This document shows, in pieces, positions 1 to 64,000 of a stretch of 64,000 nt of DNA. The position numbers and the translations under genes are program-made. Within the stretch, counting starts at the first letter, position 1, and each line of letters opens with the position of its first letter. The stretch comes from Dendrobates tinctorius (Eukaryota), in the NCBI RefSeq assembly GCF_039654945.1, contig NW_027361792.1, positions 4,092,001 through 4,156,000 of the forward strand, in the 5' to 3' direction. The notes under the pieces were generated by a model. The model worked only from the letters and a program-made list of their open reading frames with translations, did no database searches and had not been told where the DNA came from.

Positions 1-347
1 AACTCCAAATAAGACTCGCCGCATCCTCAGAAATTGCACAACCTGATGAATATCTCCGATATTAACAAAAAGTGTGAGCGGGGAGCAAGTTGCCAGATGG
101 GACAAGTGCACAGATGCTATCGAGACGTATACGCTAGATATTTACTTGGAACAGGTACAAATCTGCTACATTCATAAGTTAAAGGTACATACAGGATAGC
201 AATACAGAGATGTTGGAGCTGTCCTCTTAGCTATAGGGGGTGTAATGGTAGCAGTAATATCCAGTTCTTCATATTGCCTAGACAGTCTGGAGGCAAGAGG
301 GGCACTCACTGTTTTGGAGAACTGAGCATTCCCTGGGTGAGGCTTAA

Positions 348-711
348 AGGGAACCTTGTCACTTGTCATACATTTGTAATTTTTTCCCCTAGTGTAAATG
401 CCACTTTTTTCCTTAATCTGGTATTGTTTTTCTTTTGTTCCTGTGCCTCTCGAATCCTGAGATATTGCCCCCTCTTCTCTGTATTTAAATATTATGCAAC
501 TGGGGATGGCCCTCAAAAAGACACCTACAGAGAAGAGTTAAGGGCCACACCCACTTTACTGAAAAGGCTAGATTTATACACAGGGAACAGGAGGCCATAT
601 CTCAGGAATGGAGAGGCGCAGGAACAAAAGAAAAACAGTACTGGATGCAGAAGAACAGCTGCATTTTACCCAAGGAAAAAATACAGATTTATGATAAGTG
701 ACCGGTCTCCT
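348..711. mobile_element. TTAA-targeting MITE (T2/Kolobok-like)
   Basis: TTAA at 344-347 and 712-715. The imperfect long terminal inverted repeats begin AGGGAACC.TGTCACTTGTCATA and (reverse) AGGAGACCGGTCACTTATCATA. Confidence 0.7.
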
Positions 712-1419
712 TTAAGAGGGTTCTGAACTAAATTTTAAGACATTTTAAAACCATCTCTAATGTCCTTTAATAATTAAACAAAATCTCTCAGGTACCGATC
801 TCGTCTTGTGTTTTTATTTCTTCATATAATCTGATCCTTTCCCTCTCTCCCCTCTTATACTGTTTGTTGTGATCCCAAAATTTCCCTTCCTCCCGAATAA
901 GTTTTCCGCTATCACTTACTTTGGCCTCTAGCAGTCTGGAATGCCTACTGTCACTCATCCATATTCATTCCCACTCACTTAAATGCCATTGTTACACTCA
1001 CAGCATGGAAAGCAGTGCAGAAAAAGCCCATGCTAGACCCAGCCCCAGGTGACTGATACAGCAGTGATATTCTGTACAAATCCAAAGCCAAGATGGAGGT
1101 CACATCGAACATGACATCACAGAAAGGAAGGAAAGATCATGTTTGGATACAAAAGTGGTGATAGACAGTATTTAGAAAACATTTATTTACAGCTGCTTGG
1201 ATTGATACAGGCAAAAATAAACCATATTGGTCCAACCCTTTAAATGTCCAAATTTCGCCTAGTAGAATGTCAGTAAATAGGAGACCCTAGTATTATAAAT
1301 GGCACATTCTAGATCAAGGGCCCTGTTAAAGATTTTGCATTGGAGCCCAGGAACTGTAAGTTATCCTTTGGTATCCAATAGCTCTGTTACTCAGGTAGGA
1401 ATTAGTAAGGATCACTACA

Positions 1420-1801
1420 CAGGATAGGACATCAATGTTTGATCAGGCAGGGTCCAACACTCAGCATCTCCACCAATCAGTCGCTATTGGTGGTGGCAGC
1501 GGCAGGCGGCCGGAAGTACTTACCTGCGGAGCTTAGCCGTCTACTTACGGTGGCCGTCGCAGTTTGCTCCACATCCGCCTCCTATTCAATTCAATAGGAG
1601 GCTGATGTGCAGTAACAAGCCCCGGCCACTACAAGTAGACGGCAAAGCTCCGCAAGTAAGTGCTTCCAGCTGCCTGCCGCCGCCAGCACCAATAACAGTT
1701 GATCTGCGGAAGTGCCGAGTGCCAGACCTCAGCCGATCAGACATCGATGCCCTATCCTAAGAATAAGTCATCAATGTAAACATAGTAGACAACTTCTTTA
1801 A
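1420..1801. mobile_element. Palindromic MITE (T2-like), degenerate
   Basis: Imperfect ~170-bp inverted arms centred on CCTCCTATTCAATTCAATAGGAGG (~1578-1601). The right end terminates in ...CTTCTTTAA. Confidence 0.6.
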
Positions 1802-4427
1802 GTTTACCACAAGTCTGTAACATAATTAGGCCTCTCAGCTTCTGTGTGAAGTTGAGCACATAACAGTGAAGATCTGTGATCAAGATTCATAATAATTAAC
1901 TTTTGTGAACTTTGACCAGACCTACTTGTAGAGTGAGATAATGGTTGTATCCACAGTAAAACATGAGCTATATGTGGTGATTTCCTAACAAATTGTCTCT
2001 TCTGGTCAACCATAGTAATTGGGTTGGTCATTATTGCAATTACTTGCTAAGAAAGTCTTCATATTTCCTTGGCTAGGTCAGTGTCATAATATTTTTGACA
2101 TATCCTACTCCTTATCATTTGCCCTGCAAAGGTTTTGTATGTCATGTCAAGATACTGTTATTTAGGGTTTTGAGCAGGTCCGTTTCGATAAAAATGGGGC
2201 CAATGACTCAAGCAATGAAGAACCTTTTTAGACAGTTATTTCAGTTTGACATATGGTGCCAAGAAAAGCCAGCCTTCTCTGGACCGAGAAGTCATGGCCA
2301 ACAGTCACCAGAAGACTGAAGCCACCAATAGGCTGCAGGATCAGGCGAGGGTAGTTAAAATATAACCCTCTTCTACAACGGCAGAGATAGATGGAGCAAA
2401 GGGTGAATTCTGGGAGTAAGTATCCTTCCTTTAATTTGGAAGCGTACCTTTCCATTGCTAAATTTTAATCAAGACCGAAAAACCTCTTTAAACGGGATCG
2501 GCCAATGAACAACATTTAGGATTGGTGGGTTTGCCACCCACGGAACTTTCAACAATCACAAGAACATGGATCCTTTGCTTCCCTGCTAGGAGGATCACTG
2601 GTTTTGCAAGATACCTATTATGCCATATATAAATGATGGGATGATTGTAACGGTATTATTTATGTGGGTCCAACACTCCTTTGAAATGGAGGGTATGAAA
2701 CAATTAAAGCAAATGGGGAACATACTTCACCACTTTGTCATCCAAACACAGCACATGAGGCCATCACTCTTTTGATCGTAGAAGTCCTACCGAAGGGACC
2801 CCTATCAATTCTGATCAATGAAGCATTCCTGCATAAATGTTGCTCATGGACATCCCTCTTAAGACCTCAAGTAGTTGTGGCCTACAGGTAATATGTTCAA
2901 CTTGGTTTACTTTCCTTTTTAGCTCAGTCTTTTTGTGACTAGTCTGCCAGTATAAATGGATGTTCATGGACCCTGCACATCTTCAGCCGATAGGATTTCA
3001 ACCAAATTGCCTCTTCGTCCAGAAGTACGTCCCTAACAGAGGGGTTGAATATATTTAGGTGTTATGGAAGACAACTACTTACTGACACCCCAGGAAGCCA
3101 TACTACTTATTCTCCACTTATCCTAAGTGTTTACTAAGTGGCCATACCATTGCTCCCTCCTGTAAAGACGTTGGCCAACCGCAAACCATAAATAAGCCAA
3201 GCCGACTGTGTCTCCAGAGAGAATGTGGAAGTGGTTTTGCTAATCACAATATTTTTCCCATTTTACGCATCTCTTCTTCTTTAGATATAATCCTGTGGTG
3301 CCTTTTTTCACTCAGACTGTAAACATTTTAGCTGAAGCAAATCTGGTAATACATGGCTTAAAATAAACCTGTCTCCTGCTTCACTGGGATTTATTGTCAA
3401 GAAAATATTTGTCGCATTCCTAATGTGTGTTTGGTCTAACCTGCGCGCTGTTAGGGGGAAGAGGGCAGCTTGGTATAAAACATAAGGTAGACCATTATAA
3501 GCTGCAATAAATAAAAGGTGGAACAGATTGAGCCTGAGCATGCTTTATAAAGGGACAATTTAGAAAATGTTCTCACTCCAAGACAATATTGAAAAATCTA
3601 GTTTAGGATAATCAATCTAACAAGAAGTTAAGACAGCTGGTTTCGCCGTGATATACAATGTATATCTGGTGAAATATCTGGGGTCTTCTAACCTCTGGTG
3701 GTCCTCTCACCTGGTGGCATTATGCAAAGAGAGCTCAGTACTATGGCACAAATAACTAAGCATTAGTTGATTCAACCCCAACTTCGTAAAGACAGGTGTG
3801 GCACTCCTGAGGGTTCAGTCACCACAGAGGTACTGCACCTCCTCCTGAGGTGTGGTACCCCACTATCCAGGTAAGGTGAAGAAACCTGACCACACTCCAA
3901 CACTCACATCCCACACGCACACCAGTAGTGTAGCAGAGCAACCTTTGTGGCTCCCTGCTTGGAACACGAAGAGTGCTGGGAGGTGGGTGGAGCTTAGACT
4001 GCACAAGAGAGAGGGAGAATATTAGGAAAGGGTCAGTCTGTGAGAGGAGATCCCTTGAGAGGGATGGAGGGAAGGAAGTGCTGCAGCAGACTCCTGTGAC
4101 CTGGAGCTGCTGGCACAGGAAAGAGCCATAGAAAGCCTGATTCTTCAGAAGGAAGAAAGATTAGTGCGGAACGTAAGGAGAAAAGAACTAAGGACTAGGG
4201 TCAGAGCAGAGCCCTTCCTCAAGTATGAAGCGCACTGCCGGAGTCCGGTCTCCGAGGTTGTATGAATACTGATGTTCCTGCAGCAGAAACCGGAGGAATA
4301 GAAGTCGTCACCACTTTATTCCCATCTAAGACTCGGGGGCACAACAGCAACTTTGGTGAGCCGGGACATGATAGCAAGGAGTCCCCGAAGCAGGCTACAG
4401 CTGTCTGCCGTACAAATAGAGTTCTAA

Positions 4428-5080
4428 AAACACACATGTGACATGCACACATGTGAACACGTCGATCAGACAATGCTCACACCACCTACTAACTGAGATA
4501 CAACAAGAAAACACAGAATGACAGATTTGCAAAAATACTCTGCAATAAAAAATGGCAGTAATCAGCTAGTGCTGGATAACAAATACAGGGTATTTAGTCG
4601 ATACTTTTTTTGCGCAAAAAAAATGTACACCAAGCTGCTCCACCACGTCAAGGTAACCCTATTGAAGCAGTCCCTATCTAATGTATTAAAAACCTGAACA
4701 TGTGAACAGTGTCTAATATGAACAGGATTCAGACAGGCCGCTCCCTAATATGGGCTTGTGGTCTGAGACAGCTCTTATGTGCATGTCACACAAGAGAGGG
4801 GTGGGGTCTCCCAAACCATGCCAAGCTAGGAAAAAAATACAGATTAAAAACACACGTGACATGCACACATGTGAACACGTCGAACAGACAATGCTCACAC
4901 CACCCACTAACTGAGATACAACAAGAAAATACAGATTTGCAAAAATACTCTGCAATAAAAAATGGCAGTAATCAGCAAGTGCTGGATAAGTATTTGTTAT
5001 CCAGCACTTGCTGATTACTGCCATTTTTTATTGTAGAGTATTTTTGCAAATCTGTCATTCTGTGTTTTCTTGTTGTATCT
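4428..5080 (-). mobile_element. Non-autonomous tandem retroelement (~420-bp monomer x1.35 plus fold-back segment), Penelope-type structure, carrying an HDV-like ribozyme
   Basis: Direct repeat 4425-4579 / 4845-4989. Segment 4990-5082 is the reverse complement of 4493-4586. TSD CAA(A/G)TAGAGTTCTAA at 4413-4427 and 5081-5095. The empty site is present in the paralogous LTR near 29075-29100. Confidence 0.75.
4585..4670 (-). ncRNA. Candidate HDV/CPEB3-like self-cleaving ribozyme
   Basis: Minus strand folds as: P1 CUGCUUC/GGAGCAG, P2 AUAGGGU/ACCCUGU, P3 ACC/GGU, L3 UUGACGU, P1.1 G-C, P4 hairpin, J4/2 CUAA with the candidate catalytic C at 4597. The +1 pair is an atypical C-G. Confidence 0.55.
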
Positions 5081-7270
5081 CAAGTAGAGTTCTAAGTAAC
5101 ATCAAGAAGGAGGAACTTGAGTTTAATACGCAACTACAAGTACTTCAGATTAGGCGCTAGTGTGGAGACGTTCAGAGAAGGCACATGTTGGAGGAGTGCT
5201 GGAAAGGTGTACTTTACCTTGCCTGGGAGTTGGCTGAGCCCCTGACCTGGAGGACATGGCACTGAAGTGGGCATCTGTGCGCACCAGACTGTGAGTAAAG
5301 CCTTTGGAACTACATGCCCTTGTGTCCTCCACTTATTCCTGCGCCTTGCACCCGGCTCTGCTGCATCTACTTGTTTACACCACCTCCCCATTTACCAACC
5401 TCATATACTCTGCCCTGGGACTACAGCTCCACCTGTGGGGAGCTTCATCATCATTGCGGCACCACACCATCTGTCCCAGAGAAGCAACTCTGCAGCGCTG
5501 GTCAAACTGACCAGAAACCACAGATGGCGTCACGAATCATCCACTTATAAACTTTAATCAGCCACATTTCACCCCTTTTACATGGACGCCAAGGGCCACG
5601 GACCGGGTCACCACTACTGTGACACTTCCCTCTGAGATACCGGCCCAATACCGAGTACCCCACTGCCCTGGCGGGCGATCCACAGGCACAATGGGAAAAC
5701 TCATGTCCAAATGGCGTTGGTGGGAGCTATTCAAGAAGACAGGACTTGGTTCAATACCACTTGTTATGGTCTTAGGCTGGCACCTGCCTAATAAAGCCAA
5801 GTATCAAGACAGTATTTCTAGACCAAGTTCTGCGCCTTCGAATATTTCCCTTCAGCGCCAACTGGACCTAATATTTATGTGTCTTCTTTAGGTGAGGTAA
5901 CCTTTTTGCACCCACTTTGATTTGCTTGGTTAAATTTTAGGTTTACATTGGAAACCTAAAGGGGAGGTTATAGCCAATTATACAGTATATATGGAAATCG
6001 CCTATAAAGCCCTTCAGAGGCAGAACTTGAAACTCCTGGATCCAATGCATAATCAGTAAAAGGGTTTCCGCCTGCATGTGCCATTTAAAAAATTAACTAT
6101 AGGAGAAGGATCGGCGGTGGTATCCAGGCGCTGCCAACAATGTCACAAGTATTGCAGCTGTGTGTAACTACTAACCCTCTACCCCATACCTCTGCATATA
6201 GCTACACCCTGATAACAAAAAATATGTACGTTAGGAAAATGCTATCAGGTTTTTCCCCTTGTGAGCAGTAACCTTTTAAATACGAAGACCATATGGAGAC
6301 CAATTCCCAGTGCTTTTCCTGTAGTCAGAACTTCTGATCTTTGGGTCTATGGGTTCACCAGAGGTGAAGTCATGCATAGGCGCATACATAGTGGAAAGGC
6401 CAGCTCATAGCAAAGTTCAGCACAGGTCTCTAATTTGTGCTAGTCGTTCTCTTTGTTGCTTTGATTTTTGGTATTTCACCTTTTGTTTGCCAATATTATT
6501 GGACTTGTGGAGAGGAGAATGTTCTGTCCTCTAGTCTATTCCCTTTACCTTACATAAAGAAGTCAAATATTTGCAATGATCAATCTAAGAATCGATATTA
6601 GTAGTAGCTAGATAACGTTGAAGGCAACTACATTGGTGCTTCAAGGACCAGTTGGGACTCCATGCCTGCTCAAGCCTACTTACAAGCTATGTGAATAAGT
6701 AGACTATGATGACATGATACGTAAATGTGATAGGCAGATTCTCAAAAGTCTATTTTTTTTTTTTCTTTTTTTAACAAAGCCTATAAGTTTTCTTCAGAGT
6801 CTATGGAGAAGACTAAACAGACAGGGTGGGAAAAAGAATGAAAATGTTCCAAACTTGGGCATGAACTGGAAAGTTAATAACTTCAAAAATATTTGTTCAA
6901 GTGTCTGCCTTGAGATGATGAAAAATATAAGTAGAGAAATATGTATAAAAAAGAATCCATGTAATTGATACGGTCTAATCGTCTAATCTTTCTCACGATC
7001 TAGACAATGTGATGAGCTGCAAGCGATGAATGATAATTTCTCATATGTTCTGTCGCAGAAACCTTTCACAGTGTTAAATACCATAGAAATCCATATTTGG
7101 AGTCTAACATGGTACAAAAAAATAGAACCCAAATGTACTTCTTTAGTATTTTATATTTTGTTTAACTCTATCCTATATAGGTCACCAAGCCGAGCAATAG
7201 CTTGAGGCCACCGGAAACCAACTTGGCCAGTCCATTTTTGACAGGTGACAGTCGGGTGTTGGCCATCTAA

Positions 7271-7651
7271 GGCCTATTTCACACATTAGTTTTTTTGGTC
7301 AGTGAAAATCCGCTAAGAGAGAGAGAGAGAGAATTTTTCAGCCGCCAGAACAGAGTTTAGGGTTAAATTTGCGGCTGAGTGAAGTCTTTCGGGCATGCGC
7401 AGTGAAAAATGCGGATCCGGCCGCCCGAAAAAATGTTGCATGGTCCGTTCGGGCATGTCGGCGGACGTCAAAATTTTGGCGGATCCGCAAAAAAAAAAAG
7501 ATCCAACGGATGGCCATCTGTCAAGATCTGCCGGTAATGCAACTCAATGGGAAAAAAAACAGATCCACCAAGAAAAATGGCGGATCCGTTTTTTTTTTTG
7601 CAAAACGGCGGATTTTGACTGATGGACACAAACAGATGTGTGAAACAGGCC
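7271..7651. mobile_element. PIF/Harbinger-type MITE
   Basis: TAA TSD and TIRs GGCCT(A/G)TTTCACAC. Same family as 42312-42814. Confidence 0.75.
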
Positions 7652-8144
7652 TAAGCGTTTAGTCAAAATTTAAAGGGGTTGTCTGGTGAAATTAAGATAT
7701 CACCCATCAATAAAATGGGTAATAACTTGTAGATCGGTGGGGTCTAACTGCAGGAACCCCCACTTATAGGCAGGGCTGAGCACATTTATCCCTGTTAGAA
7801 TGGAGTCTTCAGGACTTCTGCGCCATTTCATCTCTTTGAACTTGCCAATTTTTTCCAGCAGCCCCACAGAGAATGAATCGAGTGGTGGTCAAGCATGTGT
7901 ACTGCTGCTCCATTTTGTTGATTTGTGGGAATCCCATCAGTCAGCCCCAATGATCCTCTTCACCATCTCAGCACTAGGCATGAGAAAGAAAAGGGCTGGC
8001 TTAGCTACTGAAATAAACCAGGCAACAAGTCTAACCATTAAACCATTAGCAACATAGAGAGAAAGAAAAAGCTCTCTGGCTGTGTCTGATCAACAATTGT
8101 TACATTTCCAGGACCATAAAACACAGTCTGATATCAAATGTTTG

Positions 8145-8652
8145 GTGCAGAGGAGAGAGAGGAGAGAGGAAAAGTAGAGGAAAGGGAAGAAATACAGAGA
8201 AGAGGGGAACTGGAGAGGAGAGAGGATAAAGAAGAGATGGTAAATGGAGAGAGGAAAATTAGAGAAGAGAGAGAGGAGATTGGAAATGGAGAGAAAGAAA
8301 GAGGAGATGGGAAATGGAGAGAGAAGAGAGATGGAAAGGAGGGGGGAAATGGAGAGGAGAGAGAGGAGAAAGAGGAGAGAGGAGATGGGAAATGGAGAAG
8401 AGAAATGGAGGGGAGAGAGGAGAAAGGAAATGGACAGGAGAAGGGAAATGAAGAGGAGAGAGGGGTAATGGGAAGTAAAAGGGAAACAGAGAGAGGAGAG
8501 GAGAAATGGAGAGGAGAGAGGGAAAATGGAGAGGCGAGAGAGGGGTAATGGAGTGTAGAGGCGAAATGGAAAAGAGACAGGAAATGAGAGGAGAGTGGAA
8601 ATGGAGTGGAGAGAGTGGGAGAGAAGGATGGATGAGAAGAAAGTAGAGGAGA
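8145..8652 (+). repeat. GA-rich polypurine low-complexity tract
   Basis: About 500 bp of almost pure A/G with recurring GAAATGGAGAG units. Confidence 0.85.
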
Positions 8653-9861
8653 GATTATACGTTCTTTGCTATACAGCTTGGAAGCACTGTTCTGAAGCTG
8701 GCTGGATCATTGGATCCGGTTATCTTGAGCGCGCCAGCCAGGAGGCAGGAAAGCAGCGTGCTTCTGAAAACAGAAGATGCAATAACCCCTTTAAATGTGA
8801 ATTATATAAGGATACATTTTCCCTGGGATGGCACTGCTGGAGGATTGGGCATTTGCTGCTTGGTTTCTCTATTGATTATTGTCGATCATTAGGGTTCTAG
8901 CAGTGGACAAACCCTTTAAATATAGTTTGAAAACACTACTTAGAGACCATGACAATCACACAAGAGTAAGAGAATAAGGTACAACTACATCCATGGGGCT
9001 GAAGCTTTGACCCAGTTTCGTGTCCACCGTACATGACTTTCCCACCCAGTTGCATCTGATTTCTGTTTATTATTAGACACCAATTGCTTCTCTGCTGTGG
9101 GAGCCTCCCGGATGTTGCCTCTTATTTTCTTCTACTTGTGTTTTCTTTTTTTTAATGCTTTGCTGTTTATGTCAAAAGATTTGTTGTTTGTAAAGAGATT
9201 AAAGACTTGTTGGAAAAATATTTAAGAAAGCAATCTGTAGAGAAAACACAAAAATACAAAGTAACACAATGTAACATGGCATAGGTCGCTCGGAGTGTGG
9301 TGTGATGGGCAAGATGAAATTGAGCATGCTTTCTGAAACAACGTATACAAACTAGGAAAAAGGAGAAAATATTGGGTCATTTATGATGGCAGTTTATCCC
9401 ATTTTAAGGAAGATCATACAGGCTGCAATTTATTTTTGTGACATTATTCTACCCAGAAACAGGACGCGAAGCTAAAATCAAAGCAAAATCTGTAACTGTG
9501 TGGCCAAATAACCATGTGCCAATAATAACACAAGAGCCTCTGGAGCTACAGAGGGGCTTTGGGACCAGGGCTTGGGTGCCACTGCTAACTCTACTTTGGG
9601 TTGACTTGTTGGGAACATATTCTATTCTAGTTTAAAAAAAAAATGTTGTACTACATTAAGATATAATACGGACATCTGCTATTTACCTACATAAGCACAT
9701 AGGTTGTGATTTAGATCTATACAATGACAATAGTTGCACTATAAAAAAGCCAGACGGTCCCACTAGAGGACCCTCCTCCGGGGCAACCTGAGACCTGACA
9801 TTACAACATATCTCACCAATAGCAGACGTTGTATCTCGTTTTTGAGAGTGAAGGATAAAGT

Positions 9862-10145
9862 GGGCAGCATGGTGGCTCAGTGGTTAGCACTGCAGCCTTG
9901 CAGCGCTGGAGTCCTGGGTTCGAATCCCACCAAGGACATTATCTGCAAGGAGCTTGTATGTTCTCCCTGTGTTTGCGTGGGTTTCCTCCGGGTTCTCTGG
10001 TTTCCTCCCACATTCCAAAGACATACTGATAGGGAATTGAGATTGTGAGCCCCATCGGGGACAGTGATGAAAATGTGTGCAAACTGTAAGGTGCTGTGGA
10101 ATATGTTAGCGCTATATAAAAAATAAATATTATTATTATTATTAT
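9862..10145 (+). mobile_element. tRNA-derived SINE (V-SINE type) with L2-like tail
   Basis: A box TGGCTCAGTGG, B box GGTTCGAATCC, V-domain-like GTATGTTCTCCCTGTGTTTGCGTGGGTTTCCTCCGG, L2-type 3' stem and (ATT)n tail. Confidence 0.85.
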
Positions 10146-13100
10146 AAGTGATGGTTGCTGGTAGTCTGACTCCTGGAACCTCCATCAGTCTTTCAAAAAC
10201 TGGTCTCTGAAATGCCCTTTTACAATAGATAGATGGCTGTGTATGCAGTCTATGGGACCACCCAGTGATCAGCAAATCATCATCGCTACTAAGGATGGCT
10301 GATGACTTGGGACTTCTCCTGTAATCCTCTTATTCAATTTAGCTTTGTGTTTCCCCACTGCAGGTATTTTCATCTTCTGTGCTGATCTGGTACATGGAGA
10401 AACATCAAATGCAATCCCACCCATTTTACGACCGTGACCCAGTTTATTTCTTGCAGTCCAATAAAACTCAATCAGACTAGCTTGGCTGCCAACCAGTCCT
10501 CCAGAATATCGCTAGGCCTTCCCAGTTTTAGATCTTAGGTTGATATGGGGTGTAATTCTTATAAAGTTGCATTCAATTATTATTTTTATTACGAAAAAAA
10601 TAAATAAAGTAACAATTAAAGCATTAAATATATAAAACTTTTAAAATGACATGCAATATTGTGCAATCGTCATGTTGTGATGAGAGTTCATTTCATATTT
10701 CATTTCAAAGAAGATTTCTATTCCTAAATTGCAGAAAATCATTGGGAAAATAATGTGCATGCTATATTGCGGTGCAATCTTTCATGATAAGTTGCACAGG
10801 GCAGAGCCATGTACATCCCGTGTTTGTAAGCTAGTTCCATATTACAGAGTTGTAAGCACCCCATGTTCCGCTCTTTGTAGCCATTTTATACAAGTATTTT
10901 CCCTTCAACTCCTGTTGTTAAAAACCCTTATTGTGTATTCATATTTTGACAGATCAGACTTTCAGAAACATTACAATACCAAATATGCTTTTTTGGGATA
11001 AGGGAAATGAGGGGTGATTTTATTTTATTTTTAGTCTGCTATTCATTGGCTCTGCTTAGAGCTGTGCTATCACTGGTATAGCACATATGGGGAAAACATA
11101 AATCTGTCATCTCATCCATTTAGCCGCCTGATGTCTGTCCAGGACATAGTGCTTTATATAAGTCAACATAGATTTGGGAAGAACAGCTTAATGTAGCAGG
11201 GAGCAGTTTGGAGCTTTCCGGGGTCAGATGAAGGCTTTATACCTGTGTACTACTAATAGTATGAAAAGCTGGTGAGTATTTCTAGGTATTCACCATCGTG
11301 CTGGCGCAGTGAGGACTGCTGACATAAGATGGGAGATTATGAGACTTTTATTTGTCAGATGGATTTGGACATTATTATAAATAAAAGTCATCCAAGCGGT
11401 AAATCAACAAGATCTCCTAAAGTGAATGAAATGAAGCATAGATAGATATCACCAGGGATAAGGATTAAGGAGAATTGCCTATACATTATAGTCATTACAT
11501 AAACTACACAAGACTGGATTAAAGTAAACTAAGTAGCAGCGCTCAACACCAAGCAGCAGCTACAAAAGCAAATGCTTTTCAGGATAACCTATGTGCGTAC
11601 AAGAGGAATAAGACTATTTCTAATCATTTTCTGCAGGCTCTCTCTCTCTTATTTTTAGTTGTCTCTGAGCTAGTGAGTGTAAACTACCTATTATTATGAC
11701 TCCTATACACAGCACACACATACATGAGGGAATCCTGTTCTCTTGTCTCTATGTGAAACATGTCCAGAAGCAACATGGAGGATGTTATGCAGCAGTACTG
11801 AGCAGTATAGATGTGAATCCAGCTCAGGGATAAGATAAACACTAGAGAGCAGCAGTCTGGAGGACATTCTAATTGTGGTACTTAGCAATGAAGCTGCAAA
11901 TTCAGCTCTGAAGTGAGATAAAACAATTACTAGAAAGTAGCAGCTGGAGTTTGTGGGACATTGCCTTCCTCTTTCGGAGGCTGGGGTCACATGGCCATTG
12001 ATTCTCTCATGCGAGAGAATCGGGACAATTATGCTAATGATGCTCGGCTCAAATTCGGTCAGCGTTTGATCCAAGTGTCACCTTAGTGTGATCCAATTCT
12101 CTGGTATGAGAGAATCGTAGCATAAGTGTGGAGAATACAGAGAACTTAATTTCTACATTTTAGGTGTCTGCAGATGTCGGACTGCACTCGGATGACATCC
12201 AATTGCAGCCCTATTTCACACACACCCATAGACTTGTATGGGTGCATGTAATCTGATTACTGAATGCACTCTCGGCATGCTGCGATTGTTTTCTCATGCT
12301 GAATAGTAAAGAGAAAAAAGCGCTGGTCGGTACTATTCCATACTAGTCTGACTGCTATGCAATAAAGCATCGGTCAGCATTCGGTCATGTTATATGCTCG
12401 TGTGAGCGATCCCTCAGGTTAGATTGTCCACCTTCTCCATTATGCATTATGTCAGACCGTGAAAAATCGGACCGCACTCAAATGACATCCCATTTTTTTC
12501 ACGGACTCTTTGAAATTAATGGACGTTTCCACCCAATTCTCGAGGCAAATTGTACATGCTGCAGTTTCTTTATTCGGACCATCCGGACATGTGCACATAG
12601 AATAACATGGATATGAGTGCTAGCCGTCAAAACCATGGAGAGTACACTTCTGCACCTCTGCAATAGGCAGCTGTAATGATCTCTCAGTGAGCTGGCAATC
12701 CATCTTGCCTTTTGTAAAATGGAGTTTACCAGTTTTTCAGAGTGAATAATGAATACAGGAGGCAGAAGAGAAGTGGCTTATGTTTGGGGAAATGAGCTTA
12801 TATAGGCATAAATTATATATTACAAAGTTACTTATATTTGTTTGTACTATTGATTCATGAAAAGTCTGTTGAAATGACAGCGACCATTGAAATCCTTTAA
12901 ATGGACATGTCCGGTTGTCTATAAGCATTTACATTACTTTATTTTACTCTTTACGACTCAGTACATTGTACCAATGTGTTACCGCTTAGCAGGACATTCG
13001 CTATCAGAGATTTCTTCAGAAAACAGAGAGGAACAGAAAGTTTCCTAGTGTGGAGATCATTTCATTAGGGGGTTTTGGTAGAGAGGTGTGAAGATTAGGG

Positions 13101-13374
13101 TAAGTCAGTGATAGACTTGCAGGGGCAGGTGCTGGTCACTTTGTATTTGTGCCATCTCGGGAGGTTAATAACTGGATTGATCTGACTTTTAGTCAAGTTT
13201 CTTCATCTGCATCTCAGCTGTGAGAAATGTAAAATGATCAAAGCGCAAAGTCTTCGATGAGGGGATCGGAAACTCCAAGCAAGTGCAATATTACATAGCG
13301 GAAAAAGTAGCAATGTCTGATGGAAAAAATGTAGCGTAAAGGCTGAATTGGGGGATTCAGCTGCAGGGGGCATA

Positions 13375-13530
13375 ATCAGAGGGTAGTGAATATGAGAAAG
13401 AGCCGGGCAAATCCTATCATATCTGTGTCCTCCCCTTTGATCGTGTGCCATGTTCAGAGGGTAGTGAATATGAGAAGAAGCCGGACACATCCTATCATAT
13501 CTGTTTCCTCCCATTTGATTGTGTGACATG
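13375..13530 (+). repeat. Tandem duplication of a ~78-bp unit
   Basis: TCAGAGGGTAGTGAATATGAGAA...ATCCTATCATATCTGT occurs twice (~13376 and ~13454). Confidence 0.75.
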
Positions 13531-14164
13531 ATACCCCAGGCTGGGTCTAGAGTATAGAGGCACTATATCAGAGTTCACCGATCATTGATACCTTGCAACC
13601 AACATTGCACTATGAATGATGGTGGCCAAATGCAACAAAAAATGGAAAAAAAGCAGTAATAGGGGCCACAACTTGTCCTCGGGAGGTCGCTGCACCTAGA
13701 TGCCACTCCTTCCATTTTTCTAGCCAACAGTGAGTGTTGCACCTAACTCCTAAACATCATAAAATAGATTAAGGTTATACATATGTACCACAACATAGGA
13801 GTTCTTTTGTAGACATGGGAGGTGGTCTTAAAGCATTACTGGCTTTTCACACAACCAGTAGAAATAAAATCTTGGGATAACTGCCCTCAAACCCGCACAA
13901 CATCCCCCAGACTTGTTTTGGTGCACATACCAGTGTGATGTGTACAGGAACTTGTCCTGATTCTCATTCTCTCTAACTTGCCATGCAATCTCTTTGTGAG
14001 TGGGCAGTTCCTCTTTATCAGCATTCTGCCAGTACTCTAGTAACTGGAACTGAACTTACTGTTTGTCACTTGTCAGCATGCATTGGTCCAGTCATTGTCC
14101 AATGGTCTCATTTGCACAGTTTGAACAGTATGCAGTTTGACAAACAAAAAAAAAGAGCAGTGAG

Positions 14165-15042
14165 ACAAAGCCCCCCACTTCCTGTAGACAAAGGCCTGCC
14201 ATCACTTCCTTTAGCAAAAGAAAATGTTCTTACTTCCTGAAGTAAAATGCTTCACTTGCAAAAGAAAGACAAAGACCCTATCCTGTTTCCTGTAGAAACA
14301 ATGACCCAACACCACTTTCTCCAGATACAAATACCTGCGCCCACTTCTTGTAGAAAGAAAGAAGCCCCACTTCCTACAAAACAATAAAGACCTGTGCCCA
14401 CTCAAAGTAGAAACAAAGATCCACCTTTACTTCCTGTAGAGAGACAAAGACCCGTCCCCTACATCCTGTAGAGACAGACCTGCTCTCCTATAGAGACAAA
14501 GAACCGTCCCCACTTCCTGTAGAGACAAAGACCCAATCCCACTTCATGAAGAGACAAAGATCTACTCTCATTTCCTGTAGAGACAGACCCGACCCCATTT
14601 CCTGCAGAGACAAATATCCACCCCCACTTCCTGTTGTGACATAGACCCGACCCCACTTCCTGTAGAAACATAGTCCTGCCCCACTTCCTGTAGTGACAAA
14701 GATCCACCGCCACTTCCTGTAGAGACATAGACCCGCCCTCACTTCCTATAGAAACATAAATACTCCCCCACTCCCTGTTGTGACATTGACTGTCCCCCAC
14801 TTCCTGGAGAAATATAGTTACACCCACCCTTCCTGTAGAGACATATCCATTTCCTGTAGAAACATAGACCTGCCCCCACTTCCTTTAGAGACCTTCCCCC
14901 TTCCTGTAGAAACAGATCCACTTCCTGTAGATTCATAAACTCGCCCACTTCCTGTAGAGGCACAGACCCACCCCCACTTCCTGTAGAAACATAGATCCAC
15001 CCCCATTGCCTATAGCGACAGACACGTCCCTACTTCCTGTAA
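14165..15042 (+). repeat. ~31-bp minisatellite (CCCACTTCCTGTAGAGACANAGACC..)
   Basis: More than 20 degenerate tandem copies of the CACTTCCTGTAGA core. Confidence 0.85.
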
Positions 15043-16282
15043 TCCTTGGCATAACTGCTGATACACACAGATTACACTTGACAACAGGCAGCGACTAGCA
15101 AGCTAGAGAAAAGGAGACCTTTAGTAGCTGGAATTTTGGGGAGATTTTTTTTTGGTGGGAAAGACAACAGAATTATAAATAAAGTGATTTGCAGATTTCA
15201 TATGATAATGTAATAAATAGACAATCAAGATCATTAGTGGCACAGAGACCATTTAAAATTAAATGGATCAGATTTTAAATGTTAGGATGTTGGTCTAGTT
15301 TTTGGTTCCCAATAAATGGCTACAATTGTTTACCCTTGTTAAGCTAATTTTATCCTAACGCCTTCAGATCTTTTAAGCTATTTCAGGACAATTCCTGCTC
15401 TACTTGTACATGGGTCAATGAAAACTTCTCCCCCTTATACTGTCACCAAGTGGTTCTAACTATTACCAAACAACTGTTGCTGTCAGCGGAATCCCCTTGC
15501 ACAACAGGAAGTGTCCACGTGCACGTGAACCCAATCGTCCAATCTGTTGCTATTTATACTGTTATCTTCTATGGGAAAATGGCTATGAATCAAATCCATA
15601 AATCAATCTGGAATGGACATCCTATTGGGGCCTCTTTGTGGCCAGACCGGAATGTATTTGTCCCTTCACTAATAAGCAAAGATAATGGTCTTTTTTTCTA
15701 GTTTCCAGTGGGACAATATTGCAAAATTCAACAGTGTAACCTGAATACAGCAGAACAGAGTATGACAGAGGGTTTATGGTGGTAGAAGTAACAGTAATGA
15801 AAACTTCTGTAAACTCTCCAGTAGTCCGAGGTCAAACACAGGTAGAGGTTTTCTCACCCTATGGCACATATAGGCAAGAGACTTTTCTGTTTACCATGAA
15901 TCTATACAGTGCCCCCCATAACATCGTAAAACACATTCTTCCCATAGTCGTAGTTACAGAAGTTTGATGTAACTATTTAGCTAACAGGAAAAGTGATAAG
16001 TGATCTTTTTTGTTTTTAAACTGTAAATTTTAATTGATGATACATCAGTTATTGACAAATACAGAACGGTCACAAACATCTTTTGCAATCAAAGACAAAG
16101 AAAGTTGAAAGAGAGTCAATACCTCATCCAACACATCTAAAAAAAAACCTAAAGCAGTTTGACAAAATTGTAACCTTAATATGAACAGACAAAAAGAAAA
16201 AAGACACATCATTGGGAAGGAAAGGGAAAATGGGGGGAAAGCAAGCACCCGAAGGAGGGGAAGATAATGGTCAGATATCTAT

Positions 16283-19200
16283 CTATTCTGATCTTTGCAC
16301 CCAGAAGTAGTCCCAAGGAGCCCAGACCGAGTTAAAGGATTCCATCTTTGCATTGAGTATCGCAGTCATATACCCCATCCGTCTAATATTATTAATTCTG
16401 TAAAGTAGATGGAGGAAAGGCGGCAAGGAAACCTGCCTCCAATTGAGGGCAATCAACCACCTTGCCGCTGTAAGAATGTGAAGTAACAGCTTTGCTGCCC
16501 TTTTCCCCATTCCCCTAGGGGTAACATTTAGCAGATATATAGTGGGATCTAGCCCAACTTCAGCATAAAGCACCTTGGAAATCAGTGAACTTCCTTCCAA
16601 AAATTCTGATTCTCTGAACACATCCAGAAAATATGAAACAATGTACCCCCATCCCGGCCGCAATGCCAGCACACATTTGGAATCGCAGGGTTCAGTCTAT
16701 TCAGAAGACCGGGAGTGTGATACCAAAACATTAATATCTTGTACTGATTCTCTTTATAGAGGGTACACATAGATGATTTTGCCGCCTTCTCCCAAATGAT
16801 ATACCATTTTTGGGGCGAGAGTTCCCTACCCAGAACAGATTCCTATCTGCTCATGTAGGGATGTTTTGGTTGACGGCCGTCTTGAGGGGAACAGAGAATT
16901 TTATAGATTTCTGAAATCAAACCTTTAGTCATCGTCCCCTTGTAAAGCCTCTCAAAATCAGTTGGGAGGGAGATTCCCGAGGAGCCAAAAAGGGAAGAGG
17001 CAAAATGCTTGATTTGTAAATATTGGTAGGGTACAATTCTTTATTAGTAATGGAGAATTTAGATTTAACTTCAGCAAATGAAAGCAGCCCAAGCGTGTCC
17101 CTGTCCACCACATCCGTGAATCTATATAGGCCTGCAGGGACCAAGGATGGGCAACTGCATGTTCCAGACTGCTTGGTAACAGGGGTTGGAGAATGAAGGA
17201 AATCATAGGCGAATTTGGAGAGGCTAAACCAAACTTCTTCATACATGTATGCCAAAATTCCCTTGTATATCGAATTGTGCCCAAAAGGGGCTCCGGAATT
17301 ATCACAGTCCTTTTGGACCATAGCAAAGAATGATGGATTGGGGCCAACCACAACTTCTCTATTTCTGTCTATTTATTGTAGGCCAAAAATGAGGCCCTCA
17401 AAGGGATTCTACGAAGATGAGCAGCCCAATAATATATAGTTATGTCTGGAACCGATAGTCCTCCCTGTGACTTAGGGGAGACGAGGACACGCCTAGAGAT
17501 CCGATGACGACCATCTTTCCAAAGGAACCTCATCATAGCCGCCTGGAGAGACTTGAGCTCACTCATGGGAACCTTGATTGGCAGGGTCTCAAAATAATAG
17601 AGTAGTTTGGGGAGGAGGGACATCTTGAGTGAGGAAATCCTACCCAAAAAGGATATCGGGAGCAGCTTCCATTTATCTGGCAATCTCTTCAGCTCAGTCA
17701 AGAGTGGCGGGAAGTTGGAACTATATAAGTTGTTGTAAGAGGAGGAAAGCTTAACCCCAAGTATTGAATATTTTCAACTTTCCACCTGAATTTAAAATTC
17801 ATCTTCAGGTGATCCAGTAGAACTGGGGGGGGTGTTCAATGGGAGGGCCTCAGTTTTTGACGCGTTCAACTTATACCCCGACAAATCACCATATATTTTA
17901 AGATCATCCAAAAGATTAGGCAATGTAACATGAAGATTAGTCAGAGTCAAGAGAATATCGTCAGCAAATAAGGAGATCTTAAACATCTTATCCCGAACCT
18001 CTGTTCCTGAAATGTTTGGATTTTGCCTGATCATAGCCGCTAGTGGCTCAATGCATAAAGCATATAATAGGGGCGATAGAGGGCAACCCTGACGGGTCCC
18101 ATTGGATATTTTACATTGGGATGTCGTATGGAAGGGGAGCTTGATGGAGGCAATGGGAGCGTTGTACCGTACTCTTATAGCTGCTAGGAAGGGGCCCGAG
18201 AAACCAAAGGCCATTAAGGTTTCAAACATGAAGGACCATTTAAGGCGGTCAAATGCCTTTTCCGCATCTAGACTCAATATCAGAGACTGTAGTTTATTTT
18301 TGTTAGCTACATCAATTAAGTCTATCGCCCTTCTAGTGTTGTCTCCCTCCTGCCGGTTAGGATCAAAACCCACCTGATCCTTTGTTGATGAGCTAAGGGA
18401 GCCAACAGTTCAACCTATTAGCCAACAAGTGAGTGAACACCTTAAAATCAGAGTTCAACAGCGCTATTGGCTGGTAGTACGAACACTCTAGGGGATCCTT
18501 CCCCACCTTTGGGATAAGAACCAAGTAGGAATGGGCCAATGTTTCCGGCATGTGGGAGTCCTCCAAGAAAGAGTTAAAGAGAGGGGAGAGCTCTTCTGCA
18601 AAGGTTTTGTAGCACAAATATGTCAGCTTGTCAGGACCGGGAGACTTGCCCGAGGGGAGGTCAGCTAGTATGTCGAGGATCTCCTCCCGCGTCACACTCC
18701 GGTTAAGAGACTCCAAAGCTACCGAGAGAAGAGTTGGTAGAGTTAAGCTTGAGAGATATTGGCGCAGTAATCCCCTTCAATCAGATTTGTTTGGGTATAT
18801 CAGTATCTTGTAAGTTGCATAATTTGCTATAGAAACTATAGAACAGATCTGAAATTACAGCAGGATCATAGTGGATCGTACCATCAGAACCTCTCAAAGC
18901 CTGAGCATGGGAACTTAGCGCTCTATCCTTTAACATCCTGGCCAAAAGAGTGTGGGCTTTGTTACCCTTTTCATAATACTTTTGCTTAGAGTAGAGAAAG
19001 AATGTTTTTCGATCCAGCATAACGTTATATCTTTCAATTTATCTCTGAGCGCCACAACTCTATTCAAGGCCCCAACTGATGGTGAGGCTACCAACAAACG
19101 CTCCTCAGCTGCCAACTGAGTGGTCAATTTATCATATTCCGCACTGACGTTTCTTTTTAATCTAGAACCTTCTTTCATGCAGTGCCCCCTCATAACTGCT

Positions 19201-19735
19201 TTATGAGCTTCCCATAACACTGCTGGAGAAGAAACCGAACCCTCATTTAGACGGAAAAAGTCAGAGAGATAGTTCAACAGGGTCCTCCGAATTGTTGGAT
19301 CCTAAATTAAAAACTCGTTCAACCGCCAGTGACATTTCCTGAAAATCGGATGAGAGGACTTAAAGTCCAAGATCACAGGAGTGTAATCAGACCAGGTAAT
19401 GTGACCCATCTCCGACTTCGCCATCATCTATTCTAGAGTGGGTGCAATGAGGGAGAGAGTAAAAAAGAGAAGGTTCTGTCCCTGGGGTGGTCTATTCTCC
19501 ATAAGTCAAACAGAGAATTAACCCTGATTAACTTTCTGAATTCTCTCGTTAAACTAATCAAACTTTGTGAAGGGGGTTTACCATTAAAAGAGAATCTGTC
19601 AAATTGTTCCAAGAAAGGGATGTTAAAGTCTCCCCCCCAACAATAAAGCAGGTGGCAGAAGTTTTTGGATTAGGTAAAAAAAAACTTCTCAAAAATTTGA
19701 TCTGTCCTGAATTTGGAGCATAAAGCTTGCATAGA
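16283..19735 (-). pseudogene. L1 ORF2 (endonuclease C-terminal part, reverse transcriptase, C-terminal Zn motif), frameshifted
   Basis: Motifs GKSPGPD, PIALLNSDFK, SLDAEKAFDR, GTRQGCPLSPLL, LFADD and CWHC..GTLFHIFWMC across the ORF fragments. Confidence 0.9.
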
Positions 19736-19737
19736 AT

Positions 19738-20070
19738 TTGCTCGTCACCTGCATCTTAAGAACATCTCCAGAATCCGACCTTTTCTCACCTTTGAAACTG
19801 CTAAGATTCTTATGGTCGCTCTTATTCATTCTCGTCTGGACTACTGCAACTCTCTTCTGAGTGGTCTCCCTCTTACCAAACTTTCTCCTCTCCAATCCAT
19901 CTTGAATGCGGCAGCCAGGGTAATATTTCTGTCCAGCCGCTTGACCGATGTCTCCATCTTGTGCCCAATGTCTCCATCTTGTGCCAGTCATTACACTAGC
20001 TTCCTATTCGCTACAGGGTCCAGTATAAACTTATCTGTCTCGCCCACAAAGCTCTCCACAGTTCTGCACA
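19738..20070 (+). mobile_element. L2 LINE ORF2 internal fragment inside the L1
   Basis: Translation HLKNISRIRPFLT..ALIHSRLDYCNSLLSGLP..LQSILNAAARVI is a typical L2 RT C-terminal region. There is no 3' tail. Confidence 0.8.
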
Positions 20071-20338
20071 GTCATGGCCCACCTCCAAAACTACCAAAAA
20101 GAGAGAGCAAATTCAAATGGCTCTCCCCCAGACATTAAACATTATCTTGTTACAGAACCCCCTTGCAAAAAGGGTAAAATGAGAAACGGCTATTAAGCTA
20201 TTATAGGACAGTATAGATACGAGTCTGCACCGGCAAATGCAGCTAAAGAGTCATAATCGTTAATTAGAACCAAGTTCTGCATCAATCCCCTCTTTATGCA
20301 GGGAGGGGCGGAAAAAGAAAAGAGTTCTGTCCCCGAAG

Positions 20339-21754
20339 TCAGCGGAGATCTGATATTCCCCTCTCCACCGCCCCTCTGTCGGCTCTTCTTTCTCTTCTGG
20401 GTCCAGACTGGGGGTGGAGGCTGTCCCGGTGGATCCGGGGTGTCCCAATCAGGAATCTTAGGGTCCGGAGATCCTGTTTCTTGCAGAAAGGAGGCAAATC
20501 AGCAATGGAACGCAGAGTCGAAGACACTCCATCTCTCCGGGCAGTCAGGGCGAAGGGGAACCCCCACTTGTAGGGGATGTTGAGGTCCTTAAGAATAGAC
20601 AACAAAGGCCGGAGAAGTCTCCTCTTTTGTAGCGTTATACGAGACAGGTCAGGGAACAATTGCATGGCTGTGTCTTGATTCAAAATCTCCTTCATGGTCC
20701 TGGCCTTTTTCATAATCCGTTCTTTGATTTTGAAATTAAAGAACGGATTATGAAAAAGGCCAGGACCATGGGCTGCCAGCAAATAATGTTTCTTGGGAAG
20801 GGGGAAGATGCCTTAGACTGTAGGGCTCGATGCGCTCTATCTAGCTTAAAGGGGATGGAGGCTGGGTCATCCAGACAGAAGTGAATATCTCCTGAAGAAT
20901 TGATTTAACATTTTCCTGACCGTCTGATTTAGGAAACCCCCGTTACTCTAATATTACACCTCCGACCTCCATTATCCAGATCCTCCTCTTGATCCTGTAG
21001 GTCTCTAACCATCTTTAGCTGCATAGTAGATGACTGTTGCAAGGTAGCCAGATAGGATCTAGTCTCATTGTGCTCTCCATCTAAAGAATAAATTCTGCCT
21101 GCCAGAAGCTGGAGGTCCGGTCGCACACATGCAATTTCCGATCTACAAGCATCCTTGACCTCTGAAATTAATGCCTTGAAGTCATCTCTTGAAGGAAAGT
21201 GGGAGAGAAATTTCAGCCACTGAGGGGGCAAATGGTCTTCTGGGGAGCCCTCCTCCTCCTCTTCAGAGAGCCCCTCCATGCAATCTGACCCTTCATCCAC
21301 ACATGGGTAACCAGGGGTTAATTTAGCAGAGTTCTCTTTTGAAGCACAGTCCTCTGGGTTTATATAGTGAGACTGATATGACAGGGCTGCAGCCTGGGAG
21401 AGATCAGATGGGACAGGGTGAAAGGCTATTCCTCCCCATGTGCTGCTCACCGCCTGAGGCTGCCCCCTGACGACTAGGAGACGAGGGCTTATGTTGTGAT
21501 CCAGCAGGGGAGCACAGGATTGTGGTGTCCCCCTGATTTGTGGCCCCAGCATCAGGAGATCCGGCTGCTGTCCAACCCGAGGGCCCCTCACCGCACCACC
21601 TCACACACTCCCAGCCAGCATCCTCAGTGTTGGAAGATGGCTCCTGGACTCCCGCGGCACCCTGGTCCCAGTCAAGGAAGACATCCAGGACCGTCGCAGG
21701 ACCGCCGAATGCCGTTCCCGACTGCGCCAGTCTTTTGTGCTTTCTGGGCCCCAT
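20339..21754 (-). pseudogene. L1 ORF1 (transposase_22-like), disrupted
   Basis: Coiled-coil followed by EDLDNGGRRCNIRVTGV, QLFPDLSRITLQKRR and YKWGFPF motifs. Confidence 0.8.
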
Positions 21755-22823
21755 CCGGTGAGTAGATAAAGCGCCGGTGCAGGGTACTTTGGCCGCTATA
21801 GCAAAGTGCCCGGCAGGAGCTCCTCTGCAGCGCGTCCTCTCAGAACGGCATCAGGCCACACCCCTCATAATAAGTGATCTTTAAGGATCCCACCACTGAG
21901 ATTCTCATTGATCACAAGAATGAAGATCCCAAGTAGCCAGTTTGGATGGGTTTGGGGGCGCTCAGGTGCACTGCTGCTTTATTTACAGGCTGATGGAGAC
22001 GGCTGACTAAATGGCTTGAGGTGCAGTGTACATGCTCAGCTACATCTCCAATCAGAAGGAGCTCAGATTCCTGGCCATTCTTTGACTTATAACTTGCATT
22101 TATCACCAGTTTTCTCCACCCCTACAGTCGCTTTCTATAATTTATAGCTGTCCCTGAGCTAGTGGGTAGAGAGGAGCTGCTATGATGTCTCCCAGACACA
22201 GCACATGCAGACATGAGGGAGTCCTCAAAGGAGAGAAGCAGCAACAGCATGGAGGACATTATACAGCAGTATCCATTGTGATTGATAGGTGTCCCAATAT
22301 TTGGCTCCCCAGTGATCAAACATTTATTAACTATCTTATGGGAAGATCTTAGCCCAGATTTGGCAAGAAGCAAAAACATGCCAATCTTACCATAACTACA
22401 GTATTCAAACCTCGTCTTTATAAAAGTTTCCTTAGGTAACCTCATACCATTTACAAGCGTTTGTCTGGCTGACCAAAATGCCAGTGGATCCTCTGGTGGG
22501 TTAAAGTGACTGTCAGCACAGAATAACTTAAAACCAAGTACAGGAGCAAAGTGAACAATAGCAGGGCCAAACTTAAGTTCACCTTCCCTTCTACTTTTTT
22601 CCCCTCTATTTCCCCCCTCCACTATTCTTTGATTGACAGTTCTGGCTTCATAGAGTGGAAATAGATGGAAAACAAGCAGGTGGGAAGACGTACCACTATG
22701 CACCAATCACTCATACTTGGTTTGAACAGTCATTCAGTGGTGACATAGTGCCTATAATAAGATTCCGATTTAATAGCAGGACCCGGCCTTGAAATGACCA
22801 ATGGGGTCCAGAAAAAGTGCACT

Positions 22824-22997
22824 ATTATTATTAATGATGCTTTGCTTATATAGCGATATCCTATTCCCCAGCACTTTACAGATTTTGTCATCTCTGTCCC
22901 CATCGGGGCTCACAATCTACATTCCCTATCAGTCTTTGGACTGGGAAACCGGAGAACCGGGAGAAACCCATGGGAACACGGGGAGAACATACAAACT
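22824..22997 (-). mobile_element. V-SINE fragment
   Basis: Reverse complement of the 3' half of the SINE at 9862-10145. Confidence 0.7.
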
Positions 22998-23861
22998 TCT
23001 TCCTTGGTGCATTAGGGGTATGTATTCACACTAGACACGTGAACTGTCCTGACTGAAGGACTGAAAACACATCGCTCAACACTCATGACCATAACAAATC
23101 TTAGTATTAATTTACAGCAACATTATTCCATAACACCATTATTACGGGACATTCTGCTCAGATCTCCGATGTATGTTGGTATTATTTGTCTGGCAGTATT
23201 CACATTGTGAGTCTCTGCTGCTTGTACACCAGATTATATTTGCAGATTTGCAGCGTGTGGATAGCAGCATCGTGTGGTAGCACAAATGGGAAGTTTTATT
23301 TGGCTGATGCGTGTCTATCAATACATGATCTAATTACAACCTTTGCATGGATACAACAAACACCACCCACAAATACTTCATGGATTCCGTGGAAAACCTT
23401 ACATTTCAGGATATCACCACACCCTGTAAGTGATTCATATCCCATAATAATAATACTTTATATCCAGGATATAAAACAAACCAACTAAAGAAGAAATACA
23501 ATAATTGTGTTCTGCAGTGAAGTTTGCAGAGTGAGGGATTGCTGCGCCGGATAGAAGTCTGATTACTTACAGGGTGTAGCCATTGGCTGGCACTCATCGT
23601 AGCCTCAAGTCTCTTGGCAGCATATCTATACCTAAAGCATTGTTCAATGCAAGAACAGCTGGTACCACATTCTCATATTAAATAGGAAATTTTATTATTC
23701 TACTAGTGAAGATGAGAGGTACCAATTTGCCAATCAGGGTGTTGCTTAAAGGGGATGTACATGATTGGAAAAAAAAAGATTTGCTTTCTTTTGGGAGGCA
23801 GCACCACTCTTCTCCTTAGGTTGTGTCTGGTATTGCAGCCCAGCATCGTTCTCCTGGATAA

Positions 23862-24207
23862 GGCTGCTTTCACACATCCTGTGGTTTTGTTCCGTCGGCG
23901 TGCGGTGGAAAGCCGGACCAGGCCTGCAGCGGTGACACCGGATGCAGATGCGGCGCATGATCCGGCTTGGAAAGCATTTAAAGGAGTCACACCGGGGACG
24001 AGAGAGGCGGCGGTATGCGGGGGGAGAGAGAGAGATACGCGCGCGCGCGCCAGGCACTTGTGGGTTAAACCTCACAGTGTCCGCGCATGCGCTGAAGAAA
24101 AAGCCGTTCTGGCGCTGCAAAAAAACGTTGCAGGCCACGTTTTTTGCTGACGCCGGACAGCGCAGATACAGTGCCGGATTCAAAAAGCCGGATGTGTGAA
24201 AGCAGCC
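23862..24207. mobile_element. PIF/Harbinger-type MITE
   Basis: Perfect TIR GGCTGCTTTCACACATCC, flanked by TAA/TTA. Confidence 0.8.
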
Positions 24208-24548
24208 TTAGGCTCCCTCTTCAATATATAAAAATCTAATCTTCTTAGCCAAGTGGGAGTGGTTATTAACTCTTCTCCCTGTGAAAGTTGTAAAGACTTT
24301 GCCCACTAAAAAGTCCTACAGGCTAAAAAAAAAGAAAAAAATACTAAGTTTATATACCAGGAAAAAGGGGACCATTTTTCAATAACAGCGTGGAACTGGA
24401 GCTAAAGAAAAATCACAGCATTTACATCAGGTAAAAAAAAAAAAAAATTACATTTATCGATATGGAGGATACATGGTACAACCAAAAGTGAAAAAGGGTG
24501 CTACATGCAACGGAAATGCGTAGGCGGAGTTTCGATTTTGGAGAGTAA

Positions 24549-24841
24549 GGCCAGGTTCACATAGCATTAATGCAGTCCGTTCAACGCATAGCGTTGATGG
24601 ACTGCATTAACGCTACCCCCATAACGAGATTGTGCTATATGTTCCCGCATCCGCAGACCGCGTCCAAGGGTCCGTCACAGAATGACGGCACATTGCTAGC
24701 GCATACAGATTATGGCATGCGTTAGCGATGCGCTCATCTATAGCAGTGTATGGCAGTGTTAACGCATCCGTTACATACCGTTAATGCCGCTGTGTAACGG
24801 ATGCGTTAAATGCAGCGCATTAACGCTATGTGAACCCAGCC
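24549..24841. mobile_element. PIF/Harbinger-type MITE
   Basis: TIRs GGC(C/T)(A/G)GGTTCACATAGC(A/G)TTAATGC, flanked by TAA/TTA. Confidence 0.8.
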
Positions 24842-24987
24842 TTACAGATCTTTTGTGGAATTTTAAATATGAATGAAAAAAACTCCAAGAATTTGTATCC
24901 GTGTAGCTAAATCTATCCCTACTTTGGTTACCTGTCTTCTCGCCTGAATAGTGGCGTCAATCTGAGCTCCAGAGAATTACGGACTAC

Positions 24988-25032
24988 TGTGTGTCTGATG
25001 AAGGTCCAAATATAGGGAGCAAAACGCTAACA
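24988..25032 (+). ncRNA. Degenerate minimal hammerhead ribozyme (Penelope pLTR type)
   Basis: TGT..CTGATGA-AGGTCC..GGGA-gcAAAACGCTA-ACA followed by AATAAA. The GAAA box is mutated. Confidence 0.4.
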
Positions 25033-25860
25033 TTTGTATTTGGGTTTCCTGACAATAAAGTGTCAAATACCATTGTTGCTAAATATGAAGTGTTATTATT
25101 GGCAACACTCAATGGAAAATAAAACTATGCAAATTATCTCTCTCCCAGGCGCCAGATTTGTCTTTGGTACACCGTCATCGATATACAAATGTAGAGAAGC
25201 CACATTCTATAGTTCATTTTCATATATAATCATGTACCGTATATAGGCCCAAAAAGAATAACACATACTGTAAATCATTTTTGCATTGCTTATATAATAT
25301 TTGGGGATCTTATTGATATCAACTTACCTGCATGATGCACATCCAATGTCTGGTGGAAGGGACAGTGTCTTGTCTGCACCTATAGATCTTCATCCAATTA
25401 GTTGAAGGAACCTAAAAAACAGGGCAGGAGAAAATGAAACGACCAGAACTGCAACACAGCCTCAACGTTTCCCATAGGGAAAAAAAAAAAAAAAAGCTAG
25501 AAGCAACTAGGTGATAACTTCAAAAATCTGATGTGATGGAGCCATTATGGCATCGGCACCTTTGAAGAAGGGCGTATAGTAGGCAGTCAGTGTAGAAAGG
25601 AGGAAAAATGGTAAAGAGTAAGGATCTGAGGGCCAAATTGCGGAGTGTAGACTACTCGGTCATAATTACTGTTATTGTGAACAGTTCAGCAAGTTGAAGA
25701 TGAAATGATCTCAAAAAGGGCTAAAGATAAAGATCAAACATTTCCTTTGCATTTTAGGAATAATATATGTATATTTTTTTTCATCTTTACATTTTACAAA
25801 TTACAAAAAAGGAAACTGGGCCAATGCAAAAGTATAGGCACCCTGCAGGATTAGTACCTA

Positions 25861-26748
25861 AATAACTCAATATAAACGGTCAGTAAGAATACGCACTTCC
25901 AACAATATATCAACCCAACAAAAGAGGGAAGCAAAGGAGCGTAGAAATGTAGAAGATAATAAAGTATATTTTTTAACAAAATACATATTTATAAAATATG
26001 GATTAAAAACAAAGAGATGTATCAGTGAGAGTCACAGCACCAGGGGTATAGATAATATAAGCCCCACAAATTCAAGTATATAATATAAAAAAATCAAAGG
26101 CCTGCTGGTAACAAGGAGCGGAAAAAGGTATATATAGCTATGCATATAGGGACATAGGTCGTTTACTAAAGTCAGAATAAAAATAGCAGTAATTACAACA
26201 GTAGATCACCATATAAACAGTTTTCAACAGAATATGGAAATTTCCAAAGTAATGGCACTACATCAGTCAAATACACATTGTATTACCAACTGACCAAGGT
26301 CCTTGTCTCAAAAGGCAGCAGAACCCACAAGTAAGGCTGGTTTCACATTAGCGTTTTTTAGCGCAGCACATCGTGCACGTCCTTGCACATGCGCCATGCA
26401 CCCCTATGTTTAACATGGGGGCGCATGCACAAGCCTGCGTTTAAAATTGCATGCGTTTTAAGAGTTGACATGGCTAGAAACTGGTTAAAACGCATGCGCC
26501 TAAAAAAAGCAAACGCATGCAAAACGCATGATGTGTTTTTTGCATGTGTTTCTATTGCGCATGAAGCACAGCGTTAAAAAACGCTAATGTGAAACTAGCC
26601 TAAATGTCCAAATAGTACCTGGTGCTGGGAGGTGACAAACCCCAACGCACGTTTCGTGTCAGCTTTTTCGGGGGTTGTTACACGAGCTAATGTGAGACGC
26701 TCATTGCGATTTGTCACATCCCAGCACCAGGTAATATTTGGACATTTA
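25861..26748 (-). mobile_element. Penelope-like pLTR remnant with degenerate hammerhead and inverted terminal segment
   Basis: Minus strand ACCCC-CGAAAAA-GCTGACAC-GAAACGTGCGTT-GGGGT at ~26639-26675. Inverted repeat 26602-26639 / 26710-26748. The left boundary is approximate. Confidence 0.45.
26335..26600. mobile_element. PIF/Harbinger-type MITE
   Basis: TAA TSD and TIR GGCT(G/A)GTTTCACATTAGCGTTTTT. Confidence 0.8.
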
Positions 26749-27286
26749 TCCGGTCCTTTTTTAAAAGCTTATTACGTCAAAAAATTAATGAAACCGTAGG
26801 GAAGAAAAATTTAAATTGTGAACATATTATCCCTTAAACCATATTAATTTATTAGATAAAGCTTAAAAAACACCTACCAAAAAATAAAAAAAGACCACAA
26901 TATGGACAAAAAACCTATAGAAACCCTACATTAGACCTAGTTTCACGCCTGCCTACCAGTGGAGGTTGGCGCCCTCACTCAACGTGGACTATCCCTCACT
27001 CCCCTAGATAGCCCTCTCATACACAGGTGGGAAAACAATATAGAGGAGAGAAAAGGAATGAAAAAACATCTCCCCCAATACAAAAACATTAATAAGTCTG
27101 TGTACTCTATGGCTTAAAAGCAACAATAAATATTAACATAATATCCCATAACAGTGTACACAGGAGACACTAATACATGGAACCTCCTATCTGGGCTAAA
27201 CAATCAATGGTTCAGTAATCAAAAAACACCATACAGCTACCATTAAGGACGATATTAGATAAGGTGTACACTTATCGTTAGGATAT

Positions 27287-27326
27287 GCCAAACGCGTTTC
27301 CCCATTGTCACGGTTCATCAAGAGGC
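27287..27326 (-). ncRNA. Degenerate minimal hammerhead ribozyme (Penelope pLTR type)
   Basis: Minus strand GCCTC-TTGATGA-ACCGT-GACA-ATGGG-GAAA-CGCGTT-TGGC, with palindromic helix III ACGCGT. Confidence 0.5.
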
Positions 27327-28542
27327 CTGTTTGATGGCCTACTTGATGGTATGCATCATGGCATCCGGCGTCGTGTGTGACATCCAGTGACGTGTGGCAT
27401 CACAAGAGACATCAAGTCAGCAGTTTTCCCCATGATTGTGGAGCCTACTGACACAGAAAGGGACATTTTTAAAGGCTTAGGAAGCCTTTGCGGATGTTTT
27501 TGTTAATTATTCTAATTTACTGAGATAATGACTTTTGGGTTTTCATTGGCTGTAAGCCATAATCATCAACATTAACAGAAATAAACACGTGAAATAGATC
27601 ATATGTAATAACTCTATATAAGATATGAGTTAGGTGACGACTTATTAATAGTTATGAGTCACGGCTGAATACCGCGCCAATCTGATCAATATGAAAAGCC
27701 GTCATTAGGATAGTTTAATAAAAAAGGCGTCACCACCCTCAAGTCTTTACTGGACGACAGATCAAGGTTTAGAGATTACTTCAGGCATTGTTAAAAGAAA
27801 GACGGGCGTGAATGGTGGAGCTGTGACGTCCTCACTGTCATGTTACATGTTGTCTTGTATGAGTCAATGACATCTTCAGTATCTGCCACAAGTAGACAAT
27901 ACAACCCATCTTGTTATAATGGGAGGCTTGGAAACTTTTTAATATACTGCAGTCATTTCTGCTTACCGGCAGTGAATGTAACTGTCACCCAGCGGCTGAA
28001 AATGGATCATGTCCAACTCCTACTCATGGTCAGAAGCATGACTTGAAGATTCTGGGCTGAAAGGGACCCACATCTACTCATGTCTTCTTAGAGTTGTTTA
28101 TGGGCACTCTTAGGCATGAGGGCAGGGGGTGATTTCACCTTTGTTACACCCTATATATCTGCCTTTGCTGATGATATAGAGTTGTATGCCGGCAGATAAG
28201 GTCTCTCTTGTAAGGAGCCGTGCAACTTTCTCAAATGGACATGGCTTATAGCAAGCATGCTCCTCAACATAGGTGAAGAATTGAAATGCTTTCCCTATAG
28301 GTTATAAAAAGGGAAGATAAAATGTAAAATTGCACAGTGTTTTACCATAAGCGCAAGATACAATACTTTCAAGCAATGATCTATGTATGCTAAGCATATT
28401 TGTCAACTATTTGTAAAAGTCGTCAAGGGTCTCGGAAGAAGGTGAGACTTCCCTTATTCACGGAGGAGATGGCAATTCTCCAGGAAGCCACAAAATCACA
28501 CTGCTCAGGACATGGTCAGGTTTTAATGCCCTCATATACTCA

Positions 28543-29829
28543 TGGGTCGCCCTCCCAGGGATGTGGGATACTCGGTACCGGGCCGGTATCAGTGGGATGT
28601 GTCACAGCAGCAGTGACCCGGACCGTGGCCCTGGGCGCCCAAGTAATAGGAAAATGTGAATGGTGGAATGTAGTTAGATGGATAGTTCGTGACGCCACCT
28701 GTGGTGTTCAGCAAGGGAGGTGTTAAGCCGACGCTGCATGCAGATCCGCTGGGACTGATGTTATGGTGCAGCAAAGATGTAAAAGCTCCCCACAGGTGAA
28801 GCTGTAGTTCCAGGGCAGTGTAGATGTGGTTGGCACGGGGATGTAGCAGTGCCGGAAAGGTAGGAAGCAGACAAGACACAGCGGGGTGCAATTTCTATAC
28901 CTTTACTTGATAAATGCAGTCCAGGGTCCTGATTACAGATGGTACCGGAGCAGGCTAGCCTGGAAGCAACTCAGGAATTCTCTCTCAGCAGATGGGCTGT
29001 GCAGTCTCCTTCCTAGCGCTTACTTAAGGGATCTTCAGTACTGAGTTACACTAGAGTTCCTCCTGTCAGATGTTCCCAAGAACTCTACTTGTACGGCAGA
29101 CAACTGTAGCCTGTTCCAGGGACTCCTCACTCCTAAGTCCCGGCTCACTATCCGTGTTGCTGTTGTGCCCTCAAGTCTTAGATGGGAGTATTGCATTTAC
29201 AGCCTTCTACTCCTCTGGTGTCTGCTGTAGGACCATCAGTGTCCATACAGCCGTGGAGACCAGGCTCCAGTTCATGCGCTCTTATGGGAGATGAGCTCTT
29301 CCTCTCAGCTCTATCTCAGCGCTCCTTCCACATGTCTGCACACTTCACCCTCTGCAGACTAACTACCCACTCCTTCCTCTTGGCCCTCAGAGAGCACTCC
29401 TCCCCTGAATTCCGGTTCAGAGCTCCCCCTGCTGGCCTGGAGTGGAACTGTGTTGCATACATAGATTGACTGCGAGAGAGACCCGTCATTGCCTCCAAGC
29501 CTGGCATTGCACAAGGAAAGACTAGAAGCAATGGGATGAAACTGAATGGGAGAAGACACAGATTAGATATTAGAAAAAACTTTTTGACAGTTAGAGTGAT
29601 CAATGAGTGGAACAAGCTGCCACGAGAAGTGGCGAGTTCTCCTTCAGTGGAAGTCTTCAAACAGAGGCTGGACAGACATCTGACTGGGATGATTTAGCGA
29701 ATCCTGCTTTGAGCACGGGGTTGGACCAGATGGCCCAGGAGGTCCCTTCCAACTCTACGATTCTATGATTCTACCCTCCCTGGAGGAAGGAAAAGCCACT
29801 GTGGCGGCCATACTCCTGGGGGCGCCACA
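28543..29829 (-). mobile_element. Solo LTR, same family as 3797-5682, with CR1 insertion
   Basis: TG...CA termini and TSD CTCA (28539-28542 / 29830-29833). Reverse-complement similarity to 3797-5682. Confidence 0.75.
29507..29773 (+). mobile_element. 5'-truncated CR1 LINE 3' end
   Basis: Near-identical to the 3' end of the CR1 at 34827-35090. Ends in (ATTCTRTG)-type repeats CGATTCTATGATTCTA. Confidence 0.9.
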
Positions 29830-31296
29830 CTCAAAATTGCCAATTTCAGTGACACCGGCCGAGTAATGTGTATGGAGGTCTCACTTCTCTCCCACAAAAC
29901 ATGGTACTGGGTAAAAGAAGGATCGAGCATGTTGAACTTTAAAACCTTTTGATCTCAGGGAAGATAAGCCGCTGCCTGAGGAGTGTGACAACAGTTTATT
30001 GTTCTATACTCTTTAAAAACACATTCAAACTCAGCCAAAAAGAGAGTACATATGGGCATCTTGAGGATGACGTACAGATGGTGCATGTACAATAGACAAC
30101 TCTGTGGCGTGAAATGACCACTTAAATAGTTACCTATCGGTGATCGTTAAAAAGCTGCAGACCATTCATCAGATATGCAGTGAACAAGCAATAGATTGTT
30201 CAGTGCGCATAGGCTGCCATTGTTTTCGGCAGCGTAGATCCTGTTTACATAGGATAAGAATAATGATCTTTTGTGCATAACTAAATATAATTTCTCCTGA
30301 GGAACGAGCATTTTGGAACGAGGAACGATTGTCAACCTGTTTCTACTGCACGATTATTGTGAAACAAACGTTCCTAGGAAAGCAAAATCTAAAACAGGAT
30401 CCATGAGTATAATGAGTGTTTAATACTATTGATCTTCTCTGATGGGCCAAAAGCCAAAAGAGACCATTTCACCCCCATACTACTTTATGTACTACTATCT
30501 CCTGTAATCCTTCCACCTATTAATGAACGAGTCACATCTCCCTCCATCCTCCCCAGTTATCTCACCTCCTCCGTACAAATGTTCCTCTATACACAATCCT
30601 TTTTCTCCAGACACACACGGCCGCATCATGTCCTTTCCTGCTCCCACCTTCTAAAGGCCCTTTTACATTTAGCGATGCACCAGCGATCCCGACCACGGTA
30701 CGACCCGGTCAGGATCGCTGGTGCATCGCTAAATGATCGCTAGTGAGCTGCCACACAGGTAGATTTTACAGCGATACAGCGGACGATACTTGACCTCTTT
30801 ATCACTAACAAACTCTCAGGTAGAATACTTCACCCTCATTAGTGGGTATACTTAGATAATTTGGGCTGTTTGTTAGACATGTGTCTGGACTGATCATTAG
30901 CCATTCAGTGGTAGTGTTATTTATACTATTATTCTATTATTATTTTACAAGGACTATGCAGTCCAGACATATGTATATCTACAGTACTTATGACTAATAC
31001 TGGTGCCTAAGGTTCTCTGTAACTGGAATAGAGGTGGTATATTTAGACACTTATATTGTTAAAGCACCTTCAATAATATATAGTCAGTTGCTGATTTATT
31101 TGAACCTTCAGCCATTTCTAGGTGTTCATCGTTCAGTGAGTCCCTCATGGGTTCTGTGATGAGGTTTCACGCTGTGTATCAATTCTCACAAAAAAAATGT
31201 TTCTGTTATAACTTGTTATCATAGACATAGTCATACACATGATAGTGTTTATGAAGCTACAGCTTCAATTTTAGAGGATTAGCTTGTTGGTGCAAT

Positions 31297-33132
31297 ATGG
31301 TATACAGCCCAGCACAGTATACAGCGCAGCACGGTATATAGCCCAGCACAGTATACAGCCCAGCTTAGTAAATATCCCAGCACTGTATAAATCCCAGCAC
31401 AGTATACAGCCCAGCATAGTATATAGCCCAGCACGGTATACAGCCCAGCACAGTATACAGCCCAGCACTGTATAAATCCCAGCACAGTATACAGCCCAGC
31501 ACAGTATACAGCCCAGCATAGTATACAGCCCAGCATAGTATACAGCCCAGCATGGTATACAGCCCAGCATAGTATACAGCCCAGCATAGTATACAGCCCA
31601 GCATGGTATATAGCCCAGCACAGTATACAGCACAGCATATAGCCCAGCACAGCATATAGCCCAGCACGGTATACAGCCCAGCATGGTATACAGCCCAGCA
31701 CGGTATACAGCCCAGCACGGTATACAGCCCAGCATGGTATACAGCCCAGCACGGTATACAGCCCAGCACGGTATACAGCCCAGCACGGTATACAGCCCAG
31801 CACGGTATACAGCCCAGCACGGTATACAGCCCAGCATGGTATATAGCCCAGCATGGTATATAGCCCAGCATGGTATATAGCCCAGCACGGTATACAGCCC
31901 AGCACAGTATACAGCCCAGCACTGTATAAATCCCAGCACAGTATACAGCCCAGCACAGTATACAGCCCAGCATAGTATACAGCCCAGCATAGTATACAGC
32001 CCAGCATGGTATACAGCCCAGCATAGTATACAGCCCAGCATAGTATACAGCCCAGCATAGTATACAGCCCAGCATGGTATATAGCCCAGCACAGTATACA
32101 GCACAGCATATAGCCCAGCACAGCATATAGCCCAGCATAGCATATAGCCCAGCACGGTATACAGCCCAGCATGGTATACAGCCCAGCACGGTATACAGCC
32201 CAGCACGGTATACAGCCCAGCATGGTATACAGCCCAGCACGGTATACAGCCCAGCACGGTATACAGCCCAGCACAGTATACAGCCCAGCATGGTATATAG
32301 CCCAGCATGGTATATAGCCCAGCACGGTATACAGCCCAGCACGGTATACAGCCCAGCATGGTATACAGCCCAGCATGGTATACAGCCCAGCATGGTATAC
32401 AGCCCAGCACGGTATATAGCCCAGCACGGTATACAGCCCAGCTTAGTATATAGCCCAGCACAGTATGCAGCCCAGCATAGTATATAGTCCAGCACGGTAT
32501 ACAGCCCAGCATGGTATATAGCCCAGTGCAGTATATAGCCCAGCAAAGTATATAGCCCAGCTTAGTAAATAGCCCAGCACAGTATACAGCCCAGCACAGT
32601 ATACAGCCCAGCACAGTATACAGCCCAGCACAGTATACAGCCCAGCATAGTATATAGCCCAGCATAGTATATAGCCCAGCATAGTATATAGCCCAGCATA
32701 GCATATAGCCCAGCATAGCATATAGCCCAGCACGGTATACAGCCCAGCATGGTATATAGCCCAGCATGGTATATAGCCCAGCATGGTATATAGCCCAGCA
32801 CAGTATACAGCCCAGCATAGCATATAGCCCAGCACGGTATACAGCCCAGCACGGTATACAGCCCAGCATGGTATATAGCCCAGCATGGTATATAGCCCAG
32901 CACGGTATACAGCCCAGCATGGTATATAGCCCATCACAGCATGGTATACAGCCCAGCATGGTATATAGCCCATCACAGCATGGTATACAGCCCAGCACGG
33001 TATACAGCCCAGCACGGTATACAGCCCAGCACGGTATACAGCCCCTGCACGGTACACAGCCCAGCACAGTACACAGCCCAGCACAGTACACAGCCCAGCA
33101 CAGTACACAGCCCAGCAGAGTACATAGGCAAG
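31297..33132 (+). repeat. 15-bp satellite (GTATA(C/T)AGCCCAGCA(C/T)(A/G)), left part
   Basis: Over 100 tandem 15-mers. The array resumes after the Gypsy element at 41133. Confidence 0.95.
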
Positions 33133-33826
33133 TGTTGTGAGTTCATTTTCCCCTTCACCGTTGATGTCTGATGAACTCCCTCTGCTGGTGAAGAGAGGTA
33201 GTGAAATTGATTGGGTTGAGAAGAACATGTCGTCATCTGAACAGGTGGAGCCTGATTGGACACCCAGAATCACTGAGTGGATATAAGGCAGCCGACGCCC
33301 TACCGGGGTGCTGGTGATCCTTTCTGCTCTGACCTCTTGCAACCAGTTAGTCCTGTCTACTGAAAGCTAAGTTTTTGCGCTCTTATTTTTCCATGAGATT
33401 TTGTCTGTTTGCTTCGTGTTTTGTGTTCAGCCTGCCTTTGTTGGGAAGGGCTGAGCTCCATTTTTGTCTCTGATCAGTTTATCTCTTTGCTCTGTTTTCA
33501 GAATATACCTGAGTGCTGATATAGTGATTTTGAAGTCTAGCGACTTCAGGGCCTTTTTCCCTATCAGACGGTTTGGACATTTTTGGTAGGGTTTTTTGCA
33601 GATTGCAGCCAGCATCTTTTCTGTCCTTTCCTATTTAGTTAGTTGGGCCCCATCGTTTGCTCAACCTGTCTTTCTGTCTGTGTTTTCATCTGCTTTTCAC
33701 CGACAATACATGTTGGGGGCTGTCTATTGCTTTGGGGTCTGCAATCCGACAGCTACCAACCTCTCCGGTTTTCTGGACTTAGCTTGTATTTTTGTTTTTT
33801 CCTCCTTCGGTGACTCATTCATAACA
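33133..33826 (+). repeat. 5' LTR
   Basis: Near-identical to 40510-41132 apart from a 68-bp and a 3-bp indel. TATAA at 33282. Confidence 0.95.
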
Positions 33827-33828
33827 GA

Positions 33829-33837
33829 ATCACCAGC
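33829..33837 (+). promoter_or_regulatory. Self-priming primer-binding site
   Basis: ATCACCAGC just after the 5' LTR is the exact complement of GCTGGTGAT (33310-33318), which lies 28 nt after the LTR TATA box. There is no TGG tRNA-type PBS. Confidence 0.7.
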
Positions 33838-33983
33838 CATACCGCAGATTCTAGGGTACTCAATAGCAGGAAAGAATTGTAAAAAAAAAAAAAAAAAAAG
33901 TGTCAGAATTTTTTTTTTTTTTTTGTGTGTGTATATTTTTTCCTCTATGTCTTTGAGGCCGTAGGGGGAATTTTTTCTTCTCA

Positions 33984-34721
33984 ATGGAGATGAAGCAATT
34001 GTCTAATCGTGTGGAGCAGCTCGCTGCTGAACTGCAGGGAATTTCCGCCTATCTTGCTCATTCACATGTTGCTGAGCCAAAGATCCCTACTCCTGATGTG
34101 TTTTTTGGGGATCAGTCTAAATTTCTGAACTTTAAGAATAATTGTAAATTATTTTTTGCCTTGAAGCCTAACTCATCAGGGAGCTCCGCACAGCAGGTTA
34201 AAATTGTCATCTCTTTGCTGCGCGGCGATCCTCAGGTTTGGGTGTTTTCCTTGAAACCTGATGATCCTATTCTAACTAATGTGAACGCATTTTTTCAAGC
34301 CTTGGGGCTGTTGTACGATGAACCTAATGCTATTGATCAGGCTGAAAAGGCCCTGTTGGCATTGAGCCAGGGTCAGGATTCTGCAGAGTTGTACTGTCAA
34401 AAATTACGAAAGTGGGCGGTCCTTACTACCTGGAATGATGGTGCCTTGGCAGCTCTCTTTCAGAAAGGTTTGTCAGAAACCGTAAAAGATACTATGGTGG
34501 GATTTCCTGTTCCCTCTGGTCTTGACGATTCTATGTCATTAGCCATTCAGGTTGATCAGCGTTTGCGTGAACGCAAAACTGCATGAGAGGGGTTGCCACC
34601 TGTTGAACAAATGTCTGAACCTATGCAATGTGATAGAGTTTTGTCTAGGGCGCAATGTCAGGAGTTCAGAAGGCGTAATAAGCTGTGTTTTTTCTGTGGA
34701 GATGCCTCGCATATTATTTCT
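33984..34721 (+). pseudogene. Gypsy gag (Retrotrans_gag, CCHC knuckle), premature stop at 34584 and insertion at 34722
   Basis: Motifs PDVFFGD..F..C.L.F, LSQG..SAE.Y, EPMQ and CFFCGDASHIIS|VC. The frame continues across the stop codon. Confidence 0.9.
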
Positions 34722-34826
34722 AAATATGCAAAACAGAAGCCGCGGAGACACCATCACATGTTTCTCAACGCAAGCAGTGACTAGCCAGGTCTTTCCCCGG
34801 GAAGGAACAACCACGGGAAGGGCAGT

Positions 34827-36365
34827 CATAGAATCGTAGAGTTGGAAGGGACCTCCTGGGCCATCTGGTCCAACCCCCTGCTCAAAGCAGGATTCGCTAA
34901 ATCATCCCAGTTAGATGTCTGTCCAGCCTCTGTTTGAAGACTTCCATTGAAGGAGAACTCACCACTTCTCGTGGCAGCCTGTTCCACTCATTGATCACTC
35001 TAACTGTCAAAAAGTTTTTTCTAATATCTAATCTGTGTCTCCTCCCATTCAGCTTCATCCCATTGCTTCTAGTCTTTCCTTGTGCAAATGAGAATAAAGT
35101 TGATCCTTCTACAATGTGACAGCCCTTTAGATATTTGTAGACAGCTATTAAGTCTCCTCTCAGTCTTCTCTTTTGCAAACTAAACATTCCCAAATCCTGC
35201 AACCTTTCCTCATAAGACAGGGTTTGCAGACCGGTCACCATTCTGGTCGCTCTTTTCTGAACTTGCTCCAGTTTGTTGATGTCTTTTTTAAAATGTGGTG
35301 CCCAAAATTGGACACAATATTCCAGATGAGGTCTGACCAAAGAGGAGTAGAGGGAAATAATTACTTCACGTGATCTAGACTGTATGCTTCTGTTAATACA
35401 TCCTAGAATTGCATTTGCCTTTTTTGCTGCTGCATCACACTGTTGACTCATATTCAGTCTGTGATCTATTAGTATACCCAAGTCTTTTTCACATGTGCTG
35501 TCACTTAGCCCTATTCCTCCCATTCTATATATGCTTTTTTCATTTTTATTGCCCAGATGTAGTACTTTGCATTTCTCCCTGTTAAAAACCATTCTGTTAG
35601 TTACTGCCCACTTCTCCAGTTTATTTAAATCTTTTTGAATCCTCTCTCTCTCTTCTCTAGTATTAGCTATCCCTCCTAGCTTTGTGTCATCAGCAAATTT
35701 AATCAGTTTACCCTCAATTCCTTCATCTAAATCGTTGATAAAGATGTTGAACAATACAGGGCCCAGGACAGAGCCCTGTGGTACCCCACTTGAGACATTC
35801 TTCCAACTGGATGTGCAGCCATTTACGACCACTCTTTGGGTCCGATCACTAAGCCAGTTATGAATCCACCTAACAGTTGCTTTGTCCATTCCATACTTAG
35901 TCATTTTTTCAATAAGGATTGTATGAGAGACTTTGTCAAATGCTTTGCTGAAGTCAAGATATACTATATCTACAGCATTTCCTTGATCCACCCAATCAGT
36001 AATACCATCATAGAAGGAAATTAAATTAGTCTGACATGACTTATTAGTTACAAACCCATGCTGACTCTGTTTAATCACTTCATTCTTATCCAGGTATTGA
36101 CATACATGTTGTTTAATAATTTGTTCAAAGATCTTTCCTGGTATAGAAGTCAGACTCACCGGCCTATAGTTGCCTGGGTCCACCTTCTTCCCCTTTTTGA
36201 AGATAGGAACAACATTTGCTCTTCTCCAGTCTTCTGGCACTTCTCCTGTTCTCCAAGAATTTTCAAAGATTATGGAGAGGGGTTCAAAAATTTCTTCTGC
36301 TATCTCCTTCAGTACTCTGGGGTGTAATTCATCTGGACCTGGAGACTTGAATACATTTAGGTTAG
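34827..36365 (-). mobile_element. 5'-truncated CR1 LINE
   Basis: Uninterrupted RT and C-terminus, CR1 3' UTR and TTCTACGATTCTATGA-type tail. It splits the retrozyme sequence GGCAGT|CTCCAATG. Confidence 0.95.
34897..36365 (-). CDS. CR1 ORF2 reverse transcriptase domain (5'-truncated, open)
   Basis: Motifs KSPGPDELHPRVLKE, NYRPVSLTS, YLDFSKAFD, GVPQGSVLGP and KFADD. The first residues of the listed ORF (MVSFIG) come from the flanking retrozyme. Confidence 0.85.
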
Positions 36366-36406
36366 CTCCAATGAAGGAAACCACCTATGCCAAAACATGG
36401 TATCCA

Positions 36407-36451
36407 TCCACAGACAGCTGTTTCGGGGTATTTGCCCCTCATCAGTGTGGA
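36407..36451 (-). ncRNA. Minimal type I hammerhead ribozyme, intact
   Basis: UCCACA-CUGAUGA-GGGG-CAAAUA-CCCC-GAAA-CAGCUG-UC^-UGUGGA, with palindromic helix III ACAGCUGU. Predicted GUC cleavage between 36413 and 36412. Confidence 0.9.
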
Positions 36452-36759
36452 GTAGGAAACTGGCTAGTAGGAGCAATGCCTAGTAGAAGACTGTGTAAAA
36501 TGAGGATGATTGACCGCATGGAGATCAACATCCAACACTGCGGAGACACCATCACGTGTTTCTCAACGCAGTGATTCTAGAGCACTACCCCCATACCTTA
36601 TGGGAAATATGCAAAATATGCAAAACAGAAGCCGCGGAGACACCATCACATGTTTCTCAACGCAAGCAATGACTAGCCAGGTCTTTCCCCGGGAAGGAAC
36701 AACCACGGGAAGGGCAGTCTCCAATGAAGGAAACCACCTATGTCAAAACATGGTATCCA

Positions 36760-36804
36760 TCCATAGACAGCTGTTCCGGGGTATTTGCCCCTCATCAGTG
36801 TGGA
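36760..36804 (-). ncRNA. Minimal type I hammerhead ribozyme, mutated core
   Basis: Same motif, but GAAA is changed to GGAA and helix I has a mismatch (UAUGGA). Confidence 0.8.
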
Positions 36805-37103
36805 GTAGGAAACTGGCTAGTAGGAGCAATGCCTAGTAGAAGACTGTGTAAAATGAGGATGATTGACCTCATGGAGATCAACATCCAACACTGCGGAGAC
36901 ACCATCACGTGTTTCTCAACGCAGTGATTCTAGAGCACTGCCCCCATCCCTTATGGGAAATATGCAAAACAGAAGCCGCGGAGACACCATCACATGTTTC
37001 TCAACGCAAGCAATGACTAGCCAGGTCTTTCCCCGGGAAGGAACAACCACGGGAAGGGCAGTCTCCAATGAAGGAAACCACCTATGCCAAAACATGGTAT
37101 CCA

Positions 37104-37148
37104 TCCACAGACAGCTGTTTCGGGGTATTTGCCCCTCATCAGTGTGGA
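37104..37148 (-). ncRNA. Minimal type I hammerhead ribozyme, intact
   Basis: Identical to 36407-36451. Confidence 0.9.
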
Positions 37149-37199
37149 GTAGGAAACTGGCTAGTAGGAGCAATGCCTAGTAGAAGACTTATTATTTCT

Positions 37200-40100
37200 G
37201 TCTGCCCTAAACGAGAGAAACGCTTTGCACACACATTTGTTGTGGGTGGTGTTCAACCTAAGTTTCTTCTGGTAATTACTCTGATCTGCTCCCTGTCCAC
37301 ATTTTCCGCTAAGGCTTTTGTGGATTCGGGAGCAGCTCTGAACCTGATGGACTTGGATTTTGATAAACGTTGTGGATTTCCTATGACACCTCTGCGGACA
37401 CCTATCCCTTTGAGGGGTATTGATGCTACTCCTTTGGCGAAGAATAAACCTCAGTTTTGGACCCAGGTGGTAATGCGGGTCACCCCAGACCATCAAGAAA
37501 ATTGCAGATTTTTGGTGTTGCATAATCTGAATGATACCATTGTTTTGGGGTTTCCCTGGTTGCAAATATATAATCCAGTTTTGGATTGGAAATCAGTGTC
37601 TGTGGTGAGTTGGGGTTGTCGGTGTGCCCTTAGTGACGCTCCTGTTTTCTCCACCTCTCCCCAGTCGCATGATGTTCCTGACTATTTGGCTGACTTTTAT
37701 GATGCATTTAGTGAGAATGAGTCTGCGTCTTTGCCTCCTCATAGGAGTTATGACTGTGCAATTGAGCTGAGCCCTGGATGTAAATTTCCCAAGGGTCGAC
37801 TTTTCAATTTATCTGTACCAGAGCACGAGGCTATGCGATCCTATATTAAGGAGTCGTTGGAGAAGGGTCATATTAGACCATCCTCTTCACCCTTAGGTGC
37901 TGGTTATTTTTTCAAGGCCAAGAAGGATGGTTCATTAAGGCCTTGTATTGACTATCGTTCCCTCAACAAAATTACTGTTAAATATCAGTATCCGTTACCC
38001 CTGATTTCTGATCTATTCTCTAGAGTTAAAGGTGCTTGCTGGTTTACCAAGCTTGACCTCAGGGGGGCGTATAATCTTATTCGCATTAAGCATGGGGATG
38101 AATGGAAGACGGCGTTTAATACTCCAGAGGGACATTTTGAGTACCTGGTGATGCCTTTTGGGCTCACTAATGCCCCTTCTGTCTTCCAGTGCTTCATGAA
38201 TGATATTTTCCGAGACTTTGTGGATAAATTTTTGATCATCTATCTGGATGATATTTTGATCTTTTCCAAGGATTGGGACTCTCATGTGGAACATGTTCGG
38301 ACTGTGTTCCGGATTTTGAGGGAGAATTCCCTATATGTCAAGGGATCTAAATGCCTTTTTGGGGTACAGAGGATTTCATTTTTGGGATTTATTTTGTCTC
38401 CGTCAACTATTGAAATGGACCCGGCCAAGGTACAGGCCATTTATGATTGGGTTCAGCCCACTTCTTTGAAGGCCCTCCAGAAGTTTTTGGGTTTTGCTAA
38501 TTTTTATCGTAAATTTATAGCTAATTTTTCTGGTATTGCCAAACCATTGACTGATTTGACTAAGAAGGGTGGTGATGTGTTGAATTGGCCTCCGGAGGCT
38601 GTTTCTTCCTTTAGGGAGCTAAAGTGAAGGTTCACTTCTGCTCCGGTTTTGCGGCAACCTGATGTCTCACTCCCGTTTCAGGTAGAGGTGGACGCTTCTG
38701 AGATTGGTGCAGGAGCTGTTTTGTCCCAAAAAGATCCGGTAACATCTAAAATGAATCCCTGTGCTTTCTTTTCCCGAAAGTTCTCCCCATCTGAACGTAA
38801 CTATGATGTGGGAAATCGGGAACTGTTGGCCATGAAATGGGCATTTGAGGAGTGGAGACATTGGTTGGAGGGAGCTAGACATCAAGTCGTGGTCCTTACT
38901 GACCACAAGAAATTGATTTACCTGGAGTCGGCCAAACGCTTGAATCCTAGACAGGCTAAGTGGGCCTTGTTTTTCACACGTTTTGATTTTGTGGTCTCTT
39001 TTCTTCCAGGCACTAAGAATGTCAAAGCAGACGCCCTCTCTAGAAGTTTCTTTGCTGATTCTCCTGTTGTGACCAAGCCTGCTACCATCTTAGGTGAGGG
39101 GGTAGTTCTTCCTGCCATCTCGCCCGATTTGAGACGTGCTCTGGAAGTGTTTCAGGAGGACAAACCTGAGCGTTGTCCCATTGGAAAATTGTATGTTCCT
39201 GACCAGTGGAGGAAGAGAGTGATGTCTGAAGTTCATTGCTCTGCATTGGCTGGTCATCCAGGTATTTTTGGTACTAGAGATTTGGTGAGTCGGTCCTTTT
39301 GGTGGCCCGCCTTGTCTCGTGATGTCAGGAGTTTTGTGCAGTCCTGTGGGACTTGCTCCCGGTCTAAACCTTGTTCTCGCTCTACTGGGTTGCTGATGCC
39401 TTTGCCGGTGCCCAGGAGGCCATGGACCCATATTTCAATGGATTTTATCTCTGATATGCCTGTCTCTCAGAGAATGACTGTTATTTGGGTGATAGATTCT
39501 CTAAGATGGTCCATCTTGTACCACTCCCTAAGTTGCCATGTTCCTCAGAGTTAGTGCCCTTGTTTTTGCAACAGGTGGTTCGCTTGCACGGGATTCCTGA
39601 GAACATTGTATCTGACAGAGGAGTTCAGTTTATTTCTACATTTTGGAGGACTTTCTGTTCCAAGCAGAGAATTCAGTTGTCCTTCTCCTCTGCGTTTCAC
39701 CCTCAGACCAATGGGCAGACGGAGAGAACAAACCAGACTTTGGAGTCGTATTTGAGATGTTTTATTTCTGCTGATCAGGATGATTGGGTTTCATTTTTGC
39801 CCTTGGCCGAATTTGCTTTAAATAATAGAGCTAGTTCTGCCACTTTGATGTCACCTTTTTTTTGTAACTTTAGGTTTCATCCTCGATTCTCTTCAGGGCA
39901 GGTGGAGTCTTCTGCCTGCCCAGGTGTTGACACTGTGGTGGAGAGAATGCACCAGATCTGGGACCAAGTGGTGGATAGGTTGTCTCTCTCCCAGGAAAAG
40001 GCCCAGCGGTTTTCCAACCGTCATAGGACCATTGGTCCCCAGTTTAAGGTGGGTGATATGGTTTGGTTGTCATCAAAGAATATCTCTATGAAGGTGGCTT

Positions 40101-40509
40101 CTCCAAAGTTTAAACCTAGATTTATTGGACCTTACAAGATTTTGGAGATTCTTAATCCTGTCTCTTTTCGATTGGCTCTTCCTGTTACATTTAAGATCCA
40201 TAACGTGTTTCATAAGTCTCTGTTAAAGAGGTTTGTTGAGCCAGTAGTTCCTGTGGCGGCACCTCCTGACCCTGTATTTGTGGAAGGTAATGTGGAATAT
40301 GAGGTTGAGAAGATACTGGATTCTCGCCTGGCTAGACGGAGACTCCAGTATTTGGTTAAATGGAAGGGTTATGGCCAGGAGGATAATTCTTGGGTCCCTG
40401 CATCCGATATTCATGCCGAAAGATTGGTTTGTGCTTTTCATCGGGCCCATCCTGATCGTCCTGGTGGCGTGGATGAGGGTTCGGTGACCCCTCCTCAAGG
40501 GGGAGGTAC
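37200..40509 (+). pseudogene. Gypsy pol: protease, RT, RNase H, integrase, chromodomain (stop at 38625, frameshift near 39490)
   Basis: Motifs FVDSGA, LRPCIDYR, YLDDILI, VEVDAS, ERNYDVGNRELLA, H..HPG..C..C, SDRG.QF, HPQTNGQTER, GPY and EYEVEKILDSR..YLVKWKGYG.EDNSW. Confidence 0.95.
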
Positions 40510-41132
40510 TGTTGTGAGTTCATTTTCCCCTTCACCGTTGATGTCTGATGAACTCCCTCTGCTGGTGAAGAGAGGTAGTGAAATTGATTGGGTTGAGAAG
40601 AACCTGTCATCTGAACAGGTGGAGCCTGATTGGACACCCGGAATCACTGAGTGGATATAAGGCAGCCGACGCCCTACCGGGGTGCTGGTGATCCTTTCTG
40701 CTCTGACCTCTTGCAACCAGTTAGTCCTGTCTACTGAAAGCTAAGTTTTTGCTCTCTTATTTTTCCATGAGATTTTGTCTGTTTGCTTCGTGTTTTGTGT
40801 TCAGCCTGCCTTTGTTGGGAAGGGCTGAGCTCCATTTTTGTCTCTGATCAGTTTATCTCTTTTTCCCTATCAGACGGTTTGGACATTTTTGGTAGGGTTT
40901 TTTGCGGATTGCAGCCAGCATCTTTTCTGTCCTTTCCTATTTAGTTAGTTGGGCCCCATCGTTTGCTCAACCTGTCTTTCTGTCTGTGTTTTCATCTGCT
41001 TTTCACCGACAATACATGTTGGGGGCTGTCTATTGCTTTGGGGTCTGCAATCCGATAGCTACCAACCTCTCCGGTTTTCTGGACTTAGCTTGTATTTTTG
41101 TTTTTTCCTCCTTCGGTGACTCATTCATAACA
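40510..41132 (+). repeat. 3' LTR
   Basis: Follows the PPT and matches the 5' LTR. Confidence 0.95.
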
Positions 41133-41674
41133 GGCCAGCATAGTACATAGCCCAGCATAGTTCATAGCCCAGCATAGTATACAGTCCAGCACAGTATTTA
41201 GCCCAGTACGGTATACAACCCAGCACAGTATACAGCCCAGCATAGTATACAGCCGCGCCCCCAAATGGCCCCACAGTCCGGTACTTACACTGATATATAT
41301 AAAAAAAAACAAAACACTATTCTCACCTTCTCCTCATGCCCGCGCTGCTCCGGCTTCTGTCTCCTGCTCTGCCTGGCACACAGTGAGAGCGCGATGATGT
41401 CATCGCACACCCGCTGTGTCAGAGGCAGAGTGGGGAATCATGGGAGAGGGAGCGTTGGCAGACGCTCTCTCCTACATCATTGCTTTGAACTGTACCGGCA
41501 GTCGCCGGTATAGTTCAATGCGGCGGCGGGGGGAGTCGGCGCTGGAGGCAGGCGGGCCCCCCTGCCTCACAGCGGCCCCATAGCGGCTGTGTGATGTGAT
41601 GCTAGCTGGGGGCCCCTGGGGGAGTGGTGGCCCTAGGCAGCTGCCTGGTCTGCCTGCACCTAACGCCGGCCCTG
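41133..41674 (+). mobile_element. Remainder of 15-bp satellite followed by hAT-like non-autonomous element end
   Basis: Satellite units run to ~41255. A GC-rich segment then ends in CCGGCCCTG, a hAT-like terminus. No left TIR was found. Confidence 0.5.
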
Positions 41675-42106
41675 CCTACACGCAACCTTCGAACCTCTCA
41701 AGATCTCCTTCTCTACTCCCCTCTTATCTCTTCCTCCCACAACTGCATACAAGACTTCTCCCGTGCTTCCCCCATACTCTGGAACTCTCTGCCGCTACAC
41801 ATCAGACTTTCGCCTACCACAGAAACCTTCAAAAGGAACCTGAAGATCCACCTCTTCCGGAAAGCCTACAACCTGCAGTGATCCTCAGTCTACTGAACCA
41901 CCGCATGACCAGCTCTACCCTCTACTAGTCTATTGTCACCCATCCCCTGTAGACTGTGAGCCCTCACGGGCAGGGTCTTCTCTCCATTTGAACTTGTGAG
42001 TGCCTTGTATTGCTCATGTTTATTATACTTGTCTTTGTATGCCCCTTTTTCACATGTAAAGGGCCATGGAATAAATGGCGCTATAAAAATGAATAATAAT
42101 AATAAT
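41675..42106 (+). mobile_element. L2 LINE 3' end
   Basis: PTRNLRTSQD..QDFSRASPILWNSLP..FKRNLK.HLF.KAY*, then a 3' UTR and (AAT)n tail. Confidence 0.85.
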
Positions 42107-42218
42107 TTAGGGGCCCCTAAAGCGCCAGGACCACGGTGTGATTACCATTTATGTCTCAGGTTATCTAATCTCGTAACTCGTCTGAAATATCCCCATCTAA
42201 TAAATGTTTGGTCACGTA

Positions 42219-43475
42219 TGTAGGGGGTGGACTGACCCATGGACCTGTCTGAGATGGAAAGAATATGAAAAGGATGATGTGCATTATGCTTTATTGTATA
42301 TGTATGGTTAAGGCCTGTTTCACACATCAGTTTTTTTGTGTCAGTTAAAATCCGCCAAAATGGCGGAAAGCGGATCCATTGTTAACTGATAGGAACGGAT
42401 GCCACCGGACCGTTATTTGTGACGGATCCCCCGAATGAAGAATTTTAAAGGAACCGCTGCCCGGGAAGAGGAGAGAGAGCGAGAGAGCGAGAGCGAGAAT
42501 TTTTTCTGTCCGCCAGAAATGATTTCAGGGTTAAATTTCCGCCTCACTTCATTCTTCCGGGCATGCGCACTATAAAAATGCGGATCCTTCAGCACAAAAA
42601 ACGTTACATGGTCCATCCAGGCACCTCGGCAGACGCGAAAAAATTGACGGATCCGCAAAAAAACGGATCCAACGGATGGCCATCCGTCAAGATCCGCCGG
42701 TAATGCAAATCAATGGGGAAAAAAACGGATCCGCCCAAAAAAATGGTGGATCCGTTTTTTTGCAAAAACGGCGGATTTTGACTGATGGTCAAAGACGGAA
42801 GTGTGAAACAGGCCTAACAGCTGGGAATTAGTGCAGGACGACGTAGTACCAGATTTTGGCCACAAGATGGAGACAGAGAGCAGTGAGTAAAGGACTTAGC
42901 AGCAGGCATTAAGCTGGGGAAACTGCATAGTCATGGTGGGCGGAGTGACGGGACTGAGAAGGGGATTTCCAGAAAGAGGAGATATAAGAGAGGAAAGTCC
43001 CAGGGGCAGGGGAGAGACACCCACTGGGAAGAAAGAAGTGAGAAGAGCACAGGAGAGGAGAAGCTCAGGAAGGACAGAGGAGAGCCATAGACAGTTACTC
43101 AGAGAGGGGGGTGGCCCTGAGGAGGCAGCCGCAGGAAGGGACGGCAGCGACTGACGGAAGGTTTGGGTACCAGACGGCTGGGACACCGAAGAGTGAGTAG
43201 GTGTACAGCGGTAAGACTTAGTAAGGGGGAAGCGCTGTGGCCGTGGGCCTAACGGCAGCCACGGTGAAAGAACCCGGAGGGTCGTCGCCAATCGAAGCAG
43301 AAGGAAGGTGACAGGTACCCAGGCCAGGGAGCAGAAAGCTGGTGTGTCTGCTGTGGATGTCAAGAGGACACCGAATAAAGTTTGGACCTGATTGAATGGA
43401 TTTTTGCCTCTGCCTCCAGTCTGTTCTGCGGCCGAAAGGAACTACCCCCCAGTTGGCACACGCACTAGACTAGCA
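42219..43475 (+). mobile_element. Probable solo LTR (related to 60135-60841), interrupted by a MITE
   Basis: Starts TGTAGGGGG. TATAA at ~42983. The AATAAA..GGACCTG..TGCCTC block resembles the reverse complement of 60180-60240. No TSD resolved. Confidence 0.5.
42312..42814. mobile_element. PIF/Harbinger-type MITE
   Basis: TAA TSD and TIR GGCCTGTTTCACAC. Longer relative of 7271-7651. Confidence 0.8.
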
Positions 43476-45412
43476 TCATGTTAGGCATGATAAGTAAGAG
43501 GGGAACATTCATATTTTTATCTTTTTCTACATTTTAATAAGATTTGCATAAAGCAATAGTACATGAAAGTATAAGAAACTTTTGAATTTATCTTATGAAA
43601 GATACATGCATTTTCACCACTTATGAGCCACTTCTCATTGAACTCCTCCTTCACTGTAAAAGACTAAAATCTGTCTTCGGCTAAACAAGATGGATTGCCA
43701 GCTCACTGAGGGATCTCATTACAGTGACCCAATTGAAAACAGGCAGAGAGACTGCATCCTTCAAGTATAGCCTCATTCAGACGTTTATGTTTCACGTACA
43801 AGTTCTATTTGCATTTTTACTAGAGCGATCACATACCCTTTATAGTCTATGGTGCAGTCCACATGTCCATATTTTTAACGATAAATGCATTTTTTTGATG
43901 GACCCATTCACTTGAATAGCAAGTTTAATTTGCAAATCAGATCAAAAACAGACAGCACTGAGAGGCAGAAATTAATATACAGCTACACTGCTGAGTACTG
44001 CATTATAATATATTCCATGCAGTTGCTTCCTGGCAGAGAGCATTTCTTCTTACTCCAGTACCAGCTACACTGCCTAGTCCTGCTGTATAAATGTCCTCCA
44101 TTCTGTTGCTTTCTAGTAATTAATCTCACTCCACAACTGGATTCACAGCTACACTGCTCATACTGTTGTATAATGTCCTCCATGCTGTGGCTTTCTAGTA
44201 TTTAATCTCACCCCCACAAATGGATTCACAGCTACACTGCTCATACTGCTATACATACTATAATATCCTTGATTCTGCTGATTTTGTTATACCTAGGACT
44301 GATGGTCATAATGATCATCTGGCTCAATAATCTGGTAACAAATGGATACTGTCTCCATACTAGTGCCACAATCACTATTCACGATCATGGATTATAAGGG
44401 TTTAAACGCCATTGCTTCAGATTGGCAGTTTTCAATCACAACAGGTGTGGTCACGCAACCACAGAACCATAAATGTGCCACGCTAGGTGCTAAGCACAGA
44501 CTCCCAGATCTATACGTGTGGACAACAGATTAAAAATATGTTCATATAACTGTGCTAAGCAGAACTGGAATTTCCAATTCTTCCTTAACATGGGATACTT
44601 GGCTGACTTCAAGGATTGTATAAACTCGTGTTAGGTGGCACTTCTGTCATTCTGCCCGAGACAAAGTATGCCGCATAGATATGAACATAAATACACCCAA
44701 CGCTCACATTACCGGAAGTGTCAGATGATCAAAATGTCTGAAATGCTGCTGCAACAGCGTAGACCCGCAGATTGTGTCAGGATGTCATGGTACGCAGCCT
44801 TAAAAATACACTGCAGAGACACGGATCACACGAAGAATGCCACTCCTCACTTCCCTCCATTGATGTCACGTCTTAAGACCTTTACTTATCTTACGTTATC
44901 ATTTCTCATACAAAGAGCCATAGAGCCCCATAGCAAAACGGGGAATTACATCCCACTCTCCCATGACTATCTTTACACTTTTTTGCTTCTTTTCTTTTGC
45001 ACTTTCTTGTTATCATTTAATGAATACGTGTTTTACATATGCTGAAATTAGTCTTATAAAGAAAAGTCCATGGGAAAACACATAAAAAAGTTCCCAGGTG
45101 TCCATTTGCACAGTACAGGAAAGTGCAGCAGACTGTGTTTTCCAATGCAGAGGATCACCACCAAACAAAGTAGCAAAGTAGCATTGAAGGAAGAAAAAAA
45201 AACTCTCCCTAAAGGAACTTCTCAGGGTTGCCTGGTTGGCTCATTATAGGCAATGGCCCACCACGTGGCTTCAAGAAAAAGTCTAAGAAAGCCAACAGGG
45301 TCCAAGCTTTTTTAGTGCCACTGCCTACTATCGTTTGGCAGAAGTCACACTTTTTTTTTACAACTTTGTGTTTTGCCGTAATTCACCTGGAAATTAACTA
45401 ATAAATTGACAA

Positions 45413-46620
45413 TTAATCCCATAACGACCAGTGGTATTTCAGTTTTTGCAATTCCGTTTTTTTGCTCTCCTTTCCAGAGCCATAAGTTTTTTATTTTTCG
45501 GTCAATATGGCCATGTGAGGGCTTGTTTTTTTGTGGGACAAGTTGTACTTTTGAACAACTCAATTGGTTTTAACATATCTTGTACTGGAATACGGGAAAA
45601 AAATTTCCATGTGTGGTGGAATTGCAAAAAAAGTTCAATTCCAAAGTTGTTTGGTTTTTGTTTTTTTTAGGCTCACTAAAGGCTAAAACTGACCTGCCAT
45701 TATAATTCTCCATGTCATTATGAGTTTACAGACACCAAACATGTCTAGGTTCTTTTTTTATTTAAGTGGTAAAAAAAAAAAGTGCCATTTTCCAAGACCT
45801 GTAACATCTCAATTTTTCGTGATCTGAGGCTGGGAGAGGTCTTATTTTGTGTGCCCCGAGCTGACTTTTTTATTGATACCACTTTGGTGTAGATATGACC
45901 TTTTAATTGCCAATTATTGCATTTTATTGCATGGTAGCATCGACCCAAAAAACGTAATTCTGATGGTTTGAATTTTTTTCTCATTACACCGATCAGGTTA
46001 AATCTCTTTTTATATTGATAGATCGGGCAATTCTGAATGCAGCGATACGAAATTTTTGTATATTTGATTTTTTTATTTTATTTTGAATGAGGCGAAAGGG
46101 GGGGTGATTTGTACTTTTATATATTTTTTTATTATCTTAATATTTTTTAATTTTTTTTTTTTTTTTTTACTTTTTGCATGCTTCAATAGTCTCCATGGGA
46201 GACTACAAGCTGCAGTACTTTGATCGTCTCCGCTACACACAGGCAATGACGAGACTGCTTATGTGTAGCAGAAATGCTTACTCGCTATGAGCGTAGACCA
46301 AGGGGCGGCACTCATAGAAATCTGGCAATGACAAACATAGACCTCTGGTTGTCATGCCGACCTATCGGTGAACTGCGATTATGCGACGGGGTCACTGATG
46401 GGCGGGATTAGCGATGTGCTTCCTGTAAGCGCGAGTTAAATGCTGCTGTCAGATTGACAGCGGCATTTAACTAGGTAACAGCTGCAGGTAGATCACAATT
46501 CCACCTGCGGCTGTTGCGGGCACATGTCAGCTGTATAGATCATGTGCCCTGAAAGGTGCGGGCTCAGCACCAGAGCCCGACATGGGAGTACTATTACTCC
46601 ACATGTAGGAAAGGGGTTAC
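45413..46620. mobile_element. Non-autonomous piggyBac-like DNA element, degenerate
   Basis: Ends are TTAATCCC... and ...AAAGGGGTTAC. A related fragment lies at ~63500-63790. Confidence 0.5.
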
Positions 46621-49600
46621 GTGATCACTCAGAAGTTACAATTTTCTTTGCATATAAGACAGATCAATTTTGATCAGTGTTTTTAAATCAATTTTTATCT
46701 GTTTCTAAGCTTCTCCTACCCACTAGTAAAAAACAAAGTAAAAGAGAAAAGGCACTCCAAGTGTGTTACCTAGTCTTGGCTTGTCACTCTCCACAAGTAA
46801 AAACATTACCCCTTAGATCTCAGTCTTAAGCTTCTCATACTTTGCACTGATGATGGGAAACTTCTACACAGCTTAAAACAAATAATTAAAACTAACAATT
46901 TATACAAGTCACATATCTAACATTTGTAGCAAACAACCATTTGTTGTATACAAATGTGAATTATTTTGAGTATATGTATGATATCTCAAAATTGTATAGA
47001 AAAGAAAAAATACACACAGAAATATATATATTTTTCCTATCTATACTAATTTTATGGTTCGGGCTGTAAATTTACTGTACTTGGCTGATGAAATGTTGTC
47101 TCTCCTTTGAGAAGTGTGTGTAAAAATCGGATGGCACATGCATGGTCCGTGTTCCATGTGATGTTTTTCTCGCACCCATTAACTTGCATTGGAAAGTCTC
47201 GTCTGATATATACGACCACTCGCAGCATTCCACAATTTTTTTCTCATTCAGATTCCAAAGGAGAAAAAAAAAAAAAAAAAATCACAGAACAGCACAGAAT
47301 CTTGGAATAACAGTCAGGGTGCAATCCGATTTTTCATTGGATTGCACTCGTCCAATTTATGCACAGATGAGAACGAGCCCTTTATACTTTCTTGTGTTCT
47401 AACAAAAAGTGTCTATATAGACTATGGCTCAAAACTCCCCTTTTGATATTATGTCTTTGTTTTTTGTCTAGTCCTTCACACATACTGTACATTGCAATTA
47501 CATTCAAGCAGATACATCACAAAGGACATTCCACAATTAAAAAAAAAAAACACATTAATATTATTTAAAGTTTCTCTGGTTGTCATTGATGTAAATGTTG
47601 AGCAGCCATGCTTTATAATCAAGCAACATTTACATTTAGAATTGTTGCTCTGAACTCATCCTTTTTATTCTGGAAAAAAGGATAACCCCCCGGTCTGATT
47701 TTAGTTGTATTATTCATTGGTTTGATTCAACTGGGAGATACATGATTTTTAAGGGTCATGTTCCTACTGGATGTCACTCTGGATAATGGACCAATGTTTG
47801 GACAATGAAGTTCTGATTGATTTGGAGGACGTTTTGAAGGTTGTTAGAAGGCTGGATTTAAATTTGCTACCATCAGGTTCAGATTTGATCTTATCATTTC
47901 TCACTGCACTGCTGGTGTTTTTTGAGTTTTCGTTTTATTATTATTATTATTATTATTATTTTTTTAAAGGCGTTCTGTCAGATTTTTTTCTGCAATTAAA
48001 TACATCTTTAAGAATATTTTTAGGCTTTTTCAAGGAATCTCCTTTCCAATATATTTGATTTGCTCAAACAAAAATAGCGAGCACAGTTCTTCCTAATCCT
48101 CCACTATTGTCCATTTGGAATATTTTTTGATCCATTTTGAAAAGTGGCCGCTAGAAAATTCAAGCTAGCTTTTGACATTGACATTTTTAAAGTGCGTCGA
48201 AAGTTACAATATTCCCCCTTCCTGTCTTTTGATAACAATCCTACCTGCACACCGACTCTATATTGTATGAGGTTTTTCACATGTCAGGGGGTTTTTTCAC
48301 TGATTGATGGCTTGCATGAAAAAAATGAAGACATGTCTACTTTGGTCTGATGCGAGGACCAAATGTGCCCATTCAAATGTATGGCTCAGTGATAAAAAAA
48401 ACGGACTGCAGACTTTAGACAAAGGTCCATGGTCCAGGTCAGTAGTTGTTGGACGTGGACAGGAGCTGTATGAATTTCCTTACCCTGTGGATTCCCAGAT
48501 TCAGCTTATGATTAGTCTTAAAGGCGAGATATCACATCAGACCAATGAACCAAATGCTGCACTGGGGAACCCAAAAGCTCAAGAAATTCATGCAACTCCT
48601 GTCCACAGCGAGAAAGGACCAACCTGGACCATGGGCTGTAGTTGCACAAAGTGATCCTCTCATTTCTCCTGCAGACGGATGGCATCCTATTTGCATCCTC
48701 GTGCTGTCTTATTTCATTAACCAATACTGGAAGAAGCCAAAAAAAAACTCCATCATTTTTTTTTTTTTGGCATACAAGATTAATAAATGATGCACAAATG
48801 GTAAAAGTAGAAACACGGATGATAAACATTACTATTCCTCACATACTCTTGGAACATGCCCCATTGCCAGGGAGAAATTTTACATCCTTTGACAGGAGGG
48901 ATAATAGAGGTACAGTACAATGCGCAGCTATTAAAAAAATTATGATTCGGAATTGGTATTTCATGAGGAATGCAAATCTTGACCAGATCAGATAAGACAG
49001 GAGAGGGGACAGGCTCTTTTTGAAAAAGTTTTTGAATTTGGGAAGAGACGGCTGCATTAAAGATGTTTATTTATTCAATCTTGTAGGACATGCTCACTAG
49101 TATCTACTTTTGGTTTCAGGCAACCACATGTAATGTCTGCATGTATGAATTATACTTGTTTGGTTACATTCTTTGCTGTTTTTTTCATATCCAATGCTGA
49201 TGGTCACTGGTGTATTTTGTTAAGACAGAAGGTTACAGGTTATATTGCAGTGGATCTAGGACTGTTTATAAAATAGTCTTCTTTTGTCAAAAGTAAAGAA
49301 GTGTAATAATAATCTTTTGTTTTCTCCACACGCTTTTTGCAGCCAATGTACAAAAAAAAAAAAATCTTCAAAAACCATGCCTAATCTGCTAACCTTGTCA
49401 AAAAGATATGGATTACTGAACTAAAAACTTTCTTGAAAACCATGTCATACTTTTCTATCTCAAAACAAACATCAGAATATTGACATACCATTTTAAAAAT
49501 TGCACCATGTCTCTTATGTGAATTTACATAGTAGATTTCATCCTTTGCAATGTGTATGAAGAAATCAATGGCAAACCTGCAACAAAATCTGCATGTAACA

Positions 49601-49784
49601 TATTCACATTACGGACTGGACAAATCCCCCTTTCCAGGTTTGCATGTAATCTGTAGATAAATGTCCTGCATTTACTATAGTAAACTCATTTATTAAAATG
49701 TAAAACTTAGAATTGTCCATTCTGTATCACACTGCGTGCACAGTCCATTCGATTGTGCTCTAGAAGATGAACAGTAAAGAAAAC

Positions 49785-50629
49785 CTGTACTAGAACCAAG
49801 CTCAGTTCAAAATACATTACCACAATCAGGCTCTGTACATAAATACAGAACCAAGACAAAACATCTTACATGAATACAGTACCAGAACTAAGCTCAGTAC
49901 ATAAATGCAGTAACACGACTAGGCACTTTAAATAAATCAGGTATCAGAACAAGTCCATTACACATTACCACAACCAAGTTTAGAACATAGTTACAAAACA
50001 GAACAAAATTTGTTATAGAAATACAGCACAATACATAAATACAGTGGCACAATATGAGGTACTCGAACAAAGCTCAGCACATAAGTACATTACCATAGTC
50101 ATGCTTTATTAATACAGTACACTGCAAACTCAGTAAACAAATACATTACTGGTACCAACCTCACTACATAAATACAGTTCCAGATCAAAACTCTTTACGC
50201 GAATACTGTACCAGAACCAAGCTCAGTAAAAACATGCCGTACTAGTTCCAAGCATAATTAATTAAGCTCAGTTCTTTTATATACAATACCAGAACAAAGA
50301 CCAGTATGTAAATAAGGTGCCAAAACTAACCTTTGCACCTAAAAATGGTAGCATAACAAAGCTCAATAAAGAAATATGGTTGCAGAAAAAACTAAATAGG
50401 GTACCAAAACTAAGCTTAATACATAAATACGAAACCAAAACTACGCTCTGTACATTAATATGGTACCAGACTGAAGCAAAATTGAAAAACACAAAAACAC
50501 ACCAAATTGAAGCACAGAATATAAACACTCTTTCAGAACCAAGTCCAGTTCATAAATATGATTCCATAACTAAGCTCAATACATTAATATGGCACCAGAA
50601 CCAAACTCATTTCAAATATACAGTACATA
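49785..50629 (+). repeat. Degenerate ~31-bp tandem repeat (ACCAGAACCAAGCTCAGTACATAAATACAG)
   Basis: Recurring AGAACCAAGCTCAG / CATAAATACAG units. The repeat continues briefly after the Tc1. Confidence 0.7.
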
Positions 50630-50631
50630 TA

Positions 50632-51849
50632 CACTCACTGGCCACTTTATTAGGTACACCATGCTAGTAAGGGGTTGGACCCCCTTTTGCCTTCAGAACT
50701 GCCTCAATTCTTCGTGGCAGAGATTCAACAAGGTGCTGGAAGCATTCCTCAGAGATTTTGGACCATATTGACATGATGGCATCACACAGTTGGCGCAGAT
50801 TTGTCGGCTGCACATCCCTGATGCGAATCTCCCGTTCCACCACATCCCAAAGATGCTCTATTGGATTGAGATCTGGTGAATGAGGAGGCCATTTGAGTAC
50901 AGTAAACTCATTGTCATGTTCAAGAAACCAATCTGAGATGATTCGAGCTTTATGACATGGCGCATTATCCTGCTGAAAGTAGCCATCAGATGTTGGGTAC
51001 ATTGTGGTCAAGGGATGGACATGGTCAGCAACAATACTCAGGTAGGCTGTGGCGTTGCAACGATGCTCAATTGGTACCAAGGGGCCCAAAGAGTGCCCAG
51101 AAAAAATTCCCCACACCATGACACCACCACCACCAGCCTGAACCGTTGATACAAGGCAGGATGGATCCATGCTTTCATGTTGTTTACGCCAAATTCTGAC
51201 CCTACCATCCGAATGTCGCAGCAGAAATCGAGACTCATCAGACCAGGCAACGTTTTTCCAATCTTCTACTGTCCAATTTCGATGAGCTTGTGCAAATTGT
51301 AGCCTCAGTTTCCTGTTCTTAGCTGAGAGGAGTGGTACCCAGTGTGGTCTTCTGCTGCTGTAGCCCATCTGCCTCAAAGTTCGACGCACTGTGCGTTCAG
51401 AGATGCTCTTCTGCCTACCTTGGTTGTAACGGGTGGCAATTTGAGTCACTGTTGCCTTTCTATCAGCTCGAACCAGTCTGCCCATTCTCCTCTGACCTCT
51501 GGCATCAACATGGCATTTCCGGCCACAGAACTGCCGCTCACTGGATTTTTTTTCTTTTTCGGACCATTCTCTGTAAACCCTAGAGATGGTTGTGCGTGAA
51601 AATCCCAGTAGATCAGCAGTTTCTGAAATTCTCAGACCAGCCCTTCTGGCACCAACAATCATGCCACGTTCAAAGGCACTCAAATCACCTTTCTTCCCCA
51701 TACTGATGCTCGGTTTGAACTGCAGGAGATTGTCTTGACCATGTCTACATGCCTAAATGCACTGAGTTGCCGCCATGTGATTGGCTGATTAGAAATTAAG
51801 TCTTAACACACAGTTGGACAGGTGTACCTAATAAAGTGGCCAGTGAGTG
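50632..51849 (-). mobile_element. Tc1/mariner DNA transposon, DD36E (Incomer-type), full length
   Basis: Perfect 29-bp TIRs CACTCACTGGCCACTTTATTAGGTACACC, TA TSD, 1218 bp total. Confidence 0.95.
50664..51701 (-). CDS. Tc1-family transposase, 345 aa, DD36E
   Basis: Paired-like [19 protein letters not shown] and [11 protein letters not shown]. There are 36 residues between the second D and the E. Confidence 0.92.
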
Positions 51850-53054
51850 TATATAGTATCAATACAAGGCTTAGTACATTTATAGAGTACAACCCAAAAT
51901 GAATACAGACTACACAACATACCCCCACTCATCATAAAGAACCTAAGCCAGATCCATCTTTAATATACATCACAAGCCAGACTGTCAGCGTAAAGACCCC
52001 CCTGACCAAACACTGTCCAAACATTACATATTTACAGTCCCCAGACTATCCCTCAAACTTGGTTAATGCCTCGGAGGTAGTCTGCACACTTTTCTCTGGT
52101 GTTTTTATAAGGTATTTTGGAGTTTTATAAACCCCACCTCGTGCACCCCTACAAAAAATGCACATGCAGACTGACACATAACCAGCACATATACTATATT
52201 ACTAGATACAACACACTCTTTGCTTACATTACATAGACAGCCCTCTTCAAAGGTCCTGCCCCTCTTCAAGTGGCAGTTTTGCCACAATAATAACTAAACT
52301 AAAAATAACTACATAAATGCCACTATTTTGATGCAAAGTACATAAAACCATGTCATTTCATGAGGTTTTTGCCAATTTTTGTGCAAAGTACTGCAAAACC
52401 ACAGGCAAACAAACATATGCAGAGCAATGCCTGGGGCCAAGTGGGCTCATTATAGTATCATATCAGCAATAGATACAATTTTGAACACATGAAGTGCAAA
52501 AGGAGTCTGAAAAAAAAAACCCCATAAAAAATAGATTTACGAACTTGGTGTACACAAATTCTTTCATCAAACCACTGATATTAAAGGATATCTGGAGGCA
52601 ATTGGGGTTGTTCACTTTGAGCAAACCCTGATCATGAGCCAATTATAATTAGCTGGTCTCATGGGGTCCTGCTGCTTGGAGTTCTGACAAATAGCTATTA
52701 TTTCTGAGAATTTCAATTGCGTAGAATTCCCCCTGCAGTGATCTAGCAGCCATTACCATGGGTTATGTTTATAGTGGTCACCTCCAGAATTAGATGTAGT
52801 TTTTTTGACCTGGTAATACAACGGGTCTTAAACAGTAAACCCCTCTAGTAGCATTATATGTGAAAATGGATTGTCTAAAGGACACTTTTTAAACAAAACA
52901 AAAACAAATATATATACATATATATCAAATTTCAAACAATAGGTTCCCTACTCACTTCCCACACTTACAAAACAAATAGGCTACTTACACACAAAGCATA
53001 TATTTACTACTCACATATTATACTATATACTGTATATACTTTAAAATCCCTCCT

Positions 53055-54237
<1,183 letters not shown>

Positions 54238-54844
54238 TATACCATATTCCTATGTTTTATAAGTGTTGATCTCACAAAAAAGGCAACAGCAAAGAATGTG
54301 GTGGGACTGTGGGGCCTGAGGAATACTAATGAATCCCTATGCTGATGTCAGGAATTGATCGCAATATGGCGAGCCAGTGCATGATGTAGCCAACAGCTGG
54401 TTCTGTTATACAATTGTGATTTAAATAGCCGAAATGGGAGCACTTGCCCAAGCAGGCTGAATCCCACCCATGCTTTTCCAATGGCATAGAGGGGGTTCAA
54501 GGCTTGAAATAAAGATCAGATCTCACTCTGCATATAAATGGATGAATATATAATATTATATCTGCCCGTTAGTCCCTGGGGCACAAAAAATAAGTGATCG
54601 CCTGCAGCTTCCCTCGCAAAGAATAGCTGATCATCAATGTGTTATTACTTAGAGAAGGAACCTTCTCATCTTTTCATGGTTTTCCTACTTTTATGATTGA
54701 TTTTTATTGTTATTCCATTAATGTGTGATCAGATCACCCAATTTGATCTATAAAATAGGGGGCTTTACAAGGGTATGTGTGACCACTCTGCATTAAAAAG
54801 GATAGAAGATAAAGAGTCAACTCAGGAGACGTAATACATCAGTT

Positions 54845-55103
54845 TAGAGTTGAGCGACTTTGGTCGGATCGGGTTTCGTGAAACCCGAATGAAACAAAAT
54901 AAGTTTCAGATGAAACTCGTCCGACTAGAGCAAAACAAAGTCGGAGTTTCGTCCGAAACCCGACCCCAATGCAAGTCAATGGGAAATAAAAGTCGGACGA
55001 AACTCCGACTTTTTTTGCTCTAGTCAGACGAGTTTCATCTGAAACTTATTTTGTTTCATTCGGGTTTCACGAAACCCGATCCGACCAAAGTCGCTCAACT
55101 CTA
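54845..55103. mobile_element. hAT-type palindromic MITE
   Basis: 8-bp TSD CATCAGTT and ~108-bp near-perfect inverted arms starting TAGAGTTGAGCG. Confidence 0.9.
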
Positions 55104-55123
55104 CATCAGTTAAAGGCTATGGG

Positions 55124-55960
55124 TGTCATGATCCATGCTGGATTGTGACAGAGAAAAGCACTTGTAACCTTTTTTTTTCTTTAAGCTGGTTGCTTAAAGT
55201 GAGTTTTGCCCTCGGTGGCCATTAGGGTCATTGCACTGTGGTGGTTTCAGTTCTAGTTTTGCCCCCAGTGGCCGTTAGGGTCAATGCACTCTGGTCACTT
55301 TAGTTTAGTGCACGTGATTATGAAGCAGGTGTGATTGCTGGCTCTTACCTATAAAAGAGTGTCAGGTGGTTGCAATCACGGTTGGTGATATTGCTCATTT
55401 CCAATCAAGACTGGTGAAGGAAGGAACTACAGAGAGAAGCTCAGGGGAGCACTGGTGTAAAGTCTGGTGAAGGAAGGAATTACAGAGAGGTGTTCCTTGC
55501 AGCTCTGACAAAGCTTGGAGAAGTAGCAGCTATTCTGAAGGAAAGCTGCATTCTGGTGGTGGACTCTGTTGCTGGGAGTAATAGCAACAGAGCAAAGCTA
55601 AGTGGTGTTATCCCTGTTTGTATATTTCCCTGGTGTGTATTAGAACAACGGTGGGGCCAGTGCTTGCACCACCCAGCTCCCTAGCAAGGGATAGGTGTAG
55701 GGTGTGCTAGGGTGACAGGTTCTGGCACGGCGACAGGTGAGGAGCCTGTATAGGGAACGTTAGGAGTGTGAGGGATACTGACTCAGTGGAGTGCAGGAGG
55801 TCTCCACGTCCCTGTTCCCTATCGCAGGGCCCACCATTGTAATTGTTTCCCCTTCCCCCGTGTCTTGTTGTTTTAGTTACCTGCCTGCGGGTCGTGTCAC
55901 ACAGGATAGTTACACGTGCCGTGTCTTGTTGTTTCAGTTACCGGCCTGCGGGTCGTGTCA
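55124..55960 (+). mobile_element. Probable solo LTR (sushi-like) with duplicated 3' end
   Basis: TGTCATGA...TCGTGTCA termini and TATAAAA at 55350. The terminal ~45 bp is duplicated (ends at 55899 and 55960). No TSD seen. Confidence 0.5.
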
Positions 55961-56558
55961 CACAGGACAGGTCCACGTGTCAATGGGCCTGATTCATCAA
56001 GCTTGTCTTGATGAGTGGGGCCCAAAGTGGCTTGTGCCTCCCCACGATCTCATTCCAGTCGTTCACCCAGGTCTAACTATTTTGTCAGAGCTCGGTAAAA
56101 ATGGCATGGAAACACTAAAAGTAGCACAAACTGGCATTGTGCAAAATATTTGCTACTTTCCACGGTTTTTTATGCCAGAATTTTGCCAAAAAAAAGCTTT
56201 GCTGAATCAGAGCTATTGTCTCTTCTCAGCAACCTCTTATGTTCTTTACCAAGATAAGACACTGCAAGGGGAGTCTGGCAGGGTCTTTCACTGAGCTTCA
56301 GTATTTGGTCAGTATTTTACATCAGTATTTTGAAGCCAAAACCAGGAGTGGATGATAAATACAGAAGTGGTGACGGGTTTCTATTATACTTTTCCTCTGA
56401 TTGATCCAACCATGGTTTTGGCTACAAATACTGATGTAAAATACTGACCAAATACTGGACGTGTGAACATGGCCTTAGCGTTCCTGTGTATGTGAATTGG
56501 AATACATAGGCGTTAGTCAAATGATCAGTGATTAATGTGCACGGTGGCCTTAAAACAA

Positions 56559-56643
56559 GGGGCAACACGGTGGCTCAGTGGATAGCAAACTGTAAAGCGC
56601 TGCGGAATATTTTAGCGCTATATAAAAATAAAGATTATTATTA
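56559..56643 (+). mobile_element. Internally deleted V-SINE
   Basis: The SINE head (A box) is joined directly to the SINE tail at GCA. Confidence 0.7.
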
Positions 56644-58913
56644 AAGAGCTACACCTCCCATCATACGCCGGCTTGATATGAGTAAGTTTATCACCTGCAG
56701 AGCGAGATTCCCAGATTACAGACCTCTGCAGTATAATATTCCAGCATTGTCTTTTACTTCCAGTTTTCATCATCTCATTCATGAACTTCACGGATATTTC
56801 TGGAGATAGTTATTTCTTTTGCTATTTTTATGTTTGTTTTGCTGTAGATTTGTTACAGCCTTTTTTTAGCTCATTCTATAACTTGAAACCTTTTAACTGC
56901 AACATTATTTATGCCTAAAATTCCCCAAATATCCTGGGACTGAAAAGAGGATGTGAACTGCATAATTGTAGCATTAACCCTTTAGTAACACTGGGACCCT
57001 ACAGTGTTTTCTTTTAGTGTGTCATGTGATAGTCAATCACTACTGGATTGTAATTAAAGGGACACTACCCTTAAAGAAGGATTTCCTAGTCTGGAATGAC
57101 ACATTTCTGATAAATTAACCCACATGTCACATAGACATTCATTTCTATGTCTAGAATTTCAATAATCTATTGATTTGCTATTCTGGGTCACCGAGGTAGG
57201 CTCAAGAAAAAAATCAGTCTCCTTCCCCCTCTGGCAGCTGACATTATAGTCCATTTTTTCTTCACTGGGTGTATATTCAGGATCAGTGAAAGATAATTTA
57301 CAAAGTAACTCAAATCTTTGATTGAAAATGATCGTATTGAATTAAAAAGTACTACATTTCAAGGAATATGAGGTTGCTTGTCAGCATTCTTCAACTATAT
57401 TTTTTGGCATTTCTGATGATGTTCAAGATTTTGTTTTGCAGGCATTCAATAGGCTCCTTCATGGTTTACTATAAATATCTTTGTTCTGATCATGTCATGG
57501 TCATAGGACAGATTTTTATTCAATGGAAGTAAACAATGAAGGTTTCTATTGCATGACAGCAAGCAGAGGTCTTCAAAACCATAAGGGCGTCATATAGCAA
57601 ATATAGAACAAAACTGTAAAACTTTTCAAAACTCTTCCAGAAACGTAAACAATAAAACCCCAAATCATTTCTTTACTCCAACTTTAGTACCCCTTTAATG
57701 TACCTATAAGTACCTATAAATGTCATCACAGACTTTACAGAAACATTATTGTTGTGGGCGAGTTTTTATGGCATTTTTTTTTTATTTTGCACTTTTCAAA
57801 TAACTTTTTCTATGGTTCTTGAGAAACACCAGAAAAAAAAAGCATAAGGCTGAGTGCACACGCTGCGGATTAGGTGCGGATTCATCCGCGCAGATTTTGT
57901 AAAATCCGCAGGTGAAACCGCAGGTCAAAATACCTGCGGTTTTACCTGCGGATTGCTCTGCGGTTTTGCCCTGCGGTTTTTCATCTTCTCAATGGAGGAG
58001 ATGGCAAACCGCAGCGGAATCCGCAGAAAGAATTGACATGTCAATTCTTTCTGCGGATTAAAAACCGCAGATAATCCAAGCGGAATATTTTTATGGGGTG
58101 AATTCTGTGCCAAAAATAGTTAAAAAATTATTACAATCTGATAGCAACAAGAGCCTATAGTGTACGTCATGTGGTGGAACAAGCATCATGTCGCTCATTT
58201 TTTCCACTTGTAAATTGCAGCAAAATGTGCATTTTAGTTAGGATTTTAAAGCAGATTTTTATTTTTTTTTTTTAAATGCACCAAAACCGCAAAACTTTTG
58301 CTTCACTCAATATATTGACATTAAAAGTGCTACAAAAATCAATGAGAAAATGAGTTAAAGCTGCTTGTTGTTACAAATCTGCTCCAAAAACCACACACAC
58401 AGTATTTAGTGTGGATTTTACTGCGTGAAAAATCCACATAAAAATAATTTAGCGTAAACATATCCTAAGTTTTTTTATTTTTTTTATATAGGTGGATTAT
58501 ACTTGGTTGCCCAATAATTTGGGTGTTGAGTTTATGTAATCATTTCTGGAAGCATATACTAATTGTGACATTCACCTGTCACAGCAAACAAGGTGTCCCC
58601 ATCCCAAAAGTTTTCCACTTTGTAGGAAGGAGGGCTGCCCTTCAGTAAACAAATATGTGATTTAATTAGCCCTTTGCTGACTAATTCACTGTGACAATTA
58701 ATTTCCCAGGGGGACTCGACTTGACACGAGCTGCTGGGCAGAGCGAGGAGGATGAGGAGAGGCTGAGCTTTGGGAGAGCAGGTTTTTTAGAGGCGGGGGA
58801 GACACAGCCTGAGATCACTGCCTCAGTTGGATGTTGTACTCTTGTGTCTTGCAGACCAGCACATTGCATGTGGAAGCTTGAAGGTTCAGCCTGGAGAAAG
58901 TTTACATGACACC

Positions 58914-59021
58914 ATGAAGGAGAATGACAAGTACCATGTCTCTTCTGACGAGGAGAAAGGCATCCACATCATCAACATCAAAGCCATCGAAGACATCGGC
59001 TACATCCAACCAGACACCTTG
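58914..59021 (+). CDS. First coding exon of a host gene (MKENDKYHVSSDEEKGIHIINIKAIEDIGYIQPDTL), possibly ABCC12/ABCC11-like
   Basis: Kozak ACCATG, upstream acceptor TTGTGTCTTGCAG (~58854), phase-0 donor TTG|GTAAGT, coding-like composition, unique sequence. The family guess rests only on weak N-terminal resemblance. Confidence 0.6.
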
Positions 59022-59999
59022 GTAAGTGGCAGATGTTCTGCCGCCGTCACATAACATATGCCACCACCAAGCTGTAGATCATATCATGGCAGCTGGATAA
59101 CAACCCCATAGGGAATTTTACTGTACGCCCGTCAACCCCTTCCTATGAAATTCTGAGAATTTCGATGCGTTAGTTTTCATTTCTGCAGAGATATGTCAAA
59201 AGTTGTGCTAGTATAATGACCTGACTTTGATACGCATGTGTTTGGACATTGTAATTTATATTATGCCCTTACAATTGCAAAAAAAAAAATGCAACTGTTA
59301 CTAGGCGGTATGTAATTTTTCAAGCATTTGTATCAATGATGGAACAGATGATTATACTCTTCTCTTGGAATATATTAGGCTTTGATTTGCTCATTAGACT
59401 TTAATCTTTTTTTTGTAAATTCCTTACTTAAACATTTCAAATTAATTTGATACTTAGAAACTTACCCCCAAAAAAGATGAAACGTAGAAAGAAAGAAAGG
59501 CTGGTCTTGGAGGTGAAATGTAGAGGGAACCCAGTGTAAAGATAAACTTTACCTGCAGCCCTACGGAAAATAAAAACATGAGTTATAACAACTGGCAGCC
59601 TCCAATCTGCCGTATTAATCAGTGAGCTGCAGGAGTACAGGTTATGGATCTGGAAGGGTTAAAAATACTTCTTCGAGAATCCCAAAGATCCCAGTGAAGA
59701 ATACCCCAAAAATAGATTGTCCCCTGCTAGCAGAATATAATAATCTGATTATCAGATGCCCAACAGTTGTCCTCTCCACTGCCAAAAAGTTTGCACTGGC
59801 TAAAGGACAAGAAAGTGTTTCATACAGGCGTATGGGGGGTAAATTAGGAAAGCTTCCTAATTGGTTAAATGTATTAATGCGGTGGGAAGTATTATAATGT
59901 AGTGATCCAAATTTTTAATAATATTATCTGGACTGCATGGCCATAATCATGGGGCTATAAAAATGTGATAAGCTCAGTTCTGTCGGATTACATCACCAG

Positions 60000-62015
60000 T
60001 GCCATGCTTGAACTTAAAGCTACCAGCTCAGGTCTCCCCAGTGCCAGTACCAGCTCAGGTCTCCCCAGTGCCAGTACCAGCTCGGGTCTCCCCAGTGCCA
60101 GTACCAGCTCGGGTCCCCCCAGTATCAGCACCAGTGTAGTAGGGTGGGCCGGGCTGGGGGGTGGTCCCCTGCTCACCGCGAACAGACGATAAGACACGAG
60201 ACGGAGGCAGATTTTTAGGTACAACAGGTCCGAGTTTATTGGCCGTCTTCCTGACAACCTCAGCAATCCACCGCAGCACTACCACAGCTCTCCGTATTCA
60301 GGCCCGGGTACCTGCACTTCTCTTCTGTTCGTAGTGACATTTCTTTACGGCTCAACTACTGGGGCTGCCCTAGGCCTTTCCACCGCCAGCACTTCATCGG
60401 TCAGAGGTCGTCGTCAATTTGGTACCCCCGGGGCCTCGTCTGTTCTGCTCTGCGGTTCTTTGTGTCAGGGCCACCCCCCTGACTTCCCTTCTCCTCAGTC
60501 CCCTTAGTTAAGCTCTCCACACAGCACACACTCCGTCACAGACTCATCTCCTCTTGAGCTCTTCCCGGGACTGGAACTTTCTGGAACCCTCCTGTCCTAT
60601 TTATAACTTTCCCGGTTCCCTATAACTCCGCCCCCCATGACCAACAGTTTCTCTAGCCATAAGCTGCTGTCAAGTCCTAAACTCACACTCCCCTGCCATC
60701 TTGTGGTCAACCCAAGATACTGCACTCAATCTACACTTTTCCCAGATGTTTCCCTAGTGTAATTACAAACATACGCCTACAGTGCACAAACCATCCCTTC
60801 TTCTTGCTGACAAGTCCATCCGTCAGGTCACCTTCCTCACACTCCCCTTCCTTTGTCTATTGTCGTCCTCAACAATCGTATTCCCTACCTTCGTCGTTCT
60901 GAAGCTTTCCTACTGTCAGTTGTCGGACTGGTTGTTGGGCTAACCCCGCCATACGCGGGGGCCGAACCAAAACGGGAGCACCATGCTCCGAGCAGCCTAC
61001 TGCTACTCGCCGGTGCGCACGCCACCTGCACAAACCATCCCTTCTGCTTGCTGACAAGTCCGTCAGGTCACCTTCCCCACACCAGTTCGGGTCTCCCCAG
61101 TACCAGCACCAGCTCGGGTCTTCCCAGTACCAGCTCGGGTCTACCCAGTACCAGCAATAGCTGGGGTCAACCCAGCACCAGCTAGAGTCTCCCCAGTACC
61201 AGTAGCGGCTCGGGTCTCCCCAGTACCAGTAGCGGCTCAGGTCTCCTCAGTACCAGTAGCGGCTCAGGTCTCCTCAGTACCAGTAGCGGCTCAGGTCTCC
61301 CCAGTACCAGTAGCGGCTCGGGTCTCCCCAGTACTAGTACCGGCTCGGGTCTCCCCAGTACTAGTACCGGCTCGGGTATCCCCAGTACTAGTACCGGCTC
61401 GGGTATCCCCAGTACTAGTACCGGCTCGGGTATCCCCAGCACTAGTACCGGCTCGGGTATCCCCAGTACCGGCTCGGGTATCCCCAGCACTAGTACCGGC
61501 TCGGATCTCCCCAGTACCAGCTCGGGTATCCCCAGTGCTAGTACCGGCTCGGGTATCCCCAGTACTAGTACCGGCTCGGGTATCCCCAGTACAGGCTTGG
61601 GTATCCCCAGCACAGGCTTGGGTATCCCCAGCACTAGTACCGGCTCGCGTATCCTCAGTACCAGCAACAGCTCGGATCTCCCCAGTACCGGCTCGGGTAT
61701 CCCCAGTACTAGTACCGGCTCGGGTATCCCCAGTACTAGTACCGGCTCGGATCTCCCCAGTACTGGCTTGGGTATCCCCAGCACTAGTACCGGCTCGGGT
61801 ATCCCCAGTACCAGCAACAGCTCGGATCTCCCCAGTACCGGATCGGGTATCCCCAGTACTAGTACCGGCTCGGGTATCCTCAGTACTAGTACCTGCTCGG
61901 GTATCCCCCAGTACTAGTACCAGCTTGGGTATCCCTACTACCAGATCGGGTCTCCCCATTACCAGTACCAGCTCAGGTCTCCCCTCTACCAGCTCTGGTC
62001 TCCCCAGTAACAGTA
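60000..62015 (+). repeat. 21-27-bp minisatellite (CCCAGTACCAGCTCGGGT(C/A)TC), interrupted by an LTR element
   Basis: Tandem units at 60020-60134 and 61082-62015. Confidence 0.85.
60135..61081 (-). mobile_element. Internally deleted LTR element (5' LTR stub, PPT, complete 3' LTR)
   Basis: TSD CCAG on both sides. The LTR start is repeated at 61081 and 60841. A purine tract (PPT) lies at 60842-60854 on the - strand. Confidence 0.7.
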
Positions 62016-63162
62016 CCGGGGTATACCATGTGGCTTCTACAGGGTCCTAATCCCTTAATTAAGACTCCTCTCCTGGCTCAAAAAAAAAAATTGGCCTTAT
62101 GGTAACGTAGATGTTGGGGGAAAAACAACCACCCATCCCTTGTGTCCTAAATGGCAAAAGCCAACACTGACTAGGTTGGGCCCTAGTATGATCTTGGGGC
62201 CACTTCATATGGAGATGACAATCTAATTTCCACTTTTGGAAATAAATTTCCATAAGGTCTTTTCCTTTTTCGCAAAACCACAACACCCTTAATGTCCCAC
62301 CCCCGGGACACGTAGGCAAAGTCTGATGTCACAGTAGGTTAATAGCGTTGGGATGCTTTGAGTGCTTCCTCCTGGAAATCTCTCTTTTTTTTCTGGGACC
62401 CTTCAGGACATTTTGGGGGCATTTTAATAGTATTCTCCACTCCCAGACACATAATGGGTGCAGTTTCATAGGAAAACAATCAGATTTCCGGAGTAAAGAT
62501 TTGACCTAGGATCACTACTCTGCTAGGGTGCTTGTGAATTACTGCGTCATCCATGCGGTTCGGCTGATATAATAAAGGAGGCATCTTAGAATAAATACAG
62601 TCTTCCTATGTGGTCTCTACCTGTGCACCCCTATAGATACAGCCCTGCTAATAGTTGGGTGCTTTACATGGCGTCTGCAGGTGTTTCTGGGACTCGGGCT
62701 GTGCCGCCTCCTCTTGTGTCAATATGTACAAACGTATTTTATATCCTGGCACTTGTAAAGCATTTATAACATCCCGGACAATCTACCATCCACAGGAGCC
62801 ACGCAGTTATAGGGCTCTATTGTTATCAACGGCTTCTGGCTAAATAAAATCTTAGGAGGGCATAAATGATGGTATTTGTTTATAGTCTGTCACCATGGTG
62901 ACTCATAATTCTGTACTGGAGCTGTATTACAAGATGGTAATAAATTTATCAAGGCTATCTGAAAGTTTGCATCCTTTTTTTTTAACTTTAGGGGCATAAT
63001 TTCCAAACCTGTAGATATCCTTAAACCCCTTTAAGTGGGTTGACAATGTGTTTTGTGATTTCATTCTCTGATTCCTCTTCTTCGAAGAGCCAAAAGTTTT
63101 TTTTTGTTTTTCCATTAACAAAGTCGGACAGATGAAGTTTTGAATGCCACCATTCACTTTAC

Positions 63163-63452
63163 TAGCGATGAGTGATCAGTTCGCGGGACTCCGGATCCAT
63201 CAGCCGGATCAGTAGTCTCCAACCGCCGGACGGGGGTTCTGCAAATCCTCAGCGTGGCTTTGTATCAGCCAGGTTTGGTGTGACGCCATCATCGCAGCAT
63301 GACACACAGATGATGTCTCGTCAGCCCCTGCTATTCAAAAGCCACGCCGGGGATCCTGCATGGTGAGAGATCTGCAGAGATCCTGTACTGCGGCCAGAGA
63401 CTACTGACCTGACCAATGAAACAGAGTCACACAAATAGATCCGCCATCTCTA
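63163..63452. mobile_element. hAT-type MITE, degenerate
   Basis: TAG(C/A)GATG termini and 8-bp TSD CACTTTAC/CACTTCAC. Confidence 0.65.
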
Positions 63453-63795
63453 CACTTCACCATATAATGTACTGGCAGACAGAAAAACTATTCCAAGAGT
63501 AATGGAAATAATTTGCCATCGTCTTTGGGGTTTTGTTTTACAGTGATCACTGTGTGGTAAAAATGACCTGGCGGCACCATTTACCAGGTCAGTACGATTA
63601 CAACGATACCAAACTCATACAGGATTTTTCATTGTTTTAGTGGGTTAAAAAAAATAAAACTTTTGGTGCCTCAAATTTCTAAGATCCGTTTTTTCTTTTT
63701 TTATTTTTAATTCAATGGAGCTTTTATTGGTACTATTTTGAAGTACATGCAATGTTTTGATCACTTATTATTGCATTTTTTTTTTGAGGGGAGGC

Positions 63796-64000
63796 CATAT
63801 TTACCTCATATCCATCTTTCAACCTCATTCATCCACATCCCTCATATTCACCTCATATCAATCCATGTCCCTCATATTCATATTTCCATCATATTTACCT
63901 CATATCTATCCACGGCCCACATATTTACCTCATACTAATCCATGTCCCTCATATTTACCTCAGACCCATTTCCCTCATATTTACCTCAAATCCATCCACG
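63796..64000 (+). repeat. Minisatellite (ATCCATGTCCCTCATATTTACCTCAT)
   Basis: Repeated CATATTTACCTCA / ATCCA units up to the window end. Confidence 0.75.

Follow-up and report, generated by a model that had tools for sequence, protein, structure and literature searches.

The stretch at 4670-4585 on the minus strand of the window (the whole 64,000-nucleotide piece of Dendrobates tinctorius DNA that was analyzed) is likely a member of a real variant of the HDV-like ribozymes, with predicted self-cleavage 5' of C4670. In this variant the HDV-like core would exist in a second state, in which C1-G37 stands in place of G1-U37 and G22-C38 in place of C22-G38, while the rest of the core is kept. As far as comparison of sequences can tell, this swapped core is probably a real and uncatalogued form of the HDV-like ribozyme for which cleavage is predicted. 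The wider reading, that the swapped core is a functional, uncatalogued branch of HDV-like ribozymes, which is common to phages and a vertebrate retroelement and would drive a "delta retrozyme" in the latter, is one that we favor with reserve. Literature searches of partial coverage returned neither a swapped-core variant, nor a cleavage test of one, nor an HDV-type retrozyme.

The helices that the initial annotation had described in HDV order, i.e., P1, P2, P3 with L3, P4 and a J4/2 starting with CUAA, were all recovered letter for letter at 4670-4585 on the minus strand (Table 1). The candidate follows the order P1-P2-P3-L3-P3'-P1'-P1.1-P4-J4/2-P2' of the HDV-like descriptor, which is that of a nested double pseudoknot. 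P1 (4670-4664 with 4641-4635) and P2 (4662-4656 with 4591-4585) have seven pairs each, one U-G pair being included in either helix, and with the three pairs of P3 all helix lengths lie inside the published ranges for HDV-like ribozymes (P1 6-7 bp, P3 3 bp, P2 at least 5 bp). L3 reads UUGACGU (4651-4645), with G4649 at position 22 and with U4651 and G4646 at the reverse-wobble positions; the conserved U and C-G of L3 are present as U4651, C4647 and G4646. J4/2, given as CRRA in the published descriptor, opens in the candidate with the cytosine and carries the adenines (C4597-U-A-A). The candidate departs from the descriptor at two pairs. The cleavage-site pair is C4670-G4635 instead of G1-pyrimidine, and P1.1, which is formed in the descriptor by a C of L3 and a G after P1, is turned around, C4634 directly after P1 being able to pair with G4649 of L3. 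In the HDV-like family the G1-U37 wobble at the cleavage site is reported to be highly conserved and important for the rate. An alternative extended P1 (GGG/CUU with a bulged A), which had been proposed for the same stretch, can be drawn as well.

Table 1. Features of the candidate ribozyme and of the insertion that carries it, in positions of the window.
Feature	Positions	Strand	Remarks
Candidate HDV-like ribozyme, swapped-core type	4585-4670	-	predicted cut between A4671 and C4670
P1 5' strand CUGCUUC	4664-4670	-	pairs with 4635-4641; C4670 is the +1 base
P1 3' strand GGAGCAG	4635-4641	-	G4635 is position 37, followed by C4634 (position 38) and UU to 4632
P2 5' strand AUAGGGU	4656-4662	-	pairs with 4585-4591
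P2 3' strand ACCCUGU	4585-4591	-	pairs with 4656-4662
P3 ACC/GGU with L3	4642-4654	-	4654-4652 with 4644-4642, three Watson-Crick pairs
P4 hairpin, U8/A7 stem, GCGC loop	4598-4631	-	within 4633-4598
J4/2 CUAAAU	4592-4597	-	C4597 is the candidate catalytic cytosine
Upstream AUAGGG, rival partner for the P2 3' strand	4672-4677	-	in the minimum-free-energy fold; cleavage would release it
One full 418-nt unit of the non-coding element	4428-4845	-	tandem joints 4836 to 4428 in other copies
Partial upstream unit, 144 nt, 3' arm only	4846-4989	-	starts 6 nt past the ribozyme end (unit coordinates)
Inverted arm copy, 95 nt	4990-5084	+	unit positions 4586-4494; palindrome with 4846-4989
Target-site duplication TAGAGTTCTAA, left copy	4417-4427	.	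11 bp
Target-site duplication TAGAGTTCTAA, right copy	5085-5095	.	extends to 15 bases with one mismatch

The HDV-like ribozyme motif is unique in the window. A scan of both strands of the 64-kb window with a descriptor built from the candidate's elements with modest length freedom returned 4670-4585 as the sole match. In 150 simulated sequences of 128 kb with the dinucleotide content of the window, the bare topology was matched 0.72 times per sequence, the topology with the P1.1 pair and the C opening J4/2 0.08 times, and after addition of the L3 pattern U..G. and of C.AA in none of the 150 simulations; since the descriptor was written after the candidate had been seen, these figures flatter it. 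Other tests were less informative. No match to Rfam 15 was obtained at gathering scores in the whole window, and the comparison with the HDV and CPEB3 models that had been suggested at the outset failed even at E<=10, none of the HDV, CPEB3 and drz families being reported on 801 or on 111 bases around the candidate. This is a test of little power. The phage examples described below, swapped and classical alike, escape Rfam, and because it misses phage theta ribozymes of the published type its silence on the candidate says little. The minimum-free-energy fold of the candidate (101 nt) has a z value of -1.46, and 17 of 200 shuffles folded equally well. This fold is a nested rival, in which the upstream AUAGGG at 4677-4672 is paired with the P2 3' strand, and J4/2, C4597 included, with UUGGU. 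As a duplex the rival AUAGGG reaches -6.5 kcal/mol compared with -8.2 kcal/mol for P2; over 90 nt the nested part of the HDV drawing contributes -12.9 kcal/mol in addition to the -8.2 kcal/mol of P2, and the nested rival has -21.2 kcal/mol. Judged on Rfam, folding energy and the C-G pair at +1 alone, a real ribozyme would appear distinctly improbable.

The evidence that carries the main finding was obtained from phage genomes, under explicit controls. Viral contigs were searched with the pattern ACCTTGNCGTGGTNNNNNNGC, which consists of P3, L3, P3', the P1 3' strand ending with G and then C, and holds the candidate's 14-base core. This resulted in at least 120 loci, with 110 distinct sites among the matches listed. 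The fold filter asked for seven pairs in P1 and 5-9 in P2, and for a J4/2 that starts with C and contains AA. A complete HDV-like fold was found at 30 of the 110 distinct ACCTTGNCGTGGTNNNNNNGC sites among the matches listed, and the same filter was passed by 1 of 2200 sequences in a flank-shuffle control. Among the matches listed, the swapped phage folds comprise 20 distinct combinations of P1 and P2; P1 positions 2-7 show 3-5 types of pair and the P2 positions 4-6. The +1 base is C in all 25 distinct phage rows, and every P1 recovered starts with C. Moreover, J4/2 is CUAA in 16 of 20 phage representatives, CUAA followed by 0-2 bases being the rule, and P1 is followed by CUU (C38, then UU) in 17 of 20, the UU lying outside the search pattern. 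The commonest L3 of the swapped phage class is UUGACGU. As the phage set was retrieved with the candidate's own core, identity in P3 and L3 is given by construction and has no evidential weight.

The covariation was quantified with a covariance model that was built from six minimal phage examples, with P1 and P3 only, and that recovers 33 sites in 100 loci. In the model-based alignment both-side changes occur in six of the seven P1 pairs. The cells of the alignment are paired to 98.8% versus 78.8% in shuffles, none of 500 shuffles reaching the observed value, and to 28-54% if the partner strand is slid. Since the swapped core also folds with a GCC/GGC version of P3, for which the fold was completed at 14 of 106 sites, the first P3 pair covaries as well. 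One viral contig of 617 kb holds two swapped motifs with P3 GCC/GGC and with different P1 and P2 (L753 and L777). Two approaches were abandoned. A MAFFT alignment of the phage examples mis-aligned P1 and P2 because the junction lengths differ and was replaced by the model-based alignment and a parse. A 20-base core pattern searched in metagenome and viral contigs gave chance matches, which shared only the 20-mer and lay in a GC-rich, coding-like context.

The two turned-around pairs are strictly coupled. In a six-way test on viral contigs, P3 and the rest of L3 were fixed and positions 22, 37 and 38 were varied. The state of the window (G22, G37, C38) gave full folds at 30 of 110 distinct sites among the matches listed and the classical state (C22, U37, G38) at 28 of 110. 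Of the mixed states, G22/U37/G38 folded at 0 of 106 distinct sites, C22/G37/C38 at 0 of 102, G22/U37/C38 at 1 of 106 and C22/G37/G38 at 0 of 103. Comparison of matched and mixed states gives a Fisher P of about 3e-28, a value that is overstated as related phages are not independent. Because the matched states fold and the mixed ones do so at 0-1 of about 105 sites, the letters form a second, internally consistent state of the HDV-like core. The swapped P1.1 and the C-G pair at +1, of which the latter had been regarded as atypical in the initial annotation, are thus the linked hallmarks of an HDV-like variant that recurs and covaries in phage genomes. The published HDV-like descriptor fixes both the G1-Y and the C-G P1.1 pair and is therefore blind to the swapped state.

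The classical phage examples have a G at +1, and since those at L140 and L154 start 2 nt after a tRNA they match the arrangement of theta ribozymes. None of the swapped phage examples adjoins a tRNA. One phage tRNA array combines a classical theta-type ribozyme with a ROOL RNA (L140:8971-9618, 298 bits). In the phage contig L127 (L127:6740-6812 and L127:7092-7150) one swapped-core motif is found 280 nt downstream of a RAGATH-1 hammerhead, with a large tRNA array following the motif, so that this region may be rich in ribozymes.

The candidate in the window belongs to this covarying class. All four of its coupled positions (C4670, G4635, G4649 and C4634) are in the swapped state, and it fits the class consensus of L3 UUGNCGU, UU after C38 and J4/2 as CUAA plus 0-2 bases. 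The C at +1, the UU after C38 and the CUAA are class features that lie outside the search pattern and are present in the candidate. Further common features are the 6-nt J4/2, which also occurs in several phage members, an A before CUAA and a hairpin P4. With a covariance model made from phage sequences only, the candidate ranked first in the window with 33.8 bits and an E value of 2.3e-5, a score that is partly given by construction. Phage members with a long P4 score 33-38 bits in the same model, and the candidate lies within this range.

The ribozyme motif is part of an insertion of 657 bp (4428-5084), the anatomy of which was determined by blastn within the window and pairwise alignment. 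In minus sense it consists of an inverted arm (5084-4990), a direct arm (4989-4846) and a full unit (4845-4428), the arm being the last 160 nt of the full unit; the three arms are about 2% apart in substitutions and differ in addition by two indels. The insertion is a young, well-bounded insertion of a non-coding retroelement. The ORFs of the element had no relatives in a protein search, and neither other ribozyme families in the element nor a hammerhead core or an Rfam match in 4300-5100 were found; weak Rfam hits to miRNA hairpins on the inverted arm (4990-5084) are noise. In the minus sense the RNA of the unit is more stably folded than its shuffles (z -2.86, 0 of 100 shuffles as good); for the plus sense the z value is -1.49. 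The fixed end of the insertion is the 3' end of the strand that carries the motif. Neither end of the insertion coincides with the predicted cut, and in unit coordinates the partial copy starts at 4579 and the inverted one at 4586-4587, i.e., at the 3' edge of the fold, as would fit a reverse transcriptase stopping at a compact structure.

Copies of the element were collected as contigs of four public runs of uncertain run type, which were aligned at 80% likeness; the contigs are about 130 nt long and the best-supported differences were considered. The family comprises thousands of contigs from three organisms. Contigs of the empty site skip 668 bases, one joint having 15 ambiguous bases and one being bridged by a 713-nt contig. 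In other copies the element is arranged head-to-tail, with joints from 4836 or 4821 to 4428 and few letters between. The proposal of a non-coding tandem retroelement is thus backed by empty-site joints, tandem joints and the target duplication. The proposed tandem of about 420 nt corresponds to a unit length of 418 nt; the locus itself has one full unit next to the partial unit and the inverted piece, and the motif once. The motif occurs once per 418-nt unit, and with a single ribozyme copy this locus cannot release a unit by itself. The flanks (4100-4416 and 5096-5400) are a very high-copy repeat in the four runs, and other copies of this repeat give the empty-site form.

Within the ribozyme the copy in the window differs from the family majority at 4605 and 4628. 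Both departures lie in P4, so that the core letters are the majority letters in all four runs. The rate of differences elsewhere in the unit is similar to that in the ribozyme. An extra base in the P2 5' strand is present at 10-43% of the family depth, and L3 differs in one set of contigs from organism B. The contig of greatest depth in run X15 has unlike sequence in place of 4661-4774; its P1 3' strand is GGAGUGG, for which pairing with CUGCUUC would still be possible by way of wobbles.

A mechanism can be proposed for the spread of the element. Arrays of the element would be transcribed in minus sense, and the transcripts would cut themselves 5' of C4670, giving rise to RNAs of unit length that bear 5'-OH and cyclic-phosphate ends and may be circularized by a host ligase. 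A reverse transcriptase acting in trans could copy the unit RNAs into new sites by target-primed synthesis, and such copying would explain why the insertion has a defined 3' end and an 11-bp duplication, and why it includes a partial tandem and a 5' piece that is inverted. The cleavage, the circles and the identity of the copying enzyme are what we infer in this scheme.

Elsewhere in the window a second tandem element was observed. It lies on the minus strand at 34712-37199 and is made of tandem units, each about 348 nt long, with hammerhead cores (CUGAUGA, helix II as GGGG...CCCC, and GAAAC) at 37142 and 36445; a third copy at about 36797 reads GGAAC. Rfam at E<=1 reported no hammerhead on 34712-37199. 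This array is flanked by AGAAATAATA and shares the insertion style of the HDV-like element: its 3' end is fixed, its first unit is truncated at the 5' side, and there is a duplication of 10 bp. Inside the last unit of the array lies a reverse-transcriptase ORF of 495 amino acids (34900-36384, minus strand), which ends near a ATTCTATG motif. It seems to be a fragment of a CR1-like LINE nested in, or captured by, the hammerhead array. The best matches of this CR1-like reverse transcriptase are from lizards (84% for Salvator merianae, 73-74% for Podarcis), turtle and bird, with no amphibian among the best 120 matches listed. The hammerhead/LINE insertion splits a Ty3/gypsy-type retrotransposon on the plus strand (33984-40657; gag, RT, RNase H, integrase and chromodomain). 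Moreover, the window contains an intact ORF for a Tc1/mariner transposase of 345 amino acids (50667-51701, minus strand; HTH_Tnp_Tc3_2 and DDE_3 domains), for which an exact-match look-up gave no record, and, at 8155-8613, imperfect tandem repeats that are rich in purines (GA) and have periods of 18-99.

Two other explanations have to be weighed against a self-cleaving variant. The better one, which we regard as unlikely, is that the swapped motif is a selected structure in phages and in the element that does not cleave, e.g., a pseudoknot that binds a protein or blocks reverse transcriptase, or a stability element. Covariation proves a conserved structure and not catalysis, and the partial copy and the inverted one start at the fold's 3' edge (4579-4587), as would result from a strong block of reverse transcription. 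Moreover, the swapped phage examples do not adjoin tRNAs, unlike the classical form, and the swapped core is without the cleavage-site wobble that is reported to be important. However, the class differs from the cleaving theta-type ribozymes at the four coupled positions only and keeps the catalytic C followed by.AA, the U and G of L3, the 7-bp P1 and the 3-bp P3, and the swapped example at L127 neighbors a hammerhead ribozyme. An even less probable explanation is that the candidate is a chance look-alike or a dead relic and that movement of the element involves no ribozyme: 0.72 matches to the bare topology are expected per window and very many windows were screened, the folding energy is unremarkable with a simpler nested fold that pairs C4597, and some family variants are without the core, but only two states are allowed at the four coupled positions and the candidate has one of them, in addition to CUU, CUAA, P1 and P2, the full descriptor was matched in 0 of 150 simulations with 1 of 2200 in the flank-shuffle control, the core letters equal the family majority in four of four runs, and the element is built like a ribozyme-bearing retrozyme with no other ribozyme found inside. 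A swapped HDV-like core that cleaves is therefore preferred here.

If a second allowed state of the HDV-like core is real, past surveys have under-counted the family, as their descriptors fix the G-U wobble and the C-G pair of P1.1. The strict coupling of both swaps would then be a natural experiment on the P1/P1.1 stack that positions the scissile phosphate. If the element is indeed an HDV-type retrozyme, the ribozyme of such elements would be an exchangeable module. There would also be a genomic source of small RNAs bearing an HDV ribozyme in vertebrates, which bears on the origin of the ribozymes of delta-like agents.

In comparison with known systems, the closest relatives are the theta ribozymes of gut phages, minimal HDV-like ribozymes for which the cut site G1 is placed at the 3' end of a tRNA and which were validated in vitro (Kienbeck et al., 2024, PMC10879173). 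The nested double pseudoknot is common to theta ribozymes and the candidate. The classical phage examples recovered here have P3 ACC/GGU like the candidate, L3 UU.NCGU, J4/2 CUAA or CCAA and a P4 that is either short or a hairpin. The theta form has G1, U37, C22 and G38 and is found at tRNA 3' ends, whereas the candidate and its phage relatives have C1, G37, G22 and C38. Similarly, the CPEB3 ribozyme and the candidate both have a 7-nt L3 ending with ACGU and a single Watson-Crick P1.1 pair beside U-U, and both are without J1.1/4. Unlike the candidate, CPEB3 has the C22-G pair, a G1-U wobble and a 4-nt J4/2, and it is a single-copy, conserved intronic element of mammals. Much sequence variation is tolerated in the HDV-like ribozyme family.

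For the element as a whole, the animal non-LTR retrozymes are the nearest counterpart. These are tandem elements that carry hammerheads and are associated with Penelope-like elements (Cervera and de la Pena, 2020; bioRxiv 10.64898/2026.07.22.740005), and in reviews and the 2026 preprint retrozymes are described with hammerheads only (bioRxiv 10.64898/2026.07.22.740005). Retrozymes and the element described here consist of non-coding tandem units of a few hundred nucleotides, occur as dispersed copies with target duplications, and have a structured unit RNA and one ribozyme per unit. The retrozymes carry a type I hammerhead in each unit, whereas the element has no hammerhead and an HDV-type fold instead. 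An HDV-type ribozyme that serves a retroelement is known from R2, RTE, L1Tc and the non-autonomous NARTc, the latter being a non-coding one like the present element. In these cases the ribozyme lies at the extreme 5' end and defines the end of the element, in contrast to the candidate, which is internal to a tandem unit in an element with a fixed 3' end.

What the first reader, a model, noticed from the sequence alone, without database searches (positions are those of the whole stretch)
34712..37199. Recently mobilised hammerhead retrozyme array with exact TSD, inserted in a gag zinc knuckle
Seen: ~2.7 tandem copies of a non-coding 344-nt unit with three minimal type I hammerheads on the minus strand (UCCACA-CUGAUGA-GGGG..CCCC-GAAA-CAGCUG-UC^UGUGGA), bounded by a perfect 10-bp TSD TATTATTTCT. 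Removing the insertion restores C-FF-C-GDAS-H-IISV-C. This fixes the boundaries exactly and shows it moved after the young Gypsy inserted. Known: newt satellite 2 and metazoan non-LTR retrozymes are tandem ~150-400-nt hammerhead units that give monomeric or circular RNAs, cleave as dimers through a palindromic helix III, and are thought to be mobilised by Penelope-like elements. Inference: an active anuran retrozyme family producing a ~344-nt circRNA.
Basis: partly seen in the sequence, partly recalled or inferred. Interest (0 to 1): 0.9.

Follow-up and report, generated by a model that had tools for sequence, protein, structure and literature searches.

The report
Frog hammerhead retrozyme insert in Gypsy
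A 929-base string of 2.7 copies of a non-coding repeat carrying a self-cutting (hammerhead) RNA motif was pasted into a Gypsy retrotransposon and later hit by a LINE; it is a clean example of a repeat class (non-LTR retrozymes) already described in amphibians.

Summary
A perfect 10-bp duplication (TATTATTTCT) flanks the insert at 34722-37189. Other copies of the same Gypsy family in public runs lack the insert and join at exactly that point. Removing it restores a CCHC zinc knuckle.

The insert is 2.70 head-to-tail units (344 and 353 nt) with three hammerhead motifs on the minus strand.
- 62% of the interval (34828-36365) is a later, 5'-truncated CR1-like LINE nested inside one unit.
- Only two of the three hammerheads are intact. 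The middle one has a core change (GAAA to GGAA) and a helix I mismatch.

The motif is the canonical metazoan type I hammerhead: 6-bp helix I, 4-bp helix II and a palindromic helix III. It is not the "minimal" Penelope type. Rfam RF00163 matches it full length at 26.9 bits, below the gathering score of 34.

It fits non-LTR retrozymes, catalogued in axolotl (2020) and in all seven amphibians sampled in a 2026 preprint. This scan has already reported similar ~350-nt retrozyme inserts elsewhere in this genome.

"Active" and "344-nt circRNA" are untested, because only assembled contigs were available. A Penelope-like mobiliser is inferred from the literature, not shown here. The finding is ordinary: a new member of a known kind.

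The parts
34712..34721 (.). Left copy of the 10-bp target-site duplication TATTATTTCT
   Evidence: empty-site joints
34722..34827 (-). 106-nt partial retrozyme unit. In RNA sense it is the 3' end of the insert and ends ...UUUUGCAUAUUU.
   Evidence: 99% identical to 36614-36719 and 36958-37063
34828..36365 (-). Nested 5'-truncated CR1-like LINE, with an open RT frame and the 3' tail ...ACGAUUCUAUGA. Its boundaries are uncertain by 1-2 nt because of microhomology with the target GGAG^ACUG.
   Evidence: RVT_1 E 6.8e-36; translation; a second 3' fragment at 29507-29766 is 97.3% identical; other copies end at about 34826 with varied flanks and run on past 36367
36366..37189 (-). 2.4 tandem retrozyme units (353 and 344 nt, plus 127 nt)
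   Evidence: TRF period 353, 96% matches
37104..37148 (-). Hammerhead 1, intact. Predicted cut after GUC, between 37110 and 37109.
   Evidence: Rfam RF00163 positions 1-45/45, 26.9 bits
36760..36804 (-). Hammerhead 2, with two changes: core A13 to G (36776) and a helix I C-A mismatch (36764)
36407..36451 (-). Hammerhead 3, intact. Predicted cut between 36413 and 36412.
36605..36622 (.). AAATATGCA repeated twice. This 9-nt duplication makes this unit 353 nt. Its edge is the same unit position at which the insert ends (34722).
37190..37199 (.). Right copy of the target-site duplication
33133..41132 (+). Host Ty3/Gypsy chromovirus. LTRs at 33133-33826 and 40510-41132, then gag, PR-RT, RNase H, IN and a chromodomain. 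Besides the insert it is broken by in-frame stops at 34584 and 38625 and a frame change near 39452-39552.

Best explanation
The insert is one copy of a non-autonomous, non-coding hammerhead retrozyme (the non-LTR, amphibian satellite-2-like kind).

Inferred mechanism:
- An RNA longer than one unit was reverse-transcribed at a staggered nick in the gag zinc-knuckle codons of a Ty3/Gypsy element.
- That RNA was either a monomer circle copied round and round or an uncleaved multimer. This locus cannot tell which.
- The result was 2.70 head-to-tail units between 10-bp target-site duplications, with no poly(A) and with ends out of phase with the ribozyme cut sites.
- The copying enzyme is most likely that of a Penelope-like element. 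This is inferred from the literature and by exclusion, and is not shown here.
- Afterwards a CR1-like LINE landed inside the 3'-most unit, and the middle hammerhead picked up two disabling changes.

In the family's source copies, the hammerheads would pair two by two through the ACAGCUGU palindrome, cut after GUC and release unit-length RNA. A host ligase could then circularise that RNA. This step is also inferred.
For: - Exact 10-bp duplication and restored knuckle.
- Empty paralogous sites with 10 ambiguous letters at the joint.
- 929 nt = 80 | 344 | 353 | 153 nt when cut at the GUC sites, so neither end lies at a cut site.
- Hammerhead core with a 6-bp helix I, a 4-bp helix II, the G10.1-C11.1 pair, and a 1-bp helix III closed by the palindromic AGCU loop.
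- Full-length Rfam RF00163 match, with loop 2 CAAAUA identical to the Rfam consensus.
- In an alignment with 67 independent hammerheads of the same core, 89.7% of cells pair and all 10 variable pairs covary. Slid controls give about 30%.
- The cofold of two copies gives the double hammerhead at -46.7 kcal/mol, against 2 x -20.6 for two monomers.
- The 344-nt monomer folds at -131.6 kcal/mol, z = -3.8, with helix I bringing its ends together.
- No reading frame is open for more than 105 codons. GC is 49%.
- Thousands of contigs of two organism labels match the unit, and a third label holds 25-30% of its sampled words.
- Short contigs in an RNA library of another label carry the hammerhead with 0-1 differences. 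Their helix I is changed compensatorily, from UCCACA/UGUGGA to UCUGCA/UGCAGA.
- Literature: PMC7229834, PMC4209133 and bioRxiv 10.64898/2026.07.22.740005.
Against: - The Rfam score (26.9 bits) is below the gathering score (34). Wider Rfam searches returned nothing.
- No cleavage, RNA ends or circles were shown. The RNA-library contigs could be DNA carry-over and belong to a diverged family.
- In the 2026 preprint only 1 of 9 predicted Xenopus retrozyme dimers cleaved in vitro.
- No Penelope-like RT or GIY-YIG frame was found in the window, and the insert lacks the inverted 5' piece common in Penelope-style insertions.
- The units differ by 7 substitutions and a 9-nt indel, which is rather many for copies read off one circle. 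The excess over LTR divergence is not significant.
Confidence: 0.8

Rival explanations
1. The template was a linear RNA with a fixed 3' end at ...GCAUAUUU. The tandem arose because the reverse transcriptase jumped from the 5' end of one template to the 3' end of the next. No circle was involved.
For: The insert's 3' end (34722) coincides with the edge of the only length variant in the array, the 9-nt duplication at 36605-36622. By chance this is about 4 positions in 344, or 1.2%. Two unit lengths sit within one insert. There is no microhomology between the primer strand and the RNA at the 3' junction.
Against: It is one locus and one coincidence. The 9-mer repeat could slip after insertion. 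The 5' end is arbitrary under every model. No other copies could be inspected.
Confidence: 0.1
2. The copying enzyme was that of a LINE (CR1, L1/Tx1 or L2), not a Penelope-like element.
For: A young CR1 family with open RT frames is active at this very locus. 10-bp duplications also fit LINE-type target-primed copying. PMC7229834 leaves 'LINEs or PLEs' open.
Against: The insert's 3' end (GCAUAUUU) shares neither the CR1 tail (GAUUCUAU repeats) nor a poly(A). The CR1 insert here made a 0-2-bp duplication, not 10 bp. The tandem, out-of-phase layout and the family's relation to pLTRs point to Penelope-like elements (2026 preprint).
Confidence: 0.12
3. It is a coding-less fragment of a Penelope-like element (tandem pLTRs), not a separate non-autonomous family.
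For: The 2026 preprint finds retrozyme consensus sequences sister to the pLTRs of Penelope-like elements. Most such insertions are 5'-truncated.
Against: There are 2.7 contiguous units with no ORF between them. The hammerhead is the canonical type (helix I 6 bp, helix II 4 bp). It is not the min-HHR that PMC4209133 reports in metazoan pLTRs (helix II 7-8 bp, helix I 4-5 bp).
Confidence: 0.08
4. The movement or growth was at the DNA level. Either a satellite circle reintegrated, or a shorter insert later expanded in place by unequal crossing-over.
For: The 2026 preprint favours local amplification for long arrays. The units here are not identical.
Against: A clean 10-bp duplication at a single empty site is the mark of staggered nicking and fill-in. 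Expansion in place needs at least a partial repeat to begin with. The array is only 2.7 units.
Confidence: 0.07

Closest known systems
Non-LTR (metazoan) retrozymes of amphibians: axolotl HHR_Amex1 family (Cervera & de la Pena 2020, PMC7229834) and Xenopus families (Li, Clavereau & Pollet 2026, bioRxiv 10.64898/2026.07.22.740005)
   Same: Tandem non-coding units of about 170-400 nt, each with a type I hammerhead. Helix III is weak and capped by a palindromic tetraloop, so cutting needs a dimer. GC is below 50%. Target duplications are longer than 4 bp. There is no LTR, PBS or PPT. The mean amphibian unit is 316 bp.
   Different: The unit sequence is this genome's own. This copy has a crippled middle ribozyme and a nested LINE. 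Expression and circles are not shown here.
Newt satellite 2 / Rfam RF00163 Hammerhead_1
   Same: Same 45-nt layout. Loop 2 CAAAUA is identical to the Rfam consensus. Helix III is modelled as a loop-less palindrome.
   Different: The score is 26.9 bits, below the gathering score of 34. Helix II is GGGG/CCCC and helix I is UCCACA/UGUGGA.
Penelope-like element pLTRs with min-HHR (Cervera & de la Pena 2014, PMC4209133)
   Same: Type I hammerheads in tandem repeats, dimer-dependent, with target duplications of variable length.
   Different: There is no RT/GIY-YIG ORF. The hammerhead is the canonical type, not min-HHR. There is no inverted 5' piece.
Plant LTR retrozymes (PMC4918200)
   Same: Non-autonomous, with hammerhead-processed RNA proposed as a circular retrotransposition intermediate.
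   Different: The plant elements carry type III hammerheads in LTRs, a PBS and PPT, 4-bp duplications and Gypsy-dependent mobilisation.

Membership tests
Hammerhead ribozyme, type I (RF00163) | Conserved core: CUGANGA, GAAA with the A15.1-U16.1 pair, and cleavage triplet GUH | tested here: met
   Two of three copies carry the full core. The middle copy has GGAA.
Hammerhead ribozyme, type I (RF00163) | Helices I and II with standard pairs, including G10.1-C11.1; the ends of the motif lie in helix I | tested here: met
   6-bp helix I and 4-bp helix II. All 12 pairs are standard. The same columns covary in 67 independent sequences.
Hammerhead ribozyme, type I (RF00163) | Score at or above Rfam's gathering score (34 bits) | tested here: not met
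   26.9 bits, E 5e-5 in a 130-nt search. Nothing was listed in the wider searches. Control hammerheads from metagenome contigs score 31-39 bits.
Hammerhead ribozyme, type I (RF00163) | Self-cleavage after H17 | not testable with these tools
   Needs in vitro transcription of monomer and dimer.
Metazoan non-LTR retrozyme | Head-to-tail non-coding units of about 170-400 nt, each with a type I hammerhead, and no LTR, PBS or PPT | tested here: met
   Units of 344 and 353 nt. The longest open stretch is 105 codons, with 15 stops per three-frame cycle.
Metazoan non-LTR retrozyme | Target-site duplication longer than 4 bp at the array ends | tested here: met
   10 bp, with empty paralogous sites.
Metazoan non-LTR retrozyme | [quoted passage not shown] 2026) | tested here: not met
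   The intact motifs are the first and third. The one between them is mutated.
Metazoan non-LTR retrozyme | Unit-length linear and circular RNA in tissues | tested here: inconclusive
   All runs were contigs. One RNA library of another organism label holds 50-85-nt pieces of a related hammerhead module.
Penelope-like element | RT plus GIY-YIG ORF between terminal repeats | tested here: not met
   None in the insert. None among the window ORFs scanned.
Penelope-like element | min-HHR architecture (helix II 7-8 bp, helix I 4-5 bp, no helix III) | tested here: not met
   Helix II is 4 bp, helix I is 6 bp, and helix III has a 4-nt loop; definition from PMC4209133.
Ty3/Gypsy chromovirus (host element) | LTR pair, gag with a CCHC knuckle, RT, RNase H, integrase and chromodomain in that order | tested here: met
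CR1-clade LINE (nested element) | RT ORF, 5' truncation, short octamer-repeat 3' tail, little or no target duplication | tested here: met
   The clade name rests on my knowledge of CR1 tails. It was not checked by a phylogeny.

The most novel reading that the evidence does not exclude
The insert ends exactly at the edge of the array's only length variant, a 9-nt duplication at the same unit position. This hints that copying starts at a fixed 3' end of a linear RNA. The tandem copies would then be made by the reverse transcriptase jumping between templates, not by rolling round a circle. That would revise the accepted model for how animal retrozymes spread.
Probability: 0.1. Interest if true: 0.55.

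Novelty: new member of a known kind. Interest (0 to 1): 0.25.

Why it matters
The locus is a tidy, dated nest: 17-nt satellite, then Gypsy, then retrozyme, then CR1. All four events fall within about 0.4-0.8% divergence, so three retroelement systems were active in the same short period in this genome. It is also a textbook multimer insert with exact boundaries. It adds no new principle. Retrozymes of this kind are already catalogued in amphibians, and this scan has reported similar inserts elsewhere in this genome. Its main use is as one data point for a census of insert ends and within-insert unit differences. That census could separate circle-templated from multimer-templated copying.

Tried and rejected
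- **Rfam on wider stretches.** Searches of the whole window at gathering score and of 2.6 kb at E up to 10 gave nothing. The 130-nt search and positive controls show this was a matter of filters and threshold, not absence.
- **Metagenome scans.** The exact family-specific hammerhead found 0 matches. The generic pattern found 120 loci, but they come from other animals' DNA. They served only as covariation and Rfam controls.
- **Circle versus multimer template.** I compared unit-to-unit differences (7 in 929 nt) with host LTR differences (5 in 1,248 nt). The Fisher test gives p = 0.38, so nothing is decided.
- **Mutations in the middle hammerhead.** Two of the 7 substitutions fall there (p = 0.04 for that motif, 0.27 for any of the three motifs). 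I treat this as chance.
- **A coding reading of the unit.** The longest open stretch is 105 codons, on the strand opposite the ribozyme and with no ATG at its start. This is not beyond chance.
- **A Penelope-like partner in the window.** ORFs at 16-24 kb show only a decayed RVT_1 fragment and no GIY-YIG domain.
- **RNA ends and circles.** No raw-read run was offered, and contigs cannot show ends. In a tandem array a back-joined read is identical to the genomic junction.
- **Earlier scan findings by sequence.** The look-up was blank.
- **Organism identity.** Names were coded. 'Frog' comes only from earlier scan notes.
- **House rules.** Read laying was given 3,101 letters. The only join made was a 102-nt join of the two flanks, to read the knuckle.
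Full report
**What is there**

The interval 34712-37199 is bounded by a perfect 10-bp direct repeat, TATTATTTCT, at 34712-34721 and 37190-37199. Joining the two flanks gives KLCFFCGDASHIISVCPKREKR, a CX2CX4HX4C zinc knuckle in the frame of the upstream gag ORF.

The boundary also has independent support. I laid contigs of public runs on 34400-37500. Several contigs of the best-holding organism label join 34711 to 37190, skipping 2,478 bases with 10 ambiguous letters. Dozens of loose ends at 34721 and 37190 read directly into the opposite flank. Other copies of this Gypsy family are therefore empty at exactly this site. The 2,468 bases between the repeats are an insertion that duplicated 10 bp of target.

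**Anatomy of the insert**

The insert is not a plain array. It has three parts:
- 34722-34827: a 106-nt partial unit.
- 34828-36365: an unrelated 1,538-bp element.
- 36366-37189: 2.4 further units.

The middle element lies on the minus strand. It has an open 495-aa frame with a reverse-transcriptase domain (RVT_1, E 6.8e-36) and ends in ...ACGAUUCUAUGA. A second 260-bp 3' fragment of the same family at 29507-29766 is 97.3% identical and ends ...GAUUCUAUGAUUCUA.

In the public contigs, hundreds of copies end near 34826 with varied flanks, and others run on past 36367. This copy is therefore a 5'-truncated, non-site-specific LINE of CR1 type. It split the unit cleanly at GGAG^ACUG with 0-2 nt of overlap.

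The finding does not mention that 62% of its interval is a LINE.

**The host**

The host is a Ty3/Gypsy chromovirus at 33133-41132, which sits inside a 17-nt satellite.
- Its LTRs (33133-33826 and 40510-41132) differ by 5 substitutions, a 3-nt indel and a 68-nt indel over about 623 aligned positions.
- Besides the insert, its long frame is broken by in-frame stops at 34584 and 38625 and by a frame change near 39452-39552.

The order of events is satellite, Gypsy, retrozyme, CR1.

**The ribozyme**

The minus strand carries UCCACA-CUGAUGA-GGGGCAAAUACCCC-GAAA-CAGCUG-UC^UGUGGA.
- It occurs without change at 37148-37104 and 36451-36407.
- It occurs with two changes at 36804-36760. One is GAAA to GGAA at 36776, which is core position A13. 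To my knowledge that position does not tolerate change. The other is a C-A mismatch in helix I at 36764.

A generic type I descriptor finds the two intact copies and nothing else in the window, and nothing in 200 dinucleotide shuffles.

Rfam gave no match for the whole window or for 2.6 kb. On 130 nt, RF00163 Hammerhead_1 matches positions 1-45 of 45 at 26.9 bits, below the gathering score of 34. Every pair is standard, and loop 2 (CAAAUA) is identical to the model consensus.

As a control, hammerheads with the same core fetched from metagenome contigs score 31-39 bits. I aligned ours with 67 distinct such sequences. In that alignment:
- 89.7% of cells pair.
- All 10 variable pairs of helices I and II show double changes.
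- Sliding the partners drops pairing to about 30%.

These sequences were selected by the core pattern, so only the helices count as evidence.

PMC4209133 defines the canonical metazoan type I hammerhead as having helix I of 6 bp, helix II of 4 bp, and helix III of 1-2 bp with a palindromic loop. Ours fits that definition. It does not fit the min-HHR of Penelope pLTRs, which has helix II of 7-8 bp and helix I of 4-5 bp.

Folded alone, the motif does not form helix III. Two copies cofold into a double hammerhead through the 8-nt palindrome ACAGCUGU, at -46.7 kcal/mol against 2 x -20.6 for two monomers. The 344-nt monomer is more stable than its shuffles (-131.6 kcal/mol, z = -3.8), with helix I bringing its ends together.

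**How it got there**

Cut at the GUC sites, the array reads 80 | 344 | 353 | 153 nt, so neither end of the insert is a ribozyme cut site. There is no poly(A), no similarity to the CR1 tail, and no microhomology at the 3' junction.

This fits target-primed copying of a template longer than one unit, as PMC7229834 proposes for metazoan retrozymes (a primed circular RNA giving tandem cDNA). It fits an uncleaved multimeric transcript equally well.

I tried to separate the two by comparing differences:
- The units differ by 7 substitutions and one 9-nt duplication over 929 nt.
- The older LTR pair differs by 5 substitutions over 1,248 nt.
- The excess is not significant (p = 0.38).

One oddity remains. 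The insert's 3' end (...GCAUAUUU) falls exactly at the edge of the 9-nt duplication at 36605-36622, which by chance is about a 1% coincidence. It might mark a preferred start or template-jump point. One locus cannot carry that claim.

The Penelope-like mobiliser is inferred. The 2026 preprint (10.64898/2026.07.22.740005) finds retrozymes only where such elements occur and finds them related to pLTRs. No Penelope-like ORF was found in this window.

**Activity**

Nothing here shows cutting or circles.
- Every run offered was assembled contigs, which cannot show RNA ends. In a tandem array a back-joined read equals the genomic junction.
- One library on record as RNA, from another organism label, holds 50-85-nt contigs over the hammerhead module (37035-37182) with 0-3 differences. 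Their loose ends show helix I changed from UCCACA/UGUGGA to UCUGCA/UGCAGA, which is two compensatory pairs. That points to a related, possibly transcribed family, but DNA carry-over is not excluded.
- This particular copy could at best release a 697-nt RNA between hammerheads 1 and 3. It fails the preprint's 'active' rule of two consecutive complete motifs.
- The preprint also reports that only 1 of 9 predicted Xenopus dimers cleaved in vitro.

**Comparison and verdict**

The element meets the structural definition of a metazoan non-LTR retrozyme: tandem non-coding units, a canonical dimer-dependent type I hammerhead, a target duplication longer than 4 bp, and GC of 49%.

Such elements are described in axolotl (PMC7229834) and in all seven amphibians sampled in the 2026 preprint. 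Earlier notes of this scan list about 350-nt hammerhead retrozyme inserts with duplications elsewhere in this genome, and one follow-up called such an insert an ordinary example. I did not re-test those notes.

The finding is real and cleanly bounded, but it is a new member of a known kind.

Noticed in passing
window 34828-36365 and 29507-29766: Two 5'-truncated copies of one young CR1-like LINE family. The longer keeps an open 495-aa RT frame. Their 3' tails are repeats of GAUUCUAU. In the public contigs the 3' flanks vary, so the family is not site-specific.
   Followed up: partly
window 31299-33117 and 41133 onward: A 17-nt satellite (about 107 copies, GGTATACAGCCCAGCAC). The Gypsy element is inserted into it, and the satellite resumes after the 3' LTR. 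The candidate 6-bp Gypsy target duplication is GGCAAG / GGCCAG, with one mismatch.
   Followed up: partly
window 4413-5095: A different non-coding retroelement: a 418-nt tandem with a fold-back arm, flanked by CAAATAGAGTTCTAA / CAAGTAGAGTTCTAA. The scan has already followed it up as an HDV-like ribozyme candidate. It shows Penelope-style insertion 30 kb from the retrozyme.
   Followed up: partly
window 36893-36923 versus 36978-37008, and the same positions in the other units: Each retrozyme unit contains an internal direct repeat of about 31 nt (...GCGUUGAGAAACAYGUGAUGGUGUCUCCGC...), 97% identical, with copies about 85 nt apart. Its role is unknown.
   Followed up: no
window 50664-51701 (-): An intact-looking 345-aa Tc1/mariner transposase ORF (HTH_Tnp_Tc3_2 and DDE_3 domains).
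   Followed up: no
window 17792-18373 (-): A decayed reverse-transcriptase fragment (RVT_1, E 1e-24) amid broken ORFs at 16-24 kb. No GIY-YIG domain was found.
   Followed up: partly
L028:1264-1308 and 1605-1649; L001:1021-1065 and 1471-1515: Metagenome contigs, apparently animal DNA, carry pairs of RF00163-scoring hammerheads with the same GAAACAGCUGUC helix III. In L028 the two are 341 nt apart on one strand, which looks like a retrozyme array of another animal.
   Followed up: partly
window 61087-62019: A 27-nt satellite of about 31-37 copies. It produces long spurious ORFs.
   Followed up: no
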